Assembly: GCA_038227105.1 (NCBI GenBank)
Contig: JBBRQB010000002.1
Span: 7,983 to 71,982 of the forward strand
Direction of reading: 5' to 3'
DNA from: Candidatus Limnocylindria bacterium
GTDB taxonomy: Bacteria; Chloroflexota; Limnocylindria; P2-11E
Length of the DNA stretch: 64,000 nucleotides
In this document: positions 1-64,000 of the stretch, one piece after another
How positions within the stretch are numbered: the first letter of the stretch is position 1
Layout of the letters: the number at the start of each line of letters is the position of its first letter
Notes under the pieces: generated by a model
What the model was told of the DNA's origin: nothing
What the model saw: the letters and a program-made list of their open reading frames with translations, nothing else
The model's database searches: none
Translations under genes and position numbers: made by a program

Positions 1-967
1 CCTTCGCCGCTGCCGAGAGGCGTGAGCCCTGGATGACCACCATGCCGATCGCGCCGTAATCGAAGCGGCCCTCGAAGCCGATCCGGCCGAGCGTCGCGAA
101 CCCCACGGCGACGCCGATGCCGAGCCCGAGGTCGTGGCCGCGCTTGCGCCAGCCGGCCTCGAGCTCCGCGAAGCGCTCCTGCATGGCGACCGCCATTCGC
201 GTCGCCTGGAGCTGCGGCTCCGGGATCTCGACCGGGTCGTTGAAGAACACCATGATCCCGTCGCCGGCGAAGTGCTCGACAGTGCCCTCGTGACGGAAGA
301 TGACCTCACCCATGGCCGCCTGGTACGCGCGGAGCACCCCGAGCGCCTCCTCCGGCTCCGCGGTCTCGGAGAAGGCCGTGAACCCGCGCAGGTCCGCGAA
401 CACGACCGTGATCTCGCGGCGGTGGCCGTCCAGCAGTGCGTCGCCGCCGGTGGACATGACGAGCTCTGCGATCTGCGGCGACAGGAAACGGCGTAGCCGG
501 CCGAGGCGGCCGAGCTCGTCCACCTGCTCCTGCACACGTTGCTCGAGCGTGCGGTTCCACTCCGCGAGCTCGACCTTCTGGCGCTCGCTCTCGTCGTGGT
601 ACGTCTTCACCCGGAGCAGTGACTTCACGCGCGCGAGGAGCTCGGGTTGGTCGAAGGGCTTCGCGATGAAGTCGTCGGCGCCGGCTTCGATGGCTTTCAC
701 CTTCTCCGGGAGACCGCTCGCCGTGACCATCACGACCGGCAGGAAGCTGGTCAGCGGATCAGCACGCAGCCGGCGGCACACCTCGTAGCCGTCGATGCCG
801 GGAAGCATGATGTCGAGCAGCACGAGGTCCGGCTTCTCGGTCAGCGTCTTGAGCAGCGCCTCCTCACCGGTCAGCGCGGTCACGACCTGGTAGCCGTTCG
901 GGACGAGCACGGCCTCGAGCAGCCGCAGGTTCTGCGGGATGTCGTCGACGGCGAGGATCTTGGTCAC
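1..967 (-). CDS. Response-regulator receiver fused to class III adenylate/guanylate cyclase (5' part; 3' end beyond window start)
   Basis: Own minus-strand translation from GTG at 967: VTKILAVDDIPQNLRLLEAVL...LVLLDIMLPGIDGYEVCRRL (REC) then ...REITVVFADLRGFTAFSE...FAGDGIMVFFNDP (class III cyclase motifs). No stop before position 1. GTG overlaps the TGA of the upstream CheY gene (GTGA). Absent from ORF track because truncated. Confidence 0.75.
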   Translation of the reverse strand, partial: MTKILAVDDIPQNLRLLEAVLVPNGYQVVTALTGEEALLKTLTEKPDLVLLDIMLPGIDGYEVCRRLRADPLTSFLPVVMVTASGLPEKVKAIEAGADDFIAKPFDQPELLARVKSLLRVKTYHDESERQKVELAEWNRTLEQRVQEQVDELGRLGRLRRFLSPQIAELVMSTGGDALLDGHRREITVVFADLRGFTAFSETAEPEEALGVLRAYQAAMGEVIFRHEGTVEHFAGDGIMVFFNDPVEIPEPQLQATRMAVAMQERFAELEAGWRKRGHDLGLGIGVAVGFATLGRIGFEGRFDYGAIGMVVIQGSRLSAAAK

Positions 968-1341
968 GGCTTTGGGTCGATGTAGCTGCGGACCTGGTCA
1001 GGAAAGCTCTTCACGTCGATCGGCTTCGCGATGAATCCATCGAAGCCGGCCTTGTCGAACCGCTCACGATCGCCGGTCATCACGGATGCCGTGAGCGCCA
1101 CGGTAGGGATGTGTTTCGTCCTCTCGTCCGCGCGGATGCGCTGCATGGCCATGATCCCGTCGATCCCGGGCAGCTGGATGTCCATCAGGATGAGTGCGGG
1201 CAGATGCTCGGCGCTCATCGTTACGGCGGTCTCACCGTCGATCGCCTCGACCGTGCGGAAGCCGTGGAATCGCAGCACGTCGCGAGCGAGCTTCATGTTC
1301 TTCTCGTTGTCCTCGACGATGAGGATCAGCTCATTGGCCAT
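964..1341 (-). CDS. Single-domain CheY-like response regulator (receiver only)
   Basis: ORF track 125 aa: ILIVEDNEKNMKLARDVL...LILMDIQLPGIDG...KPIDVKSF is a typical REC fold. The ATG is adjacent to the stop of the upstream HK (1342). Confidence 0.85.
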   Translation of the reverse strand: MANELILIVEDNEKNMKLARDVLRFHGFRTVEAIDGETAVTMSAEHLPALILMDIQLPGIDGIMAMQRIRADERTKHIPTVALTASVMTGDRERFDKAGFDGFIAKPIDVKSFPDQVRSYIDPKP

Positions 1342-4300
1342 TTAGGCTCCCTTCACCACGGGCAGCGTGACGGTGAACGTACTGCCTTTGCCCGAGGTGC
1401 TCTCGACCGTGATGGTGCCACCATGCAGCTCGACCATCCGCTTGGAGAGGGCCAGCCCGAGGCCGGTGCCCTCACGAGACTTTTCGGTCTGGTGTCCGGC
1501 CTGTGTGAACTCCTCGAAGATCCGCTCTTGGTCCTCGACGGCGATGCCGATCCCGGTGTCGTGGACGGCGAGCTGGATGTGGCCGTTCTGCTGGTCGGCG
1601 CGCAGCCGAACCGTGCCCCCGTCCGGCGTGAACTTCACGGCGTTCGCCAAGAGGTTCACCACGACCTGCTTCACCTTGCGCTCGTCGGCGACGACCTCAT
1701 CGAGCGCCGGCGCCATGTCGAGCTCGAGCTTGATCCCGTGACTCTGCGCCCGCTCTCGCACGAGGGTGACCGCGTTGTTCAACGCGGCCACGAGCGAGAA
1801 CGGCGCGAGCTCCAGCTCCATGCGACCGGCCTCGATCTTGGAGAGGTCGAGGATGTCGTTGATGAGCGTCAGCAGGTGTTTGCCGGATGAACGGATGTCC
1901 TCGAGGTAATCGGCCTGCTGATCGTTCAGCTCGCCGAACATCCGCTGCAACAGCACATCGGAGAAGCCGATGACCGCGTTCAGCGGCGTGCGGAGCTCGT
2001 GTGACATGTTGGCGAGGAACTCGCTCTTGTGCTGGTTCGCCACCTCGAGCTGCGCCGATTTCTCCTGGATCTCGTTGAACAGGCGGACGTTCTCGATGGC
2101 GATGGCCGCCTGACGAGCGAAGGATTCCACGAGGTCGATCTCGCGGTCGGTGAACGGTCGCACCTCGATGCGGACCAACACCAGGACGCCGAGCACGTCG
2201 TCACCGCGCAAGAGCGGCACGCCGATGCCGGTACGCGCACCGATCGCGACCATGCCGCGCGAATCCGCGACAGTCTCATCGGCGGTGACGTCGTGGATGT
2301 GGATCGTCCGTCGCTCGCGGAACGCCCGCCCCAGGACCGACGCGGCGTAGGTGATTTCCGCGACCGGGCCCCCCGATGTGGTGGCGTCCTCCGGTCGCCT
2401 CGACGCGACCAATTTGCCATTGCCGTCACGATCGGTCTGCCGGATCCAGCCGTACTCGGCCCGGCAGAGCGCGAGCGACTTGTCGAGCACCATCTCGAAC
2501 ACCGGCTTCAGGTCGAACGCGCTCTGGCTCATTGCCGCGAGGAGCTCCGCGGTCGCGGTCTGGCGCTCGAGCGCCTCCTGCGTCTCCCTGAAGAGTCTGA
2601 CGTTCTCCATGGCGATCGCGGCCTGTGTCGCGAAGGACTCAACGAGCTCGATGTCGCGCGTGGAGAAGGGATCTACCTCGCGCCGGCCGAGCTGGATCAC
2701 GCCGATGGGCTCACCGTCCTTCAGGATCGGTATCGCCAGCCGTGTACGGACGAGTCCCGCTTGCGCGCCCGACCGCAGCTGCTCGTCGAGTAGGACATCG
2801 GGTATGTGCACGGCCCTCCGGGTCACGACCGCTCGTTCCAGGGTGCTGGTCGCGACCGCCGGATCGAGCGTGCGTCGCACGAGGTGTGTCGCCGCATCGC
2901 GTGGCCAGTCTCCGGATGACGCGTCATAGAACCATTCGCCGCCGTCGCGCTGCCAGATGACCGCATGGTCGGCGCGGCATAGTGCGAGCGATGATTCGGC
3001 GATCGTCTGTAGCACCGGCCCGATATCGAACGCCGACCGGCTGATGACATCCAGCACGCTGCTCGTCGCGGTCTGGCGCTCAAGCGCCTCCTGCGTCTCC
3101 TTGAACAGCCGCGTGTTCGCGAGCGCGATGACCGCTTGATCCGCGAAGGTCTGCACGAGCTCGATCTGCCGCTCAGAGAACCCGCGGGGCTCGCGGCGGC
3201 GCAGGACGATCGCGCCCAGCGCCCGGCCGTCGCGCATCAACGGCGCGCTCAGGATGGCCCGCTGGCCATCCCCTCGGAGCGATATCGCCTTGCTGAGCGG
3301 ATATTCGTCGGTCGCGCGAACGTCCGCTATATGGATCGTGCGGCGCTCGACGATGGCGCGACCCGTGACGGTCAGCGAATCGATCGGCGTGCTGGTGGCC
3401 ATGTCGATCGGACCAGCATGGGCGGACGCGACTGCCTGGTCCCCTTGGACGATCATCACGGTGACGTCCTCAGCGCCTGCGAACCGCGCCGCGCTCACCG
3501 CGATCGCATCAAGGACCGGCTGGATATCGGTGGGTGATGCCGAAATGACCTTGAGAATGTCGCCGATGGCCATCTGACGCTCGAGTGCCTCACCGGTCTC
3601 GTTGAACAGCCGGGCGTTCTCGATCGCGATCACCGCCTGGTCAGCGAAGGTCTCCACGAGGGCGATCTGCTCGGCGGAGAAGGAATTCGCGCTCGTTCGC
3701 CAGAGGGCGATGACGCCGATCGATCGGCCTCCCGTGATCAACGGCACCGAAAGCAGGACCTTGAAGCCGCCGAGCCGTTTGGCGTCGGCGTAGGTGTACG
3801 TCGGGTCGGCGTCGACATCGGGGATGTGGACCGTGCGTCGCTCGGTGAACGCGCGACCCGTCGCTGAACCGAGGTTGTCGGACCTGATCGGGTTCTCGCG
3901 CTGCCATTCGCGCATGACATCCGCCCGGGGACCGAACGCCGCACTCATCGCGAGGAGCTCGCCATCAGCCCGGTAGAGGAAGCCGTTCTCCGCCTCGCTG
4001 AGGCGGGTCGCATGCGAGATGACGGTGCTCAGGAGGCCCTCGAGATCGAGGGCGGAACCGCTGATCGCCTTGAGGATCTCGCTTGTCGCGGTCTGACGTT
4101 GCAGCGACTCCTTCGTTTCGTTGAAGAGCCGGACGTTATCGAGCGCGATGACCGCTTGTGACGCGAATGTCTCGACCAGCTCCACCTCCTGCTCGCTGAA
4201 TGCACCCGGCCTGATGCGCCGCAGCTGGATCGCGCCAACGGCGCGCCCATCCTTGAGGAGTGGCGCAGCGAGGAAGCCGCGATACCCATGCTCGGCCGCG

Positions 4301-6780
4301 TACGCCTTCGCCTCGCCGAATTCGGCGTCGTCGAGGTCCTCCATGTCAGGCACGTTGTACAGGCGTCCTTCGCGGATGACGCGTCCGGTCACGAATCGAT
4401 CTGACAGCGGGAACACCTGCTTGGGTACGGCGAGCTTGCCATTGGTCGCAACGAGATCCACGTCGCCGTCCGCGCGAAGGAGGGCGACCGCGGCATCATC
4501 CGCGTTGCAGAAACGCCCGGCGCTCGCCGCGATCGTGTCGAGGACCGGTTGCACGTCGGTTGGTGAGCTCGAGATCACCTGCAGGATGTCGCTGATCGCC
4601 GTCTGTCGCTCGAGCGCCCCCTTCGTCTCGTTGAAGAGGCGCACATTTTCCAGGGCGATGACGGCCTGGTCGGCGAACGCGCGAAGCAGGTCCGCGTCTC
4701 GCTCACTGAATGCACCCGCGGTCGATCGCCGCAGCGCGATGCCGCCGATCGCGGTGCCTCCACGCAACAAGGGCGTGGCGATCGTGGCGCGGAAGCCAAA
4801 GCGACGCGACGTCTCTCGTAGCGCGGGGAATTCCGGGTCATCGAGGGTGTTCGCTGAGTGGATCGTCCGGCGCTCGAGAACGGCACGGCCCATCACGCTT
4901 GCCTGATCGGCCGGCCATAGCTCGTCCGGTCCCCGCAGCGGGATCGGCCCGTGATGCGCGCGCGTGCTGAACTGACCGTCGGCGTAGAGCGCGAGGAGCG
5001 CGTCCTCGCAGCCGCAGAACCGGACCGCATTGCGCACGATCGCGTCGAGTACCGGTTGCTGCTCGGTCGGCGAGCTCGCGATGACCTGCAGGATCTCGCC
5101 GAGCGCCGTCTGGCGCTCCAGCGACTCCCTTGTTTCGTTGAAGAGCCGCACGTTCTCGATGGCGATGACCGCCTGATCGGCGAAGGTCTCCAGTAGCGCG
5201 ATCTCCTTTTGCGAGAATGGGCGTGCGACCTCCCGGCGCGCCACGATGACCCCTATCAGCTGACCGTCGCGCGCGAGCGGCACCCCGAGGAGGGTGCTGT
5301 GCGGCGGCGCCTGTCCGGTCGCCCGCCGCTGGCCGCTGTATTCACCGTCCGCCGCCGTATCCGGGATCTGCACGCTTCGTCGTTCGAGAAGCACCCGGCC
5401 GGTCAGTGTCGCGCGCGTTGGCGCGATCGGATGCTCCTGCCAGTACGCGATGAAGTCCTCCCGGTCGGGGATCGCGCCGGCGTCCGCCAATAGGTGCGCA
5501 GCGCCGCCGTCGATGCCGAGGACGTAGGCGCTGTCGGCGCCGCAGAGCTGAACAGCGTTGTGCACGACCGCGTCGAGGACCGGAGCAACGTCCTGCACCG
5601 AGCCGCTGATCACCTTCAACAGGTCGCTCGTCGCCGTCTGCCGCTCGAGCGCTTCCTTCGTCTCGTTGAACAGGCGGACGTTCTCCATCGCGATGACGGC
5701 CTGGTCAGCGAAGGTCTCGACGAGCTTCACTTCGCTCTCACTGAACGGCTGCACCCGGTTGCGGCGTAGCAGGAAGGCGCCGATCACCACGTCGTCGCGG
5801 CGCAGCGGTACGACGAGCAGCGTGCGGGTCTCGGCCATCTCCTTCGGGATCCTGCCCAATGCGATATCCGTGGCGGACGTGGCCGCGTAGTACTCGTGCA
5901 GGCGGGTATCGGCGATATGGACGGAGCGCTTCGTCTTCAGCATCTGACCCATCCCGCTTTTCGGCGAGATCGGCGTCAAGGCGGGATCGAGCTGCTCCAC
6001 GGTCGAGCTCGCGACATTGCTGCGCATGCGACCGTCGATGCGGCTCACGGTCGCGTTGTCGGCTCCACAGATCCGCGCCGCACGCCCGGCGAGCATGCGG
6101 AGGATCGCGTCCAGATCGAACGCGGACCGGCTGATCGCCCGAAGCACATCCGCGGTCGCGGACTGCTGGTCGAGCGCCTCCCTCGTTTCTTTGAGGAGCC
6201 GCGCGTTCGCCATCGCGACCGCGAGCTGATCGGCGAACGTCTCGACGAGCGCGATCGTCCCCGGTTCGAAGCCACCCGGATCGTTGCGCGAGGTCAGGAT
6301 CACCCCGATCGTCTCGCCCCCGTGACGGACCGGCACGGCGAGCCGCGTCCGACGCCGTTCGGCGTCATGTAGCTTCGGCTCGGCGAGGATCGTGTCCGCG
6401 TAGTGGAACCGTTGACCGCTGAGGGCGGCGCGACCAAAGATCGTGCCGGGATCCGCTGTCACGCGGTCGCCGGGCTTCCCCGGAGCCTGCCCGTACGTCG
6501 CGGCAAGGACGTAGCCGTCCACGTCGCGCCGGATGAATCCGCCGTTGTCGGAGCCCGCGAGGCGGACCACAGCTCTCACGACCATATCCGCGACCGTGTC
6601 GATCTCCACCGTGGGATCGGCGAGGGCCCGCATCACGGCGCTCACGGCGTCCAGCTGCTTTCGCGCGTCGTCGCGCACCGCCGCCGCCGGCTTTGTCGAC
6701 GCCGTCAGCTTCTTGAGGGGCGCGGCCTTCTGTGCGGCGACCTTCGTGACCGCTCGCTTCCTGCCCGTCCCCGACCTCAC
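1342..6780 (-). CDS. Cytoplasmic multi-GAF sensor histidine kinase (~9 tandem GAF domains + HisKA + HATPase_c)
   Basis: ORF track 1812 aa. The linker motif [23 protein letters not shown] recurs 8 times between ~165-aa GAF units. C-terminus has [17 protein letters not shown] (H-box) and [18 protein letters not shown] (G2 box). No TM segments. GTG start at 6780 is 1 bp from the divergent neighbour's ATG, so the true start may be the GTG at 6678. Confidence 0.85.
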
Positions 6781-6781
6781 G

Positions 6782-8965
6782 ATGTGCGCAAGTATCGGCG
6801 CGCCGCAATACCCTTGCGCCGCGGGAGGGTGCTTGGATATCTGGCAGATCCTGCGCGACCGGCTCGACTACGCGTCGTTCGTCCCGACCCCGCTTCCCGA
6901 CGTGGAACGCGCCGATCTCCGGCGTCGCGACGGCTCGCCCTATTCGGTGCTGAAGAACCAGCGTGGGGACAAGGGCGCGGGCCGGTATCTGCGGCTCGAT
7001 GTGGCCGATGTCCAGCTCTACGAGCTGATGGATGGACAGCGTTCGATCCAGGACATCCTCATGGCGCACGTCGAGCGCAACGGCGTCTTCGCGCTGGATC
7101 GCCTGGCGCGCCTCACGGCGCAGCTCAGGGCGAACGGCTTCTTCGGCGAGGAGCCGCCGATGCTGTACGAGAAGCTGTTCGCGCGGCGCGCGATGCGCGA
7201 TCCCATCGCGCGCGCGTCGACCTTCCTCAAGCGGCTCGTCGTGTGGGACATCGCCCGGTGGTCGAACGCCGACCGCCTCGTGGACGCGGTGTACCGGCTC
7301 GGTGGCCGGCTCGCGTTCACGCGCGTCGGTGCCGTCGCGCTCGTAGCCTTCGGTCTGTACGGGCTCTGGACCTGGTTCGGTGAGGTGCGCTCACCGCGCC
7401 ATCAGCTCGCGACGATCGACGGCTCCTACGTACTGGGCATCCTCGCGCTCGTCCTCCTGCAGGTGGCGTCGATCTCGGTGCATGAGGCCGGTCACGCCCT
7501 CGCGATCCGGCACTTCGGGAGGCGCGTCCGACGCTTCGGCGTCGCGATGTATTACCTCTTCCCGTGCTTTTACGTCGACTCGACGGACATGGTCCTCGGC
7601 ACACGCGCGCAGCGGATCGTCGTGTCCCTCGCCGGGCCGTTCGCGGGCCTGACCGTCGCGTCCGCTTGCGCGCTCGTGGCGGCGGGGCAACCCGACACGC
7701 TCACCGGAAGCCTCATGTTCAAGGCCGCGAGCCTGTTCGTCTTCCAGTTCATCTTCAATCTCCTGCCGATCCTGGAGCTCGACGGCTACCACGTGCTCAC
7801 CGACGCGCTCGACGCGCCGTTCCTGCGCCAGCGGGCGCTCGGGTTCGTGCGCGGCGCGGCATTCGTGAAGCTGCGTCGTCGCGCCACATGGTCACGTGAG
7901 GAGGTCGGCCTCGCGATCTTCGGCATCACCGCGATCGTCACGTCCCTCGCGACGCTGGTGCTGTCGATCCAGCTCTGGCGTTCACGCATCGGTGTCGCAT
8001 CTCAAGAGCTCCTCGCCATCGGACCGGCGGGGATCCTCGCGCTCGCGCTGCTGGTCCTCGTCTTCGTCGGCCCGCTCGCGGTCGCGGTCATCGCGCGGGT
8101 GACCGGCACCGTGCGCACGACCGTCAACCTCGCACGCTCCCGCAGCCGCGCTGTGACCCAGCGCGAGCAGCAGGAGCGCGTCGCGATGCTCGCTCGCGTG
8201 CGATTCCTCGCGGGACTGCCAGGCCCGGCGCTCGTTGCGCTCGCGTCGCAGCTGGACATCGAGCACGCCGATGCCGGACGGACCGTGATCACCGCGGGCA
8301 GCACCGGCGACCGCTTCTACCTCGTGCGATCGGGCTCGCTGCAGGCCGTGGCCGTCGACGGCACGGTGCTCGGGACGATCTCGGCCGGAGAGGGCTTCGG
8401 CGAGCTCGCGCTGCTCGACGGAACGCCGCGGACCGCGACGGTCCAGGCCCTCGAGGACTGCGAGCTGTGGTCGCTCGACCGGCCGCACTTCCAGCGGTGG
8501 ATCCGTGACCGGTACGAGATCGCCGCGCGCATCCGCGCCGACATCGGCGCTCGGACCGCCCTCGCGGCCCTGCCGTTCTTCCGCGATCTGGAGGGCCGCG
8601 AGCTCGACGCCACTGCCGCGCGCCTGCAGGCCCGGCGGTACGAAGACGGTGACGTCGTGATCCAGGCGGGAGAAAGTGGCGGCGGCTATTACCTGATCCG
8701 CGAGGGCACGGCCGACGTGGCCCTCCCGGACGGCCGGCACGTGCGCACCCTCGGCCCCGGCGACGGCTTCGGGGAGCTCGCGCTCATCTTCGGGACGCCG
8801 CGCACGGCGACGGTCACGGCGAAGGGCCCACTGGTCGTCGGAGTGCTCGGACGGTCTGATTTCGCGGCGCTTGTAACTGCGTCAGGCGAAACGATGGGTG
8901 AATTCCGCCGCAGGACGGGCCATTATGTCGGGGCTGGCCTTGGCGGGGCCGTTGGGGGAGCGTAG
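6782..8965 (+). CDS. M50/site-2-type intramembrane metalloprotease with N-terminal PqqD/RRE-like domain and two C-terminal cyclic-nucleotide-binding domains
   Basis: ORF track frame 6533..8965. [13 protein letters not shown] (HExxH) in a hydrophobic segment plus [12 protein letters not shown] (M50 NxxPxxxxDG motif). N-terminal [53 protein letters not shown] resembles PqqD/RRE. Two cNMP-binding units ([10 protein letters not shown]...[21 protein letters not shown] and [10 protein letters not shown]...[21 protein letters not shown]). Start uncertain: ATG 6782, TTG 6833 (after GGGAGGG) or ATG 7028. Confidence 0.8.
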
Positions 8966-9181
8966 GTGGACTGTTGGACCTGTGAGCGCCCGGCACTCGC
9001 GGCATGCCGGTTCTGTGGCCGCGGCGCCTGCCGGGAGCACGCGCGGAGCCATCCCTTCGTCCTCGACGTCTTGCGTGGCACCCGGCATCAGGGGCTGCGG
9101 GCCCTCGTCGTGGAGGACGCCGTCCATTGCGGCGTCTGCCGGCCCCGGAGCGAGCCGGTCGACATGCCCGAGCTGGAATAG
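8966..9181 (+). CDS. Small Cys-rich zinc-ribbon protein (DUF2180-like pattern)
   Basis: ORF track 71 aa: MDCWTCERPALAACRFCGRGACREHA...VHCGVCRP (CxxC x10 CxxC x4 C ... CxxC). GTG start immediately after the protease TAG (8963-8965), consistent with translational coupling. Confidence 0.55.
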   Translation: MDCWTCERPALAACRFCGRGACREHARSHPFVLDVLRGTRHQGLRALVVEDAVHCGVCRPRSEPVDMPELE

Positions 9182-9303
9182 GGGAGGCGCAGTGGGGAAC
9201 GTCATCCAGAGCACGTAGCGGGCGTGCCGGCGTGTATCGAGCGGCAGGTCCGCTCGGCGCAGGCTCCCTTCAACACACACGCGGAGAAAAAGGAGCAACG
9301 GCG

Positions 9304-10278
9304 ATGGCTAGCAAGAACCTTGGCGCGGTGATCCAGCGGGCGATCAGCGACGGGGCGTTCCGTCGCCAGCTTCAGGCCGACCCGGCCGCGGCGCTCCGCG
9401 GCTTCAACCTGACACCCGACGAGATCGCGGCGGTCCGGAGCGGCGACTCGAGCCGGCTCATGTCGCTCGGTGTCGACTCGCGGATGAGCAAAGCATTCAC
9501 CGTCGGCGGCGCGGCACTCGAGAACCCGTCGCGCGCCGCGCTGAGCGACGTCTCGGGCAACACCTCGAGCGCGCTCACGGGCGACAACACCTCGGGTGCT
9601 CGCGAGGGCCTCGCCAGCGACCAGACCACCGGTGCGCGCGCCGCATCGAGCGACGGTCAGAACTCCGGCGCTCCGGCCTCAGGAGCTCGCGCCACGATCA
9701 GCGACGGCCAGACCAGCGGCTCGGTGCACGAGGGTGCGCGGGCCAGCGTCTCGGCCCCACAGGGCGACGCGTACCGCGCCGTCAACGACCCGGACAGCAG
9801 CGGTGGCTCGCGCGCCGCGATCGGCGACCCGACGGCCGCCGGCACGCACTCGAGCATCACCGCCCCACAGGGCGACGCGTATCGCGCCGTCAACGACCCG
9901 GACAGCACCGCTGGCTCGCGCGCCGCGATCGCCGACCCGACGGCCGCCGGCACGCACTCGAGCATCACCGCCCCGCAGGGCGACGCGTACCGCGCGGTCA
10001 ACGACCCGGACAACACCAGCGGGACGCGCGAGTCGGTCTCGGCACCGCAGGGCGACGCGTACCGCCCGATCCACGACCCAGACAACGACTCGGTCGCAAG
10101 CCGGATGCAGGACACGAACACCGCCCTGCCGGGCAGCGACGTGCAGCACGACCCCGGCTTCGTCGACAGCCACAGCGCGTTCGTTCCAAGCGACTCGGCC
10201 GACGCGCAGCGCGAGCTGCTCGACGCCCAGCACCACGGCGACGCCCTTGGCGACACCGGCCACGGCATCAACTCCTAG
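9304..10278 (+). CDS. Repeat protein with N-terminal nitrile-hydratase/Nif11-like leader-type domain and 36-aa tandem repeats
   Basis: ATG 9304 preceded by AAGGAG (9290-9295). The longer ORF-track start at 9004 gives Arg-rich junk and is rejected. N-terminus MASKNLGAVIQRAISDGAFRRQLQADPAAALRGFNLTPDEIAAV matches the NHLP/Nif11 leader helix pattern. Then a Ser/Gly/Ala/Asp-rich region and repeats APQGDAYRAVNDPDSxGSRAAIxDPTAAGTHSSIT. Confidence 0.7.
   Translation: MASKNLGAVIQRAISDGAFRRQLQADPAAALRGFNLTPDEIAAVRSGDSSRLMSLGVDSRMSKAFTVGGAALENPSRAALSDVSGNTSSALTGDNTSGAREGLASDQTTGARAASSDGQNSGAPASGARATISDGQTSGSVHEGARASVSAPQGDAYRAVNDPDSSGGSRAAIGDPTAAGTHSSITAPQGDAYRAVNDPDSTAGSRAAIADPTAAGTHSSITAPQGDAYRAVNDPDNTSGTRESVSAPQGDAYRPIHDPDNDSVASRMQDTNTALPGSDVQHDPGFVDSHSAFVPSDSADAQRELLDAQHHGDALGDTGHGINS
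9754..10089 (+). repeat. Tandem in-frame 108-bp (36-aa) repeats, 2 full + 2 partial copies, inside the 9304..10278 CDS
   Basis: DNA unit gccccacagggcgacgcgtaccgcgccgtcaacgacccggacagc... recurs at 9754, 9862, 9970 and 10042 (the last two truncated). Confidence 0.85.
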
Positions 10279-10307
10279 ACCAGCGCGCACCCTCCACGTC
10301 CGCGGAA

Positions 10308-10340
10308 GCGGCCCCCTCACCGGGGCCGCTTTCGTTTGCT
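10308..10340. terminator. Intrinsic terminator hairpin between convergent genes
   Basis: GCGGCCCC-ctcacc-GGGGCCGC followed by tttcgtttgct. Sits between the repeat-protein stop (10278) and the CRP-gene stop (10342). Confidence 0.7.
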
Positions 10341-10341
10341 C

Positions 10342-11013
10342 CTAGTAGCGGATGTCGCCCTGCAGGACGGCGCGGTCCTTCAGGGCGAGGTTGCGGCGGC
10401 CGATCTTGATCGCGCCGCGCTTCTCGAGGTCGGCGAGGACGCGGTTCACCGACACGCGGGTCGCTCCGACGAAGCCGGCGAGATCCTCCTGGGTCATGTC
10501 GATCTGATCCGTGCCCGAGGCTTCCGCGAGATCCAGCAGGCACTTCGCGACCCTCCCCGGGAGGTCCAGGAACACGAGGTCTTCCACGTGGCCGGTGCTC
10601 CGGCGGACGGTCTTCACCAGGAGCGCCAGCATCCGGCGCATCGCGTCAGGGTTCCGCTCGAGCGTCCCGATGAATTCCTGCCGCGCGAGTGCCAGCGTGT
10701 GGGTCTCGGTGATCGCCGTCACCGTGGCGGATCGCGGGCCGTCGTCGAACAGCGCGAGCTCGCCGAAGACGTCACCGCCGCGCTCGAGCGCGACCACGAC
10801 CTCGCGGCCCTGCTCGTCCGGCACGCTGACCTTCACGGTGCCCGAGGTGATCAGGAAGACCTGCCCGGCCGGGTCGTCGTTGTGGAAGATGACCTCGTCC
10901 CGTGCGAAGTGCCGCGGGCGCATCTTGCCGGCCAAGGCCAGCCGGTCCGCTGGGCTGAGACAGGCGAAGAGCGGGCTTTCACCCAGGTAGTCGGCGACCG
11001 CAGCGGTATCCAC
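10342..11013 (-). CDS. CRP/FNR family transcriptional regulator (cNMP-binding + HTH)
   Basis: ORF track 223 aa: FHNDDPAGQVFLITSGTVKV...GDVFGELALFDDGPRSATVTAITE (cNMP-binding) and C-terminal EDLAGFVGATRVSVNRVLADLEKRG (HTH). GTG start. Confidence 0.9.
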   Translation of the reverse strand: MDTAAVADYLGESPLFACLSPADRLALAGKMRPRHFARDEVIFHNDDPAGQVFLITSGTVKVSVPDEQGREVVVALERGGDVFGELALFDDGPRSATVTAITETHTLALARQEFIGTLERNPDAMRRMLALLVKTVRRSTGHVEDLVFLDLPGRVAKCLLDLAEASGTDQIDMTQEDLAGFVGATRVSVNRVLADLEKRGAIKIGRRNLALKDRAVLQGDIRY

Positions 11014-11160
11014 GTGCGCTGAATAGTGCGTCTGGGGTCAAGGCATCGCCTGACGCACTCAGACCGTTACACGGAGCAATGGCCGAGCGCGTCCCAGCGA
11101 GCGGTACCGCTTGGGCGCCGCCGCGATGCTGCCATCAACGAAACGCGAATGGGGGCCGAC

Positions 11161-11313
11161 ATGAACACGTTCCTCAAGGACCTCGGTGAGGCGCTCGCGT
11201 GGATCTGGATGACGCCGGACGGGGCCTGTCTGCTGCTCGACGGTCGCCGCGAGGGTGCCTACGCGGTGGTCGACATCTCGCTCGCAACGCAGCCGGCGCG
11301 CATCGCCGCGTAG
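11161..11313 (+). CDS. Possible small ORF (50 aa) in the CRP / LLM intergenic region
   Basis: MNTFLKDLGEALAWIWMTPDGACLLLDGRREGAYAVVDISLATQPARIAA (alternative ATG at 11149). No recognisable family. Weak. Confidence 0.25.
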   Translation: MNTFLKDLGEALAWIWMTPDGACLLLDGRREGAYAVVDISLATQPARIAA

Positions 11314-11343
11314 ACCGCCTCGCGCCCCGCTATGGGTGAGAGC

Positions 11344-12282
11344 TCACCGCTGGCCAGCGAGCTCCAGGAACCGCGGCTTCACCTCGGTCATCGTCCGTTC
11401 GATCGTCTCGCGGTCGTAGGGCGGGGACATCCCGAACAGGAAGCCTTTCACGCCGATCCGGTGGTACTCGACGAGCTTCTTCGCGATCTCGTCCGGTGAC
11501 CCCAGGACCGCCGGCCGGTTCGGCGCCTCGACCTTGTTCCGCGTCGCGACCTCGCGCATGCGCTTGTCGACGTCGTTGAGGTCGTCGCGGACAAGGATGC
11601 CGCCGCCGCCGGTCGGGGCGATCTCGTTGTAGTCGCGGCCCACGTCCGCGCAGTGCTTCTTCAGCACCTCGAGTTTGTGCTTGATCACATCGGGTGTGCC
11701 GAAGCCGTGCCACCAGTCGGCGTAGCGCGCGGTGATCTTCAGCGTTACCTGCTCGCCGCCACCGCCGATGAGGATCGGCAGGCGCTTCTGGACCGGGCGG
11801 GTACCCAGCGTCGCGTCCTCGAGCTGGTAGTACTTGCCGTGGTACGTCATCGTGCCCTCGTCGAGCAGGACGCGGTTGATGCGTGTCGCCTCACGTAGCT
11901 TCGCGAGCCGGATCGCGGGCGTGTCGAAGTCGATCCCATACATCTTGTGCTCGTGCTCGTTCCAGGCCGCGCCGATGCCGAGCACCGCGCGGCCGTGGCT
12001 GATGTTGTCGAGGGTCGATGCCATGTTCGCGAGCACGGCGGGGTAGCGATACGTGTTTCCACTGACGAGCATCCCGATGAGCGGCTTCGTGGTGATCGCC
12101 GCGAGTGCGGGCAGGATCTGCCAGCCCTCGAGGTTCGGCCCCGTGATGTCGCCCATCAGCGGCACGAAGTGGTCCCAGGTCATGAGGACGTCCCACCCGG
12201 CCTGCTCGGCGAGGAGCGCGGCGTCGCGCATCTCGTCCCAGGTCGTGTACTGCGGATGGAGCTGAAGACCGAAGAACGTCAT
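11344..12282 (-). CDS. LLM-class F420-dependent oxidoreductase (luciferase-like monooxygenase family)
   Basis: ORF track 312 aa: MTFFGLQLHPQYTTWDE...DVLMTWDHFVPL...ILIGGGGE are typical LLM motifs. Confidence 0.85.
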   Translation of the reverse strand: MTFFGLQLHPQYTTWDEMRDAALLAEQAGWDVLMTWDHFVPLMGDITGPNLEGWQILPALAAITTKPLIGMLVSGNTYRYPAVLANMASTLDNISHGRAVLGIGAAWNEHEHKMYGIDFDTPAIRLAKLREATRINRVLLDEGTMTYHGKYYQLEDATLGTRPVQKRLPILIGGGGEQVTLKITARYADWWHGFGTPDVIKHKLEVLKKHCADVGRDYNEIAPTGGGGILVRDDLNDVDKRMREVATRNKVEAPNRPAVLGSPDEIAKKLVEYHRIGVKGFLFGMSPPYDRETIERTMTEVKPRFLELAGQR

Positions 12283-12302
12283 GAGCTGCCTCCGAGCGTA
12301 TA

Positions 12303-13658
12303 GTGCGGACTCCGATGGCGCTCACGAAGGATCGCACCGACGTCGCCCAGGTCCTCGCCGACACGAAAAAGCACGTCCTCGTCAACTGGTCGGCGCAGGG
12401 AAATAGTTCGCCGCTCGTCATCACCGGGGCCGAGGGCGTGTGGCTCCACTCGGGTGACCGCCGGATCCTCGATTTCAGCTCCGAGCTGGTGAACTCCAAC
12501 CTCGGGCACGGCCATCCACGTGTGGTCCGCGCGATCCAGGAGCAGGCGGCGATCCTCAACTACGTCACGCCGGCGTTCACGACCGAGGCGCAAGCGACCC
12601 TCGCGCGCATGCTCGCGGACGTGACGCCCGGCGACCTGACCCGGACGATCTTCACGACGGGCGGCACCGAGGCCAACGAGAACGCCATCAAGCTCGCTCG
12701 CCTCGCGACCGGCCGGCACAAGATCCTCACCCAGTGGCGCAGCTTCCATGGCCAGACGCAGGGCGCGATGACGCTCGGCGGCGACAACCGTCGTTGGGCC
12801 AATGAGCCCGGCATCACCGGCGTGGTCCATTTCCTGAATCCCGATCCCTACCGCTCGCTCTTCGGCGACGACGCGCAGAAGGCGCTCGCGCACGTCGAGG
12901 AGGTCATCTGGTACGAGGGTCCGCAGTACATCGCGGCGATCCTGGTGGAGCCGATCGTCGGCACATCTGGCCTGCTCGTGCCGCCGGATGGATTCCTTCA
13001 GGGCCTGCGGACCCTATGCGACAAGCACGGCATCCTCCTCGTGTTCGACGAGGTCATGACCGGGTTCGGCCGGACCGGGAAGTGGTTCGCCGCGGAGCAC
13101 TGGAACGTGGCGCCGGACATCATGACCTTCGCGAAGGGCGTGACCTCGGGCTACGTCCCGCTCGGCGGCGCGATCGTGAACGAGCGCGTCGCGAAGCACT
13201 TCGACCAGAACGTCTACTGGGGCGGGTTGACCTACAGCGGTCACGCCCTCGCGTGCGCCGCCGGCATCGCGACGCTTGAGACGTACGAGAGCGAGGGATT
13301 GATCGGGAACTCCGACAAGATGGGCGACCTCCTCGGCCGCGAGCTCAAGGCGCTCGCCCAGAAGCATCCGTCGATCGGCGACGTCCGCGGGCGCGGACTC
13401 TTCTGGGGTATCGAGCTCGTGAAGGACCGCGGCACCAAGGAGATGCTCGAGCAGTGGAACGGTCCCTCGAGCGCGCTCGCGAACGCGCTCAAGGCCGCGC
13501 TGTTCAAGCGCGACGTGTATGTCTTCTGCCGCTGGAACATGCTGTTCGTCGCGCCTCCGCTCATCGTGACCGAAGACGAGCTGCGCATCGGCATCCGCGC
13601 CATCGATGAAGCGCTCGAGATCGCCGACCGCTACGCCAGCACGGGGAAGCTCGAATAG
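12303..13658 (+). CDS. Class III (omega-) aminotransferase, PLP-dependent
   Basis: ORF track 451 aa: SELVNSNLGHGHPRVVRAIQEQ...LVFDEVMTGFGRTGKWFA...TFAKGVTSGYVPLG (class III signature; the GFGRTG region). Confidence 0.85.
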   Translation: MRTPMALTKDRTDVAQVLADTKKHVLVNWSAQGNSSPLVITGAEGVWLHSGDRRILDFSSELVNSNLGHGHPRVVRAIQEQAAILNYVTPAFTTEAQATLARMLADVTPGDLTRTIFTTGGTEANENAIKLARLATGRHKILTQWRSFHGQTQGAMTLGGDNRRWANEPGITGVVHFLNPDPYRSLFGDDAQKALAHVEEVIWYEGPQYIAAILVEPIVGTSGLLVPPDGFLQGLRTLCDKHGILLVFDEVMTGFGRTGKWFAAEHWNVAPDIMTFAKGVTSGYVPLGGAIVNERVAKHFDQNVYWGGLTYSGHALACAAGIATLETYESEGLIGNSDKMGDLLGRELKALAQKHPSIGDVRGRGLFWGIELVKDRGTKEMLEQWNGPSSALANALKAALFKRDVYVFCRWNMLFVAPPLIVTEDELRIGIRAIDEALEIADRYASTGKLE

Positions 13659-13744
13659 CCGCCAGCGCCTCGCGGGTCCACTGGGGCATCAACCTGCCGG
13701 CACAGCACACCACCTGGCCCGAGCTCCGGGACACCGCGCTCCTC

Positions 13745-14611
13745 GTGGACCGCCTCGGCTTCGACTCGCTCTTCACCTGGGACCACTTCGTGCCGCTCGA
13801 CGGCGATCCGAAGGGACCGATGTTCGAGGCCTGGGAGCTGCTGGCAGCGTGGGCGGCGGTGACGAAGACGGTGCGCCTGGGGACGCTCGTCACCGGAAAC
13901 ACGTACCGGCACCCGCCCGTGCTCGCGAAAATGGCGGCGACGTTGGATCACGTGTCCGAGGGCCGCGCGATCCTCGGCCTCGGCGCCGCATGGCACGAGG
14001 CCGAGCACGCGATGTACGGCATCCCGTTCCCGAGCACGGGTGGCCGCCTCGCGCGGATGGACGAGGCTGCGCGCGTGCTCCGAATGCTGCTCGATGACCG
14101 CTCCTCCTCCTTTGAGGGCAAGCACTACCGGTTGAAGGACGCGGTCGCCGAGCCGAAGCCGGTGCAGAAGCGCCTGCCGATCCTCATCGGCGGTGGCGGC
14201 GAGCAGAAGACCCTACGGACCGTCGCGCGCTATGCCGACTACTGGCACGGCCACGGTGACCCCGCGGTGATCCGGCACAAGCTCGACGTGCTCGCGGCGC
14301 ACTGCGCCGAGATCGGGCGCGACGTCGCGGAGATCACGCCGCTCACGACGGTCCGGCCGGACCTGATCCTGCGTGACCGGAGGGCCGACGTCGAGGCGCA
14401 GCTCGAGCGCGTCCGGGTCCGCTCCCGCGCCACGGAGCCGCTCGCGATGAATGAGATCCACACGGTCGACGCGCTCGTGGAACGCTGCGCCGCGCTTTGG
14501 GCCGCAGGAGCACGCGGCTTCATCCTGTACGTCAAGGCGCCGTTCGACCACGAGACGATCGAGCGCATCGCGAACGAGGCCCGGCCGCGGCTCGAGGAGG
14601 TGATCGCATGA
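13745..14611 (+). CDS. LLM-class F420-dependent oxidoreductase (second paralog); N-terminus probably extends upstream
   Basis: ORF track 288 aa from GTG 13745. In-frame upstream translation (~13673..13744) RVHWGINLPAQHTTWPELRDTALLVDRL aligns with the N-terminus of the first LLM (MTFFGLQLHPQYTTWDEMRDAALLAEQ) but holds no ATG/GTG/TTG. Confidence 0.8.
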   Translation: MDRLGFDSLFTWDHFVPLDGDPKGPMFEAWELLAAWAAVTKTVRLGTLVTGNTYRHPPVLAKMAATLDHVSEGRAILGLGAAWHEAEHAMYGIPFPSTGGRLARMDEAARVLRMLLDDRSSSFEGKHYRLKDAVAEPKPVQKRLPILIGGGGEQKTLRTVARYADYWHGHGDPAVIRHKLDVLAAHCAEIGRDVAEITPLTTVRPDLILRDRRADVEAQLERVRVRSRATEPLAMNEIHTVDALVERCAALWAAGARGFILYVKAPFDHETIERIANEARPRLEEVIA

Positions 14612-15825
14612 CGACCGCCGTTCGCGCGACCACGCTCATCGACGGAACGGGCGCGGACCCGTCGCGCGGACGGTTCATCGTCATCGAGGATGGCGTGATC
14701 ACCAGGGTCGCCTCGGACGCGCCGAAGGGCGCCGAGATCATCGACACGGGTGATCTGACGATCCTTCCCGGGCTCATCGACTGCCACGTCCATCTCGCCG
14801 TAAGCCAGTGGAACCTGGAGCAGCGCCTATCGACCCCGAACAGTCTGAACGTCGCCATGGCTCTGGTGAACTCGCGCACGACCCTCGAGGCAGGCTTCAC
14901 GACGGTTCGCGACGCGGGCTTCACGACGCGCGGTGTGAAGATGGCCGTCGACCGCGGGATCTTTCCGGGGCCCCGCATGCGCATCGCGGTCGCGCCTCTC
15001 TCGCAGACGGGCGGTCATGGTGACTCGGTGATGCCATCCGGGGTGAACACCTGGCCCGCTGATCCCGAGAGGCCCTACGGCGTCGTCGACGGCGTGGACA
15101 GCGCGCGGCGCGTGACCCGCGAAATGCTGCGCGCCGGCGCGGACCAGATCAAGGTCATGACCTCAGGTGGGGTCATGTCCCCGAACGACGAGCCGACGGC
15201 GACCGGGTTCTCGCCCGAGGAGATCGCGGCCATCGTGTACGAGGCGCACGCCGCGGGCAAGACGGTGATGTCGCATGCGCAAGCGACCCAGGGCATCAAG
15301 AACGCCGTGTTCGCGGGCATCGAGTCGATCGAGCACGGCATCTACCTCGACGAGGAGGCGTGCGCGGAAATGAAGAGACGCGGCACGTACCTCGTGGCCA
15401 CGCTCATCGCGCCCATGTGGGTGCTTCGCCGCGCGGAGAAGGATCCGTCAGCGGTGCCGCCGTATGCGGTGCGAAAGTCCAAGGAGGTCATCGATGCCCA
15501 TCGGCAGTCGTTCCGGATGGCCGTCGAGTCCGGCGTCAAGATCGCTATGGGCACCGACACTGGTGTGGGGCCGCACGGCACGAACGCCGAGGAGCTCGCG
15601 GTCATGGTCGAGAACGGGATGACCCCGATGCAGGCGATCGTGGCCACGACGAAGACCGCCGCGGAGTGTGCGCGCGTCGACACGCTCGTCGGCACCATCG
15701 CGGCCGGCAAGCGCGCCGACATCATCGGCGTACGCGGCGATCCGCTCGCGAACATCGGCCTGTTCAAGGACCCGGCGTCCGTCGCGTTCGTGATGAAGGA
15801 CGGCGCTATTCACAAGCGGCCGTGA
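14608..15825 (+). CDS. Metal-dependent amidohydrolase family protein
   Basis: ATG 14608 overlaps the LLM stop (ATGA) and follows GAGGAGG. MTTAVRATTLIDGTGADPSRGRFIVIEDGVITRV...LPGLIDCHVHL...AHAAGKTVMSHA...ESIEHG (amidohydrolase HxH/His/Asp motifs). Confidence 0.8.
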   Translation: MTTAVRATTLIDGTGADPSRGRFIVIEDGVITRVASDAPKGAEIIDTGDLTILPGLIDCHVHLAVSQWNLEQRLSTPNSLNVAMALVNSRTTLEAGFTTVRDAGFTTRGVKMAVDRGIFPGPRMRIAVAPLSQTGGHGDSVMPSGVNTWPADPERPYGVVDGVDSARRVTREMLRAGADQIKVMTSGGVMSPNDEPTATGFSPEEIAAIVYEAHAAGKTVMSHAQATQGIKNAVFAGIESIEHGIYLDEEACAEMKRRGTYLVATLIAPMWVLRRAEKDPSAVPPYAVRKSKEVIDAHRQSFRMAVESGVKIAMGTDTGVGPHGTNAEELAVMVENGMTPMQAIVATTKTAAECARVDTLVGTIAAGKRADIIGVRGDPLANIGLFKDPASVAFVMKDGAIHKRP

Positions 15826-16844
15826 AGAAGTGGGAGCCGCCCGCCGGCTGGAAGCGGGTCACGACGCTCGAGACGCACGCGGCGGGCGAGCCGCTGCGCA
15901 TCGTCACCGGTGGCCTCGATCCGATCCCGGGAAAGACGATCCTCGAGAAGCGCCGCTACGCGCGCGAGCATCTCGACGGGCTGCGCCGGTCGATCGTGTT
16001 CGAGCCGCGCGGCCATGCAGACATGTACGGCGCGATCCTCACCGAGCCCGTCACGCCCGACGGCGATCTTGGTGTGCTGTTCATGCACAACGAGGGCTGG
16101 AGCACGATGTGCGGTCACGGCATCATCGCGCTCACCACGGCGCTCCTGGAGACGGGTGAGCGCGCGGGCGATGTCATCCGCTACGACGCACCGCCCGGCC
16201 GCGTGACCGCGACGGCCGTCCGAGACGGCGACCGGGTCCGTGAGGTCGCGTTCGAGAATGTGCCCTCGTTCGCCGCCGCGCTGGATGAGACAGTGCGGGT
16301 GGAGGGCATCGGTGAGGTCCGGTACGACCTCGCCTTCGGTGGCGCCTTCTACGCCTTCGTCGACGCCGACGCGCTCGGCGTGCCGCTCGACGCGAGCGGC
16401 TTCCGCCACTGCATCGAGGTGGGGATGCGGATCAAGCGTGCGGTGATGGCGAACCGCGAGGTGCGGCACCCCGAGGCACCTGACTCCGCCGACCTCTCCT
16501 TCCTCTACGGGACGATCCTCACCGGCCGGGCGCACGAGCCGGGCGCCGACTCACGGAACGTGTGCGTGTTCGCCGAGGGCGAGGTGGACCGCTCGCCGAC
16601 GGGCACCGGCGTGAGCGCCCGCGTCGCCATCGAGCACGCCCGCGGAAGGCTGCGCGACGGTGCGACGTTCACCGTGGAGAGCATCATCGGGACCCGCTTC
16701 CGCGGTCGCGTGCTGCGGGAGGCGAAGGTCGGGCCACACGCCGCGGTCGTCTCGGAGGTCGCGGGCTCGGCGTGGGTCGTCGGGCGCTCGGAGCTCTGGA
16801 TCGCGCCGAACGATCCGCTTCGCGAAGGGTTCGTCCTTCGCTAG
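15822..16844 (+). CDS. Proline-racemase-family enzyme with Cys/Thr catalytic pair (trans-3-hydroxy-L-proline dehydratase type)
   Basis: GTG 15822 overlaps the amidohydrolase TGA. GHADMYGAIL, MHNEGWSTMCGHG (first catalytic Cys) and DRSPTGTGVSAR (Thr where racemases/epimerases have the second Cys). Confidence 0.75.
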   Translation: MKKWEPPAGWKRVTTLETHAAGEPLRIVTGGLDPIPGKTILEKRRYAREHLDGLRRSIVFEPRGHADMYGAILTEPVTPDGDLGVLFMHNEGWSTMCGHGIIALTTALLETGERAGDVIRYDAPPGRVTATAVRDGDRVREVAFENVPSFAAALDETVRVEGIGEVRYDLAFGGAFYAFVDADALGVPLDASGFRHCIEVGMRIKRAVMANREVRHPEAPDSADLSFLYGTILTGRAHEPGADSRNVCVFAEGEVDRSPTGTGVSARVAIEHARGRLRDGATFTVESIIGTRFRGRVLREAKVGPHAAVVSEVAGSAWVVGRSELWIAPNDPLREGFVLR

Positions 16845-17347
16845 ACGGGGATCAGGTGCCCGCTCTCCAAGAAGTAGGCCCAGCCGTCCATGTCGGGCGG
16901 CGCGATCCCGAGCTGAGTCAGGATGGCTGCGATCTGCGCGCGATGCTCGGTGCCGTGGTTGACCGCCTGCAGCATGAAGAGCGCTACGGGGATCCACCAG
17001 GTGCCCGGCGGGTCATTGCCGGTCACCTGGACCCTCCGATCCTGGTCGCCGCGCATCGCGGATCGCTCGAGCTCCGCGTTGCCGCGGTCGAGCCGCGCTG
17101 CGAGGGCCTCGAAGCCAGGGAACGGATCCTCCGGAAGACGCTCGGGCCGTTCCGTGTCCAGGAGCCGCGCCGTGTAGCTCACCTGGCCGTTCGCGAGATG
17201 GACGAGGGTGCGGCCGATGCTTCCGTACGTACCGGTCGCCGTCGCCCCCAGCTGCTCGGGCGTGAGCGTCCGGCAGGCCTCGAGCAGCCGCTGATTCATC
17301 ATCGTGTTGTGCTTGAAGAACTCGACCAGCAGCTCCGGGGTGTTCAC
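16841..17347 (-). CDS. DinB/YfiT-like (DinB_2) family protein, possibly mycothiol-dependent
   Basis: ORF track 168 aa: LLVEFFKHNTMMNQRLLEACRTLTPEQL...GSIGRTLVHLANGQ...HGTEHRAQI fits a DinB-like four-helix pattern. Confidence 0.6.
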   Translation of the reverse strand: MNTPELLVEFFKHNTMMNQRLLEACRTLTPEQLGATATGTYGSIGRTLVHLANGQVSYTARLLDTERPERLPEDPFPGFEALAARLDRGNAELERSAMRGDQDRRVQVTGNDPPGTWWIPVALFMLQAVNHGTEHRAQIAAILTQLGIAPPDMDGWAYFLESGHLIPV

Positions 17348-18363
17348 CCTGTCCCCCCCGCGAGCGCCGTGAGCCCCTTGAGCTTGGGGATGATGTCCTT
17401 CCCGTAGGCCTCGAGCTGTTCCTCCTCATCGCCGCTCATCAGGTAGAGGTTGAACTGCGTCATGCCGGCCTCCGCGAGCGCGTGGAGCTTCTCGATCTGC
17501 TCGCTCACGTCGCCCGTCACGCAGAAGCGATCCACCGACTCGTCGTCCACAAAGCCGGCGTTCGACGATCCGGACTCGGCGTGGTGCTTGTAGTCGTAGC
17601 CCGGCCGGTCGCGCACGTAGCGCGTGAGGTCCGCCGGCAGCCCCTGCTCGCCGTACCGGCGGACGAGGTCCACCACGTGGTTGCTCACGAGGGCGGGGAA
17701 CCAACGGACCCGCTCGCGGACGTCACTCTTCCGCCCGATATGCGCGGGCGCCGCGACCATCACCTGCACATCCTGCGGATCGCGCGTGGCCGCGCGCGCA
17801 CCGTCGCGGAGCAGCCCCACGCACCACCCGACCAGGCTCGGGTCGGCGAGCTGGATCACGGCGCCGTCGGCGATGCGGCCGGTGACCGCGAGCGCCTTCG
17901 GGCCGTACCCCGCGATCCACACCGGCAGGTCGTAGGGCTCGGCCCAATCGAACACGAGATCGGTGCCGTCGTACGTCACCGTGCGGCCCTCACAGAGATC
18001 GCGGATCGCGACGGTCGCCGCCTCGAGATCGTCGAGCGTGGTCGGCTTCTTCCCGAGGACGCGGCGCGCCGAATCGCCGCGGCCGATGCCGAGGTCCATG
18101 CGGCCCTTCGAGAGGATCTGGAGCACCGCGAGCGCGCTCGCGGTGACCGAGGGCTCGCGGGTCGCGGGGTTCGTGACGCAGGTCCCGAGCCGGAGCTTCG
18201 TGCTGTTCTGCGCCATCAGCGTCAGCAGCACGTACGGCTCCTTCCAGAGGACGTGGCTGTCGAAGACCCAGCCGTGCGTGAAGCCCGCGTGCTCGGCGAG
18301 CTTCGTCAGCGAGACGACGCGCTCGAGCGAGTGGTCCGGCTTGAGCGTGAACCCGAAGTCCAT
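17344..18363 (-). CDS. LLM-class F420-dependent oxidoreductase (third paralog, Mer/FGD-like)
   Basis: ORF track 339 aa: MDFGFTLKPDHSLERVVSLTKLAEHAGFTHGWVFDSHVLW...IAGYGPKAL...CVTGDVSEQIEKL. Confidence 0.8.
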   Translation of the reverse strand: MDFGFTLKPDHSLERVVSLTKLAEHAGFTHGWVFDSHVLWKEPYVLLTLMAQNSTKLRLGTCVTNPATREPSVTASALAVLQILSKGRMDLGIGRGDSARRVLGKKPTTLDDLEAATVAIRDLCEGRTVTYDGTDLVFDWAEPYDLPVWIAGYGPKALAVTGRIADGAVIQLADPSLVGWCVGLLRDGARAATRDPQDVQVMVAAPAHIGRKSDVRERVRWFPALVSNHVVDLVRRYGEQGLPADLTRYVRDRPGYDYKHHAESGSSNAGFVDDESVDRFCVTGDVSEQIEKLHALAEAGMTQFNLYLMSGDEEEQLEAYGKDIIPKLKGLTALAGGTG

Positions 18364-18375
18364 GAGGCGCTGAGT

Positions 18376-18807
18376 TTAGGGAGAGTCGTCCCCGGCGGGC
18401 GGGTCAGCTGCGCTCCACGCCACCGTCCGCTCCGCCGTGACCTTGACGACGAGGTTGTCGAACAACGGGAGGTCGTCGTACTGCGGGTACTTGGCCGTCA
18501 GCAGGATGAGCGCCTCATCGCGCTCCTGCCCGTCCGCGAGGAGCTCGGCGGGTCCCTCGACCAGCACGTACGCGAGCTGCCGCCAATCCTCGCTCCAGCG
18601 ATCGACGACGAACGCCGCGCGCCCGGTGTCGATGACGTTGCGCACGCGACGAAGCAGCGTCGTGCGCTTGGGCTTCGAGTCGATCGCCGAATACAGCACC
18701 GGCGGCACCCACGCGAAGCACACCGGGACCACATGCGGTCGGCCATCGCCGCTCGCGGTCGCCAGATGGCCGACGCGCGCCGTCGCGAGCAGATCGTTGT
18801 CGCGCAT
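18376..18807 (-). CDS. PPOX-class (pyridoxamine 5'-phosphate oxidase-like) F420-dependent enzyme
   Basis: ORF track 143 aa: ARVGHLATASGDGRPHVVPVCFAW...AAFVVDRWSEDWRQLAYVLVEG (split-barrel FMN/F420-binding pattern). Confidence 0.7.
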   Translation of the reverse strand: MRDNDLLATARVGHLATASGDGRPHVVPVCFAWVPPVLYSAIDSKPKRTTLLRRVRNVIDTGRAAFVVDRWSEDWRQLAYVLVEGPAELLADGQERDEALILLTAKYPQYDDLPLFDNLVVKVTAERTVAWSAADPPAGDDSP

Positions 18808-18836
18808 CGCGCCACGCTATCAGCGACACTTCGGAC

Positions 18837-19592
18837 ATGCCCAACGTCACGCTCATCCCCATCGATGGACTTCCCGAGATCAAGCCGGGCGATGATCTCG
18901 TCGCGATGCTGCTTGCCGCGCTGAAGGCATCGGGTGGATCGCTCCAGCAGGGCGACGTGCTCGCGCTCGCACAGAAGGTCGTGTCGAAAGCCGAGGGCCG
19001 GATCCGCAAGCTCGCCGACGTCGTCGCCGGCCCGGAGGCCGAACGTATGGCCGCGGAGTCGGGCAAAGACGCCAAGAGCCTTCAGGTAGTGCTGGACGAG
19101 ACCGCGCGGATCGTCCGCTGGCAGCGTGGCGTTCTCATCGTCGAAACGAAGCACGGCTTCGTCTGTGCGAACGCGGGCGTGGATCACTCGAACGCCGGCG
19201 CGCCGGACACGTTGATCCTTCTGCCGGTGGATCCCGATGGATCGGCCAGGCGCATCCGGGAGCGGATCAAGGGCGAGGCGGGGGTCGACGTGCCGGTCAT
19301 CATCACCGACACGTTCGGGCGGGCCTGGCGCGAAGGTCACGTGAACGTCGCGATCGGCATCAGCGGCCTGCCCGCCCTGCGCCGCTACATCGGCGAGTTC
19401 GACCCCGACGGCTACGAGATGCGCGTGACCGAGATCGCCATCGCGGACGAGATCGCGGCCGCGACCGAGCTCGTGATGGGGAAGCTCGACCGCCGGCCCG
19501 CTGCCATCGTGCGCGGTCTGCCGCTGCCCGCCGACGGCAGCGAGACCGCACATACGTACGTGCGACCGCACGACCGGGACATGTTCCGCTAG
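18837..19592 (+). CDS. cofE: Coenzyme F420-0:L-glutamate ligase
   Basis: ORF track 251 aa: VLALAQKVVSKAEGR...GFVCANAGVDHSNAGAPDTLILLP...ITDTFGRAWREG are CofE/FbiB N-domain motifs. Confidence 0.8.
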   Translation: MPNVTLIPIDGLPEIKPGDDLVAMLLAALKASGGSLQQGDVLALAQKVVSKAEGRIRKLADVVAGPEAERMAAESGKDAKSLQVVLDETARIVRWQRGVLIVETKHGFVCANAGVDHSNAGAPDTLILLPVDPDGSARRIRERIKGEAGVDVPVIITDTFGRAWREGHVNVAIGISGLPALRRYIGEFDPDGYEMRVTEIAIADEIAAATELVMGKLDRRPAAIVRGLPLPADGSETAHTYVRPHDRDMFR

Positions 19593-19765
19593 CAGTACCG
19601 TTCCCTCAGCGTTCACCTCTCGCGCGCCGATCCACACGAGGCGTCGATATGGGCTCAGCGTTTCATCGAACGAGCGGACAGCGGACAGTTGCACGCCGCT
19701 CGCCCCTCGTTGTCACTGACTGGAGACTTCCCCTCGACCCACCGCTGACTCGATAGTGCGAAGGC

Positions 19766-20725
19766 ATGGGAAGGGTCGCGCGCGCGACGCTGGTCGCGCT
19801 GCTTTCGCTCGCCGCGCTCGCGCAACCGCTCGCCATCAGGGCTGCTGCGGACACGGTCGCATACCCGGGCATGGCCTGGCTGCCTGCCGCGACTGGCAAC
19901 TACGACGTCGGCCGTCGCGGTAGCCCGGTCAGCTTCATCGTGATCCACGACACCGAGATCAACTACGTGTCCACGCTGCGGGCGTTCCAGAATCCGGCCT
20001 CGCGGCGGAGCGCGCACTACGTGATCAGCGGCAACGGCGCGGTGACGCAGATGGTCCCGGAGTCCGATACCGCCTGGCACGCGGGCAACTACGCCTACAA
20101 CCTGCGGTCCATCGGTATCGAGCACGAGCTCGATCGGGTGACCAACCCGTTCTTCACCGAGGCCGAGTACCAGGCGTCGGCCGCACTGGTCTGCGCGATC
20201 GCGTCGCGCTACGGGATCCAGATCGACCGGGCCCACATCTTCGGCCACAGCGAAGTCCCGCTCGCCACGCATACCGACCCCGGACCGACGTGGAACTGGC
20301 CGCACTACATGTGGCTGTTGTCCCAGTGCGCGGATCCGCACAGCATGCTGTCGAGCTTCCACTCCGCGTTCGCTGGACAGTCGGTGCCTGACGCCATCGC
20401 CGCGGGCACGGTCGGGAACGTGACGCTCACGATCCGGAACACGGGCACGCGAGCGTGGGTGCGCGGCACTGCGACCGAGGCGCGGCTGGGGATCCCGCGC
20501 GACGATCGGGTCTACGCGACCGCGGTGACACCCGCGGTCTGGCTCATGCCGACGCGGCCCGCGGCCCAGACCGAGGCGGTCGTGCCGCCCGGCAGTGTCG
20601 CCACGTTCACGTTCCCGGTCGGCGGGTCGCGCGCCGGCGTCTACCGGATCCCGCTGCGCCCCGTGATCGATGGTCTCCTCTGGCTCGAAGACCAGGGCAT
20701 GTTCGTCGATGTGACCGTCCGCTAG
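19766..20725 (+). CDS. Secreted N-acetylmuramoyl-L-alanine amidase (Amidase_2/PGRP fold) with C-terminal extra domain
   Basis: ORF track 319 aa: signal peptide MGRVARATLVALLSLAALAQPLAIRAAAD, then FIVIHDTE...HYVISGNGAVTQMVPESDTAWHAGN...IFGHSE (zinc amidase motifs). GAAGG precedes the ATG. Confidence 0.85.
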   Translation: MGRVARATLVALLSLAALAQPLAIRAAADTVAYPGMAWLPAATGNYDVGRRGSPVSFIVIHDTEINYVSTLRAFQNPASRRSAHYVISGNGAVTQMVPESDTAWHAGNYAYNLRSIGIEHELDRVTNPFFTEAEYQASAALVCAIASRYGIQIDRAHIFGHSEVPLATHTDPGPTWNWPHYMWLLSQCADPHSMLSSFHSAFAGQSVPDAIAAGTVGNVTLTIRNTGTRAWVRGTATEARLGIPRDDRVYATAVTPAVWLMPTRPAAQTEAVVPPGSVATFTFPVGGSRAGVYRIPLRPVIDGLLWLEDQGMFVDVTVR

Positions 20726-20731
20726 ATACCA

Positions 20732-20763
20732 GGAGACCCCGACCATCGTCAGCCGGGGTCTCC
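20732..20763. terminator. Hairpin between convergent genes
   Basis: GGAGACCCC-gaccatcgtcagcc-GGGGTCTCC, directly after the amidase TAG (20723-20725) and before the zinc-ribbon gene stop (20790). Weak T-tract. Confidence 0.5.
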
Positions 20764-20789
20764 TCGTCGTTCGTGGGGGTCGGACGGCT

Positions 20790-21134
20790 CTAGTAGCGGG
20801 CTCCGCGCGAGGCCGACGGCCGGACCTGCTCGAAGCACGAGCTGCAGTAGACCGGCTTGTCGCCGCGGGGCTGGAACGGAACGCGCGCCTCACCGCCGCA
20901 GTTGCTGCACGTCGCGGTGAAGAACTCGCGCGGGCCACCCATGCCACGGCCGCCACCGGCGGCGTCGCCACCACTCGCGCCGCCGCCGGACGACCGGCGC
21001 GCCGCGCGGCACGACGGGCAACGGCCCGGCTCGTTCACGAGACCGCGGGACTGGTAGAACTCCTGCTCCCCGCCGGTCCAGATGAATTCCTGACTGCAGT
21101 CCTTGCAGGTCAGGGTCTTGTCAGAGAAGCTCAC
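20790..21134 (-). CDS. Double zinc-ribbon protein with Gly-rich linker
   Basis: ORF track frame 20790..21320, trimmed to in-frame GTG (V63) preceded by AAGGGAGGA. VSFSDKTLTCKDCSQEF...GRCPSCRAARRSSGGGASGGDAAGGGRGMGG...ATCSNCGGEARVPF...VYCSSCFEQ (two CxxC...CxxC units). Confidence 0.6.
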   Translation of the reverse strand: MSFSDKTLTCKDCSQEFIWTGGEQEFYQSRGLVNEPGRCPSCRAARRSSGGGASGGDAAGGGRGMGGPREFFTATCSNCGGEARVPFQPRGDKPVYCSSCFEQVRPSASRGARY

Positions 21135-21231
21135 AGTGAAGCTTCCTCCCTTTCTGTGCTGGCTCTCGAGCCTCGCTCGGTCTCGGGAGGACTGCCTCAC
21201 TCGACGCTCGCGTTGGGGACTCTTGCAGCCG

Positions 21232-21798
21232 CTACCCTCCTGTGGAGGGCGGGGAGAAAGTAGCAGAGGGGCTGTCGGGCGAAAAGACCTCGCCCAGCCA
21301 ATCGTCGTACCACTGGCCACTGCGGAAGACGTAGCGCTTCATGAGGCCCATCTGCGTGTAGCCGGCCTTCTCGTTGCCGCGCCGGCTTCCCCGGTTGCGG
21401 AGCGAGATCCAGTTGTGGACGCGCCGCAGGCCGAGCTCCCGCCACGCGAACTCCGTCCGGAGGCGGATCGCCTCGCTCGCGATGCCCTTGCCGTAGAGGT
21501 CGTGGCGGCCGATGAAGATGCCGCTCTCGCCATCACGGGCGATCCAGTCGATCCCGAAGATCCCGGTGAAGCCGACGGTCTCGTCGCCGTACGCGATCGA
21601 CCACGTGATGCTCGTGGTCGAGTCGGCGTCCTTCTTGTGGCGCTCCTCGAACGCCTCATCCCGGACGTCGGCGATGCGGCCGCCCCAGAAACGCGACGTC
21701 TCGGGCTCCAGCATCCAGCGCACGAACGTCTTGTGATCCTCGAGCGTCGGCGTGCGCAGCGAGATGCCGTTCGCGCCGACGATCCTGGGTCCGAACAT
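21232..21798 (-). CDS. GNAT family N-acetyltransferase (RimJ/RimL-like)
   Basis: ORF track frame 21232..21864, start at ATG M23 (MFGPRIVGANGISLRTPTLEDHKTFVRWM...). ...GFTGIFGIDWIARDGESGIFIGRHDLYGKGIASEAIRL is an acetyl-CoA-binding motif. Its start lies 2 nt after the upstream GNAT's TAG. Confidence 0.8.
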   Translation of the reverse strand: MFGPRIVGANGISLRTPTLEDHKTFVRWMLEPETSRFWGGRIADVRDEAFEERHKKDADSTTSITWSIAYGDETVGFTGIFGIDWIARDGESGIFIGRHDLYGKGIASEAIRLRTEFAWRELGLRRVHNWISLRNRGSRRGNEKAGYTQMGLMKRYVFRSGQWYDDWLGEVFSPDSPSATFSPPSTGG

Positions 21799-21800
21799 CT

Positions 21801-22415
21801 CTAGAGGGCCTTTTCGTCGCCGAGCGGCGGATACTCGCGCTCGTTCGGCCAGCGCTCGTTCCAAGTCGGGAGCTCCATCTGGTAGAGGTACTGATCGACG
21901 TACGCGCCGTCACGGTAGTAGACGGCATGCCCATGGCCGAAACGCTCGTAGCCGAGCTTCTCGAGGATGCGCTGTCGCCCGATGTCATCCGCGGCGATGC
22001 CGTCGACGACCGCCATGCGGAGGTTCATGAAGTCGAAGATCCAGCGGTGCAGCGCGAGCGCGGCGTCCCAGCCGTACCCCTTGCGCTCGTGATCCGGATC
22101 GATGACCAGCTGATGGAGGATCACCTTGTCCGAGTGCGGCGCACCCTCGAAGCTGAGACGGACATAGCCGGCCAGCGAGTCACCGGCACCGCCGGCGCCG
22201 CCAGCATCAATGGACCACAGCACCGACGTCTTCTCCTTCGCCTGCTCGGCCCAACGCTCCTTCCAGGTCTCCGTCGCGGCCGGCTCGTGCCAGCGGCCGA
22301 TCGGTCCGGCGCGGCGGACACGCATGTCGGCCGCCCAGCGCTTGTGCGCATCGAGGTCCGCGTCCCTTGGCAGGCGCAGCGTCGTCTTCGTGCCGCGCAC
22401 CACTCCACCGAACAT
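21801..22415 (-). CDS. GNAT family N-acetyltransferase (second, tandem)
   Basis: ORF track 204 aa: ...VILHQLVIDPDHERKGYGWDAALALHRWIFDFMNLRMAVVDG... Confidence 0.75.
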   Translation of the reverse strand: MFGGVVRGTKTTLRLPRDADLDAHKRWAADMRVRRAGPIGRWHEPAATETWKERWAEQAKEKTSVLWSIDAGGAGGAGDSLAGYVRLSFEGAPHSDKVILHQLVIDPDHERKGYGWDAALALHRWIFDFMNLRMAVVDGIAADDIGRQRILEKLGYERFGHGHAVYYRDGAYVDQYLYQMELPTWNERWPNEREYPPLGDEKAL

Positions 22416-22424
22416 GCGGCGAGT

Positions 22425-23834
22425 CTACGAAGTCGCGGCAGCGGGGAGATGGATCGCGAACTCGGCGCCGCCGCCCGGCGCGTTGCGCGCCTGGATCGAG
22501 CCACCGTGCGCCTGCGCGATCGCCTGCGCGATCGCGAGGCCGAGACCCGCACCGCTGCGGGCTTGCGCGTTGTCACCGCGCCAGAACCGCGAGAAAAGCC
22601 GGCGCTCGGTCCCCGGCAGCAGGCCGGTCCCCTGATCGCGGACCCGCACCACGACCTCGCCCTGCTGCTGCTCGCCATCGACGCTCACCGTGGCGCCGCG
22701 GGGCGAGTGCTTCACCGCGTTGTCCAGCACGTTGATGAAGAGCTGCGAGAGCCGGTCGGGATCGCCGATGACCGGCAGCGCGTCGGCATGGACGTCGAAC
22801 GCGACGCCCGCCTCTCTTGCCTGGACGTCCAGCGCGGCGACCGCGCCGCGGAGCAGCTCCGAGGCGCCGACGGATTCGCGCGCGAGCAGCTGCACGCCGG
22901 CCTCGAGCTTCGCGACCTGCAGAAGTCCCTCGACCATCCGAACGAGACGGCGCGATTCACGCTGGATGATCTCCGCGGCGCGCGGGATGCCCTCGTCGCG
23001 CGCTTCGCCGTCGACGATCGCCTGCGCGAACCCGTGGATCGACGTCAGCGGCGTTCGCAGCTCGTGCGAGATGTCGGCGAGGAACGCCTGCTCGCTCGCG
23101 CGCGCCCGCTCGATCTCGATAGCCATCTCGTTGAACGCCGCACCGAGCTCGCGCACCTCGTACGGCCCGGCGACCGTGACGCGCGCGCGGTGGTCGGTCG
23201 CGAACGCGCGGACCCCGCCGACAAGCCGCCGCAGCGGCCGCGTGATGGTGCGCGAGAGCAGACCGGCGACGACGAGCGCGAAACCGGCGGAGATGACGCC
23301 GGCGATCACGAGCGACGGCAGGAGCGCCCGGATCACGTCCGCGTACACGGCGCGCGGCCGCGCGACGACGACGAAGCCCTGGCCGCCCGCGCCGAGCGAC
23401 GGGGTGCGCAGCTGCTGCTGCGCGAAGATCCAGACCACTCCGCTCGTATCGGTGAACTGTCCGATCCCCGTCGCGTCGGGCAGCGGCAGCCGGGTGTTGA
23501 GGAGCGTGCCTTCGGTGTCGATGAGCACCCGTCGTTGCGCGTTATTCGTCTGCGGGTTGCTGCCGGGGCTCACGATCAAGAGGCGAGCGTTGGCTGACTG
23601 GACCTGATCCTCGATCGACTGGAGGGCGTCGCGCGGTGCCTGTCCGTTCCGAACCGCCGTCTGGATCGCGGTCTGCAGCGGTGCCGCCAGCTCCTGGAGG
23701 CGGATGTGGGCGACATCGTTCTCGTACTTGAAGAGGAGGCCGCCGATCGCGAGCCCCGCCACGATCAGACCGACCGATACGACCGCGAGGTAGGAGAGGA
23801 ACAGACGGCCGCCGACGCCGCGGAACGGTCTCAC
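22425..23834 (-). CDS. Sensor histidine kinase (TM, HAMP, HisKA, HATPase_c)
   Basis: ORF track frame 22425..24422, trimmed to GTG (V197) that overlaps the RR stop (GTGA). MRPFRGVGGRLFLSYLAVVSVGLIVAGLAIGG (TM)...[20 protein letters not shown] (H-box)...GAGLGLAIAQAIAQAHGG (G2). The upstream part of the long ORF is antisense to the RR. Confidence 0.85.
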   Translation of the reverse strand: MRPFRGVGGRLFLSYLAVVSVGLIVAGLAIGGLLFKYENDVAHIRLQELAAPLQTAIQTAVRNGQAPRDALQSIEDQVQSANARLLIVSPGSNPQTNNAQRRVLIDTEGTLLNTRLPLPDATGIGQFTDTSGVVWIFAQQQLRTPSLGAGGQGFVVVARPRAVYADVIRALLPSLVIAGVISAGFALVVAGLLSRTITRPLRRLVGGVRAFATDHRARVTVAGPYEVRELGAAFNEMAIEIERARASEQAFLADISHELRTPLTSIHGFAQAIVDGEARDEGIPRAAEIIQRESRRLVRMVEGLLQVAKLEAGVQLLARESVGASELLRGAVAALDVQAREAGVAFDVHADALPVIGDPDRLSQLFINVLDNAVKHSPRGATVSVDGEQQQGEVVVRVRDQGTGLLPGTERRLFSRFWRGDNAQARSGAGLGLAIAQAIAQAHGGSIQARNAPGGGAEFAIHLPAAATS

Positions 23835-24517
23835 GTGCTCGACCCCGGTGGCACCAGCTTGTAGCCAACGCCCCAGACAGTCTCGATCTTCGCGTTCATC
23901 CCGCTCAGCTTGTCGCGCAGCTGCTTCACGTGGACATCGACCGTGCGCGTCTCGCCGGGATACGCGAAGCCCCACACGTTCTCGAGGAGCTTGTCGCGCG
24001 TCAGCACGATGCCCGGCTGGCGGCAGAACGCCTGCAGCAGCTCGAACTCCTTGGCGCGCAGCGAGACCGGCAGCCCGGCGACCACGACCTCGTGGCGGGC
24101 GGGATCGAGCGTGAGGTTGCCGATCTCGAGTGGTCGTGTGCCGCTGCTGCCCGTTGCGCGCCGGATGACCGCATGGACGCGGGCCACGAGCTCGCGCGGG
24201 TTGAACGGCTTGGTGAGGTAATCGTCGAGCCCCGCGTCGAGGCCGGCGACCTTCTGGACGTCCTCGGCTCGCGCGGTCAGTGCGATGACCGGCGAGTCGT
24301 GCAGGCGCCGCAGCTCCGCGAAGAGGGCGAGGCCGTCGGCGTCGGGGAGGCCGAGATCGAGGATCACGCACGCGGGTGCCGCCTGCGCGAACGCGACGCG
24401 CGCCGCGGCAGCGGTCGGGCACAGCTCCACGACGAAGCCGGCATTCTTCAGATACAGGCTGACGAGCTCGGCGACCGAGCCATCATCCTCGACGACAACG
24501 ACGCGCGTCCCGCTCAT
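23831..24517 (-). CDS. OmpR/PhoB-family response regulator
   Basis: ORF track frame 23831..25603, trimmed to ATG 24517. MSGTRVVVVEDDGSVAELVSLYLKNAGF...VILDLGLPDADG...YLTKPFNPRELVARV (REC) plus C-terminal winged helix LTRDKLLENVWG...VDVHVKQLRDKL. Confidence 0.9.
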   Translation of the reverse strand: MSGTRVVVVEDDGSVAELVSLYLKNAGFVVELCPTAAAARVAFAQAAPACVILDLGLPDADGLALFAELRRLHDSPVIALTARAEDVQKVAGLDAGLDDYLTKPFNPRELVARVHAVIRRATGSSGTRPLEIGNLTLDPARHEVVVAGLPVSLRAKEFELLQAFCRQPGIVLTRDKLLENVWGFAYPGETRTVDVHVKQLRDKLSGMNAKIETVWGVGYKLVPPGSST

Positions 24518-24541
24518 CCTTCGAATGCTAGTGTCCGCGCG

Positions 24542-25363
24542 TTGCCTGAACGCCCGCTCGTCCTCGCGACGATCCTCGCGCACCCGGACGACGAGACGTT
24601 CGGTGTCGGCGGCACTCTCATCAGATACACCGACGCCGGCATCCTGTGTCACAGCCTCTCCCTGACCCGCGGCGAGGCCGGCCAGAGCGGGGTCGCCGGC
24701 GCCCCGCCGATCGTGCCGGAGCGCCTGGGCCAGATCCGCGCGGCCGAGCTCGCGGAGTCCGGCCGGCGCATGGGCATCGCGTCGACGACCGCATTCACGT
24801 ATCCCGATGGCAAGCTCGCGGACGCGCCGGCCGATGACGTCATCCGCGACATCGTCCGCTGGCTCCGCTCGGCGCGTCCGGATGTCGTCATCACCTGGGG
24901 GCCGGACGGCGGCTATGGGCATTCGGATCACATCGCGGCCGGGGAGCTGGCCCTGCGCGCGATCGCGCTCGCCGGTGTTGCACGGCACGAGCCTGAGCTG
25001 GGGGAGCACGTCCACGTGCGGCGCGGCTACCGGATGGTCGCAGCCGCCGAGCTGTTCGACCGTCTGCGCGAGCTCACTCCCGACTTCGCGGCGTACATGG
25101 ATACGCTGCCGGTCAAACCGATGCGCTGGGAGCGGGCGACCCTCGGCGCCGCGATCGACATCCGTGCTGTCGCCGATCGGAAGTGGCACGCGATGCTCGC
25201 GCACGCCACACAGCAGCAGGACCTCGATCGCTTCGCGGGCCTGCGCGATCAGATCGATTTCATCGGGAGCGAGGAGACGTTCATCCGGGCATTCCCGGAT
25301 CCCGGTGGTCCGCCGCTCGAGACCGACCTCTTTGCCGCGTTGCGGGAGCCGGCTACGCCGTAA
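24542..25363 (+). CDS. PIG-L/LmbE-family deacetylase (MshB/Mca-like)
   Basis: ORF track frame 23930..25363, trimmed to TTG 24542. (M)PERPLVLATILAHPDDETFGVGGTL...VITWGPDGGYGHSDH (LmbE zinc motifs HPDDE / HxDH). Confidence 0.75.
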   Translation: MPERPLVLATILAHPDDETFGVGGTLIRYTDAGILCHSLSLTRGEAGQSGVAGAPPIVPERLGQIRAAELAESGRRMGIASTTAFTYPDGKLADAPADDVIRDIVRWLRSARPDVVITWGPDGGYGHSDHIAAGELALRAIALAGVARHEPELGEHVHVRRGYRMVAAAELFDRLRELTPDFAAYMDTLPVKPMRWERATLGAAIDIRAVADRKWHAMLAHATQQQDLDRFAGLRDQIDFIGSEETFIRAFPDPGGPPLETDLFAALREPATP

Positions 25364-26051
25364 CGACCGCCAGGGGATGCATGAGCGCGTCGGCGACCGC
25401 ATGGACCTGATTGGCCGACGCGACCCAGCGCGGCGAGCGGTCCCTGATCTCGTGCGCGAGCGCGCTGATGCCGCACACGACCGGCACGGTCGAGCTCGCG
25501 CAGTCGTTACCCGACCCGCGCTCGAGCAGCACGTACGCATCGACGGTCGTCCGGATGTGCCCGCCGCCTGAGATGTCGCTGCGCACGCGCGCAGCATGAT
25601 CACGTGCGCGTCGCGATGGCGACACCGCGAGGTGATGCATCCCCTGCGGCTCGACGCGGTGCCAGCCGTCGCGGTAGCAACCGAAGTGCGCGTCCTCGCT
25701 GAGCGGTTCGATCACGAAGATGCCGGACGGTCCGACGACGACGAGCGGGACGACATCGGATCCGTCGTGCGGGGTGTACTCGGTCAGCACGACGTACTCG
25801 GGGCCGAGCTCGTGCATCAGTCCGCCCGCGACCCGCTCAGCGAGCTGCCCGCCGCTTCGCGCGCCGAACGCGCGCGCACACTCGCGGATGGCGAGGATCA
25901 GCGGCGGGATCATGAGCACAGCGCTGTACGGTCCGGCCAGCTCGTTCGCCACGGCAGCAGTGCCGAGCGAGAGCGCCAGCCAGAAGCACGCGGCGCGCAG
26001 ATTGCGGCGCCAGCGCACGGGTCGTGTCGCCCTGGAAGCAAGGATCGCCAC
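25353..26051 (-). CDS. NERD (nuclease-related domain) protein with N-terminal TM helices
   Basis: ORF track 232 aa: two hydrophobic helices (LRAACFWLALSLGTAAVA, VLMIPPLILAI), then ...YVVLTEYTPHDGSDVVPLVVVGPSGIFVIE..., a typical NERD core. Confidence 0.6.
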   Translation of the reverse strand: MAILASRATRPVRWRRNLRAACFWLALSLGTAAVANELAGPYSAVLMIPPLILAIRECARAFGARSGGQLAERVAGGLMHELGPEYVVLTEYTPHDGSDVVPLVVVGPSGIFVIEPLSEDAHFGCYRDGWHRVEPQGMHHLAVSPSRRARDHAARVRSDISGGGHIRTTVDAYVLLERGSGNDCASSTVPVVCGISALAHEIRDRSPRWVASANQVHAVADALMHPLAVVTA

Positions 26052-26170
26052 TCCCCTCGGAGCCCTCCTGCATTCGCCGGTGAGACGGATGCGGGCTGAT
26101 GGTCGTCCGTTCCGGTAACGACCACAAGTAGGACAGAGGTCCTACCCGCCGCCCCGCTAGCCTCAGCGGC

Positions 26171-27202
26171 ATGACCCTCCGCTCCGAGATCGCCGAGCAG
26201 CCTGCCGTCATCCAGCGGCTCCTCGAGGCCGGCTGGCCCGAGGCCCGGACGCTGTCCCGGCCGCTCGCGGCGGCGGAGCACCTGACGATCGCCGCCCGCG
26301 GCTCGTCCGACAACGCGGCCACCTACGGGAAGTACCTCTTCGAGAGCCTCGCCGGCATCGTCACGGCGCTCGCGGCGCCGTCGCTCGTGACGCGCTACCG
26401 CACGCCGCCGAGCTTCGCTCGGGGTGCCGTGATCGGGATCTCGCAATCCGGCGCGGCCCCCGACGTGGCGGCGGTCGTCGCCGAGGCGCGGGCGGTACGC
26501 GCGCCCACGATCGCCATCACCAACAGCGCGCGGAGCCTCCTCGCGCGCACCGCGCAGGAGACGTTCCTCCTGCGCGCGGGCGTCGAGCGTTCGATCGCCG
26601 CCACGAAGACGTACACGGCGACATGCGTCGCGCTCGCGCTCCTCGCGGCGAATGCCGCGGAGTCGCGCGGCCGCAGCGCCCTGTCGCTCGCGGGACTCGT
26701 TGACAGCGTGACCGAGGCCGAGGCGATGGAGCGGGACGCCGACCGCATCGCGCGCAAGATCGGGCGCGCCCGCACGATCGTCGTGCTCGGGCGCGGCTAC
26801 GAGTACGCGACCGCGCTCGAAGCGGCGTTGAAGGTGAAGGAGCTCGCCGGCGTGTGGGCCGAGCCATACTCGAGCGCGGACTTCGCGCACGGTCCGATCG
26901 CGCTGCTCGAGCCCGGGATCCCGGTCGTCCTCTTCGCGGCGCGTGGCGCCGCGAAGCACGAGGCACGCGCGATGGCACGGACGCTGAGCGGAAGGGGCGC
27001 GAAGGTCTACGCGGTGACGAACGATGCGGGGGTCGCCGAGCTGGCCGACGATGCGGTGCTGCTGCGCTCGCCGCTGTCGGAGGCGCTGACCCCGATCAGC
27101 TTCGCCGTCGTGGCGCAGCTCGTCGCGCTGTCGCTCGCGCGCCGGCGCGGCCGCGACGTGGAGCGCCCGCGCGGGCTTTCGAAGGTGACCCGGACGCGCT
27201 AG
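26171..27202 (+). CDS. Tandem SIS-domain sugar-phosphate isomerase/deglycase (GlmS C-terminal / AgaS / FrlB-like)
   Basis: ORF track 343 aa: HLTIAARGSSDNAATYGKYLFE...GISQSGAAPD (SIS 1)...IVVLGRGYEYATALEAALKVKEL...ADFAHGP (SIS 2). C-terminus DVERPRGLSKVTRTR resembles the GlmS end. Confidence 0.8.
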   Translation: MTLRSEIAEQPAVIQRLLEAGWPEARTLSRPLAAAEHLTIAARGSSDNAATYGKYLFESLAGIVTALAAPSLVTRYRTPPSFARGAVIGISQSGAAPDVAAVVAEARAVRAPTIAITNSARSLLARTAQETFLLRAGVERSIAATKTYTATCVALALLAANAAESRGRSALSLAGLVDSVTEAEAMERDADRIARKIGRARTIVVLGRGYEYATALEAALKVKELAGVWAEPYSSADFAHGPIALLEPGIPVVLFAARGAAKHEARAMARTLSGRGAKVYAVTNDAGVAELADDAVLLRSPLSEALTPISFAVVAQLVALSLARRRGRDVERPRGLSKVTRTR

Positions 27203-27548
27203 CGCGCGCCTTCGTTTTCCGCACCGGTTTGGTCGCGTCCTTGGATGACGTGCGCGCGGCGGCGGCTTTGCCGCCGCCGCGCGAAGCCCCTTCGACGACG
27301 AAGTCGACCCGGAGCTCGTAGCCGTAGACCGTCGCAAGACGGGCCAGCGAGCGGAGTGACGGCAGGTAGCGGGGATCTTCCATGCGGCGCAGCTGCGTTT
27401 GTGAGGTCCCGAGCTTGCGCGCGGCGGCACGCTCCGAGAGCCCGGCCGAGCGCCGGAGCTCGCTCACCGAGCGCGCGACGGCGCTCGCGAGTGGATCGGA
27501 CGGCACCTGCACCGTCGCCTGGGCTGCGTCGCGCTGTGTGTCCCGCAC
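27096..27548 (-). CDS. XRE-family HTH regulator with Lys/Ala/Arg-rich C-terminal tail
   Basis: ORF track 150 aa: LRRSAGLSERAAARKLGTSQTQLRRMEDPRYLPSLRSLARLATVYGYEL (HTH_XRE) then GGGKAAAARTSSKDATKPVRKTKARASASGSPSKARAGAPRRGRAG... The tail is antisense to the last ~107 bp of the SIS gene. Confidence 0.55.
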   Translation of the reverse strand: MRDTQRDAAQATVQVPSDPLASAVARSVSELRRSAGLSERAAARKLGTSQTQLRRMEDPRYLPSLRSLARLATVYGYELRVDFVVEGASRGGGKAAAARTSSKDATKPVRKTKARASASGSPSKARAGAPRRGRAGARATARRAAPRRRS

Positions 27549-27620
27549 CCGTAGATGGTATCGGCCAGCGGATGCACTGCGTACATAGGACGAACGTACT
27601 GTGGACGACGTTCGGAGTCG

Positions 27621-28559
27621 TTACCGATCCGCTTCCGCCGCGAACGCGTCGATCACGTCGCGCTTGTCCGGGTCGTAGGCGAACAGGATGACGCCCTCAC
27701 AGCCGGCGTCCCGCGCCGCGCGCACCTGCTCGCGCACCAGATCGCGTTTTCCGGCGTACGCCATCAACCCGCCCCACATCGCGGTCGCCGGCGCGCTGTC
27801 TCGTGCGGCGCCAAGGAGCCGGCGCACCTCGGCGGTATCGGTCCGGTACGCCATCGGGCAGACCAGGTCGATGAGCCGTTCGGCCGCCCAGTCCGGCCAG
27901 CGCTGGAGCACGCGGTCCCGGGCCACCGGCGGATCGGGGAAGACCGCGGCCGAGATCACGATGCCGGGCCGGGCGGCGCGCACGCGTCGCGTCGTCTCGC
28001 GCACGAGCTCCGTGATCGCGGCGTGATCGCCGGGCGACGCCGCGTACGTCACCTGCGGGTAGCGGATGTAGTCGTGATGGAAGCCCTCGACGGGATAGCG
28101 CGTCACGATGTCCTCGAACACCGCGATCGTGTGGGCCCGCGCCGCTGCGTTCGTCGGGTCGATGTAGATGCCCTCCCAGTCCGAGCCGCCTGCGGGATCG
28201 AGGTACGTCACGCCGTCCGGCCGGAGCAGCCAGTCCGGATGCGCGTTGACGATGTGGCGACGAGAGCGTGGCAGCGCCTTTTCGGGGCTGGACCAGACGA
28301 AGGTGCCGTTCGCCCAGGCGTGGATCCGCACGCCGACGACCGCGCCGCCGCGCACGAGGTGCGCGAGTGGATCGAGCGTCGGATCCGCGAGGCCCTCCGC
28401 CCGCGGCTCGAGCTCGCTCGTGTAATAAGAGTCGCCGCGGCCGCGCACCTGCACGACGAGGTCGCGGATGTTCCAGCCGACGCTCTGGGCGAGCAGGTCT
28501 TCGATCGCCTCCCGCGTCGTGATGCGGTCGCGCACCACCCAGAGCGCCTTCGTCAGCAT
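27621..28559 (-). CDS. Glycoside-hydrolase-like family 10 (GHL10/DUF4015) TIM-barrel protein
   Basis: ORF track 312 aa: ...GVRIHAWANGTFVWSS...EGFHHDYIRYP...DLVCPMAY..., a GHL10-type pattern. Confidence 0.6.
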   Translation of the reverse strand: MLTKALWVVRDRITTREAIEDLLAQSVGWNIRDLVVQVRGRGDSYYTSELEPRAEGLADPTLDPLAHLVRGGAVVGVRIHAWANGTFVWSSPEKALPRSRRHIVNAHPDWLLRPDGVTYLDPAGGSDWEGIYIDPTNAAARAHTIAVFEDIVTRYPVEGFHHDYIRYPQVTYAASPGDHAAITELVRETTRRVRAARPGIVISAAVFPDPPVARDRVLQRWPDWAAERLIDLVCPMAYRTDTAEVRRLLGAARDSAPATAMWGGLMAYAGKRDLVREQVRAARDAGCEGVILFAYDPDKRDVIDAFAAEADR

Positions 28560-29323
28560 CAGGCGAGGTCCCGATACGTCGCGAGCCGGATGCCGTTCCG
28601 CTCGATGGCCGCGCGGATCTTCCGATCAGTGAGGGTCGCGAGCTCCGTCACGCGCAGCGCTGCATACGCCGACGAGCGCTCGAGCTCCGCGTCCGGCTCG
28701 CCGGGGTGACAACCGAGCTCGGTCACGCCATCGCCGATGCCGGCGAGGATGCGCTCGAGCGTCGCGACGTCGACGTGCCCGTCGTGCTGGAAGTCGCGGC
28801 GGTAGTGGTCGACGGTCGTCACGCCCGCCGCGCGAAGCCGGTCGCGCTGCGCGTCGTCGTGCGGCCGCACCGCGGCGCCGGTCTCCTGCGCGAGCGAAGC
28901 GATCGCCCACTCAAGGTCGGGCTCGTCGTGGAGCCAGTGATGCGTGTCGAGGTGTGTCGGCGCCCGACCGATCAGCTCGGCCGCGCGGGCGTGTTGCGCG
29001 CGGTACTCGATGAGCGCCTCGTCGCGCTGTGCGCGGCCCGTCCCCAGGAACGCGGCGGGCAGTCGCGGGAACGAGCCGTCGGGCTCGACGAGCGAGGGGA
29101 TGCGCTTCGGGTCCGTGACCGGTCGCGCGTAGGTCAGCGTCAGGTGCACGCCGACATCGAGCGAAGGTGTCGCGCGCGCGATGCGCGCGGCATCCTCGGC
29201 CGCGGGTGCGCTGACCATGATCGTCGTCGCGGTGACGATCCCGTCGCGGTGCGCGCGCAGCACGCCGGTGTTGATGCCCGTTGCGCGGCCGAAGTCATCG
29301 GCGTTGACGATGAGACGTTTCAT
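28559..29323 (-). CDS. ChbG/YdjC-family carbohydrate deacetylase
   Basis: ORF track frame 28559..29641, trimmed to ATG 29323. MKRLIVNADDFGRATGINTGVLRAHRDGIVTATTIMV...LDVGVHLTLT...THLDTHHWLH (YdjC metal-binding motifs). Confidence 0.8.
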   Translation of the reverse strand: MKRLIVNADDFGRATGINTGVLRAHRDGIVTATTIMVSAPAAEDAARIARATPSLDVGVHLTLTYARPVTDPKRIPSLVEPDGSFPRLPAAFLGTGRAQRDEALIEYRAQHARAAELIGRAPTHLDTHHWLHDEPDLEWAIASLAQETGAAVRPHDDAQRDRLRAAGVTTVDHYRRDFQHDGHVDVATLERILAGIGDGVTELGCHPGEPDAELERSSAYAALRVTELATLTDRKIRAAIERNGIRLATYRDLA

Positions 29324-30129
29324 GGCGCCTCGATCGCGCGCCTGACGCTCCACCCCGCGGACTCGAGCTTCGCGGTCGCGGCGTGCTCGTCGAGCCGGAG
29401 CTCGTCCTGGACCATCCGGACCGCGCGAGCGCGCAGCTTCGCGTTCGTCGGTCGCAGATCGATCATCAGATCGCCCTTGGTCCGGCCGGACCGGATCATC
29501 GCCGCGGTCGACAGCATGTTGAGCACGAGCTTCGTCGCGGTGCCCGCCTTGAGCCGGCTCGATCCGGCGAGCACCTCGGGACCGACATCGACGACGATCG
29601 GGATCTCGGTGACGGTCACGAGCGGCGATCCGGCGACGCACGTGATGCCCACTGTCGTCGCGCCAACGGCACCCGCGGCCCGCACCGCCGCGACGACGTA
29701 GCGTGCCGATCCGCCGGCGGAGATGCCCACGACGACGTCACCTGGTCTGGTCACGCGGACGACGTCGCGTTCGCCGGACAGCGGATCGTCCTCCGCGCCC
29801 TCGACGGACGTACGCAGAGCTTCGTCACCTCCCGCGATGATCCCCTCCACGAGGTCGGGCTCGACCCCGAACGTCGGTGGGGCCTCGCTCGCGTCCAGCA
29901 CGCCGAGCCGGCCGCTGGTCCCGGCGCCGACGTAGCGCAGCCGGCCGCCACGTGTGAACGCGGCAGCGATCGCGTCGGCCGCGCGCTCGATCGCGGGAAG
30001 CGCGAGGCGGACCGCGGCCGCGACGGTCGCGTCCTCGTCGTTCATGAGCTCGAGGATCTCGCGGCTCGACATCGTCGCGAGCATCGAGGCCCTCGGGTTG
30101 CGCGACTCGGTGCGCGGGACGCCGGTCAT
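29320..30129 (-). CDS. murQ: N-acetylmuramic acid 6-phosphate etherase
   Basis: ORF track 269 aa: TESRNPRASMLATMSSREILELMNDED...YVGAGTSGRLGVLDASE...SRLKAGTATKLVLNM follows the MurQ consensus throughout. Confidence 0.9.
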   Translation of the reverse strand: MTGVPRTESRNPRASMLATMSSREILELMNDEDATVAAAVRLALPAIERAADAIAAAFTRGGRLRYVGAGTSGRLGVLDASEAPPTFGVEPDLVEGIIAGGDEALRTSVEGAEDDPLSGERDVVRVTRPGDVVVGISAGGSARYVVAAVRAAGAVGATTVGITCVAGSPLVTVTEIPIVVDVGPEVLAGSSRLKAGTATKLVLNMLSTAAMIRSGRTKGDLMIDLRPTNAKLRARAVRMVQDELRLDEHAATAKLESAGWSVRRAIEAP

Positions 30130-31034
30130 GCAGCGCCCCAGGCGAGCTTCATCGCGAGCCGGGCGGCGCCCATCGCCGGCTCCTCGCCGACGGGCTCGAC
30201 CGCGGCGCGTGGGAGGACGCCGAGGAGCTCGAGCCGCACCGCCTTCTCGAGCGGCCGGACATTCTCGAATGCGCCACCGGCGAGGTACACCGGCCCGCCC
30301 TCGAGCAGGAGCGCACGCGCGACGGTGGCGGCCATCTCCGCGAGGTGCCGCGCGCCACGCTGGACGATGTTCACCGCGATCGCGTCGCCCTCGGCGTAGG
30401 CGCGGGCGACGGCGCGCGTGGCGGCCTGGATCGCGGGCGGCGGGTGCGGCTTTCCGTAGAGCAGCGGCAGCACGCCGTTGAAGTCCGCGGCGCCGAGATC
30501 CTCGAACAGGTGGCGCGTGATCCGCGTCGGCGAGCCCCGGCCGTCGTGGTCGTACGAGGCAGCGCGAAGGCCCTCGGCACCGAGCCAGAACGCGGAGCCC
30601 TCGTCACCGACGAGGTAGCCCCACCCACCGCAGCGGTCCTCCAGGCCCTGGTCATTGCGTCCGTAGGCGATGGACCCGGTGCCGGAGATGAGCACCACGC
30701 CGCATCCGGTCGGGTTGCCCGCGTAGAGCGCAGCGAGCGCGTCGTGGGTCACGTCCACCGCGACCTCCGGCCCAACGAGCCCGACGAGGATCGAGCGGCC
30801 CTTCGCGCGGTCCGCGTCCCGTTCGCCGCCGGAGCAGGAGAGGACGATCGCGTCGGGCTCGCGTCCCGCGAGCGCCTCCTGGAGCGCTGCCGCGATCGAG
30901 CCCTGCGGGTCCGGGCTCGACAGCAGGTTGCCGCCGCCGCCCGCGCCGCGACCGACGATCTCGCCGGCGCGCGTCACGGCGAAGGCGCGCGTCTTCGTGC
31001 CGCCTGCGTCGATACCAACGACGAGATCCTTCAT
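30126..31034 (-). CDS. BadF/BadG/BcrA/BcrD-type ATPase, probable N-acetylglucosamine (or MurNAc) kinase
   Basis: ORF track 302 aa: MKDLVVGIDAGGTKTRAFAV...LISGTGSIAYG...GGWGYLVGDEGSAFWLG (sugar-kinase/ASKHA motifs). Confidence 0.75.
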   Translation of the reverse strand: MKDLVVGIDAGGTKTRAFAVTRAGEIVGRGAGGGGNLLSSPDPQGSIAAALQEALAGREPDAIVLSCSGGERDADRAKGRSILVGLVGPEVAVDVTHDALAALYAGNPTGCGVVLISGTGSIAYGRNDQGLEDRCGGWGYLVGDEGSAFWLGAEGLRAASYDHDGRGSPTRITRHLFEDLGAADFNGVLPLLYGKPHPPPAIQAATRAVARAYAEGDAIAVNIVQRGARHLAEMAATVARALLLEGGPVYLAGGAFENVRPLEKAVRLELLGVLPRAAVEPVGEEPAMGAARLAMKLAWGAA

Positions 31035-31052
31035 GCCGCGAAGTATGGACGG

Positions 31053-32144
31053 CTAGGGCGCGTGGACGGATCCGGCGGAGACAGCGCGCGACGCGCCGGT
31101 GCACCGCGGCAGCGTGTTCGGCTCGCCGCGCAGCCGGTAGGCACCGAGGATCGCGAACGCGACCGCCTCGCGTGCCTCGGCCGGGATGCCGAGCTCGTCG
31201 GTCAGCCGGATGCGGAGCTTCGTGCGCGCGGCGAGGCGCTCGACGAGCGTCACATTGCGTGCGCCGCCACCGGCGATCACGAGCTCGCGCCACGGGCCTC
31301 CGTCGAGCGCGCGCGCGATGGATTCGACCGTGATCGCGGTCGCCGTGGCGATCGCGTCGTCGAGCGATCCGCCCGCGGCCTTCACGTCGGCGTGGAGCTG
31401 CTGCGCGAACGGCGCGCCGAACTCCTCGCGCCCGGTGGACTTTGGACCTGTGCGCGCGAAGTACGGATGGCCGAGCGCGCTCGCGAGCACCGCGGCGTTC
31501 GGCGTGCCGCGCCTCGCGGCCGCGCCGTCGCGATCGAGCTCGTTGCCGCCCTTGCGCGCGAGCTGGTCGATGACCATGTTCCCGGGGCCCGTGTCGAACG
31601 CGACGACGTCCGAGGCTGCGGCGGTCGGCAGCAGCGTGACGTTCGCGATGCCGCCGATGTTGAGGATCGCGCGCGGCGTGCCGTCGGCGAAGAGGAGGTG
31701 ATCGGCGAACGGGACGAGCGGCGCTCCCTGGCCGCCGAGCGCGACGTCGGCGCTGCGGAAATCGTCGATCGCCGGCACGCCCGTCTGCAGGGCGACGCGC
31801 GAGGCGTCGCCGATCTGCAGCGTCGCGTGCTCGGCGGGGAAGTGCGCGATGGTCTGCCCGTGGACCGCGATGGCTGTCGGCGTGCGCCCGATCAGGGCGA
31901 TGAGCTCACGCGCGATGGAGGCGTACGCGTCGCCGAGCGCGGCGTGGAGCGTCGCGATGTCATGCGCGGGCAGGGGCGCGCCCGAGCCCGCGGCGATGAT
32001 GCGGTAGCGCAGCGCGTCGGGATGGTCGCGCGCGACGTGGGCGAGCAGCCGGATCGCCGGCCGGGGCTGCTGATCACCGATCTCGATCGCCGCGGCGTCC
32101 ATGCCGTCGGCGGAGGTGCCGGACATGATGCCGATCGCGATCAC
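31053..32144 (-). CDS. anmK: Anhydro-N-acetylmuramic acid kinase
   Basis: ORF track frame 31053..32780, trimmed to GTG 32144 (overlaps the upstream gene's TGA as GTGA; alternative ATG 32126). VIAIGIMSGTSADGMDAAAIEI...FDTGPGNMVIDQLA...RELVIAGGGARN (AnmK motifs). Confidence 0.85.
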   Translation of the reverse strand: MIAIGIMSGTSADGMDAAAIEIGDQQPRPAIRLLAHVARDHPDALRYRIIAAGSGAPLPAHDIATLHAALGDAYASIARELIALIGRTPTAIAVHGQTIAHFPAEHATLQIGDASRVALQTGVPAIDDFRSADVALGGQGAPLVPFADHLLFADGTPRAILNIGGIANVTLLPTAAASDVVAFDTGPGNMVIDQLARKGGNELDRDGAAARRGTPNAAVLASALGHPYFARTGPKSTGREEFGAPFAQQLHADVKAAGGSLDDAIATATAITVESIARALDGGPWRELVIAGGGARNVTLVERLAARTKLRIRLTDELGIPAEAREAVAFAILGAYRLRGEPNTLPRCTGASRAVSAGSVHAP

Positions 32145-33106
32145 GATGCGGCCGCCTGGTGGACCGCGATGCGGAACTTGTACATCGCGTCGTCGTTCGC
32201 GCGGCCGAAGTACACCCGGTTCGTCAGCAGCACGACCGTGAGGTCCGTCGTCGGGTCGATCCACAGCGACGTACCGGTGAAACCGGTGTGGCCGTAGCTG
32301 TCGAGGCTCCAGCTGTCGCTCGTCATCGGTCCGTTCGGCGCGCGGAGCGCCAGCCCGAGACCGCGCCGCACGTTGTCGCCGCGCACGTGCTCCGCGCGTG
32401 ATCGCGCGGCGAGCGCGTTCCCGATGACCGCGCCGTCGCGATACACGCGCGCGATCGCCGCGACGTCGGCCGCCGTGCCGAAGAGACCGGCGTGGCCGGC
32501 GATCCCGCCCATCGCGTGGGCATTCTCGTCGTGCACGCTTCCGCGGATGCGCCCGCGGCCGAGCGTCACGTCGAGCTCCGTCGCGACGCAGGCGAGCGGG
32601 TCGCGCGGACGGTAGGCGAGCGTCTCGGCCTCGAGCGGGCCGATCACGCGCTCCGTCACGAGCGTGTCGAACGGGGCGCCGCCGGCCCGGGCGAGCCCGG
32701 CGGTCAGCATGATGAAGCCGAGATCGCTGTACCTGTACGTTCCGAGGTCCTGCGCGAGCGGCTCCTGCGCGGCACGCCACGCCGCCTCGTCGATCGAGCG
32801 GACCTCCTCATGCAGGGGGAGCCACCATCTGAGGCCTGCCGTGTGGGTCAGGACGTGGAACAGCGTGACGTCGTCCTTGCGCCCGCCGTGGAAATCGGGC
32901 ACGAGCTCGCGGAAAGGCGTCTCGAGCGTGAGCTCGCGCTCGCGCACCAGCGACAGCAGCAGCGCCGTCGTCGAGAGCTTCGTCAGCGACGCGAGATCGA
33001 AGATCGCGGCGGGCGTGCACGGCGCATCAGCCCCCGCGGTGTCGTCCGGGCAGAGGGTCCCGGCGGCGTACGTCTCGGCGTTGCCCTTCCGCTCGACGCG
33101 CACCAC
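32141..33106 (-). CDS. Beta-lactamase-fold serine hydrolase (class C / esterase-like)
   Basis: ORF track 321 aa: AAIFDLASLTKLSTTALLL (SxxK)...YSDLGFIML (YxN-like)...GHTGFTGTSLWIDP (KTG-like HTG). Confidence 0.75.
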   Translation of the reverse strand: MVRVERKGNAETYAAGTLCPDDTAGADAPCTPAAIFDLASLTKLSTTALLLSLVRERELTLETPFRELVPDFHGGRKDDVTLFHVLTHTAGLRWWLPLHEEVRSIDEAAWRAAQEPLAQDLGTYRYSDLGFIMLTAGLARAGGAPFDTLVTERVIGPLEAETLAYRPRDPLACVATELDVTLGRGRIRGSVHDENAHAMGGIAGHAGLFGTAADVAAIARVYRDGAVIGNALAARSRAEHVRGDNVRRGLGLALRAPNGPMTSDSWSLDSYGHTGFTGTSLWIDPTTDLTVVLLTNRVYFGRANDDAMYKFRIAVHQAAAS

Positions 33107-33165
33107 GCACGCGGTGAAGAGCGTGCCCGCGGCCGCGTCGACGACCGCCTTGACCGTGTCGAGGC

Positions 33166-34860
33166 TCAGAGGTTCTTCATCCCGTCACCGATACGGTAGA
33201 CACCTGGCACCTCGACCGGCAGCGTGCCCGACGGCGCGCGCGCTCCGGACAGGACATCGGCGAGCGCGCGAAGGGTCGGCTCGCGGCCCGTGTACGCGCA
33301 GACGTAGCCGCTGACGCCCGGAGCGCTCAGGATGTCGTACGGCGAGCGAAGCGACACGAGCACCGTCGGCCTCACAGCCTGGAGCGCCTTGGCGAGTGCC
33401 GCCTGCTGCGGATACGAGAAGAGGTCCGCCGACCCGAGTACGGCGACGTCGGCGGCGCGTGCGCTCGCGACGGCGCGGTCGATGTCCGCCTGCGTCGGCG
33501 CGAGCGTGATCGTCTGCGCGGTGACGTTCGGCAGGCGCTGCGCGAGCACCGCGCCGAGCGTCGGCTGATCGGTCACGAGTGCGATGTCGGGGTTCTGCGG
33601 CGACGCGACGAAGATGCGGCCGCGGAGCGGCAGGCCACCGGCGCGGAGCACCGTGATCGACAGGCGCGCGAGCTCGTCGGCAGTCGCGCGGTCCGCGTCG
33701 CCGCCTGCGGTGCCCGTCGACGCGGCAGCGTCGAGGATGCCGAACTGCTCCTTGAGCGCGAGGATGCGCGCGACCGACTGGCCCGACCGCGCGAGCAGCG
33801 GGGCATCGGCCGTGATGCCCCGGGTCAGCTTGTCGTGCGCGTCGGTCTGCGCCGACTCGTCGAAGCGGAACAGCAGGAAGTCCGCGCCCGCAACGAACGC
33901 GTCATAGCCCGCCTGTGCCTCGCTGCGCGTCTGGGTCAGCGCGCCCATCTCGAGATCGTCGGTCACGAGCAGTCCGGTGAAGCCGAGCTCGGTCCGAACG
34001 AGGTCGGTCATCACGCGCCGTGACAGCGTCACCGGCAGGTCCGGCGCCGGATCGAGTGCCGGGATCCGGATGTGCGCGCTCATGATCGCGGGCGTTCCCG
34101 CGGCGATCGCCGCTTTGAACGGGACGAGCTCCACGGCATCGAGCCGCGCGCGAGTCACGTCGAGAAGCGGCAGACCGGTGTGCGAGTCGGTGGTGGTCGC
34201 ACCGTGACCGGGGAAGTGCTTCACGCACGACAGCAGCTTCGCGTCGATGAACGCCTGCGTCGCGACGCGGACGAGCGCGGCGACGCGCTGCGGATCCGAC
34301 CCGAACGAGCGGTTGAGGATGATCGGATTGCGCGGCTCGTTGTTCACGTCGGCGTCGGGCGCGAGCTCGAAGTTCACGCCGAGCGCGCGGAGGTCCCGCG
34401 CCGTGATGGCGGCGGCCTTGCGCACGCTGTCCGCCGGATCCGGCGTGGCTGCGAGGGCCATGTTGCCCGGCAGTACCGTGGCGCCCCTGCTGATGCGCAC
34501 CACCGCGCCGCCTTCCTGGTCGATCGAGAAGAACAACGGGACGGTCTTCGCCTCGGCCGCGATGCGCGAGAGCTCCGCGACGAGCGTCTTGAGCTTCGCC
34601 GCGTCGCCGTCGAAGTTCTCCGAATACAGGATGAACCCGCCGACGCCGCGGCCACGGATCATCGCCTCGAGCGCAGGTGTGATCTTGGTGCCGTGGAATG
34701 CCACGCTCATCATCTGGCCCGCGCGCGCGGCGATGGACATCGATGCGAGGAGCATGTCTACCCGCGATGCGTTGATGGTGCCGAGCGGCATGGTGCGGTC
34801 CGGTGCGCACGCCGCGACAGCCGCCCCGGCTGCTGACAGGAGAAGCCGGCGCCGGTTCAC
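33166..34860 (-). CDS. nagZ: Glycoside hydrolase family 3 beta-N-acetylhexosaminidase (NagZ-like), exported lipoprotein type
   Basis: ORF track 564 aa: MNRRRLLLSAAGAAVAAC (Tat/lipobox-like), then FSIDQEGGAVVRI...KHFPGHGATTTDSHTGLP...LLVTDDLEMGAL (GH3 N-domain motifs). Confidence 0.85.
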   Translation of the reverse strand: MNRRRLLLSAAGAAVAACAPDRTMPLGTINASRVDMLLASMSIAARAGQMMSVAFHGTKITPALEAMIRGRGVGGFILYSENFDGDAAKLKTLVAELSRIAAEAKTVPLFFSIDQEGGAVVRISRGATVLPGNMALAATPDPADSVRKAAAITARDLRALGVNFELAPDADVNNEPRNPIILNRSFGSDPQRVAALVRVATQAFIDAKLLSCVKHFPGHGATTTDSHTGLPLLDVTRARLDAVELVPFKAAIAAGTPAIMSAHIRIPALDPAPDLPVTLSRRVMTDLVRTELGFTGLLVTDDLEMGALTQTRSEAQAGYDAFVAGADFLLFRFDESAQTDAHDKLTRGITADAPLLARSGQSVARILALKEQFGILDAAASTGTAGGDADRATADELARLSITVLRAGGLPLRGRIFVASPQNPDIALVTDQPTLGAVLAQRLPNVTAQTITLAPTQADIDRAVASARAADVAVLGSADLFSYPQQAALAKALQAVRPTVLVSLRSPYDILSAPGVSGYVCAYTGREPTLRALADVLSGARAPSGTLPVEVPGVYRIGDGMKNL

Positions 34861-36335
34861 GAGAGGCGGACCGGCAGCCTGCCCCGCGCTTCGGCGCGCC
34901 CACTGAGGACATCGGCGAGCGCCTCGAGCGACACCGGCACGTCGCCGTACGTGAGCAGCGCCGGCACGGTGGGCACGAGCGAGGCGTCGTACGGGCTGCG
35001 CAGCGCGCAGAGGACGCCGCCGTCACGCAGGAGCGACCGCGCACGGTCAGCCTGCGCCGCATCGAAGGACGCGCTCGAGGTGCACACGACGAGCGGCCCG
35101 TCGCCCTGCGGCGCCGAGCCGTCGGTCGAGAACGCGACGCGCGGGCCGAGCCGCTCGCGGAGCAGGTGCTCGAGCCGAGCCTCCGGATCGGCGAGCTCCT
35201 CGACCGGCGATCGCCGCTGGGCGGCGAAGGTCACGACCCGCAGCGGTCCGCCCAGTGGCGGGAGCGCCGGTCCGGCGGCGGTGATCGCGGCGCGCGCGAT
35301 CTCCAGCGCCAGCGCGCGACCCGGCCCGTCGTCGAACGGGCCTACCGGGACTGCGATGCCGTAGCGATCGCGGAACCCGGCCGCGCGGCCGATCGCTTCG
35401 GCCAACCGCGCCGGCGGCACGCCGAGGGCCAGCTGCTCCTGGGCATCGAGCTGCCGCCCGAGCCCCGTCGTCACCATGACCGCGTCGATGCCGGCATTCA
35501 CGGCGCGCGCGAGGACACGCTCGGGCGTCTCGACCTGCGTGAGCCCGGACATGTCCAGCGCGTCGGTGATCGCGAGCCCACCGAATCCGAGCTCGCCGCG
35601 CAGCAGGTCGCGAACGATCCGCGGCGACAGCGTCGCGATGCTGTCCTCGTCGAGCGCGGGGTAGCGGATGTGCGCGGACATGACGCTCGCCGCGCCCGCC
35701 CCGACGGCGGCGCGGAACGGGACAAGCTCGCGCGCCTCCAGCGCGGCGCGGTCGGCGCGCACGTCCACGGTCGTGTGGTGCGTGTCATAGGAGGAGGCGC
35801 CGTGGCCCGGGAAATGTTTCGCCGAGGTCGCGACGCCGGCACCCTCCGACCCGCGGACCCACGCGGCCACGAAACGCGCGACCTGTTGCGGGTCGTCGCC
35901 GAAAGATCGTGTGCCGATGACCGGATTGCGCGGCTCGACGTTGATGTCGCAGACCGGCGCGTGATTCACCCCGATGCCGTCCGCGCGCAGTCCAAGCGCG
36001 ACCGCGCGCGCGGCGCGCTCGGCGTTGAGCGGATCGCCGCTCGCGCCGATGGCCATCGCGCTCGGGAACACCGCGCCGTAGCCGATCCGGACGACGCTGC
36101 CGCCCTCCTGATCCACGCCGACCGGGACCGGCGGAAGCCCGCCGCGCCGCGCCGCGGCAGCTGCCTCGCGCAGCATCGCGCGGACCTGATCGCGTGATCT
36201 GACGTTGCCGCGATACGCGAAGAGCACGAGCCCGCCGATCTGGCCGCGCCCGATCGCCTCGAGGAGCTCCCCGGGGACCGCGGGACCATCGAATCCGGCC
36301 CAGACCAGTGCGCCCGAGGACAGCCTCGCTCCCAC
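34857..36335 (-). CDS. nagZ: Glycoside hydrolase family 3 beta-N-acetylhexosaminidase (second NagZ paralog, no signal peptide)
   Basis: ORF track 492 aa: VGVDQEGGSVVRI...KHFPGHGASSYDTHHTTVDV...LAITDALDMSGL. Confidence 0.85.
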   Translation of the reverse strand: MGARLSSGALVWAGFDGPAVPGELLEAIGRGQIGGLVLFAYRGNVRSRDQVRAMLREAAAAARRGGLPPVPVGVDQEGGSVVRIGYGAVFPSAMAIGASGDPLNAERAARAVALGLRADGIGVNHAPVCDINVEPRNPVIGTRSFGDDPQQVARFVAAWVRGSEGAGVATSAKHFPGHGASSYDTHHTTVDVRADRAALEARELVPFRAAVGAGAASVMSAHIRYPALDEDSIATLSPRIVRDLLRGELGFGGLAITDALDMSGLTQVETPERVLARAVNAGIDAVMVTTGLGRQLDAQEQLALGVPPARLAEAIGRAAGFRDRYGIAVPVGPFDDGPGRALALEIARAAITAAGPALPPLGGPLRVVTFAAQRRSPVEELADPEARLEHLLRERLGPRVAFSTDGSAPQGDGPLVVCTSSASFDAAQADRARSLLRDGGVLCALRSPYDASLVPTVPALLTYGDVPVSLEALADVLSGRAEARGRLPVRLS

Positions 36336-36344
36336 CTGTCGAGC

Positions 36345-36899
36345 CTAGGTGGTCATCGCCTCCGCCGCCGTCGCGACGCGATCGCATGCGCTGCGGAGCG
36401 CGTCGATCTCCTGGTCGTCGAACTTCTCACCGAAGATCGTGCCGATGGCGCGGACGACGTTGGGCGTCGCGCGCTTGAATGCATGCCGGCCTTCGGGGGT
36501 CAGCACGATCAGCTGGCCGCGCCGGTCCGTCTCGCAGGCGTGCCGTTCGATGTAGCCGCGCTCGACCAGCCGGTCGATCAAGCGGGTGAGGCCGCTCTTC
36601 GTGAGGAGGACGCGTTCGGCAAGGTCGGTCGGCCGGATGCCTTCACGGGGCGCGCCGGCAATGTTCACCAGAACGTCGTACTCAGAGTGGCAGACCCCGG
36701 TCGCGGCCAGGGCGACCTCCATCGCGGCGGCCGATGCCGAACCGGCGCGCAGGAACGCCCGCCAGGCCCGGAGCTCCGGATCGGAGGCCCGGCGACCCCG
36801 TTCGTCCTTCTCCTGCTTCTGGGTGGGGGAGGAATAAGTTGTATCTGCAACATGTTCCCGCACAACAAGAGCATACGCTGGTCCCAAGGGGCCGAGCAA
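36345..36899 (-). CDS. MarR-family transcriptional regulator
   Basis: ORF track 184 aa: SEYDVLVNIAGAPREGIRPTDLAERVLLTKSGLTRLIDRLVERGYIER (winged HTH). The TTG start at 36899 runs through a low-GC promoter-like stretch shared with yceI, so the start is probably internal (e.g. GTG ~36863). Confidence 0.75.
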   Translation of the reverse strand: MLGPLGPAYALVVREHVADTTYSSPTQKQEKDERGRRASDPELRAWRAFLRAGSASAAAMEVALAATGVCHSEYDVLVNIAGAPREGIRPTDLAERVLLTKSGLTRLIDRLVERGYIERHACETDRRGQLIVLTPEGRHAFKRATPNVVRAIGTIFGEKFDDQEIDALRSACDRVATAAEAMTT

Positions 36900-36913
36900 G
36901 CAGGAGGCTTTTC

Positions 36914-37456
36914 ATGAAGTGGCAGATCGACCCGTCGCACACGAGCATCGGTGCGAAGGTCAAGCACATGGTGGTGTCCACCGTCCGCGGCAGCTTCGCC
37001 GGGGCGACGGGGACCATCGATTTCGACCCGGCGTCGCCGGAGACCGGCAGCATCGAGCTGCGGATCCCCGCGTCGTCGATCGACACCGGTGACGAGAAGC
37101 GCGACGGGCATCTCCGCTCCGCGGACTTCCTCGACGCCGAGATGTTCCCCGAGATCGTGTTCAAGAGCACGAAGGTCAAGCTCTCGGGCAAGGACCAGTT
37201 CACCGTCGAGGGCGACCTCACCATCCGCGGAACCACCAAGCCCGCGACCGTGAGCGTCGAGCTCGCCGGCATCATCGAGGATCCCCGCGCCGGTCAGCGC
37301 GCCGCGTTCGACGCGACCGCATCCTTCGACCGCACGCAATGGGGCCTCGTCTGGAACATGCCGGTCCCCGGTGGCCTGCTCGTCAGCGAGAAGATCACGC
37401 TCGAGGCCAGCGTCGCCGCCACCCCCGCGGCCGTGGCCGTCGCCGCAGCTGCGTAA
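36914..37456 (+). CDS. YceI-family protein
   Basis: ATG 36914 preceded by AGGAGG. MKWQIDPSHTSIGAKVKHMVVSTVRGSFAGATGTIDFDP...KRDGHLRSADFLDAEMFPEIVFKSTKV is the YceI signature. Confidence 0.85.
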   Translation: MKWQIDPSHTSIGAKVKHMVVSTVRGSFAGATGTIDFDPASPETGSIELRIPASSIDTGDEKRDGHLRSADFLDAEMFPEIVFKSTKVKLSGKDQFTVEGDLTIRGTTKPATVSVELAGIIEDPRAGQRAAFDATASFDRTQWGLVWNMPVPGGLLVSEKITLEASVAATPAAVAVAAAA

Positions 37457-37469
37457 CGTTTAAAGGGCG

Positions 37470-37862
37470 CTAGACAGACCGGCGGCGCGCGCGGAAGCGG
37501 GAGATCGCAAGCTCCCCGAGCGCGCGTCGCCGGGCACGGCGTGGCTCCTTCTCGAGGACGATGCGCCGGATCTGTGCCGACGACGGCACGATCGGCGCGA
37601 TGCGCCGGCGACTTCGCGGACCGGCGATGCGCCCTTCGAGCGCATCGATCACATCTTTCACTCGCTCATCGATCTCGTGGATGTCGAGCGCCCGGTCACC
37701 CAGTACCAGGGAGATCCTGATCTCCAGGAGATCGCTGTCCCGATACCCCACGCCTCGCCTGGTCTGCACGTCCAGCACCGCCCCATGCACGCGCCGCCGC
37801 CACTCGTTGCGCGGTCGCGCGTAGGCGGGGAGCGGGACCGTGATCGAGAACCGTCGAGCCAC
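37470..37862 (-). CDS. Possible RusA-like Holliday-junction resolvase (orphan)
   Basis: ORF track 130 aa: MARRFSITVPLPAYARPRNEW...LDIHEIDERVKDVIDALEG resembles RusA (SITLPxPP ... DxDNxxKxxxDAL) with imperfect catalytic motif. Confidence 0.4.
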   Translation of the reverse strand: MARRFSITVPLPAYARPRNEWRRRVHGAVLDVQTRRGVGYRDSDLLEIRISLVLGDRALDIHEIDERVKDVIDALEGRIAGPRSRRRIAPIVPSSAQIRRIVLEKEPRRARRRALGELAISRFRARRRSV

Positions 37863-37871
37863 GCGGGCAGC

Positions 37872-39425
37872 CTAACCCCGGGTGACGAGGACCTCGACCG
37901 AGTCCCAGCCGGTGGCGCCGCTCGGGAAGGGCGGGCGCCGGATCTGCGTCTCGAGCGCGCCGGTCTTGTCGGTCGTGCGCGCGACGATCTGGTACTTGTT
38001 CGGCCCCGGCGGCACCCAGTCCAGCTTCCAGCGGACCCAGCTCAGCGGGCCGAGCGCCGGCTCGAGCTCGGCCGCGATGAAGGTCTTTCCGCCGTCGGTC
38101 GACACGTCGACCTTCGCGACGCCCCGCGCGCCCGCGAACGCGATGCCCGCGATCTCGATCGGCCCGGCGCCCATCTTGGCGGAGCGGCTCGGCGTGTCGA
38201 TTCGGGTATTCGTGTTCACGACGGCGATGTCCGACCAGCCGCGCTCCATCCAGTAGCCGAGGAAGTCGAACGTGACGCATTCGATCGAGCGGACCCACTT
38301 CACGTTCTTCATGCCGTAGATGTTCGGTACGAGCAGCCGCGCGGGATAGCCATGGTCGAGCGGGATCGTCACGCCGTTCATGAGGTACGCGACGATCGTG
38401 TCAGCCTCCATTGCCTTCTCGAGGCGGATCGAGTCGGTGTATCCGTCGATCGACGTGAGCTTCACGTCGTACGTTTCGGGCTTCGGCTTCGCGCGCGCGA
38501 GCAGGTCGCGCAGCGGCACGCCCGTCCATAGCGCCGTCGAGATGAGCTCGCCGCCCACCTCGTTGCTGATGCACTCGAGCGTCTTCAGCTGCTCGACGGC
38601 CTCGAGATCGAGCAGCTGGTCGTACGTGAGCGAGAACGGCGTCTCGACCGAGCCACCGATGTCGAGCTGCCAGCGCGTGATGTCGGCGGTCGGCTTGATG
38701 AGCGTCGTGTCCACGGTGTAGTGATCGGCGTTATCGGTCACGCGTGGCGTGAGCGCGGCGATCGACTCGAACGTCGGGAGCGCGGCCGGCGGGCTGACCT
38801 TCGAGCGGAGCCGACGCGCGATGAACGGGATGCCCTCCGCGCGCTTGGCGACCGCGCGGATCGCGGCACCGCCGCCGAGCGAGCCGAGCGCGACGACCGC
38901 CGCTACGGCTCCCGCGCCATAGAGGACGCGGCGGCGTGAGGGCGAGCGCACCTCCGTGGACCGCGCGGGCTGGTAGGTCGCCACGCCGGACAGGAGCTGG
39001 AGCGCGACGAAGTACGTCGCCGCGCCGATCCCGCTTGTCAGCAGGACGGAGCTGAGATCCACCGACGCGGGCGCGAAGAGCTGGCCGAGCACGATCGTCG
39101 CGACCCAGGGAAGTGCCCCGAAAAGGAGGACGGTCCGGTCACGCCGCTTCGGATCCACGGTCATCGCGCCGGTGGCGGCACCGGAGGCGAGGAAGAGCGC
39201 GATGACCCCCGCGACCAGGAGCCGCTTGGCCCAGTGCTGGAGCAGCCCGATGAGCGGGACGACGATCGCTCCGGGGAGCACCTCGATGAAGGCCTGGCCG
39301 AGCGCGTCGGGAGCGAACGCGAAGCCCGCGACGCTCGCAAGGAAGGCGATGTCGAGCGCGAAGAACATCGAGAGCGCGCCGACGAGGACCCCGGTACGCA
39401 CGCGATGATCGAGCTGCGGTCTCAC
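37872..39425 (-). CDS. Sulfite-oxidase-family molybdopterin oxidoreductase fused to an N-terminal multi-TM domain
   Basis: ORF track frame 37872..39536, trimmed to GTG 39425 to clear the divergent peptidase start. N-terminal ~200 aa has 4-5 hydrophobic helices. C-terminal LKTLECISNEVGG...VPLRDLL...HGYPARLLVPNIYGMKNVKWVRSIE are Moco-binding motifs. Confidence 0.75.
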   Translation of the reverse strand: MRPQLDHRVRTGVLVGALSMFFALDIAFLASVAGFAFAPDALGQAFIEVLPGAIVVPLIGLLQHWAKRLLVAGVIALFLASGAATGAMTVDPKRRDRTVLLFGALPWVATIVLGQLFAPASVDLSSVLLTSGIGAATYFVALQLLSGVATYQPARSTEVRSPSRRRVLYGAGAVAAVVALGSLGGGAAIRAVAKRAEGIPFIARRLRSKVSPPAALPTFESIAALTPRVTDNADHYTVDTTLIKPTADITRWQLDIGGSVETPFSLTYDQLLDLEAVEQLKTLECISNEVGGELISTALWTGVPLRDLLARAKPKPETYDVKLTSIDGYTDSIRLEKAMEADTIVAYLMNGVTIPLDHGYPARLLVPNIYGMKNVKWVRSIECVTFDFLGYWMERGWSDIAVVNTNTRIDTPSRSAKMGAGPIEIAGIAFAGARGVAKVDVSTDGGKTFIAAELEPALGPLSWVRWKLDWVPPGPNKYQIVARTTDKTGALETQIRRPPFPSGATGWDSVEVLVTRG

Positions 39426-39447
39426 GGCGACCCTCGGGTCCTCATGT

Positions 39448-41460
39448 ATGGCACGATACGCCGCCGTGCCCCGAACGCCGCCTCCACTGACCGCCGACGA
39501 CCTCGCCGCATTCGCGTTCGTGAGCGAAGCGTCCATCTCGCTGGACGGGACGCGCGTCGCGTACGCGGTGCGGCGGATGGATCTCGACGCGAACCGCTAC
39601 CGCGCCGCGATCCACGTCGGCGCCGCGGACGGCGGCGGGCCGGCCGCGCAGTGGACCGACGGATCCGCCGACGATGCGTCGCCGCGCTGGTCGCCCGACG
39701 GCATGCGCCTCGCATTCCTGAGCGACCGCGGCGAGGTGCCCGCGGGGAAGAAGCGCGCACCGAAGAACGTCTTCGTCGTCGAGTCCGCAACGGCGGCGCC
39801 GCGCGCGCTCTCGACGTTCGCGGACGATTGTGCCGACCCTGCATGGCTGCCCGATGGCTCCGGTGTCGTCGCCACGGTGAAGGACGCAGGCGAGGCGCAG
39901 CCCGACGACGCGCCGAAGGTCTATGACCGCCTCCGCTACAAGTCGGATGACGCGGGGCTGTTCGATCTGCGGCGCAAGCACCTGTGGGTCGTTCCGGCGC
40001 GCTCCGGTGCGGCGCGCAAGCTGACCGACGGCGACTGGGACGACACGCAGCCCGCGGTCTCACCCGATGGCTCGGCTGTCGCCTTCACCTCGAATCGAAG
40101 CGCGGACCGTGACCGCAACACCGTCAGCGACATCTGGGTCGTGCCGGTCGCGGGCGGCGACGCCTGGCGGGTGACGACGGAGCGGGGGCAGTACACGAAC
40201 GCATCGTGGTCCCCGGACGGGAAGACGGTGACCTGCCTCGGAACCGCCGAGGCGATCGGCGCGGGCGCGCGGAACACCCGCGTGTGGCGCTTCCCGCTCC
40301 GGCCGGAGGCGGGCGGTGCGGGGGATGACCTCCTCGGCTCGTGGGATCGGACGACGGGCTCGCGCGTCATGAGCGACGTCCGTGGCGAGCCGCCTGCGCT
40401 CGCACCGGCGTGGACGCCGGACGGGTCGCGCATCCTCTTCATCGGCTCGGACCAGGGCACGGCGAACCTGTACTCGGTCAAGGCGAACGGTGGCGACGTC
40501 CGCGCCGAGACCGCCGGCGAGCATCAGCTCGTTTCGGCATCGCTCGATCTCGCCGGCCGCTGCTTCGCCGGCGTGATCGCGACGGCGACGTCACCGGGCG
40601 AGGTCGTGACCGGATCGCCCGGCGGGCCGGTCAAGGTCATCACGAGCCTGAACGCCGCGCTGCTCGGCTCGCGCTACATCGCCACCCCTGAGCGCGTCGA
40701 GTACACCGGAGCGGATGGCTGGACGATCGAAGGTTGGATCCTCAAGCCGGCGGGATTCGATCCAATGATGCGGTGGCCGCTGGTCCTCGAGATCCATGGC
40801 GGCCCGCACGGCGCCTACGGCCACGCGTTCTTCCACGAGTTCCAGGTCCTCGCCGGCCGCGGGTACGCCGTCCTCTACACGAACCCGCGCGGCAGCCACG
40901 CGTATGGCGACGCGTTCGTGCGCGCGTGTGTCGGCGACTGGGGCGGGAAGGATTACGAGGACCTCATGGCCGGCGTCGACCATGCGCTCGGCCTTGGCTG
41001 GGTCGACCCGGACCGGCTCTACGTGACCGGCGGGAGCTACGGCGGCTTCATGACGAACTGGATCGTCGGCCACACCGATCGGTTCGCGGCCGCCGTCACA
41101 CAGCGCAGCATCAGCAACAACGTGAGCGCGTTCGGAACGAGCGACATCGGTTGGCATTTCTGGGAGCACGAGATGGGCGGGGCGACGCCGTGGCGCGATG
41201 GACACAAGCTCGTCGACCGGTCGCCTATGACGTACATCACCAACGTGGACACGCCGCTCCTGATCCTGCATGCCGAGAAGGACTACCGCTGCCCGATCGA
41301 GCAGGCCGAGCAGTTCTTCGTCGGGCTGAAGGTGCTCGGCAAGGAAGCGGTGTTCGTCCGCTTCCAGGAGGACACGCACGAGCTCACGCGCGGCGGCAAG
41401 CCGAAGAACCGCATCGATCACGCCAGACGCATCGCCGACTGGTTCGATGCCCACCCCTGA
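39448..41460 (+). CDS. S9 family peptidase (acylaminoacyl-peptidase / prolyl oligopeptidase type) with N-terminal beta-propeller
   Basis: ORF track 670 aa: repeated WSPDG/VSPDG/WTPDG propeller blades, then VTGGSYGGFMTNW (GxSxGG nucleophile) ...DYRCP..., ...HE... Confidence 0.85.
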   Translation: MARYAAVPRTPPPLTADDLAAFAFVSEASISLDGTRVAYAVRRMDLDANRYRAAIHVGAADGGGPAAQWTDGSADDASPRWSPDGMRLAFLSDRGEVPAGKKRAPKNVFVVESATAAPRALSTFADDCADPAWLPDGSGVVATVKDAGEAQPDDAPKVYDRLRYKSDDAGLFDLRRKHLWVVPARSGAARKLTDGDWDDTQPAVSPDGSAVAFTSNRSADRDRNTVSDIWVVPVAGGDAWRVTTERGQYTNASWSPDGKTVTCLGTAEAIGAGARNTRVWRFPLRPEAGGAGDDLLGSWDRTTGSRVMSDVRGEPPALAPAWTPDGSRILFIGSDQGTANLYSVKANGGDVRAETAGEHQLVSASLDLAGRCFAGVIATATSPGEVVTGSPGGPVKVITSLNAALLGSRYIATPERVEYTGADGWTIEGWILKPAGFDPMMRWPLVLEIHGGPHGAYGHAFFHEFQVLAGRGYAVLYTNPRGSHAYGDAFVRACVGDWGGKDYEDLMAGVDHALGLGWVDPDRLYVTGGSYGGFMTNWIVGHTDRFAAAVTQRSISNNVSAFGTSDIGWHFWEHEMGGATPWRDGHKLVDRSPMTYITNVDTPLLILHAEKDYRCPIEQAEQFFVGLKVLGKEAVFVRFQEDTHELTRGGKPKNRIDHARRIADWFDAHP

Positions 41461-41998
41461 CCTGCGGATCCGGCGCGGCGTCATCGAAGATGCTCCCGAG
41501 GCGTCGCGCCTGCATGCCGAGACCTGGCGCACCTCCTATCGCGGGCTCGTCCCCGACGCGCTCCTCGACGGCCTCGCACCCACACGGTGGGAGATCGGCT
41601 GGCGCCGTAGCTTCGAGTCGATGGATCCGACGCGCGCGGTGCATATCGCCGAGATCGATGGGCGCATCGTGGGCTTCGCCGGCGCTGGCCGGGCACGCGC
41701 CAGCGCGCCGCCCGGCTACGTCGGCGAGGTCTACTCCCTCTACGTGCATCCGACCTGTCAAGGGCAGGGGATCGGCCGCGTCCTGTTGGAGGCGGCGGCC
41801 ACCGGGCTCAGCGAGCGTGGCCTCGTACCGATCGTCATCTGGACGCTGTTCGACAACCCCGGCTCGCGTGGCTTCTACGCGTCACGCGGCGGCGTGGTCG
41901 TGGGTGAGAAGCGCGAGCCGTTCGACGGCTACGAGCTGCATGAGGTGGCGTTCGGGTGGACGGATCCCGCGCCGCTGCTGACCGGCCCAGCGGACTAA
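41447..41998 (+). CDS. GNAT family N-acetyltransferase
   Basis: ORF track 183 aa: ...VHPTCQGQGIGRVLLEAAATGLSERG... is an acetyl-CoA-binding motif. Confidence 0.75.
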   Translation: MPTPDLRIRRGVIEDAPEASRLHAETWRTSYRGLVPDALLDGLAPTRWEIGWRRSFESMDPTRAVHIAEIDGRIVGFAGAGRARASAPPGYVGEVYSLYVHPTCQGQGIGRVLLEAAATGLSERGLVPIVIWTLFDNPGSRGFYASRGGVVVGEKREPFDGYELHEVAFGWTDPAPLLTGPAD

Positions 41999-42396
41999 GG
42001 CTGCTGCGGCCCCAGGTCCAGGTCCTTCGGTGCCTCGTCCGGCAGGATCCATCTGATGTACCCGTAGCCCGTCTCCACGTGCTGCAGGTTCGCGGCATCG
42101 GTCGCGGCCGTGAAGGCGCGCTCAAAGCCGGCACGATCCTGGGTCTCGATCGCAGCGAAGATCGGTACCAGCATCTCGGTCTCGTAGCGCGCGAGCCGCT
42201 CCTGGTATTTGGGGCGGATGACCCCGAGACGGCGTTGCAGCGAGCGGACCCGCCGGCCGTAGAACGCCGCGAGCGGCCAGTTCCCACCCCGGACCGCGTA
42301 CGCGCACTTCCACCACGAATTCCCGACGAGCACCATGAGATCGGCCGTGCCTGGCAGGCCGGTCGCGATCAGCTCCGGTGAAAGCTCGTCGGTCAC
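41995..42396 (-). CDS. Hypothetical protein
   Basis: C-terminal ~130 aa of ORF 41995..42693 (…MVLVGNSWWKCAYAVRGGNWPLAAFYGRRVRS…IRWILPDEAPKD) looks protein-like. The N-terminal part is low-complexity and overlaps the divergent + gene. Start placed at in-frame GTG (V100); alternative ATG at 42336. Confidence 0.35.
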   Translation of the reverse strand: MTDELSPELIATGLPGTADLMVLVGNSWWKCAYAVRGGNWPLAAFYGRRVRSLQRRLGVIRPKYQERLARYETEMLVPIFAAIETQDRAGFERAFTAATDAANLQHVETGYGYIRWILPDEAPKDLDLGPQQP

Positions 42397-42633
42397 GGCA
42401 CTATTGAACGCGATGGCGCACGAACACGGAGATCCGGTGACCGCGTGGCGCCTCTTCTGGTCGAGCGAGCTTCCGTTCCACCGGCGGCTCGTCGCGGTGG
42501 CCCGCAACATGGGGCGGCGGGTCGTCACGCCGCCGCACGACTGCTGTGGCCGGCCGGGCGAGCCGGGCTGCTGACGCCCCGCTCCGGCGGACGGTCGTCC
42601 GCCTGACGCGCATCCCCAGTACCATCGACCCCA

Positions 42634-43134
42634 ATGAAAGAGCTCCTCGAAGGCCGCCGCTTCGGCTTCGCGTTGCGTCCGCAGCTCGGGCACGTCGCCG
42701 CCGGCCTCGGCATCGCCGTGGCCCTGCTCGACCTGATGGCCTGGTTCGGCTGGGGCGTGCGCGACACGAACGGCTACGTCGTGGCCGCGTACTGGGTCGC
42801 CGTCACGACGGCCATCGTCGCGCTGCTCGCGACGGTCACCGCGTTCGTCGAGTCACGTGACGCCGCGGACGAAGACCGCGCGCTGTCGCGGCTCGACCTG
42901 CTCGCCGCATTTGTCGCGCTGCTGTTGTACGCGGTCTCCTGTGTGTTCCGCCTCGCCGATCAGACCGCTCCCGCGGCCGGTCCGGCCGCGGTCGTGTCCG
43001 CGCTCGCCGGGCTCATCGTGCTGCTCGTCGACGGCGTGATCGCCTCGACGCTGTACGCGAGCCGCGAGTGGGAGGTGCTGGATGAAGAGGACTACGAGCC
43101 CCGCCGGCATCAGAAGCGGCGCCGCGTCTCCTAA
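42634..43134 (+). CDS. Small integral membrane protein (4 predicted TM helices)
   Basis: ORF track 166 aa with hydrophobic segments (GLGIAVALLDLMAWFGW; VVAAYWVAVTTAIVALLATVTAFV; LLAAFVALLLYAVSCVF; VVSALAGLIVLLVDGVIAS) and a charged C-tail. Confidence 0.55.
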   Translation: MKELLEGRRFGFALRPQLGHVAAGLGIAVALLDLMAWFGWGVRDTNGYVVAAYWVAVTTAIVALLATVTAFVESRDAADEDRALSRLDLLAAFVALLLYAVSCVFRLADQTAPAAGPAAVVSALAGLIVLLVDGVIASTLYASREWEVLDEEDYEPRRHQKRRRVS

Positions 43135-43937
43135 ACAGCCGCGCCGGTCAGGAAGAACAACACCCGCGCGCTGACCTCGCCCGAGAGCACGCAGCCGAGA
43201 CCCACGTACAGGAGCCCGGTCGACGCCTGCGTGTTCATGCGCGCCGTCCACCATGCCGCGAGCGCGACGGCGAGCGTCATGAAGATGCCGACGCCGATGC
43301 GCAGGCCAGCCGCGACGACGAACGCGATCTCCGTGTTCAGCGTCAGCTCGCCACGCGCGATCGACACGAGCACCAGGCCGAGCTGCAGCAGGACCGCGGC
43401 CACGAGCACGAGCGATGCACGCTGCAGCGGCTCCGTCGAGAGCTTCGGCGTGACGAGGTACCAGTGGCCGAGGAGCATCGCCGCATCCGCACCGCCGAGG
43501 GCGAGCGCGCCGAGCGGGAGCGCGAGCAGCGCGAAGAGGTCGAACGGCGAGGCCGACGGCCGCGCGATCGCGGCGATCACGAGGTCGAACACGCCGGCGA
43601 GCACCGTGATGATCCCGACCGCTTCGCGAACGGCGCGCCACGGGAGGAATGAGACGACGAGCTGGGCGACGACGAGCACGATCACGACGACGAGGACCTG
43701 CGCGAAGGTGCTCAGCACCGCGACATCGAGCCCGACTCTTGGATCGCGCGGGATCGTTGGGATGAGCACGCCCGCGAACGCGATCGCGCCTGCATTCACG
43801 AACGCCGTCAGCTTGAGGAAGCCCGTCGGGGCGCTGCCGGTGCGATCGAGGTACCACATCAGGAATGAACCGCCGATGGCGAGCTCGATCATCAGCACGC
43901 AGAGGACCAGCGGGAGCGTCGCGAGCGTGTTGGGCAC
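43131..43937 (-). CDS. Integral membrane protein (multi-TM, unknown family)
   Basis: ORF track frame 43131..44072, trimmed to GTG 43937 just downstream of the upstream gene's TAG (43940-43942). Almost entirely hydrophobic helices. Confidence 0.5.
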   Translation of the reverse strand: MPNTLATLPLVLCVLMIELAIGGSFLMWYLDRTGSAPTGFLKLTAFVNAGAIAFAGVLIPTIPRDPRVGLDVAVLSTFAQVLVVVIVLVVAQLVVSFLPWRAVREAVGIITVLAGVFDLVIAAIARPSASPFDLFALLALPLGALALGGADAAMLLGHWYLVTPKLSTEPLQRASLVLVAAVLLQLGLVLVSIARGELTLNTEIAFVVAAGLRIGVGIFMTLAVALAAWWTARMNTQASTGLLYVGLGCVLSGEVSARVLFFLTGAAV

Positions 43938-43939
43938 CC

Positions 43940-44701
43940 CTAGTCGAACAGGTCGCCGGACCGCGGCGCGTTCGCCGTGCGGTCGATCGCGAGATGGAAG
44001 TACTCCTTGCCCTGACGCCGCTTGAGCAGCTCGTAGAAGAAGTCGCGGTCCTTGTGCTGCGTCTTGTGGCACTCGAAGGCCGCGGCCTTGCGCGCCTCGA
44101 ACGCCGAGACGTCGATCACATGCGTCGGCGTGACCGCTCCGAACGCCGCCGGCGCAGCGGCGACATACGGCGTCGCGCTGAAAAAGAGCCGGCGTGCGAC
44201 ATGGGGATCCCCGCGCTCAGGGTACTGGTCGGCGAGCGCGGCGCGGGCGAAGCCACGTGCGGCGAAGTACGACGCCGAGCGATGATCGTCGTGCTCGCTG
44301 CCGGCGCCCTCGGGGCCGAACGTGCACACGATGTCGGGCCGCACGTCGCGGATCGCGCCGACGATGTCGGCCGTGATGACGTCGGCTGGCGCGTCCTTCA
44401 GCCCACCGTCGGGATAGCGCAGGAGACGCGACCACTGGAAGCCGACGAATTCGACCGCCGCCGCCCATTCCGTCGCGCGCTCAGTGCCCAGCTCGAGCTT
44501 CGACCACGAGCCGAAGTCCTTGCCGAGCCAGAGCCCGGCATCGCCGCGGGTGAGGGTGAGCAGCGCGATGGTGTGACCGGCCGCCGCGAGCTGCATGGGC
44601 GTGCCGGACACGAACGATTCGTCGTCGGGATGCGCGTAGATGAAGAGTGCGGTGCCGATGTGGGACAGCGTACCGTTCTGCGCATGACGAGCGAGCCGCA
44701 C
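43940..44701 (-). CDS. PIG-L/LmbE-family deacetylase (second paralog)
   Basis: C-terminal 253 aa of the 777-aa ORF 43940..46273: VRLARHAQNGTLSHIGTALFIYAHPDDESFVSG...VCTFGPEGAGSEHDDH (HPDDE/HxDH). The rest of the long ORF is antisense to the UbiE-like and ACAD genes and is rejected. The GTG 44701 start overlaps the divergent UbiE/MenG-like start by 18 bp, so one of the two starts is uncertain. Confidence 0.7.
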   Translation of the reverse strand: MRLARHAQNGTLSHIGTALFIYAHPDDESFVSGTPMQLAAAGHTIALLTLTRGDAGLWLGKDFGSWSKLELGTERATEWAAAVEFVGFQWSRLLRYPDGGLKDAPADVITADIVGAIRDVRPDIVCTFGPEGAGSEHDDHRSASYFAARGFARAALADQYPERGDPHVARRLFFSATPYVAAAPAAFGAVTPTHVIDVSAFEARKAAAFECHKTQHKDRDFFYELLKRRQGKEYFHLAIDRTANAPRSGDLFD

Positions 44702-45379
44702 GACCGCGAGATCGCGGCGATGTTCGACCGCATCGCAGCCCGCTATGACTTCCTCAACCGGGTCCTGTCGTTCGGGACCGACATCGGCTGGCGCAAGCGG
44801 GCCATCGGACGCGCGGGGATCCAGCGCGGCCATGCGGTCCTCGATATCGGCGCCGGCACCGGCGACCTCTCGTTCGCGGCCGCCGATCGCGGCGCTGACG
44901 TGCTCGCCGTCGACCTCTCTGCCGGGATGCTCGCGGTGCTCGCCCGCCGGGCCACGTCGGAGCAGCGCGCGCGGATCCGGGCGCTGGTCGGCAACGCGGA
45001 AGCGCTCCCGCTGCCCGATCGCAGCATCGATCGCCTCGTCACGGGCTTCACCGTCCGCAACGTCCACGATCTGCCACGGGCGTTCGCCGAGTTCAGGCGC
45101 GTGCTCCGGCCCGGTGGCCGTGCGGTCATCCTGGAGCTGTCGCACCCGCGGAGCGCGGCGTTCGCCGGCCTCTACTCCTTCTATTTCGACCGGATCGCAC
45201 CCCTGGTCGCGGCGCTTCTTGGTGGCGACCGCGAGGCGTATCGCTACCTGCCGCGCTCGCTGCGGCCATTCCCCAGGCCGGAGCGTCTTGCCGACCTGCT
45301 GCGGGACGCGGGGTTCAGAGACGTGCGTTTTGAGCGCCTGACCTTCGGGATCGCGGCCATCCACGTCGCCGAGGTCTAG
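44684..45379 (+). CDS. ubiE: UbiE/MenG-type SAM-dependent methyltransferase (demethylmenaquinone methyltransferase-like)
   Basis: ORF track frame 43865..45379, trimmed to ATG 44684. MTSEPHDREIAAMFDRIAARYDFLNRVLSFG...VLDIGAGTGDL...LRPGGRAVILELS is the UbiE consensus. Confidence 0.8.
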   Translation: MTSEPHDREIAAMFDRIAARYDFLNRVLSFGTDIGWRKRAIGRAGIQRGHAVLDIGAGTGDLSFAAADRGADVLAVDLSAGMLAVLARRATSEQRARIRALVGNAEALPLPDRSIDRLVTGFTVRNVHDLPRAFAEFRRVLRPGGRAVILELSHPRSAAFAGLYSFYFDRIAPLVAALLGGDREAYRYLPRSLRPFPRPERLADLLRDAGFRDVRFERLTFGIAAIHVAEV

Positions 45380-45388
45380 GCTGCCCGC

Positions 45389-46537
45389 GTGAACGCCGAC
45401 CTGCCCGAGGAGCTCCTCCTTCTCAAGCGCACCGTGCGCGAGTTCGTCGAAGGCAGGCTGCAGCCGATCGAGGAGCAGGTCGAGCGCGAGGACAAGATCC
45501 CGGACGCTGTCATGAAGGAGATGGGCGCACTCGGGTTCTTCGGCCTGCCGTTCCCCGAGCAGTACGGTGGCGTCGGAGCCGGTGACCTCGGGTACTGCCT
45601 GGCCCTCGAAGAATTCGGCCGGACGAGCGCCGCCTTCTCGAATCTCATTGGCGCGCACACCTCGATCGGCTCGATGTCCATCTATCTCGGCGGTACCGAG
45701 GACCAGAAGCAGCGCTACCTCCCGGATCTCACGACCGGCCGCAAGATCGCGGCGTTCTCGCTTACCGAGCCATCGAGCGGCTCGGACGCGGCGTCGATCC
45801 AGACGAGTGCCGTGAAGAAGGGCGACCGCTGGATCCTGAACGGCACGAAGATCTGGGTGACGAACGGACCGATCGCGGACGTCGTCGTCGTGTACGCGGC
45901 GAACGACCGGGCCCTCGGGGCGCGCGGGGGGATCACCGCATTCATCGTCGAGAAGGGCTTCAGCGGTTTCCGCGTGGGCCGCGTCGACGAGAAGATGGGC
46001 CTCCACGGCAGCTACACCGGCGAGCTCGTGTTCGAGGACTGCCTGGTCCCTGAGGAGAATGTGCTCGGTGGCACGCCGGGTACCGGGTTCAAGACGGCGC
46101 TCGGCGCGCTGGATATCGGCCGGGTGTCGCTCTCTGCGGGTGCCGTCGGCTCGAGTCAGTACCTCCTCGAGCTTGCGATCGCGCACGCCAAGCGCCGGGT
46201 CCAGTTCGGCAAGCCGATCGCGGCGAACCAGGCGATCCAGTGGATGCTCGCGGATTCTGCGGTCGAGATCCACGCCGCGCGGCTCATGGTCTACGACGCG
46301 GCAACGAAGCTCGACGCCGGGAAGCGTGCCTCGACGGAGGCTGCGATGGTGAAGGTCTACGCGTCGGAGCTAGCGGGCCGGGTCGTCGACCGGGTGCTCC
46401 AGGTCTTCGGCGGAATGGGCTACATGAAGGGCTCCCCGGTCGAACGGGCGTACCGGGACGCGCGCATCCTTCGCATCTACGAAGGCACGAGCGAGGTCCA
46501 GCGGATGATCATCGCGGAGGAATTGCTCAAAGCGTAG
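45389..46537 (+). CDS. Acyl-CoA dehydrogenase
   Basis: ORF track 382 aa: ...AFSLTEPSSGSDAASIQT...YEGTSEVQRMIIAEELLK are ACAD motifs. Confidence 0.9.
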   Translation: MNADLPEELLLLKRTVREFVEGRLQPIEEQVEREDKIPDAVMKEMGALGFFGLPFPEQYGGVGAGDLGYCLALEEFGRTSAAFSNLIGAHTSIGSMSIYLGGTEDQKQRYLPDLTTGRKIAAFSLTEPSSGSDAASIQTSAVKKGDRWILNGTKIWVTNGPIADVVVVYAANDRALGARGGITAFIVEKGFSGFRVGRVDEKMGLHGSYTGELVFEDCLVPEENVLGGTPGTGFKTALGALDIGRVSLSAGAVGSSQYLLELAIAHAKRRVQFGKPIAANQAIQWMLADSAVEIHAARLMVYDAATKLDAGKRASTEAAMVKVYASELAGRVVDRVLQVFGGMGYMKGSPVERAYRDARILRIYEGTSEVQRMIIAEELLKA

Positions 46538-46552
46538 CCAACGGGGGAGGTT

Positions 46553-48286
46553 TTGGGGATGGCGCAGCGGATCGCGGTCACGCCACGCACGCTTACCTTG
46601 TCACCGAAGCACGCGCGGAACTACGACAAGGACGTGCCGGCCTCGCTCGAGTACCCGCGGGTGCCGCTCCACGCGTTCCTCGATCAGGCGGCCGAGCTCT
46701 ATCCCGCATCGACCGCGACGATCTTCTTCAACGCGAAGAAGTCGTACGCGACGCTGCTGAAGGACGCGACGCGTTTCTCGGCCGGGCTGCGATCCCTGGG
46801 CGTGAAGCAGGGCGACCGGGTCGCGATCGATCTCCCGAACACCCCGCAGTTCCTCATCGCGTTCTTTGGCGCGCTGCGCATCGGCGCGGTCGTCGTGCCG
46901 TGCAACCCGCTGTACACGCCGCCCGAGCTGCGGCACCAGCTTGCCGATTCGGGCGCGGAGACGATCGTCGTCCTCTCGAAGGGCTACCCCGTCGTAAAGG
47001 CCGCCCGCGAGGGCACGAAGATCCGCAACGTCATCGTGACGAACATCAAGGAGGAGATGCCGCCGGTCCTGCGGACGCTCTTCACGCTCGCCAAGGAGAA
47101 GAAGGACGGCCACCGCGTCCCGTTCGACGGTGACCCGGGCGCGATCGCGTTCCAGAAGGTGCTGTCGCTCGGCGGCGACGATTCCGCGGCGACCGTCGGA
47201 GCCGATGAGGTCGCCGTCCTCCAGTACACCGGCGGCACGACCGGCACCTCCAAGGGCGCGATGCTCTCGCACCGCGCGCTCGTCGCGAACGCGATCCAGT
47301 GCACGGCCTGGTTCGGCCAGGCGATGCGGCCTGGCAAGGACTCCGTCATGGGCGTCATGCCGCTCTTCCACGTCTATGGCCTCACGACGGTCATGAATTT
47401 CGCCGTGCTGACGGCGGGCGCGATCATCCTGGAGCCGCAGCTCGATCTGGAGCACGTGTTCAAGGACATCCAGCGTCACAAGCCCAAGCTCTTCCACGGC
47501 GCTCCGCGCATCTACAACGCGATCAACAACTCGCCACTCGCGAAGAAGTACGACCTCCGCTCGATCGTCGCCTGCATCTCGGGCTCGGCGCCGCTGCTGA
47601 TGGAGACCTCACGGAAGTTCCGCGAGCTGACGGGCGCGAATCTCGTCGAAGGCTATGGCCTGACCGAGGCATCCCCGGTCACGCACTGCAATCCGGTGTT
47701 CGACACCACGAAGAACCGCTTCGGGACCATCGGCCTCGCGTTCCCGGACACCGAGACCCGGCTCGTCGACATCGAGACCGGCGAGAAGGACGTCGCGCCC
47801 GGCGAGGCGGGGGAGCTGCTCATCCGCGGCCCGCAGCTGATGGACGGCTACTACGACCGGCCGGACGAGACCGCGCTCAGCCTCAAGGACGGGTGGCTCC
47901 ACACCGGCGATATCGCGACCATCGACGACGACGGCTACGTCGCGATCGTCGACCGCAAGAAGGAGATGATCATCGTCTCCGGCTTCAACGTGTATCCGCG
48001 CGAGGTCGAAGAGGCACTCGCGAAGCACTCCGCCGTGCTCGAAGCCGCGGCCATCGGCGTGCCGCACGCGATCAAGGGTGAAGAGGTCAAGGCGTTCGTC
48101 GTCCTCAAGCCGGGGCAGGCCGCGACCGCGGAGGAGCTCATGAACTTCTGCCGCGACCAGCTCGCGCCATTCAAGGTCCCGCGGGCCGTCGAGTTCCGCG
48201 ACACATTGCCCAAGACGCTCATCGGGAAGGTCCTCAGGCGGCAGCTCGCCGAGGAGGACAAGAAGAAGCGCTCCACCGCGGCGTGA
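46553..48286 (+). CDS. Long-chain fatty-acid--CoA ligase (AMP-binding, FadD-like)
   Basis: ORF track 577 aa: LQYTGGTTGTSKGAMLSHRAL (AMP-binding motif I)...EGYGLTEASP...WLHTGDIATIDDDGYVAIVDRKK. Confidence 0.9.
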   Translation: MGMAQRIAVTPRTLTLSPKHARNYDKDVPASLEYPRVPLHAFLDQAAELYPASTATIFFNAKKSYATLLKDATRFSAGLRSLGVKQGDRVAIDLPNTPQFLIAFFGALRIGAVVVPCNPLYTPPELRHQLADSGAETIVVLSKGYPVVKAAREGTKIRNVIVTNIKEEMPPVLRTLFTLAKEKKDGHRVPFDGDPGAIAFQKVLSLGGDDSAATVGADEVAVLQYTGGTTGTSKGAMLSHRALVANAIQCTAWFGQAMRPGKDSVMGVMPLFHVYGLTTVMNFAVLTAGAIILEPQLDLEHVFKDIQRHKPKLFHGAPRIYNAINNSPLAKKYDLRSIVACISGSAPLLMETSRKFRELTGANLVEGYGLTEASPVTHCNPVFDTTKNRFGTIGLAFPDTETRLVDIETGEKDVAPGEAGELLIRGPQLMDGYYDRPDETALSLKDGWLHTGDIATIDDDGYVAIVDRKKEMIIVSGFNVYPREVEEALAKHSAVLEAAAIGVPHAIKGEEVKAFVVLKPGQAATAEELMNFCRDQLAPFKVPRAVEFRDTLPKTLIGKVLRRQLAEEDKKKRSTAA

Positions 48287-50178
48287 TCGCATACCGCGAG
48301 CGCGCGACCCTGGTGACGGTCTGCGGCACCTTCGTGCCCGAGGGGAGCCCGGGCGTCATCGCCGACGCGATCCTCGCCGAGCTCGCGGCCATCGGACGGC
48401 CGAAGCTCCTCGCCGACCTGCGTCTCTTCTTGATGCTGATCGACTCGCGCCTCGCGAACCTCGCGCTCGTCGGCCGGCCGGTCCGCTTCAGCGAGCTCAG
48501 CCAGTCCGCGCGCGAAACGTACCTCCGCCGGTGGGCCGACTCGCGCATCCCACTGCTCCGCAGCGGGTTCCAGGCGGTCAAGCGTCTCGCGCTCTATATC
48601 GGGTACTCGCATCGCGATGCGGGCGCGGCGGCGTTGCTCCCGGAGACGGGGTACGTCGCGCCCGATCCGCTCCCACTGCCGGGCGTGCCGCTCGCGATCC
48701 GGTCAGTCGCGGTGCGTGACCTCGACACCCTGGAGTGCGACGTGTGCGTCGTCGGCTCGGGCGCGGGTGGCGCCGTCGCCGCGTTCGAGGCGGCGAAGGC
48801 CGGCCGCTCGGTCGTCGTCCTCGAGCGCGGTCCGGCCTGGACCGAGGCCGACCTCGTCCCGCGCGAGGCCGAGGGCACCGCGCGGCTCTTCTGGGATCGC
48901 GGTCTCGCCGCGACCGAGGACCTGGGGGTCGTCCTCTTCGCCGGCAGCGCCCTCGGGGGTGGCACGGTCGTCAACTGGATGACGTCGCTGCGGATCCCCG
49001 ACGACGTTCGTGAGGAGTGGGAATCCCTCGGCGCGGACGGAATGGGCAGCGAGCTCGACGGGCACTACGACGCCGTCGCGCAGCGGAGCGACGTCAACAC
49101 CGATGAGAGCCTGCGCAACGCGCAGAACAGTGCGCTCGCGCGTGGCCTCGATGCGCTCGGCAAGCCGTGGTCGGTCATTCCGCGCAACGCTCGCGGCTGC
49201 GGTGACTGCGGGCATTGCGGCTACGGCTGCCGCGCCGGCGCGAAGCGCTCGACCGCGCGGACCTTCCTCACCGATGCGGTCGCGCTCGGCACGCGGGTCG
49301 TCACCGATTGCGACGCGCGGACGATCACGACGATCAACGGCGCGGTCACCGGTGTGACGGCGCTCGCCGGCGGGCGCGCCATCACGGTGCGCGCACCACT
49401 CGTCGTGCTCGCCGGCGGAGCGATCGGCACGCCGGCGCTGCTCCTCCGGTCCGCGCTCGGCGGTCCGCTTGCCGGACGCCGTCTCTTTCTGCACCCGGTG
49501 CCGGCGGTCTTCGCGCGCTACGCGGACCCGATCCGGATGTGGTCCGGCGTGCCCCAGAGCGTGGTGTCCGACGCGTTCGCGCGTCTCGATGGCGCGTACG
49601 GCTTCCGGCTCGAGGTGCCGCCGGTCCTGCCAGGCGTCGCGGCCGCGGGCGTCGTCTGGCGTTCCGCCGAGCAGCATCGCGGAACGATGCGCTCCATCGA
49701 CCGGTTCGCCGCATTCATCCCGATCGTGCGCGACCGCGAGCCCGGTCGTGTTCACGTCGATCGGGATGGCGAGGCGCTCGTGTCGTACCAGGTCAGCGGC
49801 GTGGACCGCGCGATGTGTGTCCGAGCGATCGTCGAGACGGCGAAGGTGCACCTCGCGGCCGGTGCGCGCGAGGTGCAGACGCTCCACACCCGGCCGCTCC
49901 TGCTCGAGCCGGGCGGCGACATCGCGGCTTTCGCGGCGGCGGTGGAACGACGGGGCGTCGCGCCGAACACCGTCGGGATGTTCAGCGCGCACCAGATGGG
50001 TACCGCCGGGATGGGGGGCGCGCGGGATTCCGTGGCGGATCCTGACGGCGCGGTGCGTGGGGTGCGCGGTCTGCACGTGGCGGACGCGAGCGCGTTCCCG
50101 AACGCGTCGGGTGTGAATCCGATGCTCACGGTCATGGCCCTCGCACGCCGCAACGCGCGGCGCATGCTCGCGGGCTAG
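48283..50178 (+). CDS. GMC-family FAD-dependent oxidoreductase with N-terminal extension
   Basis: ORF track 631 aa: CDVCVVGSGAGGAVAAFEAAKAGRSVVVLERG (Rossmann FAD) ...GLHVADASAFPNASGVNPMLTVMALA (GMC C-terminal motif). ATG overlaps the FadD stop (ATGA). Confidence 0.85.
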   Translation: MIAYRERATLVTVCGTFVPEGSPGVIADAILAELAAIGRPKLLADLRLFLMLIDSRLANLALVGRPVRFSELSQSARETYLRRWADSRIPLLRSGFQAVKRLALYIGYSHRDAGAAALLPETGYVAPDPLPLPGVPLAIRSVAVRDLDTLECDVCVVGSGAGGAVAAFEAAKAGRSVVVLERGPAWTEADLVPREAEGTARLFWDRGLAATEDLGVVLFAGSALGGGTVVNWMTSLRIPDDVREEWESLGADGMGSELDGHYDAVAQRSDVNTDESLRNAQNSALARGLDALGKPWSVIPRNARGCGDCGHCGYGCRAGAKRSTARTFLTDAVALGTRVVTDCDARTITTINGAVTGVTALAGGRAITVRAPLVVLAGGAIGTPALLLRSALGGPLAGRRLFLHPVPAVFARYADPIRMWSGVPQSVVSDAFARLDGAYGFRLEVPPVLPGVAAAGVVWRSAEQHRGTMRSIDRFAAFIPIVRDREPGRVHVDRDGEALVSYQVSGVDRAMCVRAIVETAKVHLAAGAREVQTLHTRPLLLEPGGDIAAFAAAVERRGVAPNTVGMFSAHQMGTAGMGGARDSVADPDGAVRGVRGLHVADASAFPNASGVNPMLTVMALARRNARRMLAG

Positions 50179-51218
50179 GCGGGCTCTTTCAGTATCGCGG
50201 CCATCCGGTCGTCGTACGAGTTGAAGAACTTGGTCATCATCCGCGACGCCGCAAGACCGCGTACCTTGCCGGCGAGCCCCTTCGGCTCGTCCCAGAAGAT
50301 CGCGCTGTCGACGCGCGCTCCCGCCCCCTCGTGCACGACGCGGTCGGTGCGGTATATGCGCCCCACGAACGGGAAGTCGCACGTGAGCGTCAGCTCCGAT
50401 GGCTGCTCCGCGGCGAGCACGCGAAAGACCGTCGTCCGATTCCCGCCGTGCTCGCAGTGGTACTCCGCGCCGAGGAGCGTGCCGCGCGCGCCGTCCTCGA
50501 ACGTGATCTTCGGAACCTGCATGATCCGCCGTCGCGCGACCGGATCCGTCATGAGGTGCCACACCCGCTCCGGCGGGGCATCGTACCGTCGCGAGCGCCG
50601 CGCCTTCGCCTCTGCGTCGGTGACCTGCACTCGCTCTTCGTGCAGGGCGTATTCGCGCACCGGCGCCAGGTCCAGATATGCGGCCGGGATGTCGCCGAGG
50701 TCGTAGTGCTGCGGCGCGGCGATATAGCCGGTACGCGCGCTCGCCGGCCACGCGCCCGAGGCGGCGTCCGTCGCGAGGAGGTACTCACGGAGCGGCACCG
50801 TGTTCTTCAGCAGGCGGTGCACGAGGTTCACGTCCGTCCCATGTAGCTGCGTCACGCCGGCGACGACCTGCTTCGAGTACGTGCCGCGATGGACGACGAA
50901 CTTGAGACCGAGGCCGCCGATCATCTGGCAGGCCTGACATGGGCACGTCGTGGCGGCGCGCATGTCACGCAGCCGGCGGTGGAACGTCGCGAACGTCTCG
51001 CGCAGCCAGTCCGTGACCTCGACACCGGTCCGCTCGGTCGTGCAACAGAGCGCGTCGCCCTCGACCTGATCGACGCTGAGCTTTCCGCCGAAGCTCTTGG
51101 CGATGTTCTCGATGAGCTCGGCCAGGATCTCGCGGGAGTGTTCGTGCTCGGTCCCGGAGACGAACGCGGTGTACCCGGAGATATCGGCCATGACGAGGAG
51201 ACCCTCGAGGGGCGGCAT
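50175..51218 (-). CDS. DUF2652-like protein (nucleotidyl-cyclase-like N-domain + SRPBCC-like C-domain)
   Basis: ORF track frame 50175..51680, trimmed to ATG 51218. MPPLEGLLVMADISGYTAFVSGTEHEHSREILAELI is a class III cyclase-like fold. The C-terminal ~150 aa are START/SRPBCC-like. Confidence 0.55.
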   Translation of the reverse strand: MPPLEGLLVMADISGYTAFVSGTEHEHSREILAELIENIAKSFGGKLSVDQVEGDALCCTTERTGVEVTDWLRETFATFHRRLRDMRAATTCPCQACQMIGGLGLKFVVHRGTYSKQVVAGVTQLHGTDVNLVHRLLKNTVPLREYLLATDAASGAWPASARTGYIAAPQHYDLGDIPAAYLDLAPVREYALHEERVQVTDAEAKARRSRRYDAPPERVWHLMTDPVARRRIMQVPKITFEDGARGTLLGAEYHCEHGGNRTTVFRVLAAEQPSELTLTCDFPFVGRIYRTDRVVHEGAGARVDSAIFWDEPKGLAGKVRGLAASRMMTKFFNSYDDRMAAILKEPA

Positions 51219-51254
51219 GGGCACGATTATCGGTCGAAGCCCTACGGTACGTCG

Positions 51255-52181
51255 ATGCCCAGGGTGACACCGACGATCATCTCGAGCGGCAATGGGCGCG
51301 GCGCGCTGCCGACCGGGATCAGGATCCTCAAGAGGGGCGGCAGCGCCCTCGACGCGGTCGAGGCCTGCGCTCGGATCGTCGAGGCTGATCCGACCGACAA
51401 GACCGTGGGCCTCGGCGGTCTGCCCAACGTGCTCGGCGATGTGGAGCTCGATGCCTCCATCGTTGACGGCACCACCCACCAGGCGGGATCCGTCGCCTCG
51501 CTCAGGGGGTTCCTCCATCCGATCACCGTCGCGCGCGCGGTGATGGAGCAGCTCCCGCATGTGATGCTCGTCGGTGCCGGCGCCGCGCGCTTCGCGCGCG
51601 AGATCGGGGCCGAGGAGGCGGAGCTCCTCACGCCTGAGGCTCGCGCGGAGTGGGTCGCGGCGCTCAGGGACGCGAAGCACACGCCGGCCTCCATCGCGAA
51701 GGCGACGGCGCTCGCTCCTGTCGTGTGGACGACGGTGGCCGAGCGTGGCACGGTGAACTTCATCGCCATCGACGAGAACGGCAATGTCGCCTCAGCGGTC
51801 TCGACCAGCGGGTGGGGGTTCAAGTACCCGGGCCGGGTCGGCGACTCGCCGATCATCGGCGCCGGCCACTACTCCGATTCGCGCTACGGCGGTGCCGCCT
51901 GCACCGGATTTGGCGAGCTCGCGCTCCGCAACGTGACGACGAAGACCGCCGTGGACCGGCTCGCGCGTGGCGCGACCGCCGCCCTGGTCGCCGCGGATGC
52001 GATCGCGGACGCGAACGCGCTCGAGAGCCCGGGCCTGCGCCTGAACATCGTCGTCCTCGCCGCCGATGGCGAGCACGCCGCGGCCACGACGAAACGGAAC
52101 GTGCAGTACGCGTACCAGACGACCGGTATGACGCGGCCGGCAGTGAAGCAACGGACGATCATCCGGCGGCGATCGACGTGA
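51255..52181 (+). CDS. Ntn-hydrolase of the asparaginase-2 / isoaspartyl peptidase / glycosylasparaginase family
   Basis: ORF track frame 50889..52181, trimmed to ATG 51255. ...GTVNFIAIDENGNVASAVSTSGWGFKYPGRVGDSPIIGAG (autocleavage site Thr in TSG context; GxGD). Confidence 0.8.
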   Translation: MPRVTPTIISSGNGRGALPTGIRILKRGGSALDAVEACARIVEADPTDKTVGLGGLPNVLGDVELDASIVDGTTHQAGSVASLRGFLHPITVARAVMEQLPHVMLVGAGAARFAREIGAEEAELLTPEARAEWVAALRDAKHTPASIAKATALAPVVWTTVAERGTVNFIAIDENGNVASAVSTSGWGFKYPGRVGDSPIIGAGHYSDSRYGGAACTGFGELALRNVTTKTAVDRLARGATAALVAADAIADANALESPGLRLNIVVLAADGEHAAATTKRNVQYAYQTTGMTRPAVKQRTIIRRRST

Positions 52182-52816
52182 GCCGTCGGTGGATCGCGTT
52201 CTCCGCCTACGCGAACGCGGTGTGCGCGCTCGCGCAGATCATGACCTCGGGCGGCGACCCTGCGGCGAACGGCGTCGCCGGCCTCCTGAACAACGCGTTC
52301 GGCGTGCTGTGGGCAGGTAGCTTCGTCCCGCTCGCGTGGGCCTTCTACCGCGCGTGTCGCGGGCACGCGGACATCGTGAGCGCCGCCGTCTTCCTGTTCG
52401 GCCTCGCCGGATTCGGCGCGGCCGCCTTCCTTGAGATCGCGAAGGCGGTCGGCAACATCTCCTTCGAGCAGTACACGGTGGCGTACTACCCGGCGCTCGG
52501 CGCGATCGGCGTCTGGCTCGTCATGGCCGAGGGCATCGCGCTGCTCGAGACCGACCTGCCGCGCGGCCCGCTCGTGTACGGCGCGGTCAGCGGCGCGCTG
52601 TGGTTCTTCGCGAACGTGCTGTTCGGGGCCGGCGGGCTGCCGTCGGCCGCGACCGCCACCGGGCCGACCAACGACGCGACCGATGGCGGGATCCTCCTGC
52701 TGGAGACCGCGCTGCTCATGCAGCCGTTCTGGGGCCTGTGGCTCGGACGCGCGCTCCTCGCGCCGCCGCCCACTCCCGCGACCGGCCGCCCGAGTGGCAC
52801 CCGCACCGGTCTCTAA
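52178..52816 (+). CDS. Integral membrane protein (unknown family)
   Basis: ORF track frame 51650..52816, trimmed to GTG 52178 that overlaps the upstream TGA (GTGA). Five hydrophobic helices; Pro/Thr-rich C-tail. Confidence 0.5.
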   Translation: MSRRWIAFSAYANAVCALAQIMTSGGDPAANGVAGLLNNAFGVLWAGSFVPLAWAFYRACRGHADIVSAAVFLFGLAGFGAAAFLEIAKAVGNISFEQYTVAYYPALGAIGVWLVMAEGIALLETDLPRGPLVYGAVSGALWFFANVLFGAGGLPSAATATGPTNDATDGGILLLETALLMQPFWGLWLGRALLAPPPTPATGRPSGTRTGL

Positions 52817-53556
52817 GGGCCGAAGCTCCGCCAAAGCAGGTTCGCGACGCTCAGCACCAGCAGCACGACGATGAGCTGCCGGAACCGCTGCTGGTCGAGG
52901 CGCCCGCGGAAAAAGATACCCACCATCAGCGCGAGCAGCGTCGGTACGAGACCGAGCAGACCGATGGCGAGGATGTCCGGCGTGTAGAGGCCCAGCAGCG
53001 AGTAGCCGGCGAGCTGGATCAGCGCATTGAGCTCGAAGATCGCGGCCAGCACGACGACGTACTCGTGGCGGTCCATCTTCCGCGCGTGGAAGAACGAGCC
53101 GATGAGCGGGCTCGCGATCGAGGTCGTTCCCTGGAGCACACCTCCGACAAAGCCGACCGCCGGCCCGAGCACGCGCGCCCGTGTCGCGCCGGGGTCGTCG
53201 CCGATCAGGCGATCACCCCGCGCGAGGAAGATGACGACCATGGTCGCGATGAGGATCGCGAAGGTCTTCTGATCGAGAAGCGCGAGGAGATTGACCCCGA
53301 TCACGGTCCCGACCGCGCTCGCGGCGATGATCGGCGCGATGCCGCGCAGGACGCCGAGCCGTTTCCACCCCTGCAGCAGGAGCACTGAATTCGCGGCGAA
53401 GATCGGGATGGTCACGATCACCACCGCGGCCTTCGGGCCGAACACGCCGGCGAGGATCGGTGTCGCCACGAGCGGCAGTCCCATGCCGGTGATGCCCTTC
53501 GCGAAGCCCGCGAACGCGAGGCCGACGATGAGGATCAGGAGATCGCCTGTGCCCAT
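52813..53556 (-). CDS. TSUP-family (TauE/SafE, DUF81) anion exporter
   Basis: ORF track frame 52813..53955, trimmed to ATG 53556. LILIVGLAFAGFAKGITGMGLPLVATPILAG...GFVGGVLQGTTSIASPLIGSFF is the duplicated 4-TM TauE signature. Confidence 0.8.
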   Translation of the reverse strand: MGTGDLLILIVGLAFAGFAKGITGMGLPLVATPILAGVFGPKAAVVIVTIPIFAANSVLLLQGWKRLGVLRGIAPIIAASAVGTVIGVNLLALLDQKTFAILIATMVVIFLARGDRLIGDDPGATRARVLGPAVGFVGGVLQGTTSIASPLIGSFFHARKMDRHEYVVVLAAIFELNALIQLAGYSLLGLYTPDILAIGLLGLVPTLLALMVGIFFRGRLDQQRFRQLIVVLLVLSVANLLWRSFGP

Positions 53557-54890
53557 GCGCGCTCTCCGACGAGCGCCCTCCAATCGACATCGTGCAGGCG
53601 CGCGCTGTCGCGGAGCTCGCGTCCGACCTTCGCGACCGGGCGTCCTTCGGCACGCACGATGTCGGCGGTGTGATCGAAGCCGGCACCGTGCACGAGTGCC
53701 GACCCGACCCCGTAGACGTCGACAGGCACGCCGAGCTGCTCGAAGCGCGCGATCTTGTCCCGGTCGAAGCCGCCAGATGCCACGATCCGCACGTGTCCGT
53801 AACCGGCGGCGTCGAGCGCCTGGCGGAGGATCTGGATGAGGCGGGGCGTGACCCCGCGGATCTCGTCCTTGCCCGCGACGCCGTCGCTCGTCTCGATCTC
53901 GCGCAGGATCGACGTGTCGATCAGCGACTCGCTCGTGTCGACGCGGACGCCCCACAGCCGCTGCCCGAGCGCGTGCGCCACGCCCAGCGACGTGTTCACC
54001 ACGTCGTTCTGGAAGTCGACGAGGCTCGTCACGTTCACGTGGCCTTCGGGCGTACCCGATGCGGTGAGGTGACCGATCGCCTCGCTGGTGCGGTTGATGT
54101 ACTCATCGAACTTCAGCGTGGCGACTGTCGTGTCGCCGCCATACACGGCGATGAGCGCGTGCGGAACGGTGCCGAGTCCGGTCGAGCCCCACCACTCGCC
54201 CTGCTCGTCCGTCGACACGCCGGTCGCGCCGCCAACATAGGCCGCGTAGCCCGCTCCGGCCTGCGCCTCGTGAGCCTGATGGCGCGCGCCGAACATGATC
54301 ACGGGCTTCCCGTTCGCGGCCGTGACGACGTCGCGGGTATTCGTCGCGACGCGCGTGCCCTCCGCGAGCGCACCGAGGTACAGCGTCTCGAGATGCGCGA
54401 ACAAGGCGTACTCGCCTTCGATGATCATCACCGGCTCGCCCGGCTGTGCGGTCTCGCCGTCGTGCAGCGAGCTCACCTTCAGGTCACGCCATCCGGGCTC
54501 CCACAGCGACGCGAGCTCGAGCGACAGCTCGAAGACCTCGCGTGCGAGCGGCGCGTAGGCGTCCCAACCGCCGCTCGCGGGCAAGGCGGACCAGTGCGCG
54601 TACGCGCGCCGCTCCGCGTCGAGATAGTGCGCGAACAGCGCGTCGCTCTTCTTCCGGTCGCGGTACCGTCCCGTGCCGGTGTGGAGGATCGCGAGCGTGT
54701 GGTCGGTGCCGACGATGACCGCCGACGGGTGCTTCTGGAAGACCTGCATCGTGACGCGATCGCGGCGGCCGTCCTTCTCGAGGATGAGCTTCGTGCGCGC
54801 GAAGTAGATGTCGCTCTTGTAGCCGGCGCGGATCTTCTCGACCGGCAGCCGGAACGTCTCCGGCCGGAGCCGGTCGGCGACGATCACCAC
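53535..54890 (-). CDS. Nicotinate phosphoribosyltransferase family protein
   Basis: ORF track 451 aa: YKSDIYFARTKLIL...IMFGARHQ...VDVYGVGSAL are NAPRTase motifs. GTG start overlaps the SDR TGA. Confidence 0.75.
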   Translation of the reverse strand: MVIVADRLRPETFRLPVEKIRAGYKSDIYFARTKLILEKDGRRDRVTMQVFQKHPSAVIVGTDHTLAILHTGTGRYRDRKKSDALFAHYLDAERRAYAHWSALPASGGWDAYAPLAREVFELSLELASLWEPGWRDLKVSSLHDGETAQPGEPVMIIEGEYALFAHLETLYLGALAEGTRVATNTRDVVTAANGKPVIMFGARHQAHEAQAGAGYAAYVGGATGVSTDEQGEWWGSTGLGTVPHALIAVYGGDTTVATLKFDEYINRTSEAIGHLTASGTPEGHVNVTSLVDFQNDVVNTSLGVAHALGQRLWGVRVDTSESLIDTSILREIETSDGVAGKDEIRGVTPRLIQILRQALDAAGYGHVRIVASGGFDRDKIARFEQLGVPVDVYGVGSALVHGAGFDHTADIVRAEGRPVAKVGRELRDSARLHDVDWRALVGERAWAQAIS

Positions 54891-55675
54891 ATGCTCGTGA
54901 GCATGCCGCCGTCGACCTGCAAACTGACACCGGTGATGTACGAGGCCCTGGGGGAGGCGAGGAAGACGGCGGCCGCGGCGAACTCATCCGGCCGGCCGTA
55001 GCGGCCGAGCGGGATGGCGCCGCCCTTCTCGAAGCGCTCCTGGATCTTCTCGATCGTGACGCCCTCGCGCTTGGCGGTATCGGCGTCGAGCTGGGCGATG
55101 CGCTCGGTCGAGATGCGCCCCGGCTGGATCGCGTTCACGCGGATCCCGTCCGGGGCAAGCTCGGTGGAAAGCGTCTTCAGCAGACCGTGGACCGCTGCGC
55201 GCAGGCCGTTCGAGAGGATGAGCGTCCCGTACGCCGGCGATCCCGGCTGACGGACCGACGTGGACGTGGAGAACACGATCGAGCCCTTCGACGTCCGGAG
55301 CTCCGGCAGTGCGAGGCGGGTGAGCCGCACTGCGGAAAGGAGCGTGAGCTCGAAGGCCCTCTGCCACGCTGCGTCGTCGAGGTCCGCGAACGTCCCGGGC
55401 GTCGGACCACCCGCGTTCACGATGAGGATGTCGATGCCGCCGAGTGCCTGGACCGCGCCCTCGACGAACGCCGTGCAGCCAGCCTCGGTGCTCACGTCCG
55501 CCGCGATGCCCTTTTCGGCGCCGATCTCGTTCGCGACCTGCTCGATGCGCTCACGCTCGCGCGAGCAGATCACGACGCGTGCCTGCTCGGCGATGAATTC
55601 GGCTGCGATCGCCCGCCCGAGGCCTTTGCTCGCCGCGGCAACGAGGACGCGCTTGCCCGCGAGGCCGAGATCCAC
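54884..55675 (-). CDS. SDR-family oxidoreductase
   Basis: ORF track frame 54884..55723, trimmed to GTG 55675. (M)DLGLAGKRVLVAAASKGLGRAIAAEF (TGxxxGxG-like)...NAGGP...STSVRQPGSPAYGTLILSNGLRA (YxxxK region). Confidence 0.8.
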   Translation of the reverse strand: MDLGLAGKRVLVAAASKGLGRAIAAEFIAEQARVVICSRERERIEQVANEIGAEKGIAADVSTEAGCTAFVEGAVQALGGIDILIVNAGGPTPGTFADLDDAAWQRAFELTLLSAVRLTRLALPELRTSKGSIVFSTSTSVRQPGSPAYGTLILSNGLRAAVHGLLKTLSTELAPDGIRVNAIQPGRISTERIAQLDADTAKREGVTIEKIQERFEKGGAIPLGRYGRPDEFAAAAVFLASPRASYITGVSLQVDGGMLTSMW

Positions 55676-55677
55676 CG

Positions 55678-55887
55678 CTACTTCGGCCCGGCGGGCCTGG
55701 CGTTCATCGCGAAGCGCGCCCACACGACGCTGAGCACGGCGAGCCCGAAGAACAGGAGCGCGTGCTTGACGTGGGAGCCGGTCGGATCGTCGCCGACGAA
55801 CGGATGGCTCGGTCCCGGCACCAGGTAGAAGACCGCGATGAGGAGGCAGATGACGGCGACCGCGAGCGGAAGAGCAGCCCGGTTCAT
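55678..55887 (-). CDS. Small membrane protein (2 TM helices)
   Basis: ORF track 69 aa. ATG preceded by AAGGAG, 1 nt after the uppP stop; stop adjacent to the SDR start. Confidence 0.5.
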   Translation of the reverse strand: MNRAALPLAVAVICLLIAVFYLVPGPSHPFVGDDPTGSHVKHALLFFGLAVLSVVWARFAMNARPAGPK

Positions 55888-55888
55888 T

Positions 55889-56728
55889 TCAGCTCCTTAG
55901 GCCAAGGATGATGAGCGACAGCACGCCGAATGCCCAGCAGTAGTACGCGAACGGATCGAGGCGACCGACCTTGAAGTAGCGCATGAGGAAGGTCACGCTC
56001 AGCCAGGCCGTGATCCCGGCCACGACGGCACCGGCAAGTGCCTGGCCAAGCATGGCCTGACCATCCGGACCGAACAGGAGCGGCACTTCGAGCAGGCCCG
56101 CCCCGAGGATGATCGGCGTCGCGAGCAGGAACGAGAACCTCGCCGAGGTCTCGTGGTCGAGACCGGCCGCGAGCCCGGCGACCATGGTCGCGCCGCTCCG
56201 CGAGATCCCCGGGAAGAGCGCCGCCGACTGCGCCGCGCCGATCAGCACCGCCTGGCGCCAGCTCAGGATAGCGATCGTGCTGCCTTCGCGCGCGCGCTGC
56301 CGGCGGACCCGCTCACCGATGAACAGCACGAAACCGTTGACGATGAGGAACGCCGCGGCGATCGCCGGGGCGGCGAACAGCACCTTCAGCTGCTTTTCGA
56401 AGAAGAGACCGATGACCGCGGCCGGGACGGTCCCGAGCACGACCATCCAGGCGATGTGCTCCTCGGGGTCGTCGCTCAGCTTTCCGCGCACGACGCTCCG
56501 CAAGAGTGCGCGGATGATCGAGACCCACTCGCGCCAGAAGAAGGTGAAGAGCGCGACGGCAGTCCCGAGATGGAGCATGACGACGAACGGCAAGAAGGTG
56601 TGCGAGCTCTGGTCGATCTTCCAGCCGATGAGCGCCGGGATGATCACGGTGTGACCGAGCGAGCTGACCGGAAAGAGCTCGGAGAATCCCTGCAGTGCCG
56701 CGAGGAGCAGCGCTTCGACGAGGCTCAT
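55889..56728 (-). CDS. uppP: Undecaprenyl-diphosphate phosphatase
   Basis: ORF track 279 aa: MSLVEALLLAALQGFSELFPVSSLGHTVII...SRSGATM is the UppP/BacA consensus. Confidence 0.9.
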   Translation of the reverse strand: MSLVEALLLAALQGFSELFPVSSLGHTVIIPALIGWKIDQSSHTFLPFVVMLHLGTAVALFTFFWREWVSIIRALLRSVVRGKLSDDPEEHIAWMVVLGTVPAAVIGLFFEKQLKVLFAAPAIAAAFLIVNGFVLFIGERVRRQRAREGSTIAILSWRQAVLIGAAQSAALFPGISRSGATMVAGLAAGLDHETSARFSFLLATPIILGAGLLEVPLLFGPDGQAMLGQALAGAVVAGITAWLSVTFLMRYFKVGRLDPFAYYCWAFGVLSLIILGLRS

Positions 56729-57475
56729 TTACCTCATGGTCGCACGGGCGGCCCGGAGCGCGTCGTGGGCCTCGCGCTCGTGTCCGAGCACCACGTCGAG
56801 CGCCTTCGCGATGCCGCGCCGGTGGCCCGGGTCGATGAAGCGCATCGCGACCGACGGATCGAATGGCTTCGTGCCGAGCTTGTCGAGGGCCTCCACCACA
56901 TAGCCGTACGACTCCGCCGCGCGCAGCAGGTCGCCGCCCGGCGTCGAGAAGAGTGACCGGAGACCTCGGAGGAAGCGACCCGCGGCGCGGCGCTTGTCGG
57001 CGAGCACGATGCGCATCGCGTGGTCCGCGAACGCCGCCGTCCCCGCGTGCTTCGCGTCCGCCCAGCGTGCGTCGTCACGGATGGCTGCGGCCCAACCGGT
57101 CAGCGCGGAGTCCGACGCGGCCGCGCGTCCGAGGCCGGCGTCGAGCCCGGCTTTCGCGACGGTCGGTCGATCGGGCTCGCTCCGCTCTCGGTCCAGGAAC
57201 ATCGGCCCGCCGTGTTCGGCGTCCACGAAGTCCGGCCAGCCGATCTCGCTTGGCTTGTCGCCCTTGTCGAAGAACGTCCGCACGAGGAACCGGTCCGGGT
57301 CGCTGTAGCCGACGATGAGCCCGAACTCAGGTGGCCCCACCGCGCCTCGGATGAGCGGCGGCAGCTTGCCGTCGATGGCCTCGCGGATCCGCGCGCCAAC
57401 GAGCTCGCGCATGTCGTCGTCGTATGGAGGCGGGACGTCGTCGAGCCGCACGCCTGCGGCATGTGCCGCGAGCAC
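56729..57475 (-). CDS. Hypothetical protein (possibly BtrH_N/DUF4872-like); N-terminus likely extends upstream
   Basis: ORF track 248 aa from GTG 57475. The same frame stays open for ~200 bp upstream to the pmbA TAG and encodes a plausible peptide ...RFGEGHECSFPAALSVATKTEYDWLLGCSGAAFDVTIDLAGFDPL. Confidence 0.5.
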   Translation of the reverse strand: MLAAHAAGVRLDDVPPPYDDDMRELVGARIREAIDGKLPPLIRGAVGPPEFGLIVGYSDPDRFLVRTFFDKGDKPSEIGWPDFVDAEHGGPMFLDRERSEPDRPTVAKAGLDAGLGRAAASDSALTGWAAAIRDDARWADAKHAGTAAFADHAMRIVLADKRRAAGRFLRGLRSLFSTPGGDLLRAAESYGYVVEALDKLGTKPFDPSVAMRFIDPGHRRGIAKALDVVLGHEREAHDALRAARATMR

Positions 57476-57682
57476 CCGCGTCTCGGGATCGCGTGGGGTC
57501 GCCGCGAGCGGATCGAAGCCCGCAAGGTCGATGGTGACGTCGAACGCGGCGCCCGAGCAGCCCAGCAGCCAGTCGTACTCCGTCTTCGTCGCGACCGAGA
57601 GCGCCGCGGGAAAGCTGCACTCGTGACCCTCGCCGAAGCGGAGCGGTCCGATGTCGCGCAGCAGCTTGGTCAGGGCACCGGC

Positions 57683-59035
57683 CTACGCCCCACCGATGGA
57701 CAGCTCGGAGATGACGAACGTCGGGCTCCCGATACCCGATGAGCCGAACACGAGGTCGTTCGCGACACCGGTGATCGACGACAGGAGGGTCGTGAGGTTC
57801 CCCGCGATCGTGATGCCCTGGACCGGATAGAGCCGCTCGCCGCGCTCGAGGTAATCGCCCGTCGCACCGAGCGAGAACTCGCCCGAGATGGGGTCGATCG
57901 TGTGAAGATTCAGCAGCGACGTGATCCGCAGCGACCGGTCGAGGCCGCGTACGAGCTCGTCCGGTCCCGTCGCACCGGCCGCCAGGTGGAAGTTCGCCGC
58001 CCCGATGCGGCTCGGTGCGGCGTACGAGCCGCGCCGTGCGTTGCCCGTCGGCGCTTGCTCCATCTTCTTCGACGTCTTGAGCGACGAAAGGTAGCCGCGC
58101 AGCACGCCACCCTCGACGAGCGTCTGCGTCGTCGTCGCGACACCCTCGCCGTCGAACGGCGCGCTACGCAGTGCGCCCGGCGTTCGCGCGTCGTCGACGA
58201 TCGTCACGTGATCGCTGGCGATGGCCGTACCGGTCTTCCCGGCGAACAGGCTCTTGCCCTTGATCACCGCGTCCGCGGAGAAGAGTGGGATGATCGCGCT
58301 CAGCAGCGACATGCCCATGAACGGATCGAGCACGATCGGGAGCTTCTGGGTCTTGAACGGCTTCGCCCCGAGCTTGCCGACCGCGCGCTCCGCGGCGACG
58401 CGGCCCACGGCGTCCGGATCGACGAGCCTGAACTGCCGCTTCGCCTCGCCGTGGTAGCCGATCTGCCGTTCGTCCCCGTCGGTCGCGACCGCGGACGTCC
58501 CGACGCTGAAGTACGTCTCCCGGTACGAGCCGCGGACGTCGGCCGTCGTCGCGACGATCGTGGCGAGCGATCCGTCGCTGTAGGTCGTCTTCCGGAATCC
58601 GCTGATCCGCTTGTCCACAGCCTTCGCCGCCAGCTCGACCGCGAGCGCGACCACGGTGCGCTGCGCGACGGAGCGGTCGTCGATCCCGGTCTCGTAGAGC
58701 TCGAGGTCCGGGCTATCGACCTTCTTCGTCGCGATGGAGACGTCGGGATCGGGCTCGGTGACCGATGCGATGTCCCGCGCTGACGTCACGCACTCTTCGA
58801 TGCCCGCCGTCGAGAGGTCGCTCGTGTACGCGAACCCGACGTGCCCGCCGCGGAGCACGCGGACGCCGATGCCGCGCTCGCCTCGCGTGATGGCGTTCTC
58901 GACGGCGCCGTCGCGGACCTCGACCGATGTCGACTGGCCGTCCCGCAGGAAGACCTCTCCACCATCGACGCGCAGACCCGTGATCGATGCGATCGCCCGA
59001 TCCACGACCGCATCGTCCGTCAGTCGCTCACTCAT
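57683..59035 (-). CDS. pmbA: TldE/PmbA-family metalloprotease
   Basis: ORF track frame 57683..59257, trimmed to ATG 59035 (ATGA overlap with the tldD stop). MSERLTDDAVVDRAIA... Confidence 0.85.
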   Translation of the reverse strand: MSERLTDDAVVDRAIASITGLRVDGGEVFLRDGQSTSVEVRDGAVENAITRGERGIGVRVLRGGHVGFAYTSDLSTAGIEECVTSARDIASVTEPDPDVSIATKKVDSPDLELYETGIDDRSVAQRTVVALAVELAAKAVDKRISGFRKTTYSDGSLATIVATTADVRGSYRETYFSVGTSAVATDGDERQIGYHGEAKRQFRLVDPDAVGRVAAERAVGKLGAKPFKTQKLPIVLDPFMGMSLLSAIIPLFSADAVIKGKSLFAGKTGTAIASDHVTIVDDARTPGALRSAPFDGEGVATTTQTLVEGGVLRGYLSSLKTSKKMEQAPTGNARRGSYAAPSRIGAANFHLAAGATGPDELVRGLDRSLRITSLLNLHTIDPISGEFSLGATGDYLERGERLYPVQGITIAGNLTTLLSSITGVANDLVFGSSGIGSPTFVISELSIGGA

Positions 59036-60459
59036 GCGGGTTGTGCGACCTTGCCGCCGACCACGACGCTCGGGATGCGGAGCGTCGGCTGCGCATCGGC
59101 GACCGGCGCGCCCTGCCCGTCCTTGCCGCAGGTGCCGACGGAATAGCCGAGGTCCCAGCCGACCATGTCGATCTCGCTCATGAGCTTCGGGCCCTGGCCG
59201 ACGAGCGTCGCGCCGCGGAGCGGCTCGGCCTGCTTGCCGTCGCGGATCCGGTAGCACTCGGTGATCTCGAAGGCGAAGTTGCCGCTCACCACATCTACCT
59301 GGCCGCCGCCCATGCCCTTGACGAAGATCCCATCCGTGACCGACGCGAGGATCTCCGCCGGATCGGACGTCCCGCGCGCGATCATCGTGGTCGTCATCCG
59401 ACAGATCGGCAGGTGGCGGAACGATTCACGCCGCCCGTTCCCGCTCTCCGCGATCCCGAGCTTCTTCGCGTGCTTCTTGTCGCTGAGGTATGTCTTCAGG
59501 ATCCCCTTGTCGATGAGCACCGTGCGATGCGTCTGGGTGCCCTCGTCGTCCATCGCCGCGGTGCCCCGCGTGCCGGGGTCGGTCCCATCGTCGAGCACCG
59601 TGATCAGCTCGCTCGCGACCTTCTCCCCGAGGCGCCCCGAGTACACCGACATCCCCTTGAGATTCAGGTCTGCCTCGAGCCCGTGGCCGACCGACTCGTG
59701 GATCAGCGTGCCGCCGGCCTCGCTCGAGAGCACGACCGTGTATGTGCCGGCCGGCGCGGGCTCGGCGGCGACGTTCTGGACCGCGAGCCGCGCCGCGGTG
59801 CGCGCGGTCTCGAGGACCGCCTCCTCGGTGAGCATTTCGAAACCCTCGGTGCCGGCCTTTGCCTTGTAGCCGGACTCGAGGATCTCGCCCTGCTTCGCCG
59901 TTACGAGCACGCCGAACACGAGACGGGTGCGCGTGTCCGTCCGGAAGCGGCCCTCGCTGTTCGCGACGACCACGTCCTGCACGCTCTCCCGGTACAGCAC
60001 GGTGACCTGATGGACGCGGGGGTCGAAGGCCCGCGCCTCCCGGTTGGCGAGCTTCATGAGCTCGACCTTGCGCTCGATCGCCACGGTCCGTGGATCGGTC
60101 GCGACGGTCGAGGGGCGGGGAAGTGTGTCGGCGGAGATCGCGGTGACCTCGCGCGTGCCGCCGTCGCCGGCGATGGCAGCGGCGGCGCGGCCGGCGATCG
60201 CGAGCAGGTCGTCGCCGTCGTTCACGTTTCCGTTGGCGTACACCCCCCGATCACCCGCCGTCACGCGGATGCCGGCGCCCTGATCGACGCCGGTGATGGC
60301 GTCCTCGAGCTTGTTGTCGTCGAGCGTGAGCGTCACCACGTTGTGCCGCTCCCAGAAGAGCTCCGCCCACTCGCCGCCGCGCGAGAGCGCGGTGCGAAGT
60401 GCGCGGTCGGCCGCCTTCTCCGTGACGGTCATGGTGCGAGGCAGCGTGAGAGTAGACAT
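59032..60459 (-). CDS. tldD: TldD-family metalloprotease
   Basis: ORF track 475 aa: LIHESVGHGLEAD (HExxxH motif) ...GGQVDVVSGNFAFE. Confidence 0.9.
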   Translation of the reverse strand: MSTLTLPRTMTVTEKAADRALRTALSRGGEWAELFWERHNVVTLTLDDNKLEDAITGVDQGAGIRVTAGDRGVYANGNVNDGDDLLAIAGRAAAAIAGDGGTREVTAISADTLPRPSTVATDPRTVAIERKVELMKLANREARAFDPRVHQVTVLYRESVQDVVVANSEGRFRTDTRTRLVFGVLVTAKQGEILESGYKAKAGTEGFEMLTEEAVLETARTAARLAVQNVAAEPAPAGTYTVVLSSEAGGTLIHESVGHGLEADLNLKGMSVYSGRLGEKVASELITVLDDGTDPGTRGTAAMDDEGTQTHRTVLIDKGILKTYLSDKKHAKKLGIAESGNGRRESFRHLPICRMTTTMIARGTSDPAEILASVTDGIFVKGMGGGQVDVVSGNFAFEITECYRIRDGKQAEPLRGATLVGQGPKLMSEIDMVGWDLGYSVGTCGKDGQGAPVADAQPTLRIPSVVVGGKVAQPA

Positions 60460-60491
60460 GGGCTCGCTCCTCCCCCTAGAAGACGCCGAGT

Positions 60492-60908
60492 CTAGCCAGA
60501 GTCGTCGCCGACGAGCGTGACGGTCACCTGACGGCGCCGCGGGCCGTCGAACTCCGCGAAGTAGATGCCTTGCCAGCGGCCCAGCGCGAGCTTCCCGCTG
60601 CGGACCGCGACGGTCACGGCGGTGCCGACCAGGATGGACTTGATGTGCGCAGGCGAGTTGCCCTCGGCATGCCGGTAGTCTCTAGCGTCGGGCACGAGCC
60701 GCGTGAGGGTCGCGAGCACGTCACGCTGCACGTCCGGATCGGCGTTCTCGTTGATGCAGATGCCCGCGGTCGTGTGCGCGACCGTGACCGTGCAGATGCC
60801 CTCGCCGATCCCCGATCCCTCCACGACCCCCGCCACCTGCGACGTGATGTCTATCGTTTCCGCCCTCGACCTGGTCTCGATCCGAAGCTCGTGGTGCAGG
60901 ACGGTCAC
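60492..60908 (-). CDS. YjbQ/UPF0047 family secondary thiamine-phosphate synthase-like protein
   Basis: ORF track 138 aa: ...DITSQVAGVV...GICTVTVAHTTAGICINENADPDV...HIKSIL... is the YjbQ pattern. Confidence 0.75.
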   Translation of the reverse strand: MTVLHHELRIETRSRAETIDITSQVAGVVEGSGIGEGICTVTVAHTTAGICINENADPDVQRDVLATLTRLVPDARDYRHAEGNSPAHIKSILVGTAVTVAVRSGKLALGRWQGIYFAEFDGPRRRQVTVTLVGDDSG

Positions 60909-61879
60909 GCGTGCGCTGGCCCTGGGGCGTGCTCCGCGATGATCCGCGACAGCACCGAGGGCGATGCGTTGCCGCCGCTGACGACCAGCACCGTTCGTCC
61001 GCGCGCCATCACCACGCCGGAGCGCACCGCCGCGAGCGTGGCCGCGCCTGATGGCTCGACGAGGAGCGAGAGGTGCTCGAGGTAGTCGTACGTGGCCGAC
61101 TCGATGGCCGTATCGGTCACGGTGACCATGTCGTCCACGTACTTCCTGATGAGATCGACGTTGAGCTGGCTCGTGCTCTTGGCGACGAGCTTGTCGGCGA
61201 CGCTGTGCGGGTGATCCAGCACCACCGGGTGGCCCGCGGCGCGGGAACGCCGGACGGCATCAGCGCCCTCCGGTTCGACGCCGATCATGCGGACGGACGG
61301 CAAGCGCTCCTTCAACGCGAGCGCCGCGCCCGCGAGGAGACCGCCACCGCCGACGCCCACCAGGACCGTGTCGACGTCGGGCACGTCGTCGAAGATCTCG
61401 AGCCCGATCGTGCCCTGACCGGCCACGATGAGCGGGTCGGCGTACGGATGGACGAACGTCTTGCCCTGCGTGCGCTCGATCTCGTGCGCGAGCGCGAGCG
61501 TGTCGTCGTAGAGCTCACCCGACAGGAGCACCAGGGCGCCGTACGCGCGGCACACGCCGACGGTCGTCTCGGACACGCCGTTCGGCATGACGACGGTCGC
61601 GGGCGCGCCGAGCCGCCAGGCTGCGTACGACACGCCCTGCGCATGGCTTCCCGCGGATGCCGCGACCACGCCGCGCGCGCGAGCAGCGTCGTCGAGCGAC
61701 GCGATCTTGTTGAGCGCGCCGCGCACTTTGAACGTGCGCGTGGGCTTGAAGGTCTCGATCTTCAGCAGGATCTCGGCGCCGAGCAGCTGCGATAGATAGG
61801 GGGAGCGCTCGATGGGCGCCCTGGGGAGGTAACGATCGACGACCACGCGCGCGGCAATGACATCGTCGAGGTCGACCAT
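60905..61879 (-). CDS. Threonine ammonia-lyase (short-form threonine dehydratase), PLP-dependent
   Basis: ORF track frame 60905..62770, trimmed to ATG 61879. ...LLKIETFKPTRTFKVRGALNKI (PLP-Lys)...GVGGGGLLAGAA. Confidence 0.85.
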   Translation of the reverse strand: MVDLDDVIAARVVVDRYLPRAPIERSPYLSQLLGAEILLKIETFKPTRTFKVRGALNKIASLDDAARARGVVAASAGSHAQGVSYAAWRLGAPATVVMPNGVSETTVGVCRAYGALVLLSGELYDDTLALAHEIERTQGKTFVHPYADPLIVAGQGTIGLEIFDDVPDVDTVLVGVGGGGLLAGAALALKERLPSVRMIGVEPEGADAVRRSRAAGHPVVLDHPHSVADKLVAKSTSQLNVDLIRKYVDDMVTVTDTAIESATYDYLEHLSLLVEPSGAATLAAVRSGVVMARGRTVLVVSGGNASPSVLSRIIAEHAPGPAHA

Positions 61880-61900
61880 CGCCGCGACGATACTTCCAAC

Positions 61901-62734
61901 ATGCCAACCCGCGGCGCGGCCCGATGGCGTGCGACGGAGCGACTGCGCTCCGCCGGAGTGCCCGCGGCCGCTCTCGATGCGGATCTGCTGCTCGCCGACG
62001 TGCTCAAGGTGTCGAAGGAGATGCTCGTCGCACATCCGGAGGTCGAGCTCACCGCAGTGGAGTCGGATCGGATCGACGCGCTGGTCGAGCGGCGCTCCGC
62101 CGGGGTCCCGGTCGCGTACCTGCGCGGGTTCAAGGAGTTCTACGGCTTGCGTTTCGCGGTCGACGAGCGCGTGCTGGTGCCGCGACCGGAGACCGAGATC
62201 CTCGTCGATGCTGTGCGCGAGCACGTGGCCGGCCGCGCGCTGACGGTCGTGGACGTCGGGACCGGGTCCGGCGCGATCGCGGTCGCGCTGGCAGTGAGTG
62301 AGCCGCAGCTGCGCCTCATCGCGACCGACGTATCGCGGGACGCGCTCACGGTCGCACAGACGAACGCGGCTGCGAACGGTGCGCGGGTCGAGCTGCGAGT
62401 TGGAGATCTCCTCGCGCCGATCGCCGAGACGGTCGATGTCGTCGCGGCCAACCTTCCGTACCTGCGCGACGACGACCTCGAGGACCTGACCGGCGATCGC
62501 GCGTCGCTTGCCCACGAGCCGCGACTCGCGACGGTGGCGGGTCCCGACGGCCTCGCCCTCGCGCGACGCGCCATCGCGGATCTGCCGCGGGTGCTGTCGC
62601 CTGACGGCGCGGCGTTCTTCGAGTGCGATCCGCCCCAGGTCGGCGCGCTGCGCGTGCTCCTCGAGCCGCTCGGGACGGTCGACGTGCTGCGCGACCTCGC
62701 CGGGCTGGAGCGGGTGGTCCGCCTGCGGCGGTAG
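61901..62734 (+). CDS. prmC: Release-factor glutamine N5-methyltransferase
   Basis: ORF track 277 aa: VVDVGTGSGAIAVALA...VVAANLPYL (NPPY-type motif). Confidence 0.85.
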   Translation: MPTRGAARWRATERLRSAGVPAAALDADLLLADVLKVSKEMLVAHPEVELTAVESDRIDALVERRSAGVPVAYLRGFKEFYGLRFAVDERVLVPRPETEILVDAVREHVAGRALTVVDVGTGSGAIAVALAVSEPQLRLIATDVSRDALTVAQTNAAANGARVELRVGDLLAPIAETVDVVAANLPYLRDDDLEDLTGDRASLAHEPRLATVAGPDGLALARRAIADLPRVLSPDGAAFFECDPPQVGALRVLLEPLGTVDVLRDLAGLERVVRLRR

Positions 62735-62740
62735 CGGGAG

Positions 62741-63379
62741 GTGGGTCCCGCCGGCGAGCCCGCCTATCATCGGCGGATGAAGACCCGCCTCCTACCGGCC
62801 GATGCGCCAGGGGCGGTGGAAGAGGCCGCGACCGCGCTCGAGAACGGGGAGCTCGTCGCGTTCCCCACGGACACCGTCTATGGCCTCGCCGCCGGTCATG
62901 ACCATCTCCGCAAGCTCTACGTGGCCAAGGATCGGCCGAAGGACAAGCGGATCCCGATCCTGCTGTCCGACGTGACCAATCTCGAAGCGAGCGCGATGGT
63001 CACGCCCGCTGCGCGCGCGCTCGCCGCCCGGTTCTGGCCGGGCCCGCTCACGATCGTGCTCGTCGCGCCGCGCCGCGGGAAGATCGCGTTCCGCGTCCCG
63101 GCGAACGATGTCGCGCGCCGGCTCATCGCCGCGAGCGGCGGTGGCCTCCCGGTCACGAGCGCGAACCGCTCGGGCCAGCCGGACTCGACGACCGCGCAAC
63201 GCGTGCTGGAACAGCTCGACGGCCGAGTGTCCATCGTCCTCGATGGGGGAACGACCGCCGGGACCATCCCTTCCACGATCGTCGACTGCACCACGGATCA
63301 GATCACCGTCCTGCGTGAGGGCTCGATCACGCGCGCGCAGCTCGAAGATGCGTTGCTCGGCATCGAGACGTATTCGTGA
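62741..63379 (+). CDS. tsaC: L-threonylcarbamoyladenylate synthase (YrdC/Sua5 family)
   Basis: ORF track 212 aa: LENGELVAFPTDTVYGLAAG...RFWPGPLTIVL...LPVTSANRSGQ. Confidence 0.85.
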   Translation: MGPAGEPAYHRRMKTRLLPADAPGAVEEAATALENGELVAFPTDTVYGLAAGHDHLRKLYVAKDRPKDKRIPILLSDVTNLEASAMVTPAARALAARFWPGPLTIVLVAPRRGKIAFRVPANDVARRLIAASGGGLPVTSANRSGQPDSTTAQRVLEQLDGRVSIVLDGGTTAGTIPSTIVDCTTDQITVLREGSITRAQLEDALLGIETYS

Positions 63380-63819
63380 GGATCGGCATCGCGGCCGATC
63401 ACGCCGGCGTCGACCTGCGGGATCAGCTCGCGCACCACCTCCGGCTCAAGGGTCATGAGGTGGACGACCTGTCGCCCGAGAACGACCCGGAGGATGACTA
63501 CCCGCTCATCGTCGAGCCGCTGGCGCGCGCGGTCGCGTCCGGCCGGTACACCCGCGCCATCTTCTGTTGCGGCTCGGGTATCGGACCCGCGGTCGCGGCG
63601 AACAAGATCCCCGGCGTTCGCGCCGCGGTCGTCGAGCACGAATGGTCCGCGCGCGACGCGGTCGAGCACATCGACCTCAACCTGCTCACACTCGGGGAGC
63701 GGGTCATCGGCATCGAGATCGCGAAGGCCATCGTCGACGCCTACCTCGCCGCCGAGGTGCAGGGCGGACGTCACGAGCGCAGGCGAACGCAGATCGAGAA
63801 GCTGGAGAAGAGCACATGA
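63376..63819 (+). CDS. rpiB: Ribose-5-phosphate isomerase B (RpiB/LacAB family)
   Basis: ORF track 147 aa: [18 protein letters not shown]...[17 protein letters not shown]... Confidence 0.85.
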
Positions 63820-64000
63820 GCGAGATCGAGAAGGTCGATCCCGAGGTGTATGCGGCGATCGAAGGCGAGCGGCGCCGTCAGGTGGACAAGATCGAGCTCA
63901 TCGCTTCTGAGAACTACACGAGTCAGGCGGTCATGGACGCCGTCGGCAGCGTGCTCACGAACAAATACGCCGAGGGCTACCCCGGGCACCGTTACTACGG
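63816..64000 (+). CDS. glyA: Serine hydroxymethyltransferase (5' part; continues past window end)
   Basis: Own translation from ATG 63816 (ATGA overlap with the rpiB stop): [61 protein letters not shown] is the GlyA N-terminus. Confidence 0.85.

Follow-up and report, generated by a model that had tools for sequence, protein, structure and literature searches.

A predicted intramembrane M50 protease with an RRE-like domain, tandem cNMP-binding domains, and conserved gene partners in an uncultured soil Chloroflexota bacterium

The protease gene and its predicted domains

The window, a 64,000-nucleotide stretch of DNA from an uncultured soil Chloroflexota bacterium, carried a gene for a membrane-embedded zinc protease with an RRE and two cNMP-binding domains. 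Upstream, on the minus strand, were genes for a fusion of a response regulator to a class III nucleotide cyclase (RR-cyclase; positions 2 to 967; Pfam Response_reg and Guanylate_cyc; cut by the window start), a single-domain response regulator (964 to 1341; Pfam Response_reg), and a 1812-aa histidine kinase with nine GAF domains (1342 to 6780; Pfam GAF nine times, HisKA, and HATPase_c). The kinase gene was divergent from the protease gene, as it was in locus L001, which contained a complete, 370-aa homolog of the RR-cyclase. Downstream, the plus strand encoded a 71-aa Cys/His-rich zinc-binding protein (8966 to 9181) and a 324-aa NHLP-clan (Os1348/Frankia_peptide) precursor-like protein (9304 to 10278). 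A gene for a CRP-family transcription factor (10342 to 11013, minus strand; Pfam cNMP_binding and HTH_Crp_2) was convergent with this cassette.

The earlier note had placed the protease gene at positions 6782 to 8965. The reading frame ran uninterrupted to the stop at 8965 as claimed, but the ATG at 6782, which abutted the kinase gene on the opposite strand, probably overshot the true start by 51 nt. The start was more likely the TTG at 6833, with a Shine-Dalgarno sequence (GGGAGGG) at 6823 to 6829. The resulting gene (6833 to 8965, plus strand; assigned from ORF, translation, Pfam, NCBIfam, and Shine-Dalgarno evidence) encoded 710 aa, which was the length of the protease in public gene calls and in all homologs. 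The architecture that had been proposed, an M50 protease with an N-terminal RRE-like domain and tandem cNMP domains, proved to be real.

The six-helix membrane core (7319 to 8107, plus strand) was delimited with hydropathy segments, motif positions, and Pfam Peptidase_M50 (PF02163), which scored 44.1 bits against a cutoff of 27.2. Both protease motifs were in hydrophobic segments: the HExxH sequence (HEAGH, residues 217 to 221 in the 710-aa numbering; 7481 to 7495) was inside the second hydrophobic segment, and the 11-residue NxxPxxxxDG-type motif (residues 309 to 319; 7757 to 7789) was in the fourth of the six. These two metal-binding motifs were invariant among homologs, and both were spanned by the alignment with Methanocaldococcus jannaschii S2P (3b4r), the sole solved structure that matched the sequence of the protease core in a PDB search (E 0.013). 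An AF2 model of the full-length protease had a pLDDT of 82. By these sequence criteria, the protein is an M50/site-2 protease and is predicted to be proteolytically active. Its best NCBIfam matches were the daptide intramembrane metalloprotease (3e-37) and then YydH/LiaK. The earlier wording "SpoIVFB-type," with cNMP domains in place of CBS, was not supported; there was no CBS domain, and the PDB search gave no significant match to SpoIVFB.

When the N-terminus alone failed to give a significant score with Pfam PqqD (PF05402; E 0.2, 12.5 bits against 23.4 for the window protein), the assignment of an RRE was moved to profile and structure evidence. PqqD matched 7 of 49 homologs at an E value of 1e-3 or less (best, 2.9e-5), and an N-terminal profile searched against the PDB found PaaA (0.04) and PqqD (0.12). 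When homologs were sought a second time with this profile, most of the sequences retrieved were partial genes, of use only for alignment depth. Residues 25 to 100 (6905 to 7132, plus strand) were predicted to form a sheet of three strands and then three helices, and could be superposed on known RREs. The predicted fold was that of an RRE and not an unrelated one, an outcome that the earlier note had named as refuting.

The cNMP_binding family (PF00027) was found twice in the protease, with 139 bits against a cutoff of 27.5. Domain 1 (residues ~464 to 568; 8222 to 8536, plus strand) and domain 2 (residues ~588 to 698; 8594 to 8926, plus strand) each had the cassette FGELAL..PRTAT, and the cassette Glu and Arg were kept in both, in agreement with the claim of two full domains with a phosphate-binding cassette. 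Among homologs down to 32% identity, the cassette Glu and Arg of domain 1 were invariant; in domain 2, E648 was invariant and R657 was at least 90% conserved.

Conserved partners of the protease

The family is large: its RRE-M50 module matched 3,227 clusters at 50% identity (E < 1e-10), and two cNMP domains were present in 85 of the best 150 matches. When species-representative genomes were searched with an alignment of 10 sequences as the query, 441 stretches were matched. The copies that we saw had only generic annotations, for example "cyclic nucleotide-binding domain-containing protein" or "hypothetical protein." Pfam Frankia_peptide reportedly derives from Iyer et al. 2009; the literature that we searched, which did not include that paper, yielded no account of a protein with the RRE-M50-cNMP architecture. 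The gene set was kept in varied orders and orientations in Limnocylindria, Anaerolineae, other Chloroflexota, and Actinomycetota, with protease identities of 32 to 87%; it was rearranged in Anaerolineae, where some loci had a RimK-like ATP-grasp gene. This persistence across lineages and the linkage statistics given below disfavor the idea that the domains are decoration on a housekeeping site-2 protease and that its neighbors are unrelated to it, and we regard such fortuitous synteny as very improbable.

The precursor-like gene began 340 nt downstream of the protease gene and had the ribosome-binding site AAGGAG. Its product matched NF038399 with 63.3 to 64.3 bits against a cutoff of 40; for Pfam Frankia_peptide, which was recorded in homologous loci, the score was 34 against 48. 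The helical N-domain of ~63 aa (9304 to 9492, plus strand) was matched by the Os1348 crystal structure 6lk7 at 1.4e-4 in the PDB search, and it ended in a conserved D-x-R-x-S-K motif (9475 to 9492). The R, S, and K were present in 62, 63, and 61 of 63 sequences, respectively; the motif was invariant across lineages while the tails diverged. The tail in the window was 261 aa long, acidic, and repeat-rich. A 108-bp tandem repeat within it (9754 to 10017; Tandem Repeats Finder; 2.4 copies, 94% matches) encoded recurring ..SAPQGDAYRAVNDPD.. units, and the peptide repeat R[AP][IV][NH]D occurred four times. Precursor-like proteins ended in S, P, Q, or E, and the tails of distant relatives were 6 to 20 aa long. 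Such long acidic repeat tails look unlike classical RiPP cores. The usual ligand of an RRE is a leader segment in extended form, whereas the N-domain of the NHLP-like protein is helical and folded.

The precursor-like gene adjoined the protease gene in 40 of the 41 Limnocylindria loci with enough flanking sequence, in L004 (35% protease identity), in L086, and in Anaerolineae loci. Two to three tandem precursor copies were present in five loci. In five Anaerolineae loci, a RimK-like ATP-grasp gene was located between the precursor and protease genes, and the short tails there were conserved (..EDGE.FPFHS). RimK-type amidoligases extend C-termini. These loci fit a pearlin-like chemistry, in which the NHLP-like protein would be reused as a scaffold, amino acids would be joined to its C-terminus (by the RimK-like enzyme where present), and the M50 protease would release the C-terminal product, much as TglG and TmoG, also M50 proteases, remove residues from the C-termini of scaffold peptides (PMC10885120). 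We consider this quite improbable for the window protease, since ATP-grasp genes were absent from the window and from all Limnocylindria loci, the Limnocylindria tails were 110 to 470 aa long with variable ends, and the invariant motif was at the junction of N-domain and tail rather than at the C-terminus. No conserved tailoring enzyme was found in the Limnocylindria loci. Genes for a luciferase-like monooxygenase and a class III aminotransferase (11344 to 14611) were examined as candidates and rejected because only some of the close relatives kept them in synteny and the distant loci lacked them.

The gene for the small zinc protein, which the earlier note had missed, had a GTG start immediately 3' of the protease stop codon. 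Its product hit Pfam DUF2180 (PF09947) below the gathering score (17.6 bits against 22.2); of 18 family members, 16 hit DUF2180 weakly (best, 2e-4) and all 18 hit C5HCH. Residues C3, W4, C14, F16, C17, G18, R19, C22, H25, C55, G56, and C58 were invariant, and a C-terminal segment, ..EPVDxPELE, was conserved. In an exact-sequence look-up in a protein collection, both the zinc protein and the NHLP-like protein of the window were absent. A zinc protein gene was directly downstream of the protease gene in 51 of 51 Limnocylindria-type loci, and 14 of 17 distant loci had one. An NHLP-like gene was not detected within about 1.5 kb in six Actinomycetota loci, in L005, and in a few others, and regex and HMM searches of the Actinomycetota loci found no hidden NHLP-like ORF. 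Because some loci had the protease and the zinc protein without an NHLP-like gene, the precursor does not accompany the protease everywhere, and the zinc protein comes close to doing so.

SpoIVFB is held in check by the co-encoded inhibitory proteins BofA and SpoIVFA. The NHLP-like or zinc protein might likewise occupy the RRE uncut, with the true substrate encoded elsewhere, as gene linkage marks a partnership but does not tell the substrate from its partners. Several tandem copies that diverge fast, keeping the N-domain while the tails are hypervariable, are what one expects of substrates or precursors and not of inhibitors, however, and the chance that these proteins act as such inhibitors or ligands appears low.

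Nucleotide signaling genes were also linked to the protease. An RR-cyclase gene was upstream in 17 of 62 Limnocylindria loci, in two arrangements (10 divergent and 7 directly co-directional). A CRP-family gene was linked in three arrangements; it was no more than 3.5 kb downstream in all 23 Limnocylindria loci with enough flanking sequence and was co-directional in six Actinomycetota loci and in L086, where it overlapped the protease start. The CRP box TGTGA-N6-TCACA (two mismatches or fewer) was not found near the cassette, and it occurred 7 times in the window against 10.6 expected.

The overlap in L086, the Actinomycetota loci with only the protease, zinc protein, and CRP genes, and the rank of the zinc protein as the most constant neighbor, encoded right behind the protease stop, all agree with a role in signal-transduction proteolysis. 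The protease would then be a cNMP-controlled switch of regulated intramembrane proteolysis whose client was the zinc protein or another regulator, for example so as to modulate the linked CRP-family factor; the RRE would bind ..EPVDxPELE, and the NHLP-like protein would be accessory or lineage-specific. This seems unlikely to us. The zinc protein had no membrane segment or likeness to anti-sigma factors, no sigma factor was encoded nearby, and the closest named protease families were RiPP leader or scaffold peptidases. In addition, an NHLP-like gene was linked in three phylogenetically separate groups, with ATP-grasp enzymes in some.

A proposed second-messenger-regulated protease

Taken together, the data lead us to lean toward a second-messenger-regulated, RRE-dependent intramembrane M50 protease whose substrate would be the NHLP-clan protein, encoded by the second gene downstream. 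Because six membrane helices lie between them, the RRE and the tandem cNMP domains would both face the cytoplasm. The putative RRE may bind a precursor leader and would dock on the conserved ~63-residue N-domain of the NHLP-clan protein, whose gene is adjacent. The membrane-embedded zinc site would then cut near the D-x-R-x-S-K junction, parting the N-domain from the variable tail; the position of the cut is our guess from the conservation of the motif. Several observations described above weigh against this reading: the loci with no NHLP-like gene, the absence of a conserved tailoring enzyme in Limnocylindria, the tails unlike RiPP cores, the folded N-domain, and an adjacent cyclase in only 17 of 62 Limnocylindria loci.

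Cleavage would be turned on or off by cAMP or cGMP bound to the two cNMP domains, a putative gating that the neighboring cyclase and CRP genes support. The nucleotide might be supplied by the adjacent pathway of GAF-kinase, response regulator, and RR-cyclase, and the CRP-family regulator encoded next door might sense the same nucleotide. The 71-aa zinc protein would be an obligatory partner, possibly an adaptor, an inhibitor, or a substrate chaperone. The earlier note had envisioned an RRE that couples leader recognition to cleavage under cNMP control, and this functional idea is supported by the nearby precursor gene, tandem copies, ATP-grasp genes, RR-cyclase, and CRP regulator.

A broader proposal, which we offer tentatively and rate as possible rather than probable, is that the four-gene module (CRP-type regulator, RRE-M50-cNMP protease, DUF2180-like zinc protein, and NHLP-clan proteins) is an undescribed signaling output. 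A cyclic nucleotide ordered by a two-component system would license the protease, which would free a peptide from its recognition domain; in Limnocylindria the product would instead be a long, acidic polypeptide of many repeats, possibly a precursor with several cores. The zinc protein would represent a new class of obligatory cofactor. If so, the maturation of ribosomal peptides would be under post-translational second-messenger control. If the cNMP domains gate cleavage, a second messenger would switch an intramembrane protease directly, and soil Chloroflexota, which are abundant but uncultured, would have a new way of timing the maturation of ribosomal peptides or proteins. For two protein families of unknown function, the DUF2180-like zinc proteins and the long-tailed Os1348/Frankia_peptide proteins, the cassette supplies partners that can be tested.

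Comparison with known systems

The closest known system is MpaP/DapP, the RRE-dependent intramembrane site-2 protease of daptides (Ren et al., Nat Commun 2023, PMC10036551; NF041824), for which that paper describes the fusion of an RRE with a site-2 protease and proposes a role in leader removal. Like the window protease, MpaP/DapP has an N-terminal RRE and an M50 membrane core, and it is encoded beside multi-copy precursor genes. The span aligned to NF041824, residues 47 to 412, covered the M50 core plus part of the RRE. However, the score was 128.6 against a family cutoff of 300, and the window protease has two C-terminal cNMP domains that the 379-position daptide model lacks. The precursors linked to the present family belong to the NHLP clan and have neither the ELExMEAP leader motif nor the invariant C-terminal Thr. 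A daptide cluster encodes DapB (DUF-RRE), an oxidoreductase, an aminotransferase, and a methyltransferase. Conserved DapB/C/M genes were not present, and the partners were instead the DUF2180-like zinc protein and the CRP regulator; an Aminotran_3 gene near the protease in the window was syntenic only in a subset of loci. Daptide membership was rejected on the basis of the score, the precursors, and the missing Dap genes.

The epipeptide proteases EpeP/YydH and LiaK and the pearlin proteases TglG and TmoG are membrane M50 enzymes dedicated to ribosomal peptide maturation, and TglG and TmoG act as carboxypeptidases that trim scaffold peptides (PMC10885120). The catalytic region of EpeP/YydH and LiaK (NF058609) was similar to that of the window protease at 8.7e-19. 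The match covered only residues 220 to 343, and its 68.1 bits were below the 225 or more required, so membership in the YydH/LiaK epipeptide proteases was also rejected. We know of no cNMP domain in the EpeP/YydH, LiaK, or TglG/TmoG proteases.

SpoIVFB is an M50B site-2 protease with a C-terminal, nucleotide-sensing CBS domain. It would share with the window protease a cytoplasm-facing nucleotide sensor after the M50 core and a substrate that approaches from the cytoplasmic side, but the window protease lacks CBS and has an extra RRE.

The N-domain of the precursor-like protein is in the same family as Os1348 of Pseudomonas sp. Os17 (Os1348/Frankia_peptide/NHLP-Nif11-LigA-like), and ECOD places Os1348/Frankia_peptide domains with NHLP/Nif11 leaders (PMC12353581). 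Os1348, only 85 aa long, is encoded in a cluster whose other products include a GNAT, an HEXXH protein, and a SagB dehydrogenase (PMC7726476) but no M50-cNMP protease; the window protein has in addition the 261-aa acidic repeat tail. For the cNMP domains, similarity (2e-10) was found to TIGR03896, a "bacteriocin-type transport-associated protein" family of cNMP-domain proteins from clusters for bacteriocin export. Although it is not a protease and the score was 40.5 against a cutoff of 161, it is, by analogy, a precedent for cNMP-binding domains that accompany bacteriocin-type peptide systems.

The fusion of an RRE to a protease is in itself already published (daptide MpaP; PMC10036551). RRE-fused site-2 proteases were recognized only in 2023, in daptides, and the window family adds a built-in cyclic-nucleotide sensor and fixed partners. 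The window protease is therefore a variant with a different partner set and not a new type of fusion and, judging from its domains and gene neighbors, is a probably cNMP-gated, RRE-dependent protease whose partners are unlike those of daptides.

Architecture of the protease

The open reading frame ending at position 8965 of the window was confirmed, but its start was corrected. The earlier note had begun the gene at ATG 6782, which would yield a protein of 727 aa. Because all public gene calls and homologues were 710 aa long, a GGGAGGG sequence (6823-6829) preceded TTG 6833, and ATG 6782 abutted the start of a divergent kinase gene (6780), we assigned the gene to 6833..8965 (TTG start, 710 aa). 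The G+C content of the window was about 70%, and exact and near-exact matches to the protein belonged to metagenome-assembled Candidatus Limnocylindria genomes (phylum Chloroflexota).

The proposed M50 protease identity (Pfam Peptidase_M50, 44.1 bits versus a cutoff of 27.2) and the two cNMP-binding domains (Pfam cNMP_binding twice, 139 bits versus 27.5) both held. Hydropathy analysis yielded six membrane segments; in the numbering of the 710-aa protein, which is used throughout, the HExxH motif (HEAGH, 217-221) was located inside the second, in line with its claimed position within a TM helix, and the second M50 motif (309-319) coincided with the fourth. Since the number of helices was even, the N-terminal and cNMP domains were both placed in the cytoplasm. 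The only sequence match of the core to a solved structure was the M. jannaschii S2P, and the alignment spanned both motifs (E 0.013).

The N-terminal domain had been likened to PqqD, a RiPP recognition element (RRE). The Pfam PqqD match to the window protein was not significant (E 0.2), and PqqD was matched at E <= 1e-3 by 7 of 49 distant family members. When a profile of the domain was compared to the PDB, the only non-spurious matches were PaaA (E 0.04), PqqD (0.12), and TfuB1 (0.44). AlphaFold2 modeling based on 70 sequences reached pLDDT values of 91-98 across residues 11-100 and predicted three strands (25-30, 36-42, and 51-55) followed by three helices (57-64, 72-83, and 88-100). The family matches, the profile matches, and the model supported an N-terminal RRE.

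Neighboring genes and the putative substrate

A 71-aa Cys/His-rich zinc-binding ORF (8966..9181) started with GTG immediately 3' of the protease stop codon and gave weak matches to DUF2180 and C5HCH. Public annotation under-called this conserved ORF; in related locus L001, for instance, only a 40-aa C-terminal fragment of the ORF (12134..12346) was annotated. The exact sequence of the window zinc protein was not found in the protein collection.

The following gene, which started at 9304 and had an AAGGAG ribosome-binding site, encoded a 324-aa NHLP-like protein. Its first ~63 residues matched NCBIfam NF038399 ("Os1348 family NHLP clan protein"; 64 bits versus a cutoff of 40) and the Os1348 crystal structure 6lk7, and weakly matched Pfam Frankia_peptide, a family reportedly defined by Iyer et al. 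in 2009. In all lineages, the domain ended with L-x-S-L-G-V-D-x-R-x-S-K (R, S, and K were present in 62/63, 63/63, and 61/63 proteins, respectively), and sequences diverged completely beyond this junction motif. Tails in distant loci were 6-20 residues long (e.g., LCICDF, LKMEDGEGFPFHS, and LDNPPLPGEAQEGAFGPWS); those in Limnocylindria had 110-470 residues and consisted of arrays of short, clade-specific repeats. The window tail was acidic, repeat-rich, and 261 residues long, lacked Cys and Lys, and contained a 108-bp tandem DNA repeat. Acidic, Cys- and Lys-free repeat tails were found in the window protein (9304..10278) and in homologues from L001, L028, L031, L060, L062, and L064; the repeats included DAYRAVNDPD x4 (window), VRAGDDWKFA x5 (L028), and EPRDSxPVWxGD x4 (L062).

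With its conserved recognition domain, invariant junction, and hypervariable C-terminal part, and with tandem copies of the gene in some loci, the NHLP-like family showed a leader-core precursor pattern. A rival reading is pearlin-like release of a C-terminal product. The long Limnocylindria tails were atypical for precursors; possible identities are multi-core precursors, acidic disordered proteins, and metal binders.

A CRP-family regulator gene (10342..11013) was convergent with the cassette. Just past it (11344..14611), a class III aminotransferase gene was located between two luciferase-like monooxygenase genes; both kinds of enzyme are also present in daptide clusters, and the synteny was limited to a subset of close relatives. 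Upstream and divergent from the protease gene was a histidine kinase gene with nine GAF domains (1342..6780, minus strand), followed by a response regulator and a response regulator-cyclase fusion truncated by the window start. The kinase, an unusually large sensor of 1812 aa with consecutive GAF domains, was the first gene product of this operon, which ended in the response regulator-nucleotide cyclase fusion.

Conservation of the gene set

The RRE-M50 module matched 9,814 representative clusters (3,227 at E < 1e-10) and aligned end to end in proteins of ~450, 720, and 1,100 aa; 85 of the best 150 matches had two cNMP domains. A large sister class of proteins of at least 1000 aa (P0125, P0126, P0128, P0134, and ~50 further representatives) shared the module and two C-terminal cNMP domains and carried a ~400-aa insert (residues ~450-840) without a Pfam match. 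One family member had an FHA domain instead.

A scan of species-representative genomes identified 441 related stretches; 79 of these, together with seven loci obtained by looking up contigs, were analyzed using HMMs that we built locally. Limnocylindria-type loci showed 55-87% identity, and distant loci (Anaerolineae, other Chloroflexota, and Actinomycetota) showed 32-36%; the counts below include just those loci with enough flanking sequence. The zinc protein gene immediately followed the protease gene in 51/51 Limnocylindria-type loci and was present in 14/17 distant loci. An NHLP-like gene was found within 1.5 kb downstream in 40/41 Limnocylindria-type loci, five of which had two or three tandem copies, and was present in 7/17 distant loci. 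The CRP gene was convergent and within 3.5 kb in all 23 Limnocylindria-type loci and co-directional in six Actinomycetota loci; in these six, an NHLP-like gene was not detected, and the protease, zinc protein, and CRP genes were all present. A response regulator-cyclase gene was upstream in 17/62 Limnocylindria-type loci (10 divergent, 7 co-directional) and was not systematic in distant loci.

In an intermediate lineage (46% identity), the CRP, protease, zinc protein, and Frankia_peptide genes formed one co-directional operon, and a 35%-identity locus had an 82-aa Frankia_peptide gene directly upstream. Chance synteny is a rival explanation for these associations; because the gene set was retained in differing orders and orientations, a functional link was favored over inherited synteny.

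A RimK-like ATP-grasp gene, absent from Limnocylindria-type loci, was positioned between the gene for a short Frankia_peptide precursor (71-78 aa) and the protease gene in five Anaerolineae-type loci (L071, 6974..7903, Pfam RimK, 9e-18; L069, L072, L073, and L077). This position suggests that peptide modification is real in that branch. About 5 kb from the first set on the L071 contig, a second set (14788..18013, minus strand) contained an NHLP-like gene, a zinc protein gene, and an ORF that had at least a cNMP-binding domain, given its match to the window CRP-family protein (E 5e-20); the set may be a paralogous cassette copy.

In one distant Chloroflexota lineage (L004, L005, and L006), the cassette was flanked by two additional conserved genes; one encoded a protein of ~435 aa that matched HEAT_2 weakly (L004 8069..9382, minus strand), and the other a protein of ~130 aa without a match (L004 12509..12910, minus strand). 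Five loci with 59-77% identical protease genes (L014, L016, L024, L047, and L054) came from bins assigned to Saccharimonadales, Thermoanaerobaculia, or Acidiferrales; because the cassette was the same where the flank sufficed, these contigs are probably mis-binned Limnocylindria.

Proposed function and comparison with known systems

The analysis showed the domain architecture, intact motifs, predicted fold, and gene linkage. The earlier reading, an RRE coupled to a protease gated by cNMP, was supported as far as sequence analysis reached, and the neighboring genes strengthened it. In our proposal, the cytoplasmic RRE would recruit the NHLP-like protein by its N-domain, and the zinc site in the membrane would cut near the junction motif. 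Cyclic nucleotide bound to the tandem cNMP domains might gate access or activity; its source would be the neighboring kinase/response regulator/cyclase pathway, and the CRP-family factor would sense the same nucleotide in parallel. The zinc protein would be an obligatory partner. Rival readings are a regulatory proteolysis switch centered on the zinc protein and a role for the partner proteins as inhibitors.

The full-text literature covered, which did not include Iyer et al. 2009, yielded no account of either an RRE-M50-cNMP protein or the cassette. The RRE-protease fusion itself is already published: daptide clusters are defined by an RRE fused N-terminally to a site-2 protease, and MpaP is described as an RRE-dependent intramembrane peptidase (PMC10036551). 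The daptide protease family was the best NCBIfam match of the window protein, and the aligned span extended into the RRE. A daptide cluster was rejected, as the score was 128.6 against a family cutoff of 300 and daptide precursors and tailoring genes were absent. Further RiPP M50 enzymes are EpeP/YydH and TglG/TmoG (PMC10885120), for which, unlike the window protein, cNMP domains are not reported. The Os1348 precursor family is known from another cluster type (PMC7726476), and ECOD groups Frankia_peptide with NHLP/Nif11/LigA-like domains (PMC12353581). Unlike the RRE-protease fusion, the following features were unpublished in the literature covered: a sensor for cNMP, an invariant DUF2180-like partner, NHLP-clan partners whose repeat tails are long, and linkage to CRP and cyclase genes.

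Follow-up and report, generated by a model that had tools for sequence, protein, structure and literature searches.

Several described systems resemble the locus analysed here. In multi-core precursors (cyanobactin PatE, repeat-core graspetides and fungal repeat precursors), the number of tandem units varies, and every unit repeats a short conserved motif. SpoIVFB, the M50 protease that acts on pro-sigmaK, carries an ATP-binding CBS domain. NHLP, Nif11 and proteusin precursors, like SonA-type borosin precursors, join a folded helical N-domain of one clan to a variable C-terminal region. For the daptides, a leader peptidase (MpaP) in which a RiPP recognition element (RRE) is fused to a site-2 protease has been documented. 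Finally, Os1348 of Pseudomonas sp. Os17 (NF038399, PDB 6lk7) is a protein of 85 aa whose structure consists of six alpha-helices, and it has been put forward as a precursor that the products of neighbouring genes process; it shares its cluster with genes for a GNAT, a soluble HEXXH peptidase and a SagB-type dehydrogenase.

Here we compare with these systems a locus from Candidatus Limnocylindria, contained in a 64-kb stretch of DNA that was analysed as a whole (the window). The features of the locus, with the evidence for each where it is not given in the text, are as follows.

1 to ~960, minus strand: receiver-adenylate/guanylate cyclase, cut by the window edge
964 to 1341, minus strand: receiver protein of a clade-specific upstream relay
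1342 to 6780, minus strand: histidine kinase with nine GAF domains, clade-specific upstream relay
6833 to 8965, plus strand: 710-aa intramembrane M50 metalloprotease with an N-terminal RRE and a C-terminal pair of cNMP-binding domains (Pfam M50 and two cNMP_binding)
6890 to 7147, plus strand: RRE (PqqD-like beta3-alpha3 winged helix), protease N-terminus
8966 to 9181, plus strand: 71-aa Cys/His-rich protein (conserved in relatives; GTG start directly after the protease stop codon)
9198 to 9228, plus strand: intergenic dyad-symmetry element 5' of the 324-aa gene (53 intergenic regions aligned)
9304 to 10278, plus strand: gene for a 324-aa Os1348-family protein, a leader-type domain with a disordered repeat tail (ribosome-binding site, GC3, homologues, NF038399)
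9304 to 9501, plus strand: N-terminal helical domain, Os1348/NHLP (LigA-like) clan, aa 1-66 (NF038399, PDB match, AlphaFold2, dN/dS)
9502 to 10275, plus strand: acidic tail without Cys or Lys, predicted disordered, with degenerate short repeats, aa 67-324 (pLDDT, composition, dN/dS)
9754 to 10083, plus strand: four copies of APQGDAYR[AP][VI][NH]DPD, aa 151-260
10087 to 10257, plus strand: conserved C-terminal block, SVASRM...DPGFVDSHSAFVPSDSADAQRELLD...GDALGDTG (nearly invariant columns in alignment A3)
10302 to 10335, no strand assigned: GC-rich, terminator-like hairpin with a 14-bp stem, between convergent genes (folding)
10342 to 11013, minus strand: Crp/Fnr-family regulator (cNMP_binding and HTH_Crp_2), convergent with the 324-aa gene

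The 324-aa gene encodes an Os1348-type N-terminal domain

A first-pass annotation of the sequence had taken 9304-10278 as a gene, and this was borne out. The frame runs from an ATG at 9304 to a stop codon at 10276-10278, has an AAGGAG ribosome-binding site 7 nt 5' of the ATG, shows a GC3 of 0.91 in the tail compared with 0.69 and 0.62 in the two other frames, and is maintained by more than 200 homologues, up to the conserved C-terminal block. At 50% identity, the precursor family falls into 360 clusters.

The NCBIfam model NF038399 ("Os1348 family NHLP clan protein") matched aa 5-62 with 64.3 bits (E=8.2e-18; curated cutoff 40 bits), and the match covered positions 2-63 of the 63 in the model. 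Using phmmer, the domain also matched Os1348 itself (PDB 6lk7_A, E=1.3e-5), and a PDB sequence search found the borosin precursor SonA (E=0.002). Homology with Os1348 extends over the N-terminal ~60 residues, and the six short helices observed in Os1348 are predicted here by AlphaFold2 at aa 6-67 (pLDDT 59-77). The annotation had described this segment as an NHLP/Nif11-like leader; the NHLP part stands, in the form of the Os1348 family, and the Nif11 part does not, since a Pfam scan of the 324-aa protein gave no match to Nif11 (PF07862) at E<=1. TIGR03793, the NHLP leader peptide family, which had been put forward with PF07862 as the models to compare, likewise failed to recognise the N-domain (13.4 bits, E=0.051, below the cutoff of 50.9). 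The protein scored 34.2 bits against PF14407 (Frankia_peptide), under the gathering threshold of 48, and PF14407 matches are precomputed for many of its homologues. No match to the N-domain was found by tblastn in 72,556 plasmids.

The N-domain is nearly invariant in the 52 homologues of alignment A3 and is under strong purifying selection, with a dN/dS of 0.07 compared with about 0.6 for the tail, both values being taken from the two closest pairs only because the tail is unalignable in distant pairs and makes estimates from them unreliable. Such a contrast in rates is typical of a leader with variable cargo.

Beyond the domain, the two proteins diverge. Os1348 has no tail, whereas the 324-aa protein continues into 258 aa of disordered repeats. 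The GNAT, HEXXH peptidase and SagB-type dehydrogenase of the prototype are missing from the conserved core here, where the partners are instead the RRE-M50-cNMP protease, the 71-aa Cys/His-rich protein and the Crp-family regulator; that context is the setting of the prototype and not a requirement of NF038399, which is a domain-type model.

The tail is disordered, hypervariable and rich in short repeats

In the AlphaFold2 model the tail (~258 aa) has a pLDDT below about 55 and no secondary structure. Ser, Thr, Asp and Glu are abundant in it, and its net charge is -20. Family-wide, Cys makes up 0.0% and Lys 0.2% of the tails, and the near absence of these residues excludes thioether, azole, sactionine and lactam chemistry. 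Across the family this composition is conserved and the sequence is not: the tails vary widely in sequence and range from 100 to 480 aa in length, and identity to relatives is 0-56%, compared with 60-97% for the neighbouring genes. Such a tail looks like an intrinsically disordered region of 100-480 aa carrying short linear motifs. One of these, phi-[N/H/R]-D-x(0-2)-P, occurs 1.85 times per tail compared with 0.03 times in shuffled tails, and is absent from 99 of the 244 family members (about 40%); another motif, DSADVQRE-like, was found in 84 of the 244.

The near-identical 108-bp repeats reported in the annotation were recovered by Tandem Repeats Finder as an array at 9754-10017 (2.4 copies, 94% matches, score 479). 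Between copies 1 and 2 there are four differences in 108 nt (96% identity), one of them synonymous (TAC/TAT) and three non-synonymous (S to T, G to A and G to A), exactly the changes that had been assigned to the SSGG/STAG and G/A positions. At the protein level, the four copies of APQGDAYR[AP][VI][NH]DPD fall into two units of 36 aa, one of 24 aa and a degenerate fourth, and APQGDAYRAVNDPDSSGG is a repeat peptide of the tail. Variable repeat number in homologues had been named as a thing to check, and the number does vary, from 0 to 4 copies of the motif among the closest relatives. The 36-aa unit is confined to the closest clade and the other clades carry entirely different repeats, and the notion that it represents a conserved core has to be abandoned. 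The 108-bp repeat arose by recent expansion specific to the lineage, and the array is the newest expansion of the degenerate short repeats of the tail. The annotation had offered recent expansion or selection for the units as causes of the high DNA identity; the identity reflects a recent duplication, and it does not demonstrate selection for the units.

Contrary to the first description, the protein does not end in repeats: about 64 residues follow, among them the family-conserved block. The C-terminus is ...GINS, and C-termini vary within the family. The highest 19-residue hydropathy of the 324-aa protein is 0.53 and there is no membrane anchor; Pfam and NCBIfam recognised no sigma, anti-sigma or DNA-binding domain in it.

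The adjacent protease resembles RiPP-type M50 peptidases

Alignment set the start codon of the protease to a TTG preceded by GGGAGG. The catalytic motifs are intact (HEAGH at aa 217, LDG at aa 316), as are both nucleotide-binding cassettes (FGELAL...PRTATV, at aa 522 and 646), and close homologues number in the hundreds. Its best NCBIfam match was the daptide peptidase model daptide_HExxH/MpaP (NF041824; 129 bits, E=2.6e-37, with a cutoff of 300), followed by YydH/LiaK with 68 bits, compared with 8.8 bits (E 0.63) for RseP. By these scores the protease groups with RiPP-type M50 enzymes and not with RseP. Its RRE spans aa 20-105 and the tandem cNMP-binding domains lie within aa 445-700.

With MpaP the protease shares the order of RRE and then M50 domain, the NF041824 match spanning the RRE and the catalytic core, and its identity to plasmid-borne mpaP genes is 28-29% over residues 15-340; it differs in falling below the cutoff of that model and in adding two cNMP-binding domains. 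The remaining parts of a daptide system are different or missing. The 324-aa protein has neither the short ELExMEAP leader of daptide precursors nor their invariant C-terminal Thr, and no MpaB (DUF-RRE), MpaC (alcohol dehydrogenase) or MpaM (methyltransferase) was found in the window. A class-III aminotransferase lies near the module solely in the closest clade: together with luciferase-like genes it is present in 6 of the 20 loci with enough downstream sequence, all of that clade, and one further locus has luciferase-like genes alone. A daptide-like reading based on these neighbours was rejected, as the genes occur in 6/20 loci only and neither the C-terminal Thr nor the genes that define the daptide pathway are present.

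The 71-aa protein is 73-97% identical in relatives and probably binds zinc. It gave only sub-threshold Pfam matches, with no NCBIfam or Pfam family above threshold, and a search for a relative of solved structure found none. The PADLOC defence models matched only the cNMP-binding domains of the protease (Pycsar effector models), and these matches were rejected as evidence of a defence system.

A four-gene core is conserved in Ca. Limnocylindria

A single N-domain scan of the genome collection yielded at least 4 loci, and an alignment-based metagenome scan, which yielded 80, was used instead; the linkage data come from 91 loci. The protease, the 71-aa protein, the 324-aa gene (in one or two copies) and the Crp-family regulator form a conserved core, in which the 71-aa gene lies upstream of the 324-aa gene in 66/69 loci and the Crp regulator downstream in 46/50, counts that are inflated by vertical synteny; the linkage data concern essentially one class, Ca. 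Limnocylindria. Two of the three apparent exceptions to linkage are tandem second copies of the 324-aa gene, and the most divergent representatives lie on short contigs that are uninformative on gene context. Outside the core the flanks vary between clades. Soil metagenomes commonly contain the module.

The annotation would have given way had the N-domain belonged to another well-characterised family or had homologues never lain near a protease; the domain falls in the NHLP clan, and the M50 protease is found upstream of the homologues in 52 of the 54 testable loci, a count to which the same synteny applies. Because the 324-aa protein nearly always adjoins an RRE-M50-cNMP protease, it is probably the cAMP-controlled substrate of that protease.

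The annotation had also noted that no maturase is nearby, and this holds for about 50 ORFs scanned across the window: none of them encodes a known maturase domain, whether ATP-grasp, radical-SAM, YcaO, LanB/LanM or another, and no ATP-grasp domain was found in annotated relatives. The conserved core of the 91 loci contains neither a modifying enzyme nor an exporter, so the module is without the defining part of a RiPP pathway, and nothing supports an extracellular role. When the locus is set against the definition of a RiPP precursor, a leader and its recognition are present, as the NHLP-clan domain and the RRE on the adjacent protease, and a co-encoded modification enzyme is absent from both the four-gene core and the 64-kb window. 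In contrast to NHLP, Nif11, proteusin and borosin systems, there is no C39-ABC exporter, maturase or methyltransferase here, and the "core" would consist of 100-480 aa of disordered repeats.

The module is embedded in cyclic-nucleotide signalling genes

The 53 distinct intergenic regions gave the dyad consensus AAgGTTAggTAgATCAC-N9-GTGA, and a position-weight-matrix scan found the element at 9198-9228 as the single match in the window (31.6 bits), making it a candidate regulator site or promoter. No match was obtained in a scan for sigma-70 promoter and terminator consensus sequences, and no RNA family was found by Rfam in 6600-11400 at E<=1. The hairpin at 10302-10335 has a fold energy of -29.9 kcal/mol (z -3.2). 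The kinase-receiver-cyclase relay (1-6780) is missing from more distant loci.

Discussion

We propose, with a probability of roughly 0.55, that the 324-aa protein is the dedicated substrate of a leader-guided proteolysis module controlled by cAMP. A cyclic nucleotide would be made first, its likely source in this clade being the adjacent relay from the nine-GAF kinase through the receiver to the cyclase. It would work via Crp at the conserved dyad upstream of the 324-aa gene, and by binding the sensor domains of the protease it would relieve the inhibition of that enzyme. The substrate would then be docked by the RRE of the protease, which would sever the tail from the leader domain and possibly cut also at the phi-[N/H/R]-D-x(0-2)-P motifs, so that unmodified acidic peptides or a free tail may be released. 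Known RREs take up short linear leaders, which join them as an extra beta-strand, and not folded helical domains, which counts against the docking step.

The module resembles regulated intramembrane proteolysis in part. SpoIVFB is likewise an M50 protease with a cytoplasmic nucleotide-sensing domain, small co-encoded regulators and a non-transmembrane substrate; here, however, two cNMP-binding domains serve as the sensor, an RRE forms part of the protease, and no sigma-factor domain is present in the substrate. The marks of RseA- or pro-sigmaK-type substrates, a transmembrane or membrane-associated segment and a sigma or anti-sigma domain, were not found in the 324-aa protein (highest hydropathy 0.53).

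Proteolysis has a different role in another reading, in which the 324-aa protein acts intact as a disordered regulatory hub, its tail motifs and C-terminal block binding partners such as the Crp-like regulator or the 71-aa protein, and the protease merely destroys or inactivates it as the cyclic nucleotide rises, as in pro-sigmaK and anti-sigma proteolysis, so that no peptide product matters. A hub would explain why tail composition is conserved without sequence, why the tail has a pLDDT below 50, why the DSADVQRE-like and phi-[NHR]-D-x(0-2)-P motifs have been kept, why the tails, of 100-480 aa, far exceed the usual length of RiPP cores, why exporter and maturase are absent from the core, and why the module is tied entirely to cNMP signalling. 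We nevertheless consider it unlikely: sigma, anti-sigma and DNA-binding domains go unrecognised in the protein, which has no membrane anchor, the RRE and the closest characterised relatives of the protease point to peptide maturation and not to RseP or SpoIVFB, and tandem paralogous copies with extreme tail turnover are more typical of precursor genes.

The tail turnover also weighs against an adaptor role, in which the 324-aa protein would be a regulatory subunit of the protease (as BofA and SpoIVFA are for SpoIVFB) whose leader-like domain occupies the RRE until cyclic nucleotide frees it, the true substrate being encoded elsewhere. A permanent protein-protein interface would fit the extreme conservation of the N-domain (dN/dS 0.07) and the tight linkage to the protease, and Os1348 itself is no floppy peptide but a stable dimer. 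An adaptor would have no need, though, of a tail that is 100-480 aa long, hypervariable and inconstant in its number of repeats, the core holds no alternative conserved candidate substrate, and as a regulatory partner the 71-aa protein, encoded directly after the protease stop codon, is the more obvious choice, so that we find this reading quite improbable.

Very improbable, finally, is a true multi-core RiPP precursor, for instance of the graspetide type first proposed for PF14407, with a maturase elsewhere in the genome and repeats that are modified and then excised by the M50 protease: homologues have precomputed matches to PF14407, a family defined among predicted ATP-grasp-modified peptides, the Ser, Thr, Asp and Glu abundant in the tail are residues that in principle allow ester cross-links, and motifs and paralogues are multi-copy and tandem, but no known maturase domain occurs in the about 50 ORFs scanned in the window or the core of the 91 loci, the repeat units differ between clades, and the 324-aa protein itself stays under the PF14407 threshold (34 vs 48 bits). 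The tail does resemble multi-core precursors in its copy-variable tandem units and in the short motif recurring in each; it differs from them in having no cognate macrocyclase or ligase, units that change between clades and no defined flanking cleavage signals. The annotation had left the choice between a multi-core precursor and a protease substrate open; the substrate reading fits at least as well, and the multi-core one is unproven.

Returning to proteolysis of a dedicated substrate, a more daring and doubtful version would make the module a bacterial counterpart of the eukaryotic polyprotein precursors of pheromones and neuropeptides. The RRE-bearing, cAMP-gated intramembrane protease would then cut the hypervariable repeat protein at the phi-[N/H/R]-D-x(0-2)-P motifs into several unmodified acidic peptides, perhaps translocated, and strains of this abundant uncultured soil class would soon come to differ in the number and sequence of their repeats.

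The domain families involved are already catalogued. The data show the domain identities, the disordered tail, the linkage of the genes and the contrast in rates; that the protein is cut, the positions of the cuts, gating by cNMP and the role of the products are what we infer here. We found no description, in the literature searched, of a leader-domain protein arranged with an RRE-M50-cNMP protease, nor of an intramembrane M50 protease gated by a cyclic nucleotide. The usual view of RiPP-type machinery (leader domain, recognition element and leader peptidase) is one of constitutive biosynthesis. In this module, two cyclic-nucleotide sensors are fused to the peptidase, which lies within a cNMP signalling locus, with Crp and, in this clade, the upstream relay; a core devoid of modifying enzymes blurs the boundary between RiPP biosynthesis and regulated proteolysis. 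If our reading is true, a second messenger would act directly on the processing protease and, as Ca. Limnocylindria has no genetic system, a well-defined biochemical way into its signalling would be of use.

Conserved linkage of the Os1348-like gene

The Os1348-like gene is tightly linked to genes for an M50 protease with an N-terminal RiPP recognition element (RRE) and two cyclic-nucleotide (cNMP) sensors, a 71-aa Cys/His-rich protein and a Crp-family regulator. The features of the window that concern this four-gene core and its surroundings are as follows:

1-6780 (-), histidine kinase (1812 aa, nine GAF domains), receiver (125 aa) and receiver-adenylate/guanylate cyclase (truncated at the end of the window), divergent from the protease
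6833-8965 (+), protease, 710 aa, TTG start, upstream of the Os1348-like gene
8966-9181 (+), 71-aa Cys/His-rich protein, whose GTG start abuts the protease stop codon
9198-9228 (+), conserved dyad-symmetric block in the ~122-bp spacer before the Os1348-like gene
9304-10278 (+), Os1348-like gene
GC-rich 14-bp hairpin (-29.9 kcal/mol, z = -3.2) in the gap between the Os1348-like stop codon and the next, convergent gene
3' of the Os1348-like gene, convergent, Crp/Fnr regulator gene
11344-14611, two luciferase-like monooxygenase genes around a class-III aminotransferase gene, beside the Crp gene
57686-60681 (-), TldD/PmbA metallopeptidase pair, ~48 kb from the Os1348-like gene

We collected 91 loci from a genome scan, a metagenome scan (alignment of diverse N-domains) and exact-protein look-ups, and scored them by tblastn, counting for each feature the loci with enough sequence to test it. 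The 71-aa gene lies upstream at 66 of 69 loci, the Crp gene lies downstream on the opposite strand at 46 of 50, and the search for homologues beside an M50 protease that the first-pass annotation had proposed found the protease upstream at 52 of 54; these counts are phylogenetically non-independent, because the named sources are nearly all Chloroflexota/Ca. Limnocylindria. Among three apparent exceptions, locus L030 is real and the other two are tandem second Os1348-like copies: at loci L054 (1-1701) and L035 (1-1587), paired tandem Os1348-like genes with unlike tails stand ahead of the Crp gene. Tandem duplication of precursor genes is often seen in peptide gene clusters.

The core is kept down to ~65% N-domain identity, with outer flanks that vary. 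Identity to the window is 60-87% for the protease, 73-97% for the 71-aa protein, 66-94% for the N-domain, 65-91% for the Crp regulator and 0-56% for the tail. Since the kinase-receiver-cyclase relay, with its GAF kinase, occurs in the closest clade only, we regard it as an input peculiar to that clade, outside the core of the module; in other clades the outer flanks hold an M24 peptidase and an EamA transporter, or purine-catabolism genes. The Crp-adjacent aminotransferase and luciferase genes are likewise restricted to the closest clade (6 of the 20 loci with enough downstream sequence), and one further locus has luciferase-like genes alone. Both of these Pfam families are among the common matches in daptide clusters; the defining daptide genes are absent.

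A constrained leader domain and a hypervariable tail

The real gene starts at ATG 9304, inside the mechanical ORF 9004-10278, with AAGGAG 7 bases 5' of the ATG and the same start (MASKNLGAVIQ...) in more than 200 database homologues. GC3 in its frame is 0.91 over the entire tail; the two alternative frames give 0.69 and 0.62. The 324-aa product joins a structured NHLP-clan leader-type domain to a long disordered repeat tail.

The NCBIfam model NF038399 ("Os1348 family NHLP clan protein", cutoff 40) matches residues 5-62 with a score of 64.3 bits. Of its related models, TIGR04509 reached 21 bits and TIGR03793 reached 13 bits (cutoff 50.9), both below threshold, and Pfam PF14407 likewise fell short for the window protein (34 against 48 bits); the Pfam scan gave no Nif11 match. 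In a search of PDB sequences the N-domain matched 6lk7, the crystal structure of Os1348, at E=1.3e-5; SonA, a borosin precursor, and proteins with LigA domains were further matches. In ECOD, PF14407 and Nif11 share one "LigA-like" group with LigA itself and nitrile hydratase alpha, a group common in RiPP precursors. AlphaFold2 predicted six short helices at aa 6-67 (pLDDT 59-77), in agreement with the six reported for Os1348. The initial impression of an NHLP-type leader was therefore right at the level of the clan; the precise family is Os1348.

For aa 68-324 no secondary structure was predicted (pLDDT mostly <50). Ala, Ser, Gly, Asp and Thr are abundant in the tail, which has a net charge of -20 and lacks Cys, Trp and Lys; no 19-residue stretch of it exceeds a hydropathy of 0.53, so that neither a membrane segment nor a signal peptide is present. 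The 239 family tails vary widely in sequence and length (total protein length 159 to 548 aa), with 0.0% Cys, 0.2% Lys, 4.3% Arg and a mean net charge of -0.096 per residue; high G+C alone is probably not the full cause of the near-absence of Lys. In the comparison with the closest homologue, the N-domain had a dN/dS of 0.07, the alignable mid-tail one of 0.60 and the C-terminal block one of 0.48, so that a strongly constrained leader is followed by a tail that is turning over fast.

Tandem Repeats Finder reported a 108-bp unit at 9754-10017 (2.4 copies, 94% matches, score 479). Four base changes distinguish the first two copies; one of them is synonymous, and the three that alter the protein give exactly the SSGG/STAG and G/A differences first noted. 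The protein had been described as ending in these repeats; ~64 more residues follow, so the repeats are not its end. The motif APQGDAYR[AP][VI][NH]DPD occurs four times in the window protein (aa 151-260), and the proposed search for homologues of varying repeat number found 0-3 copies of this motif in the closest relatives, the window's four being the highest number. Because of these counts, we read the near-identical units as a recent local expansion, one of the two options that the first-pass annotation offered (the other being selection for the units), and not as a conserved core. Tandem units are wholly different between clades (for example TRAVNDSEPF..., ILRDPENPANARGYIG, SDAIEDQSHAFAA and VRAGDDWKF). 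What recurs is the short pattern hydrophobic-[R/N/H]-D-x(0-2)-P: of 244 members, 130 have at least two copies and 99 have none; the form with P one or two residues past D averages 1.85 per real tail and 0.03 per shuffled one. A DSADVQRE-like C-terminal block occurs in 84 of the 244.

Protease, small protein and upstream element

The TTG start of the protease was set by alignment to relatives, with GGGAGG 5' of it. The protein carries Peptidase_M50 and two cNMP_binding domains (Pfam), about six hydrophobic segments, the catalytic motifs HEAGH (aa 217) and LDG (aa 316), and two canonical nucleotide-binding cassettes (FGELAL...PRTATV). PADLOC Pycsar effector models match aa 445-574 (PycTIR, 77 bits) through the shared nucleotide-binding domain only, which is no evidence of a defence system. 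Among curated NCBIfam families it scored 129 bits against daptide MpaP (under the 300 cutoff), 68 against YydH/LiaK and 8.8 against RseP, which places it closest, among curated families, to the proteases of RiPP maturation. The daptide leader peptidase has as its published hallmark an RRE fused N-terminally to a site-2 protease, and TglG, TmoG and EpeP are further M50 enzymes that process RiPPs. Plasmid-borne mpaP genes and HlyD/TolC-linked M50 genes share 25-31% identity with the protease, RRE included. At L092, on Azospirillum thermophilum plasmid NZ_CP029356.1 (2206-8093), a distant RRE-M50 relative (31%) is encoded alongside genes for TolC, an RND adaptor and HlyD, all in one row; this type of protease is thus coupled in Proteobacteria to an export apparatus, which is absent from the window's module.

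The 71-aa protein has Cys/His residues at C3, C6, C14, C17, C22, H25, H29, H54, C55 and C58 and an acidic C-terminus (EPVDMPELE). No family model reached its threshold for this protein, and it has no relative of solved structure. It is probably zinc-binding, and may be a partner or regulator of the protease.

The dyad block is kept in 53 distinct spacers, with the consensus AAgGTTAggTAgATCAC-N9-GTGA (ATCAC-N9-GTGA type); its form in the window, GCAC-N9-GTGC, is the single such site there, and no Rfam family matches the region. We consider it a candidate binding site of the adjacent Crp-family regulator.

In line with the lack of a nearby maturase noted at the outset, a Pfam scan of the ~50 ORFs covering the window found no radical-SAM, YcaO, LanB/LanM, ATP-grasp, cyclodehydratase, methyltransferase or C39-ABC exporter. 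TldD/PmbA pairs can remove RiPP leaders, yet they are housekeeping enzymes too; neither the pair in the window nor the GNAT genes 11 kb off showed linkage with the module in relatives. A cell-wall recycling cluster at 26132-36344 (SIS-domain protein, GHL10, YdjC, BadF-type ATPase, AnmK, beta-lactamase-fold protein and two GH3 hydrolases) appears unrelated to the Os1348-like gene.

Interpretation

Both the RRE-M50 architecture and the NF038399/PF14407 domain family have been catalogued before. In the literature searched we found no description of an RRE-M50 protease fused to cNMP-binding domains, of a modifier-free four-gene core or of an Os1348-type leader with a long hypervariable tail. From the linkage and the domain content we infer, with a probability of roughly 0.55, that the protein is a substrate of the protease, engaged via the RRE, and that cyclic nucleotide would govern both its transcription and its cleavage. 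The output could then be the freed tail, or the protein could simply be destroyed as a disordered regulator. That several repeat-derived peptides are released, the "multi-core" idea of the first-pass annotation, seems doubtful.

Known RREs bind short linear peptides. If the protein is indeed a substrate of RRE-guided cleavage, the RRE might therefore engage the recurrent short motif of the tail, or its C-terminal block, in place of the folded N-domain.

What the first reader, a model, noticed from the sequence alone, without database searches (positions are those of the whole stretch)
11344..19592. F420-centred enzyme cluster with a Cys/Thr proline-racemase-family dehydratase
Three LLM-class F420-dependent oxidoreductases, a PPOX-class F420 enzyme and cofE lie within 8 kb. 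They are interleaved and translationally coupled (ATGA and GTGA overlaps) with a class III aminotransferase, an amidohydrolase, a proline-racemase-family enzyme and a DinB-like protein. The racemase-family enzyme has catalytic Cys in MCGHG but Thr in DRSPTGTG, which in characterised members means trans-3-hydroxy-L-proline dehydratase rather than racemase or epimerase. The combination suggests an F420H2-dependent route acting on a cyclic imino or amino acid (hydroxyproline, pipecolate or ectoine-like), or a tailoring set for a peptide natural product.
Basis: partly seen in the sequence, partly recalled or inferred. Interest (0 to 1): 0.5.

Follow-up and report, generated by a model that had tools for sequence, protein, structure and literature searches.

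The report
F420 cluster with hydroxyproline dehydratase

Summary
All nine genes, their families, the ATGA/GTGA overlaps and the Cys/Thr catalytic pair are real. The racemase-family protein is a typical trans-3-hydroxy-L-proline (T3LHyp) dehydratase, 55.5% identical to the characterised Thermococcus litoralis enzyme (PDB 6R76).

The host is a 'Candidatus Limnocylindria' (Chloroflexota) lineage. The cluster is composite.
- **Backbone:** LLM1 divergent from the aminotransferase, then LLM3-PPOX and cofE. It is flanked by a Crp regulator, an NHLP-type repeat protein and an M50 protease, and is conserved across the class without the dehydratase.
- **Additions:** LLM2 (a paralogue of LLM1), the amidohydrolase and the dehydratase were added stepwise downstream of the aminotransferase. 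They are fixed as one coupled operon only in the window's clade.

In sister clades the orthologous dehydratase sits beside an OCD/mu-crystallin-type pyrroline-2-carboxylate reductase. In this clade none is nearby.

Best reading (confidence about 0.4, inferred): peptide and hydroxyproline salvage in which LLM2 reduces the cyclic imine with F420H2. The main rival is that the co-location is only an accretion next to cofE.

Unexpected extra: LLM2 has no canonical start codon in 26 of 28 junctions. An ATA, GTA or CTG codon overlaps the aminotransferase stop codon in the usual -4 geometry, and databases mostly annotate the gene as truncated.

The parts
11344..12282 (-). LLM1: luciferase-like, F420-dependent oxidoreductase of the TIGR03560 (Rv1855c) family. 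It is divergent from the aminotransferase and belongs to the class-wide backbone.
   Evidence: Pfam PF00296, 154 bits. TIGR03560, 232.0 bits against a cutoff of 231.4. The divergent LLM1/aminotransferase pair is present in every related locus, including those that lack LLM2, the amidohydrolase and the dehydratase.
12303..13658 (+). Class III (omega-type) PLP aminotransferase and first gene of the + operon. The likely true start is ATG 12315, because the homologues are 447 aa.
   Evidence: PF00202, 320 bits. NF004718, 579 bits against 472. The closest solved structure is taurine:2-oxoglutarate aminotransferase 6JIX, 364 bits.
13655..14611 (+). LLM2: paralogue of LLM1 (49.5% identity), TIGR03560 family, and the candidate F420H2-dependent cyclic-imine (Pyr2C) reductase. 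The conserved domain starts at His 13679. No ATG, GTG or TTG lies before GTG 13745. ATA 13655-13657 overlaps the aminotransferase stop TAG 13656-13658.
   Evidence: The AlphaFold model (pLDDT 90.5) places strand beta1 and helix alpha1 upstream of codon 13745. The fold is an F420/FMN TIM barrel with TM about 0.8 to Mer, Fgd and Adf.
14608..15825 (+). Amidohydrolase-superfamily peptidase of the Xaa-Pro dipeptidase / Xaa-Arg carboxypeptidase group. It is coupled to LLM2 through an ATGA overlap.
   Evidence: PF01979, 182 bits. The best NCBIfam model is NF051886 (Xaa-Pro dipeptidase), 344 bits, below its cutoff of 500. Closest solved structures: 3MTW (Cc2672 Arg carboxypeptidase, 241 bits), then the Xaa-Pro dipeptidases and prolidases 3MKV, 2QS8 and 3FEQ. 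The overlap is shown.
15822..16844 (+). [quoted passage not shown] It is coupled to the amidohydrolase through a GTGA overlap.
   Evidence: PF05544, 346 bits. The best NCBIfam model is T3LHyp dehydratase NF045511, 353 bits, below its cutoff of 540. 405 bits and 55.5% identity to the characterised 6R76 enzyme. Both motifs are present in 41 of 42 aligned sequences (the 6R76 reference plus 40 of the 41 homologues).
16841..17347 (-). DinB-family protein, an accessory gene. Among relatives it is present only in the window's own contigs and in L013.
   Evidence: PF05163, 66 bits. Presence and absence are shown.
17344..18363 (-). LLM3: F420-dependent LLM of the TIGR03842 (CPS_4043) family, part of the backbone. 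Function unknown.
   Evidence: 416 bits against a cutoff of 295. Conserved next to PPOX and cofE at 75-90% identity across the class.
18376..18807 (-). PPOX-class F420-dependent oxidoreductase of the TIGR03668 (Rv0121) family, part of the backbone.
   Evidence: 137 bits against a cutoff of 119. Synteny is shown.
18837..19592 (+). cofE (F420-0:gamma-glutamyl ligase), a stand-alone 251-aa form.
   Evidence: TIGR01916, 281 bits against 181. PF01996, 243 bits.
10342..11013 (-). Crp/Fnr-family regulator, a conserved neighbour of LLM1 and a possible regulator of the cluster.
   Evidence: PF00027, PF13545 and PF00325. Adjacent to LLM1 in the window clade and in L102 and L111-L129.
9304..10278 (+). 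Protein with an NHLP-clan (Os1348 family) leader-like domain followed by a hypervariable tail of short repeats. It is a conserved neighbour whose link to the cluster is unproven.
   Evidence: NF038399, 64 bits against a cutoff of 40. PF14407, 34 bits, below its cutoff of 48. The repeats and their variation are shown and the synteny.
6533..8965 (+). M50-like intramembrane metalloprotease with two cNMP-binding domains, a conserved neighbour. The true start is probably downstream of 6533, because the ORF overlaps the kinase gene on the opposite strand.
   Evidence: PF02163 and PF00027. NF041824 (daptide-type HExxH protease), 129 bits, below its cutoff of 300. Synteny is shown.

Best explanation
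**Shown**
- The region is a real, conserved gene cluster of an uncultured soil 'Ca. Limnocylindria' (Chloroflexota) lineage.
- It has two layers. The older layer is class-wide: LLM1 divergent from a class III aminotransferase, LLM3-PPOX, and cofE.
- The younger layer sits downstream of the aminotransferase. There LLM2, an amidohydrolase-type peptidase and a typical T3LHyp dehydratase were added stepwise.
- In the window's clade these additions form a four-gene operon (aminotransferase, LLM2, amidohydrolase, dehydratase) joined by -4 nt overlaps.

**Inferred mechanism**
1. The operon salvages peptide-derived imino acids.
2. The amidohydrolase releases the C-terminal residue (proline or 3-hydroxyproline) from short peptides.
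3. The dehydratase converts trans-3-hydroxy-L-proline to delta1-pyrroline-2-carboxylate (Pyr2C).
4. LLM2, or less likely LLM1, reduces this cyclic imine to L-proline with F420H2.
5. LLM2 would thereby take the place of the NAD(P)H-dependent OCD/mu-crystallin-type reductase (LhpI) that accompanies the orthologous dehydratase elsewhere.

**Least certain step:** the aminotransferase's role. It probably feeds or drains the same pool. One possibility is that it makes cyclic imines from omega-amino compounds, which the same reductase would then handle.
For: **Dehydratase identity**
- 405 bits and 55.5% identity to the biochemically characterised T. litoralis enzyme (PMC4141209, PMC9309405).
- Cys97 and Thr260 occupy the catalytic columns. 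Only five clade-specific substitutions separate it from OCD-linked orthologues.

**Operon**
- ATGA and GTGA overlaps are present.
- In L004/L005, where the amidohydrolase is missing, LLM2 overlaps the dehydratase directly.

**Conservation**
- The order aminotransferase, LLM2, amidohydrolase, dehydratase is kept in 10 complete GTDB species-representative loci.
- It is also kept in five or more complete metagenome contigs.
- Every partial locus is consistent with it.

**Displacement pattern**

| Dehydratase identity to the window | Loci with an OCD/mu-crystallin homologue nearby |
|---|---|
| 66-72% | 10 of 24 |
| 51-62% | 12 of 45 |
| Window clade | none within 10 kb |
| The 64-kb window itself | none |

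**Peptide theme**
- In other lineages the slot after aminotransferase-LLM2 holds an M13 peptidase, an S51 peptidase or the same amidohydrolase.

**Chemical precedent**
- LLM-fold F420H2-dependent reductases (Apd6/LmbY) reduce the endocyclic imine of 4-alkyl-pyrroline-2-carboxylates (PMC8498797, PMC8518648).

**F420 dependence**
- LLM1 and LLM2 score above the TIGR03560 cutoff, cofE is adjacent, and the LLM2 model is an F420/FMN TIM barrel.
Against: - The aminotransferase-LLM2 pair existed before the dehydratase arrived (L089, L102, L104). LLM2's original substrate is therefore something else.
- No member of TIGR03560 has a known substrate.
- The fold search cannot tell imine reduction from carbonyl reduction or alcohol oxidation.
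- I could not align LLM2 with Apd6/LmbY sequences.
- An LhpI-type or other Pyr2C reductase may lie elsewhere in these genomes. Only 10-kb flanks and one 64-kb window were inspected.
- Most OCD-less dehydratase loci in other clades also lack any obvious reductase nearby, so absence is weak evidence.
- The amidohydrolase's closest solved relative is an Xaa-Arg/Lys carboxypeptidase, not a prolidase.
- The proposal gives the aminotransferase no necessary role.
Confidence: 0.4

Rival explanations
1. The cluster is a mosaic. The neighbourhood of cofE in Limnocylindria collects F420 enzymes and unrelated cargo genes. The dehydratase and amidohydrolase run an ordinary NAD(P)H-linked hydroxyproline or peptide salvage, with an unlinked reductase. 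The aminotransferase and LLM1/LLM2 do something else in amino-acid or amine metabolism, for example amine to aldehyde to alcohol, as in taurine:2-oxoglutarate aminotransferase paired with an aldehyde reductase.
For: - The backbone is conserved without LLM2, the amidohydrolase or the dehydratase.
- The slot carries different cargo in different lineages: M13, S51, MmgE/PrpD, a DNA methylase, DinB.
- Extra LLM or PPOX genes come and go next to cofE.
- The aminotransferase's nearest characterised relative is a taurine aminotransferase.
Against: - Tight -4 nt coupling of LLM2 to the amidohydrolase and dehydratase, and of LLM2 directly to the dehydratase in L004, is kept across many species.
- The cargo is repeatedly a peptidase rather than random genes.
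- The OCD partner found in sister clades is missing here.
Confidence: 0.3
2. The aminotransferase, not an LLM, acts on the dehydratase product. Pyr2C opens to 2-oxo-5-aminopentanoate. The aminotransferase either removes the 5-amino group, giving 2,5-dioxopentanoate on the way to 2-oxoglutarate, or aminates the 2-oxo group, giving ornithine. LLM2 would then handle the resulting aldehyde or a related redox step.
For: - The aminotransferase leads the operon and is omega-type.
- An aldehyde dehydrogenase and a CN-hydrolase recur near aminotransferase/LLM1 in some lineages.
- F420 LLMs include alcohol and sugar dehydrogenases.
Against: - No aldehyde dehydrogenase lies in the window's operon.
- The ring-opened form of Pyr2C is a minor species (general chemistry, not tested here).
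- No F420-dependent aldehyde dehydrogenase of this fold is known.
- The aminotransferase predates the dehydratase in this position.
Confidence: 0.12
3. The whole conserved block, from the M50/cNMP protease and the NHLP-type repeat protein through the aminotransferase and LLMs to cofE, is a ribosomal-peptide (RiPP-like) pathway. The aminotransferase and F420 enzymes would tailor the peptide, loosely as in daptides. The dehydratase and amidohydrolase would recycle or process peptide-derived residues.
For: - The leader-like domain passes the NF038399 cutoff.
- The tail consists of short, lineage-specific repeats, like a multi-core precursor.
- The protease's best model is the daptide HExxH protease.
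- The order M50, NHLP protein, Crp, LLM1, aminotransferase is conserved down to 50-65% protein identity.
- F420-dependent reductases are used in antibiotic and natural-product biosynthesis.
Against: - The aminotransferase scores 248 bits on the daptide aminotransferase model (cutoff 450), far below its 579 bits on NF004718.
- The protease is below its cutoff.
- No class-defining RiPP enzyme is present.
- The LLM1/aminotransferase pair also occurs without Crp, M50 or the NHLP protein (L089-L091).
- A T3LHyp dehydratase acts on the free amino acid.
Confidence: 0.08

Closest known systems
Two-enzyme T3LHyp pathway: LhpH dehydratase plus LhpI Pyr2C reductase (Azospirillum brasilense, Thermococcus litoralis; human L3HYPDH)
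   Same: The dehydratase is an orthologue: Cys/Thr pair and 55.5% identity to TlLhpH. In sister clades its orthologues sit beside an OCD/mu-crystallin (LhpI-type) gene, as in the described pathway.
   Different: No LhpI-type gene is nearby here. The dehydratase is instead embedded in an operon with an F420-type LLM, a class III aminotransferase and an amidohydrolase, next to cofE.
Apd6/LmbY-type F420H2-dependent reductases (LLM fold) of 4-alkyl-L-proline biosynthesis
   Same: They share the fold class and cofactor. Their reaction, reduction of the endocyclic C=N of a pyrroline-2-carboxylate, is the one proposed for LLM2.
   Different: Those enzymes are actinobacterial and sit in antibiotic gene clusters. 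The sequence relationship to LLM2 was not tested. LLM2 belongs to the uncharacterised TIGR03560 family and lies in a catabolic-looking context.
Amidohydrolase-superfamily peptidases Cc2672 (Xaa-Arg/Lys carboxypeptidase) and Sgx9260b/c and 2QS8 (Xaa-Pro dipeptidases)
   Same: 205-241 bits to these structures over the full length. The HxH, Lys, His, His and Asp metal-site motifs are visible in the sequence (read by eye).
   Different: The score is below the NCBIfam equivalog cutoff (344 against 500). The C-terminal residue preference (Pro/Hyp or Arg/Lys) cannot be called.
Taurine:2-oxoglutarate aminotransferase (Toa, PDB 6JIX) and the NF004718 family
   Same: Toa is the best solved relative (364 bits). 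The protein is above the NF004718 cutoff, and JGI labels close homologues as Toa.
   Different: No taurine or sulfonate genes are nearby, and the substrate is unknown.
Translational coupling by -4 nt start/stop overlap (NTGA)
   Same: The aminotransferase/LLM2 junction keeps exactly the -4 geometry, and the two downstream junctions are canonical ATGA and GTGA (PMC12548453).
   Different: At this junction the overlapping codon is ATA (24 cases), GTA (2) or CTG (1), not ATG, GTG or TTG.

Membership tests
[quoted passage not shown] | Proline-racemase fold over the full length | tested here: met
   PF05544, 346 bits, residues 16-338 matched to profile positions 2-325 of 325.
[quoted passage not shown] | Cys at the first catalytic position and Thr (not Cys) at the second | tested here: met
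   MCGHG (Cys97) and DRSPTGTG (Thr260) align with the same residues of 6R76 and 7QPO. Proline racemase 7PB3 has DRSPCGTG. The classification rule is given in PMC4141209.
[quoted passage not shown] | Closer to characterised dehydratases than to racemases or epimerases | tested here: met
   405 bits to TlLhpH (6R76) and 283 bits to human L3HYPDH. By comparison, 243 and 226 bits to proline racemases and 146 bits to the PA1268 epimerase. The best NCBIfam model is the dehydratase.
[quoted passage not shown] | Reaches the curated equivalog score of the NCBIfam dehydratase models | tested here: inconclusive
   NF045511: 353.5 bits against a cutoff of 540. NF047722: 231 against 550. The cutoffs are strict and built on other taxa, and no other family scores higher.
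[quoted passage not shown] | Dehydratase activity on T3LHyp | not testable with these tools
   Needs an enzyme assay.
Canonical LhpH-LhpI T3LHyp gene pair | OCD/mu-crystallin-type (or other NAD(P)H) Pyr2C reductase gene adjacent to the dehydratase | tested here: not met
   No OCD homologue lies within 10 kb in any window-clade locus or in the 64-kb window. One is present in 10 of 24 loci at 66-72% identity and 12 of 45 loci at 51-62% identity.
F420-dependent LLM oxidoreductase, TIGR03560 (Rv1855c) family (LLM1, LLM2) | Score above the curated family cutoff | tested here: met
   LLM1: 232.0 bits against 231.4, which is marginal. LLM2: 255.3 bits even for the truncated form.
F420-dependent LLM oxidoreductase, TIGR03560 (Rv1855c) family (LLM1, LLM2) | Complete TIM barrel and an F420-producing host | tested here: met
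   The AlphaFold model has pLDDT 90.5 and TM about 0.8 to Mer, Fgd and Adf. cofE is adjacent. The barrel is complete only if the region upstream of GTG 13745 is translated.
F420-dependent LLM oxidoreductase, TIGR03560 (Rv1855c) family (LLM1, LLM2) | Binds F420 rather than FMN | not testable with these tools
   The structural neighbours include both F420 and FMN enzymes.
Apd6/LmbY-type F420H2-dependent imine reductases | Sequence membership in the LmbY clade | not tested
Only the reaction analogy comes from the literature.
Daptide-type or other RiPP gene cluster | Precursor, protease and tailoring aminotransferase all reach their family cutoffs | tested here: not met
   The leader-like domain passes NF038399 (64 bits against 40). 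The protease scores 129 against 300 and the aminotransferase 248 against 450.
cofE (F420-0:gamma-glutamyl ligase) | Score above the equivalog cutoff | tested here: met
   TIGR01916, 280.6 bits against 180.65.

The most novel reading that the evidence does not exclude
In this Chloroflexota clade an F420H2-dependent luciferase-like enzyme (LLM2) has displaced the NAD(P)H-dependent LhpI-type reductase. That would make the first F420-linked hydroxyproline-to-proline route and give a first substrate class (small cyclic imino acids) to the large, uncharacterised TIGR03560/Rv1855c family. In addition, LLM2 would be translated only by termination-reinitiation at a non-canonical AUA/GUA/CUG codon overlapping the upstream stop codon.
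Probability: 0.3. Interest if true: 0.65.

Novelty: new variant of a known kind. Interest (0 to 1): 0.45.

Why it matters
**If LLM2 reduces Pyr2C with F420H2**
- It would add primary amino-acid catabolism to the known roles of F420 outside methanogens and actinobacteria.
- It would give a first function to the TIGR03560/Rv1855c family, which also has members in Mycobacterium tuberculosis.
- It would supply a natural F420-dependent imine reductase for small cyclic imino acids, of interest for biocatalysis.

**Independently of that**
- The conserved start-less LLM2 shows that standard gene callers systematically truncate or miss a real gene. 104 of the 120 database orthologues listed are annotated short.
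- It offers a clean natural test case for reinitiation at near-cognate codons.

**What stays ordinary**
- The dehydratase itself is ordinary.
- The F420 link remains an inference from gene order.

Tried and rejected
**-1 ribosomal frameshift fusing the aminotransferase to LLM2.** Rejected as the general mechanism.
- No slippery heptamer is conserved in the last codons. G_GGA_AAG occurs only in L018 and L094.
- The -1 frame is open for only 9-15 codons upstream of the stop in L094, the window and L003.

**Stop-codon readthrough at the aminotransferase/LLM2 junction.** Rejected, because LLM2 is in a different frame.

**LLM2 as a pseudogene or a protein truncated at GTG 13745.** Rejected.
- The upstream 23 codons carry invariant residues encoded by several different codons.
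- They match Pfam profile positions 11-32.
- They form strand beta1 and helix alpha1 of the barrel.

**Changed substrate for the dehydratase in this clade.** Not supported. Only five clade-specific substitutions were found and the motifs are intact.

**Regulatory RNAs, sigma-70 promoters and intrinsic terminators in 6-22 kb.** None were found.

**Literature.**
- Nothing links F420 with pyrroline-2-carboxylate.
- Nothing gives a function for Rv1855c.
- Nothing covers F420 in Limnocylindria.
- The primary paper on the Toa structure is not in the library, so the aminotransferase's substrate-binding residues were not compared.

**Fold search with the LLM2 model.** It gave only generic LLM neighbours and no clue to the substrate.

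**Whole-genome presence or absence of LhpI-type reductases.** This could not be tested, because only loci, not whole MAGs, were accessible.

Full report
**1. What is in the sequence**

The window has about 70% G+C, so I chose coding frames by third-position GC. Nine genes fill 11344-19592.

| Gene | Coordinates | Family evidence |
|---|---|---|
| LLM1 | 11344-12282 (-) | TIGR03560, 232 bits against 231.4 |
| Class III aminotransferase | 12303-13658 (+) | NF004718, 579 bits against 472 |
| LLM2 | annotated 13745-14611 (+) | TIGR03560, 255 bits |
| Amidohydrolase | 14608-15825 (+) | PF01979, 182 bits |
| Proline-racemase family | 15822-16844 (+) | PF05544, 346 bits |
| DinB | 16841-17347 (-) | PF05163, 66 bits |
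| LLM3 | 17344-18363 (-) | TIGR03842, 416 bits against 295 |
| PPOX | 18376-18807 (-) | TIGR03668, 137 bits against 119 |
| cofE (251 aa, stand-alone) | 18837-19592 (+) | TIGR01916, 281 bits against 181 |

ATGA lies at 14608, behind a GGAGG. GTGA lies at 15822 and again at the LLM3/DinB junction. The convergent dehydratase and DinB stop codons share the bases CTAG.

No other LLM or PPOX paralogue occurs in the remaining 56 kb of the window.

**2. The racemase-family enzyme**

Its best solved relative is 6R76 (405 bits, 55.5% identity over 335 columns). 6R76 is the biochemically characterised T. litoralis T3LHyp dehydratase (PMC4141209, PMC9309405). Human L3HYPDH (7QPO) follows at 283 bits. True proline racemases score 226-243 bits and the PA1268 epimerase 146 bits.

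Cys97 (MCGHG) and Thr260 (DRSPTGTG) occupy the two catalytic columns. The racemase 7PB3 has Cys in the second column.

- Both motifs are present in 41 of 42 aligned sequences (the 6R76 reference plus 40 of the 41 homologues).
- Only five positions distinguish the window's clade from orthologues that sit beside a classical reductase.
- The NCBIfam equivalog cutoffs are not reached (353 against 540). I treat that as a matter of strict, taxon-specific models, not as evidence against the assignment.

I conclude that this is a typical T3LHyp dehydratase.

**3. Organism and conservation**

The exact protein occurs on two metagenome contigs with the same neighbours. Close homologues come from 'Candidatus Limnocylindria' and other Chloroflexota MAGs.

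I collected 80 loci around dehydratase homologues from species-representative genomes. I collected 80 more around LLM2 homologues from metagenomes, plus eleven from exact-protein look-ups. I searched all of them with the window's proteins by tblastn.

Every locus whose dehydratase is at least 79% identical, and which has enough flank, keeps this order:
- Crp, LLM1 (-)
- aminotransferase, LLM2, amidohydrolase, dehydratase (+)
- LLM3, PPOX (-)
- cofE (+)

That covers 10 complete species-representative loci, at least 5 complete metagenome contigs, and partial loci that are all consistent. DinB is present only in the window and in L013. In L004/L005 the amidohydrolase is absent and LLM2 overlaps the dehydratase directly.

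**4. The cluster is layered**

Aminotransferase homologues of 71-78% identity lie in the same backbone without LLM2, the amidohydrolase or the dehydratase. That backbone is Crp, LLM1, aminotransferase, LLM3, PPOX, sometimes another LLM, then cofE (L090, L111-L129).

Intermediate states also exist:
- Aminotransferase-LLM2 only: L089, L102, L104.
- Aminotransferase-LLM2-amidohydrolase: L100, L101, L106.

LLM2 is a 49.5% paralogue of LLM1. The genes were therefore added stepwise into one slot.

In other lineages the slot after LLM2 holds different cargo:
- An M13 peptidase on the same strand, starting 5 nt after the LLM2 stop (L103, L105).
- An S51 peptidase (L102, L104).
- An MmgE/PrpD protein (L110, L113).

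The repeated recruitment of peptidases points to a role for aminotransferase-LLM2 in peptide or amino-acid metabolism.

**5. Displacement pattern**

Dehydratase orthologues at 66-72% identity, from other Limnocylindria, never have the aminotransferase or LLMs nearby.

- 10 of these 24 loci have an OCD/mu-crystallin homologue about 1 kb upstream.
- At 51-62% identity, in other phyla, 12 of 45 loci have one, often directly adjacent.

This is the known LhpH-LhpI pairing. No OCD homologue lies within 10 kb in the window clade or anywhere in the 64-kb window.

**6. Mechanism proposed**

Shown:
- The dehydratase identity.
- The coupled operon.
- Its conservation.
- The F420-family membership of the LLMs, next to cofE.

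Inferred:
1. The amidohydrolase frees a C-terminal (hydroxy)proline.
2. The dehydratase makes Pyr2C.
3. LLM2 reduces Pyr2C with F420H2.

The amidohydrolase's nearest structures are Cc2672 and several Xaa-Pro dipeptidases.

The reaction has a precedent. LLM-fold Apd6/LmbY enzymes reduce the endocyclic imine of 4-alkyl-pyrroline-2-carboxylates with F420H2.

Weak points:
- Aminotransferase-LLM2 predates the dehydratase.
- The TIGR03560 family has no characterised member.
- The LLM2 model resembles Mer, Fgd, Adf and SsuD about equally.
- A reductase may be encoded elsewhere in the genome.
- The aminotransferase, whose nearest structure is taurine:2-oxoglutarate aminotransferase, has no required role.

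I give this reading 0.4. The mosaic reading gets 0.3, a route in which the aminotransferase acts on ring-opened Pyr2C gets 0.12, and a RiPP reading gets 0.08.

**7. An unexpected feature: LLM2 has no ordinary start codon**

The conserved N-terminus (H-[WF]-G-[IV]-N-L-P-A-Q-H-T-T-W) is homologous to the N-terminus of LLM1. It lies upstream of the first ATG, GTG or TTG (GTG 13745).

*The N-terminus is real.*
- It matches Pfam profile positions 11-32.
- It forms strand beta1 and helix alpha1 in a confident model (pLDDT 90.5).
- Its invariant residues are encoded by several different codons.

*Findings across 28 distinct aminotransferase/LLM2 junctions.*
- 26 lack a canonical start near this N-terminus.
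- 15 have none anywhere in the open frame.
- The LLM2 frame is always -1 relative to the aminotransferase stop, across nine spacer lengths (12-54 nt) of unconserved sequence.
- The codon overlapping the stop in the usual -4 geometry is ATA (24 cases, as ATAG), GTA (2) or CTG (1, as CTGA).

*The A is selected.*
- The last aminotransferase codon ends in A in all 24 ATA cases, through four different codons (GAA, GCA, GGA, TCA).
- Only 2.7% of third positions in that gene are A.

*Database annotation.*
- Public databases annotate 104 of the 120 closest orthologues as 262-295 aa truncations.
- The 16 full-length ones have a canonical start 0-8 codons before H[WF]G.

The best explanation is termination-reinitiation at a near-cognate codon. 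The -4 NTGA geometry is the commonest coupling motif (PMC12548453), but here the start is not NTG. Frameshifting and readthrough were considered and rejected, as set out in the section on what was tried.

**8. Neighbours outside the finding**

Upstream of Crp lie two further genes:
- A 324-aa protein with an NHLP-clan leader-like domain (NF038399, above its cutoff) and a tail of short, lineage-specific repeats.
- An M50-type protease with two cNMP-binding domains. Its best model is the daptide HExxH protease, below cutoff.

This pair is syntenic with the backbone down to 50-65% protein identity. However, it is absent from L089-L091, where LLM1 and the aminotransferase still occur together. This keeps a peptide-natural-product reading alive at low probability.

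**9. Verdict**

The cluster is real and conserved, but it is composite.

The F420-hydroxyproline link is an attractive hypothesis supported only by gene order. If true, it would be a new variant of the known T3LHyp pathway. Interest is moderate.

Noticed in passing
window 13655-13745 (aminotransferase/LLM2 junction); also L003, L004/5, L009-L019, L038, L089, L092-L106, L109: LLM2 lacks a canonical start codon in 26 of 28 distinct junctions. An ATA (24), GTA (2) or CTG (1) codon overlaps the aminotransferase stop in the -4 geometry. The frame relation holds across nine spacer lengths. This probably reflects reinitiation at a near-cognate codon.
   Followed up: yes
public protein databases: 104 of the 120 closest LLM2 orthologues are annotated as N-terminally truncated proteins (262-295 aa). 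In L003 the gene was not called at all. This is a systematic annotation error caused by the missing start codon.
   Followed up: partly
window 9304-10278 (+) and 6533-8965 (+): An NHLP-clan (Os1348 family) leader-like domain is fused to a hypervariable tail of short repeats. The window has four copies of APQGDAYRAVNDPD, and other lineages have VRAGDDWKF or IHDDPDGFLAANADA. Next to it lies an M50-type protease with two cNMP-binding domains. The pair is conserved with the F420 backbone and looks like a multi-core ribosomal peptide precursor with its protease.
   Followed up: partly
L103 7956-9929, L105 1412-2545, L102 8010-8897, L104 3813-4583, L113 2192-3622: In other Limnocylindria lineages the slot downstream of aminotransferase-LLM2 carries an M13 peptidase, an S51 peptidase or an MmgE/PrpD protein instead of the amidohydrolase and dehydratase.
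   Followed up: yes
window 56729-57682 (-), downstream of the TldD/PmbA gene 57683-59257: A second gene may lack a canonical start. About 69 codons of coding-like sequence (GC3 0.88) follow, in frame, directly after the TAG of the upstream TldD/PmbA-family gene and before the first GTG. This could be a near-cognate start or stop-codon readthrough. The product has no Pfam match.
   Followed up: partly
window 12282-12315: LLM1 and the aminotransferase are divergent, with only 20-32 nt between their start codons. That leaves almost no room for two promoters and leaders, so the transcripts may be leaderless or the promoters may lie inside the coding regions. The scan found no sigma-70-like promoter.
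   Followed up: no
window 1342-6780 (-): An 1812-aa sensor histidine kinase with nine GAF domains. Its 5' end overlaps the annotated start of the M50 protease ORF by about 250 nt, so the protease start at 6533 is probably too far upstream.
   Followed up: no
L004/L005 800-6700, L089 88-7070, L091 12462-14773: In lineages without Crp, M50 and the NHLP protein, LLM1/aminotransferase is flanked by some or all of a family-5 peptide-binding protein, a CN-hydrolase, an aldehyde dehydrogenase, a GNAT and a 470-aa amidohydrolase. This is another hint of amide or peptide catabolism.
   Followed up: no
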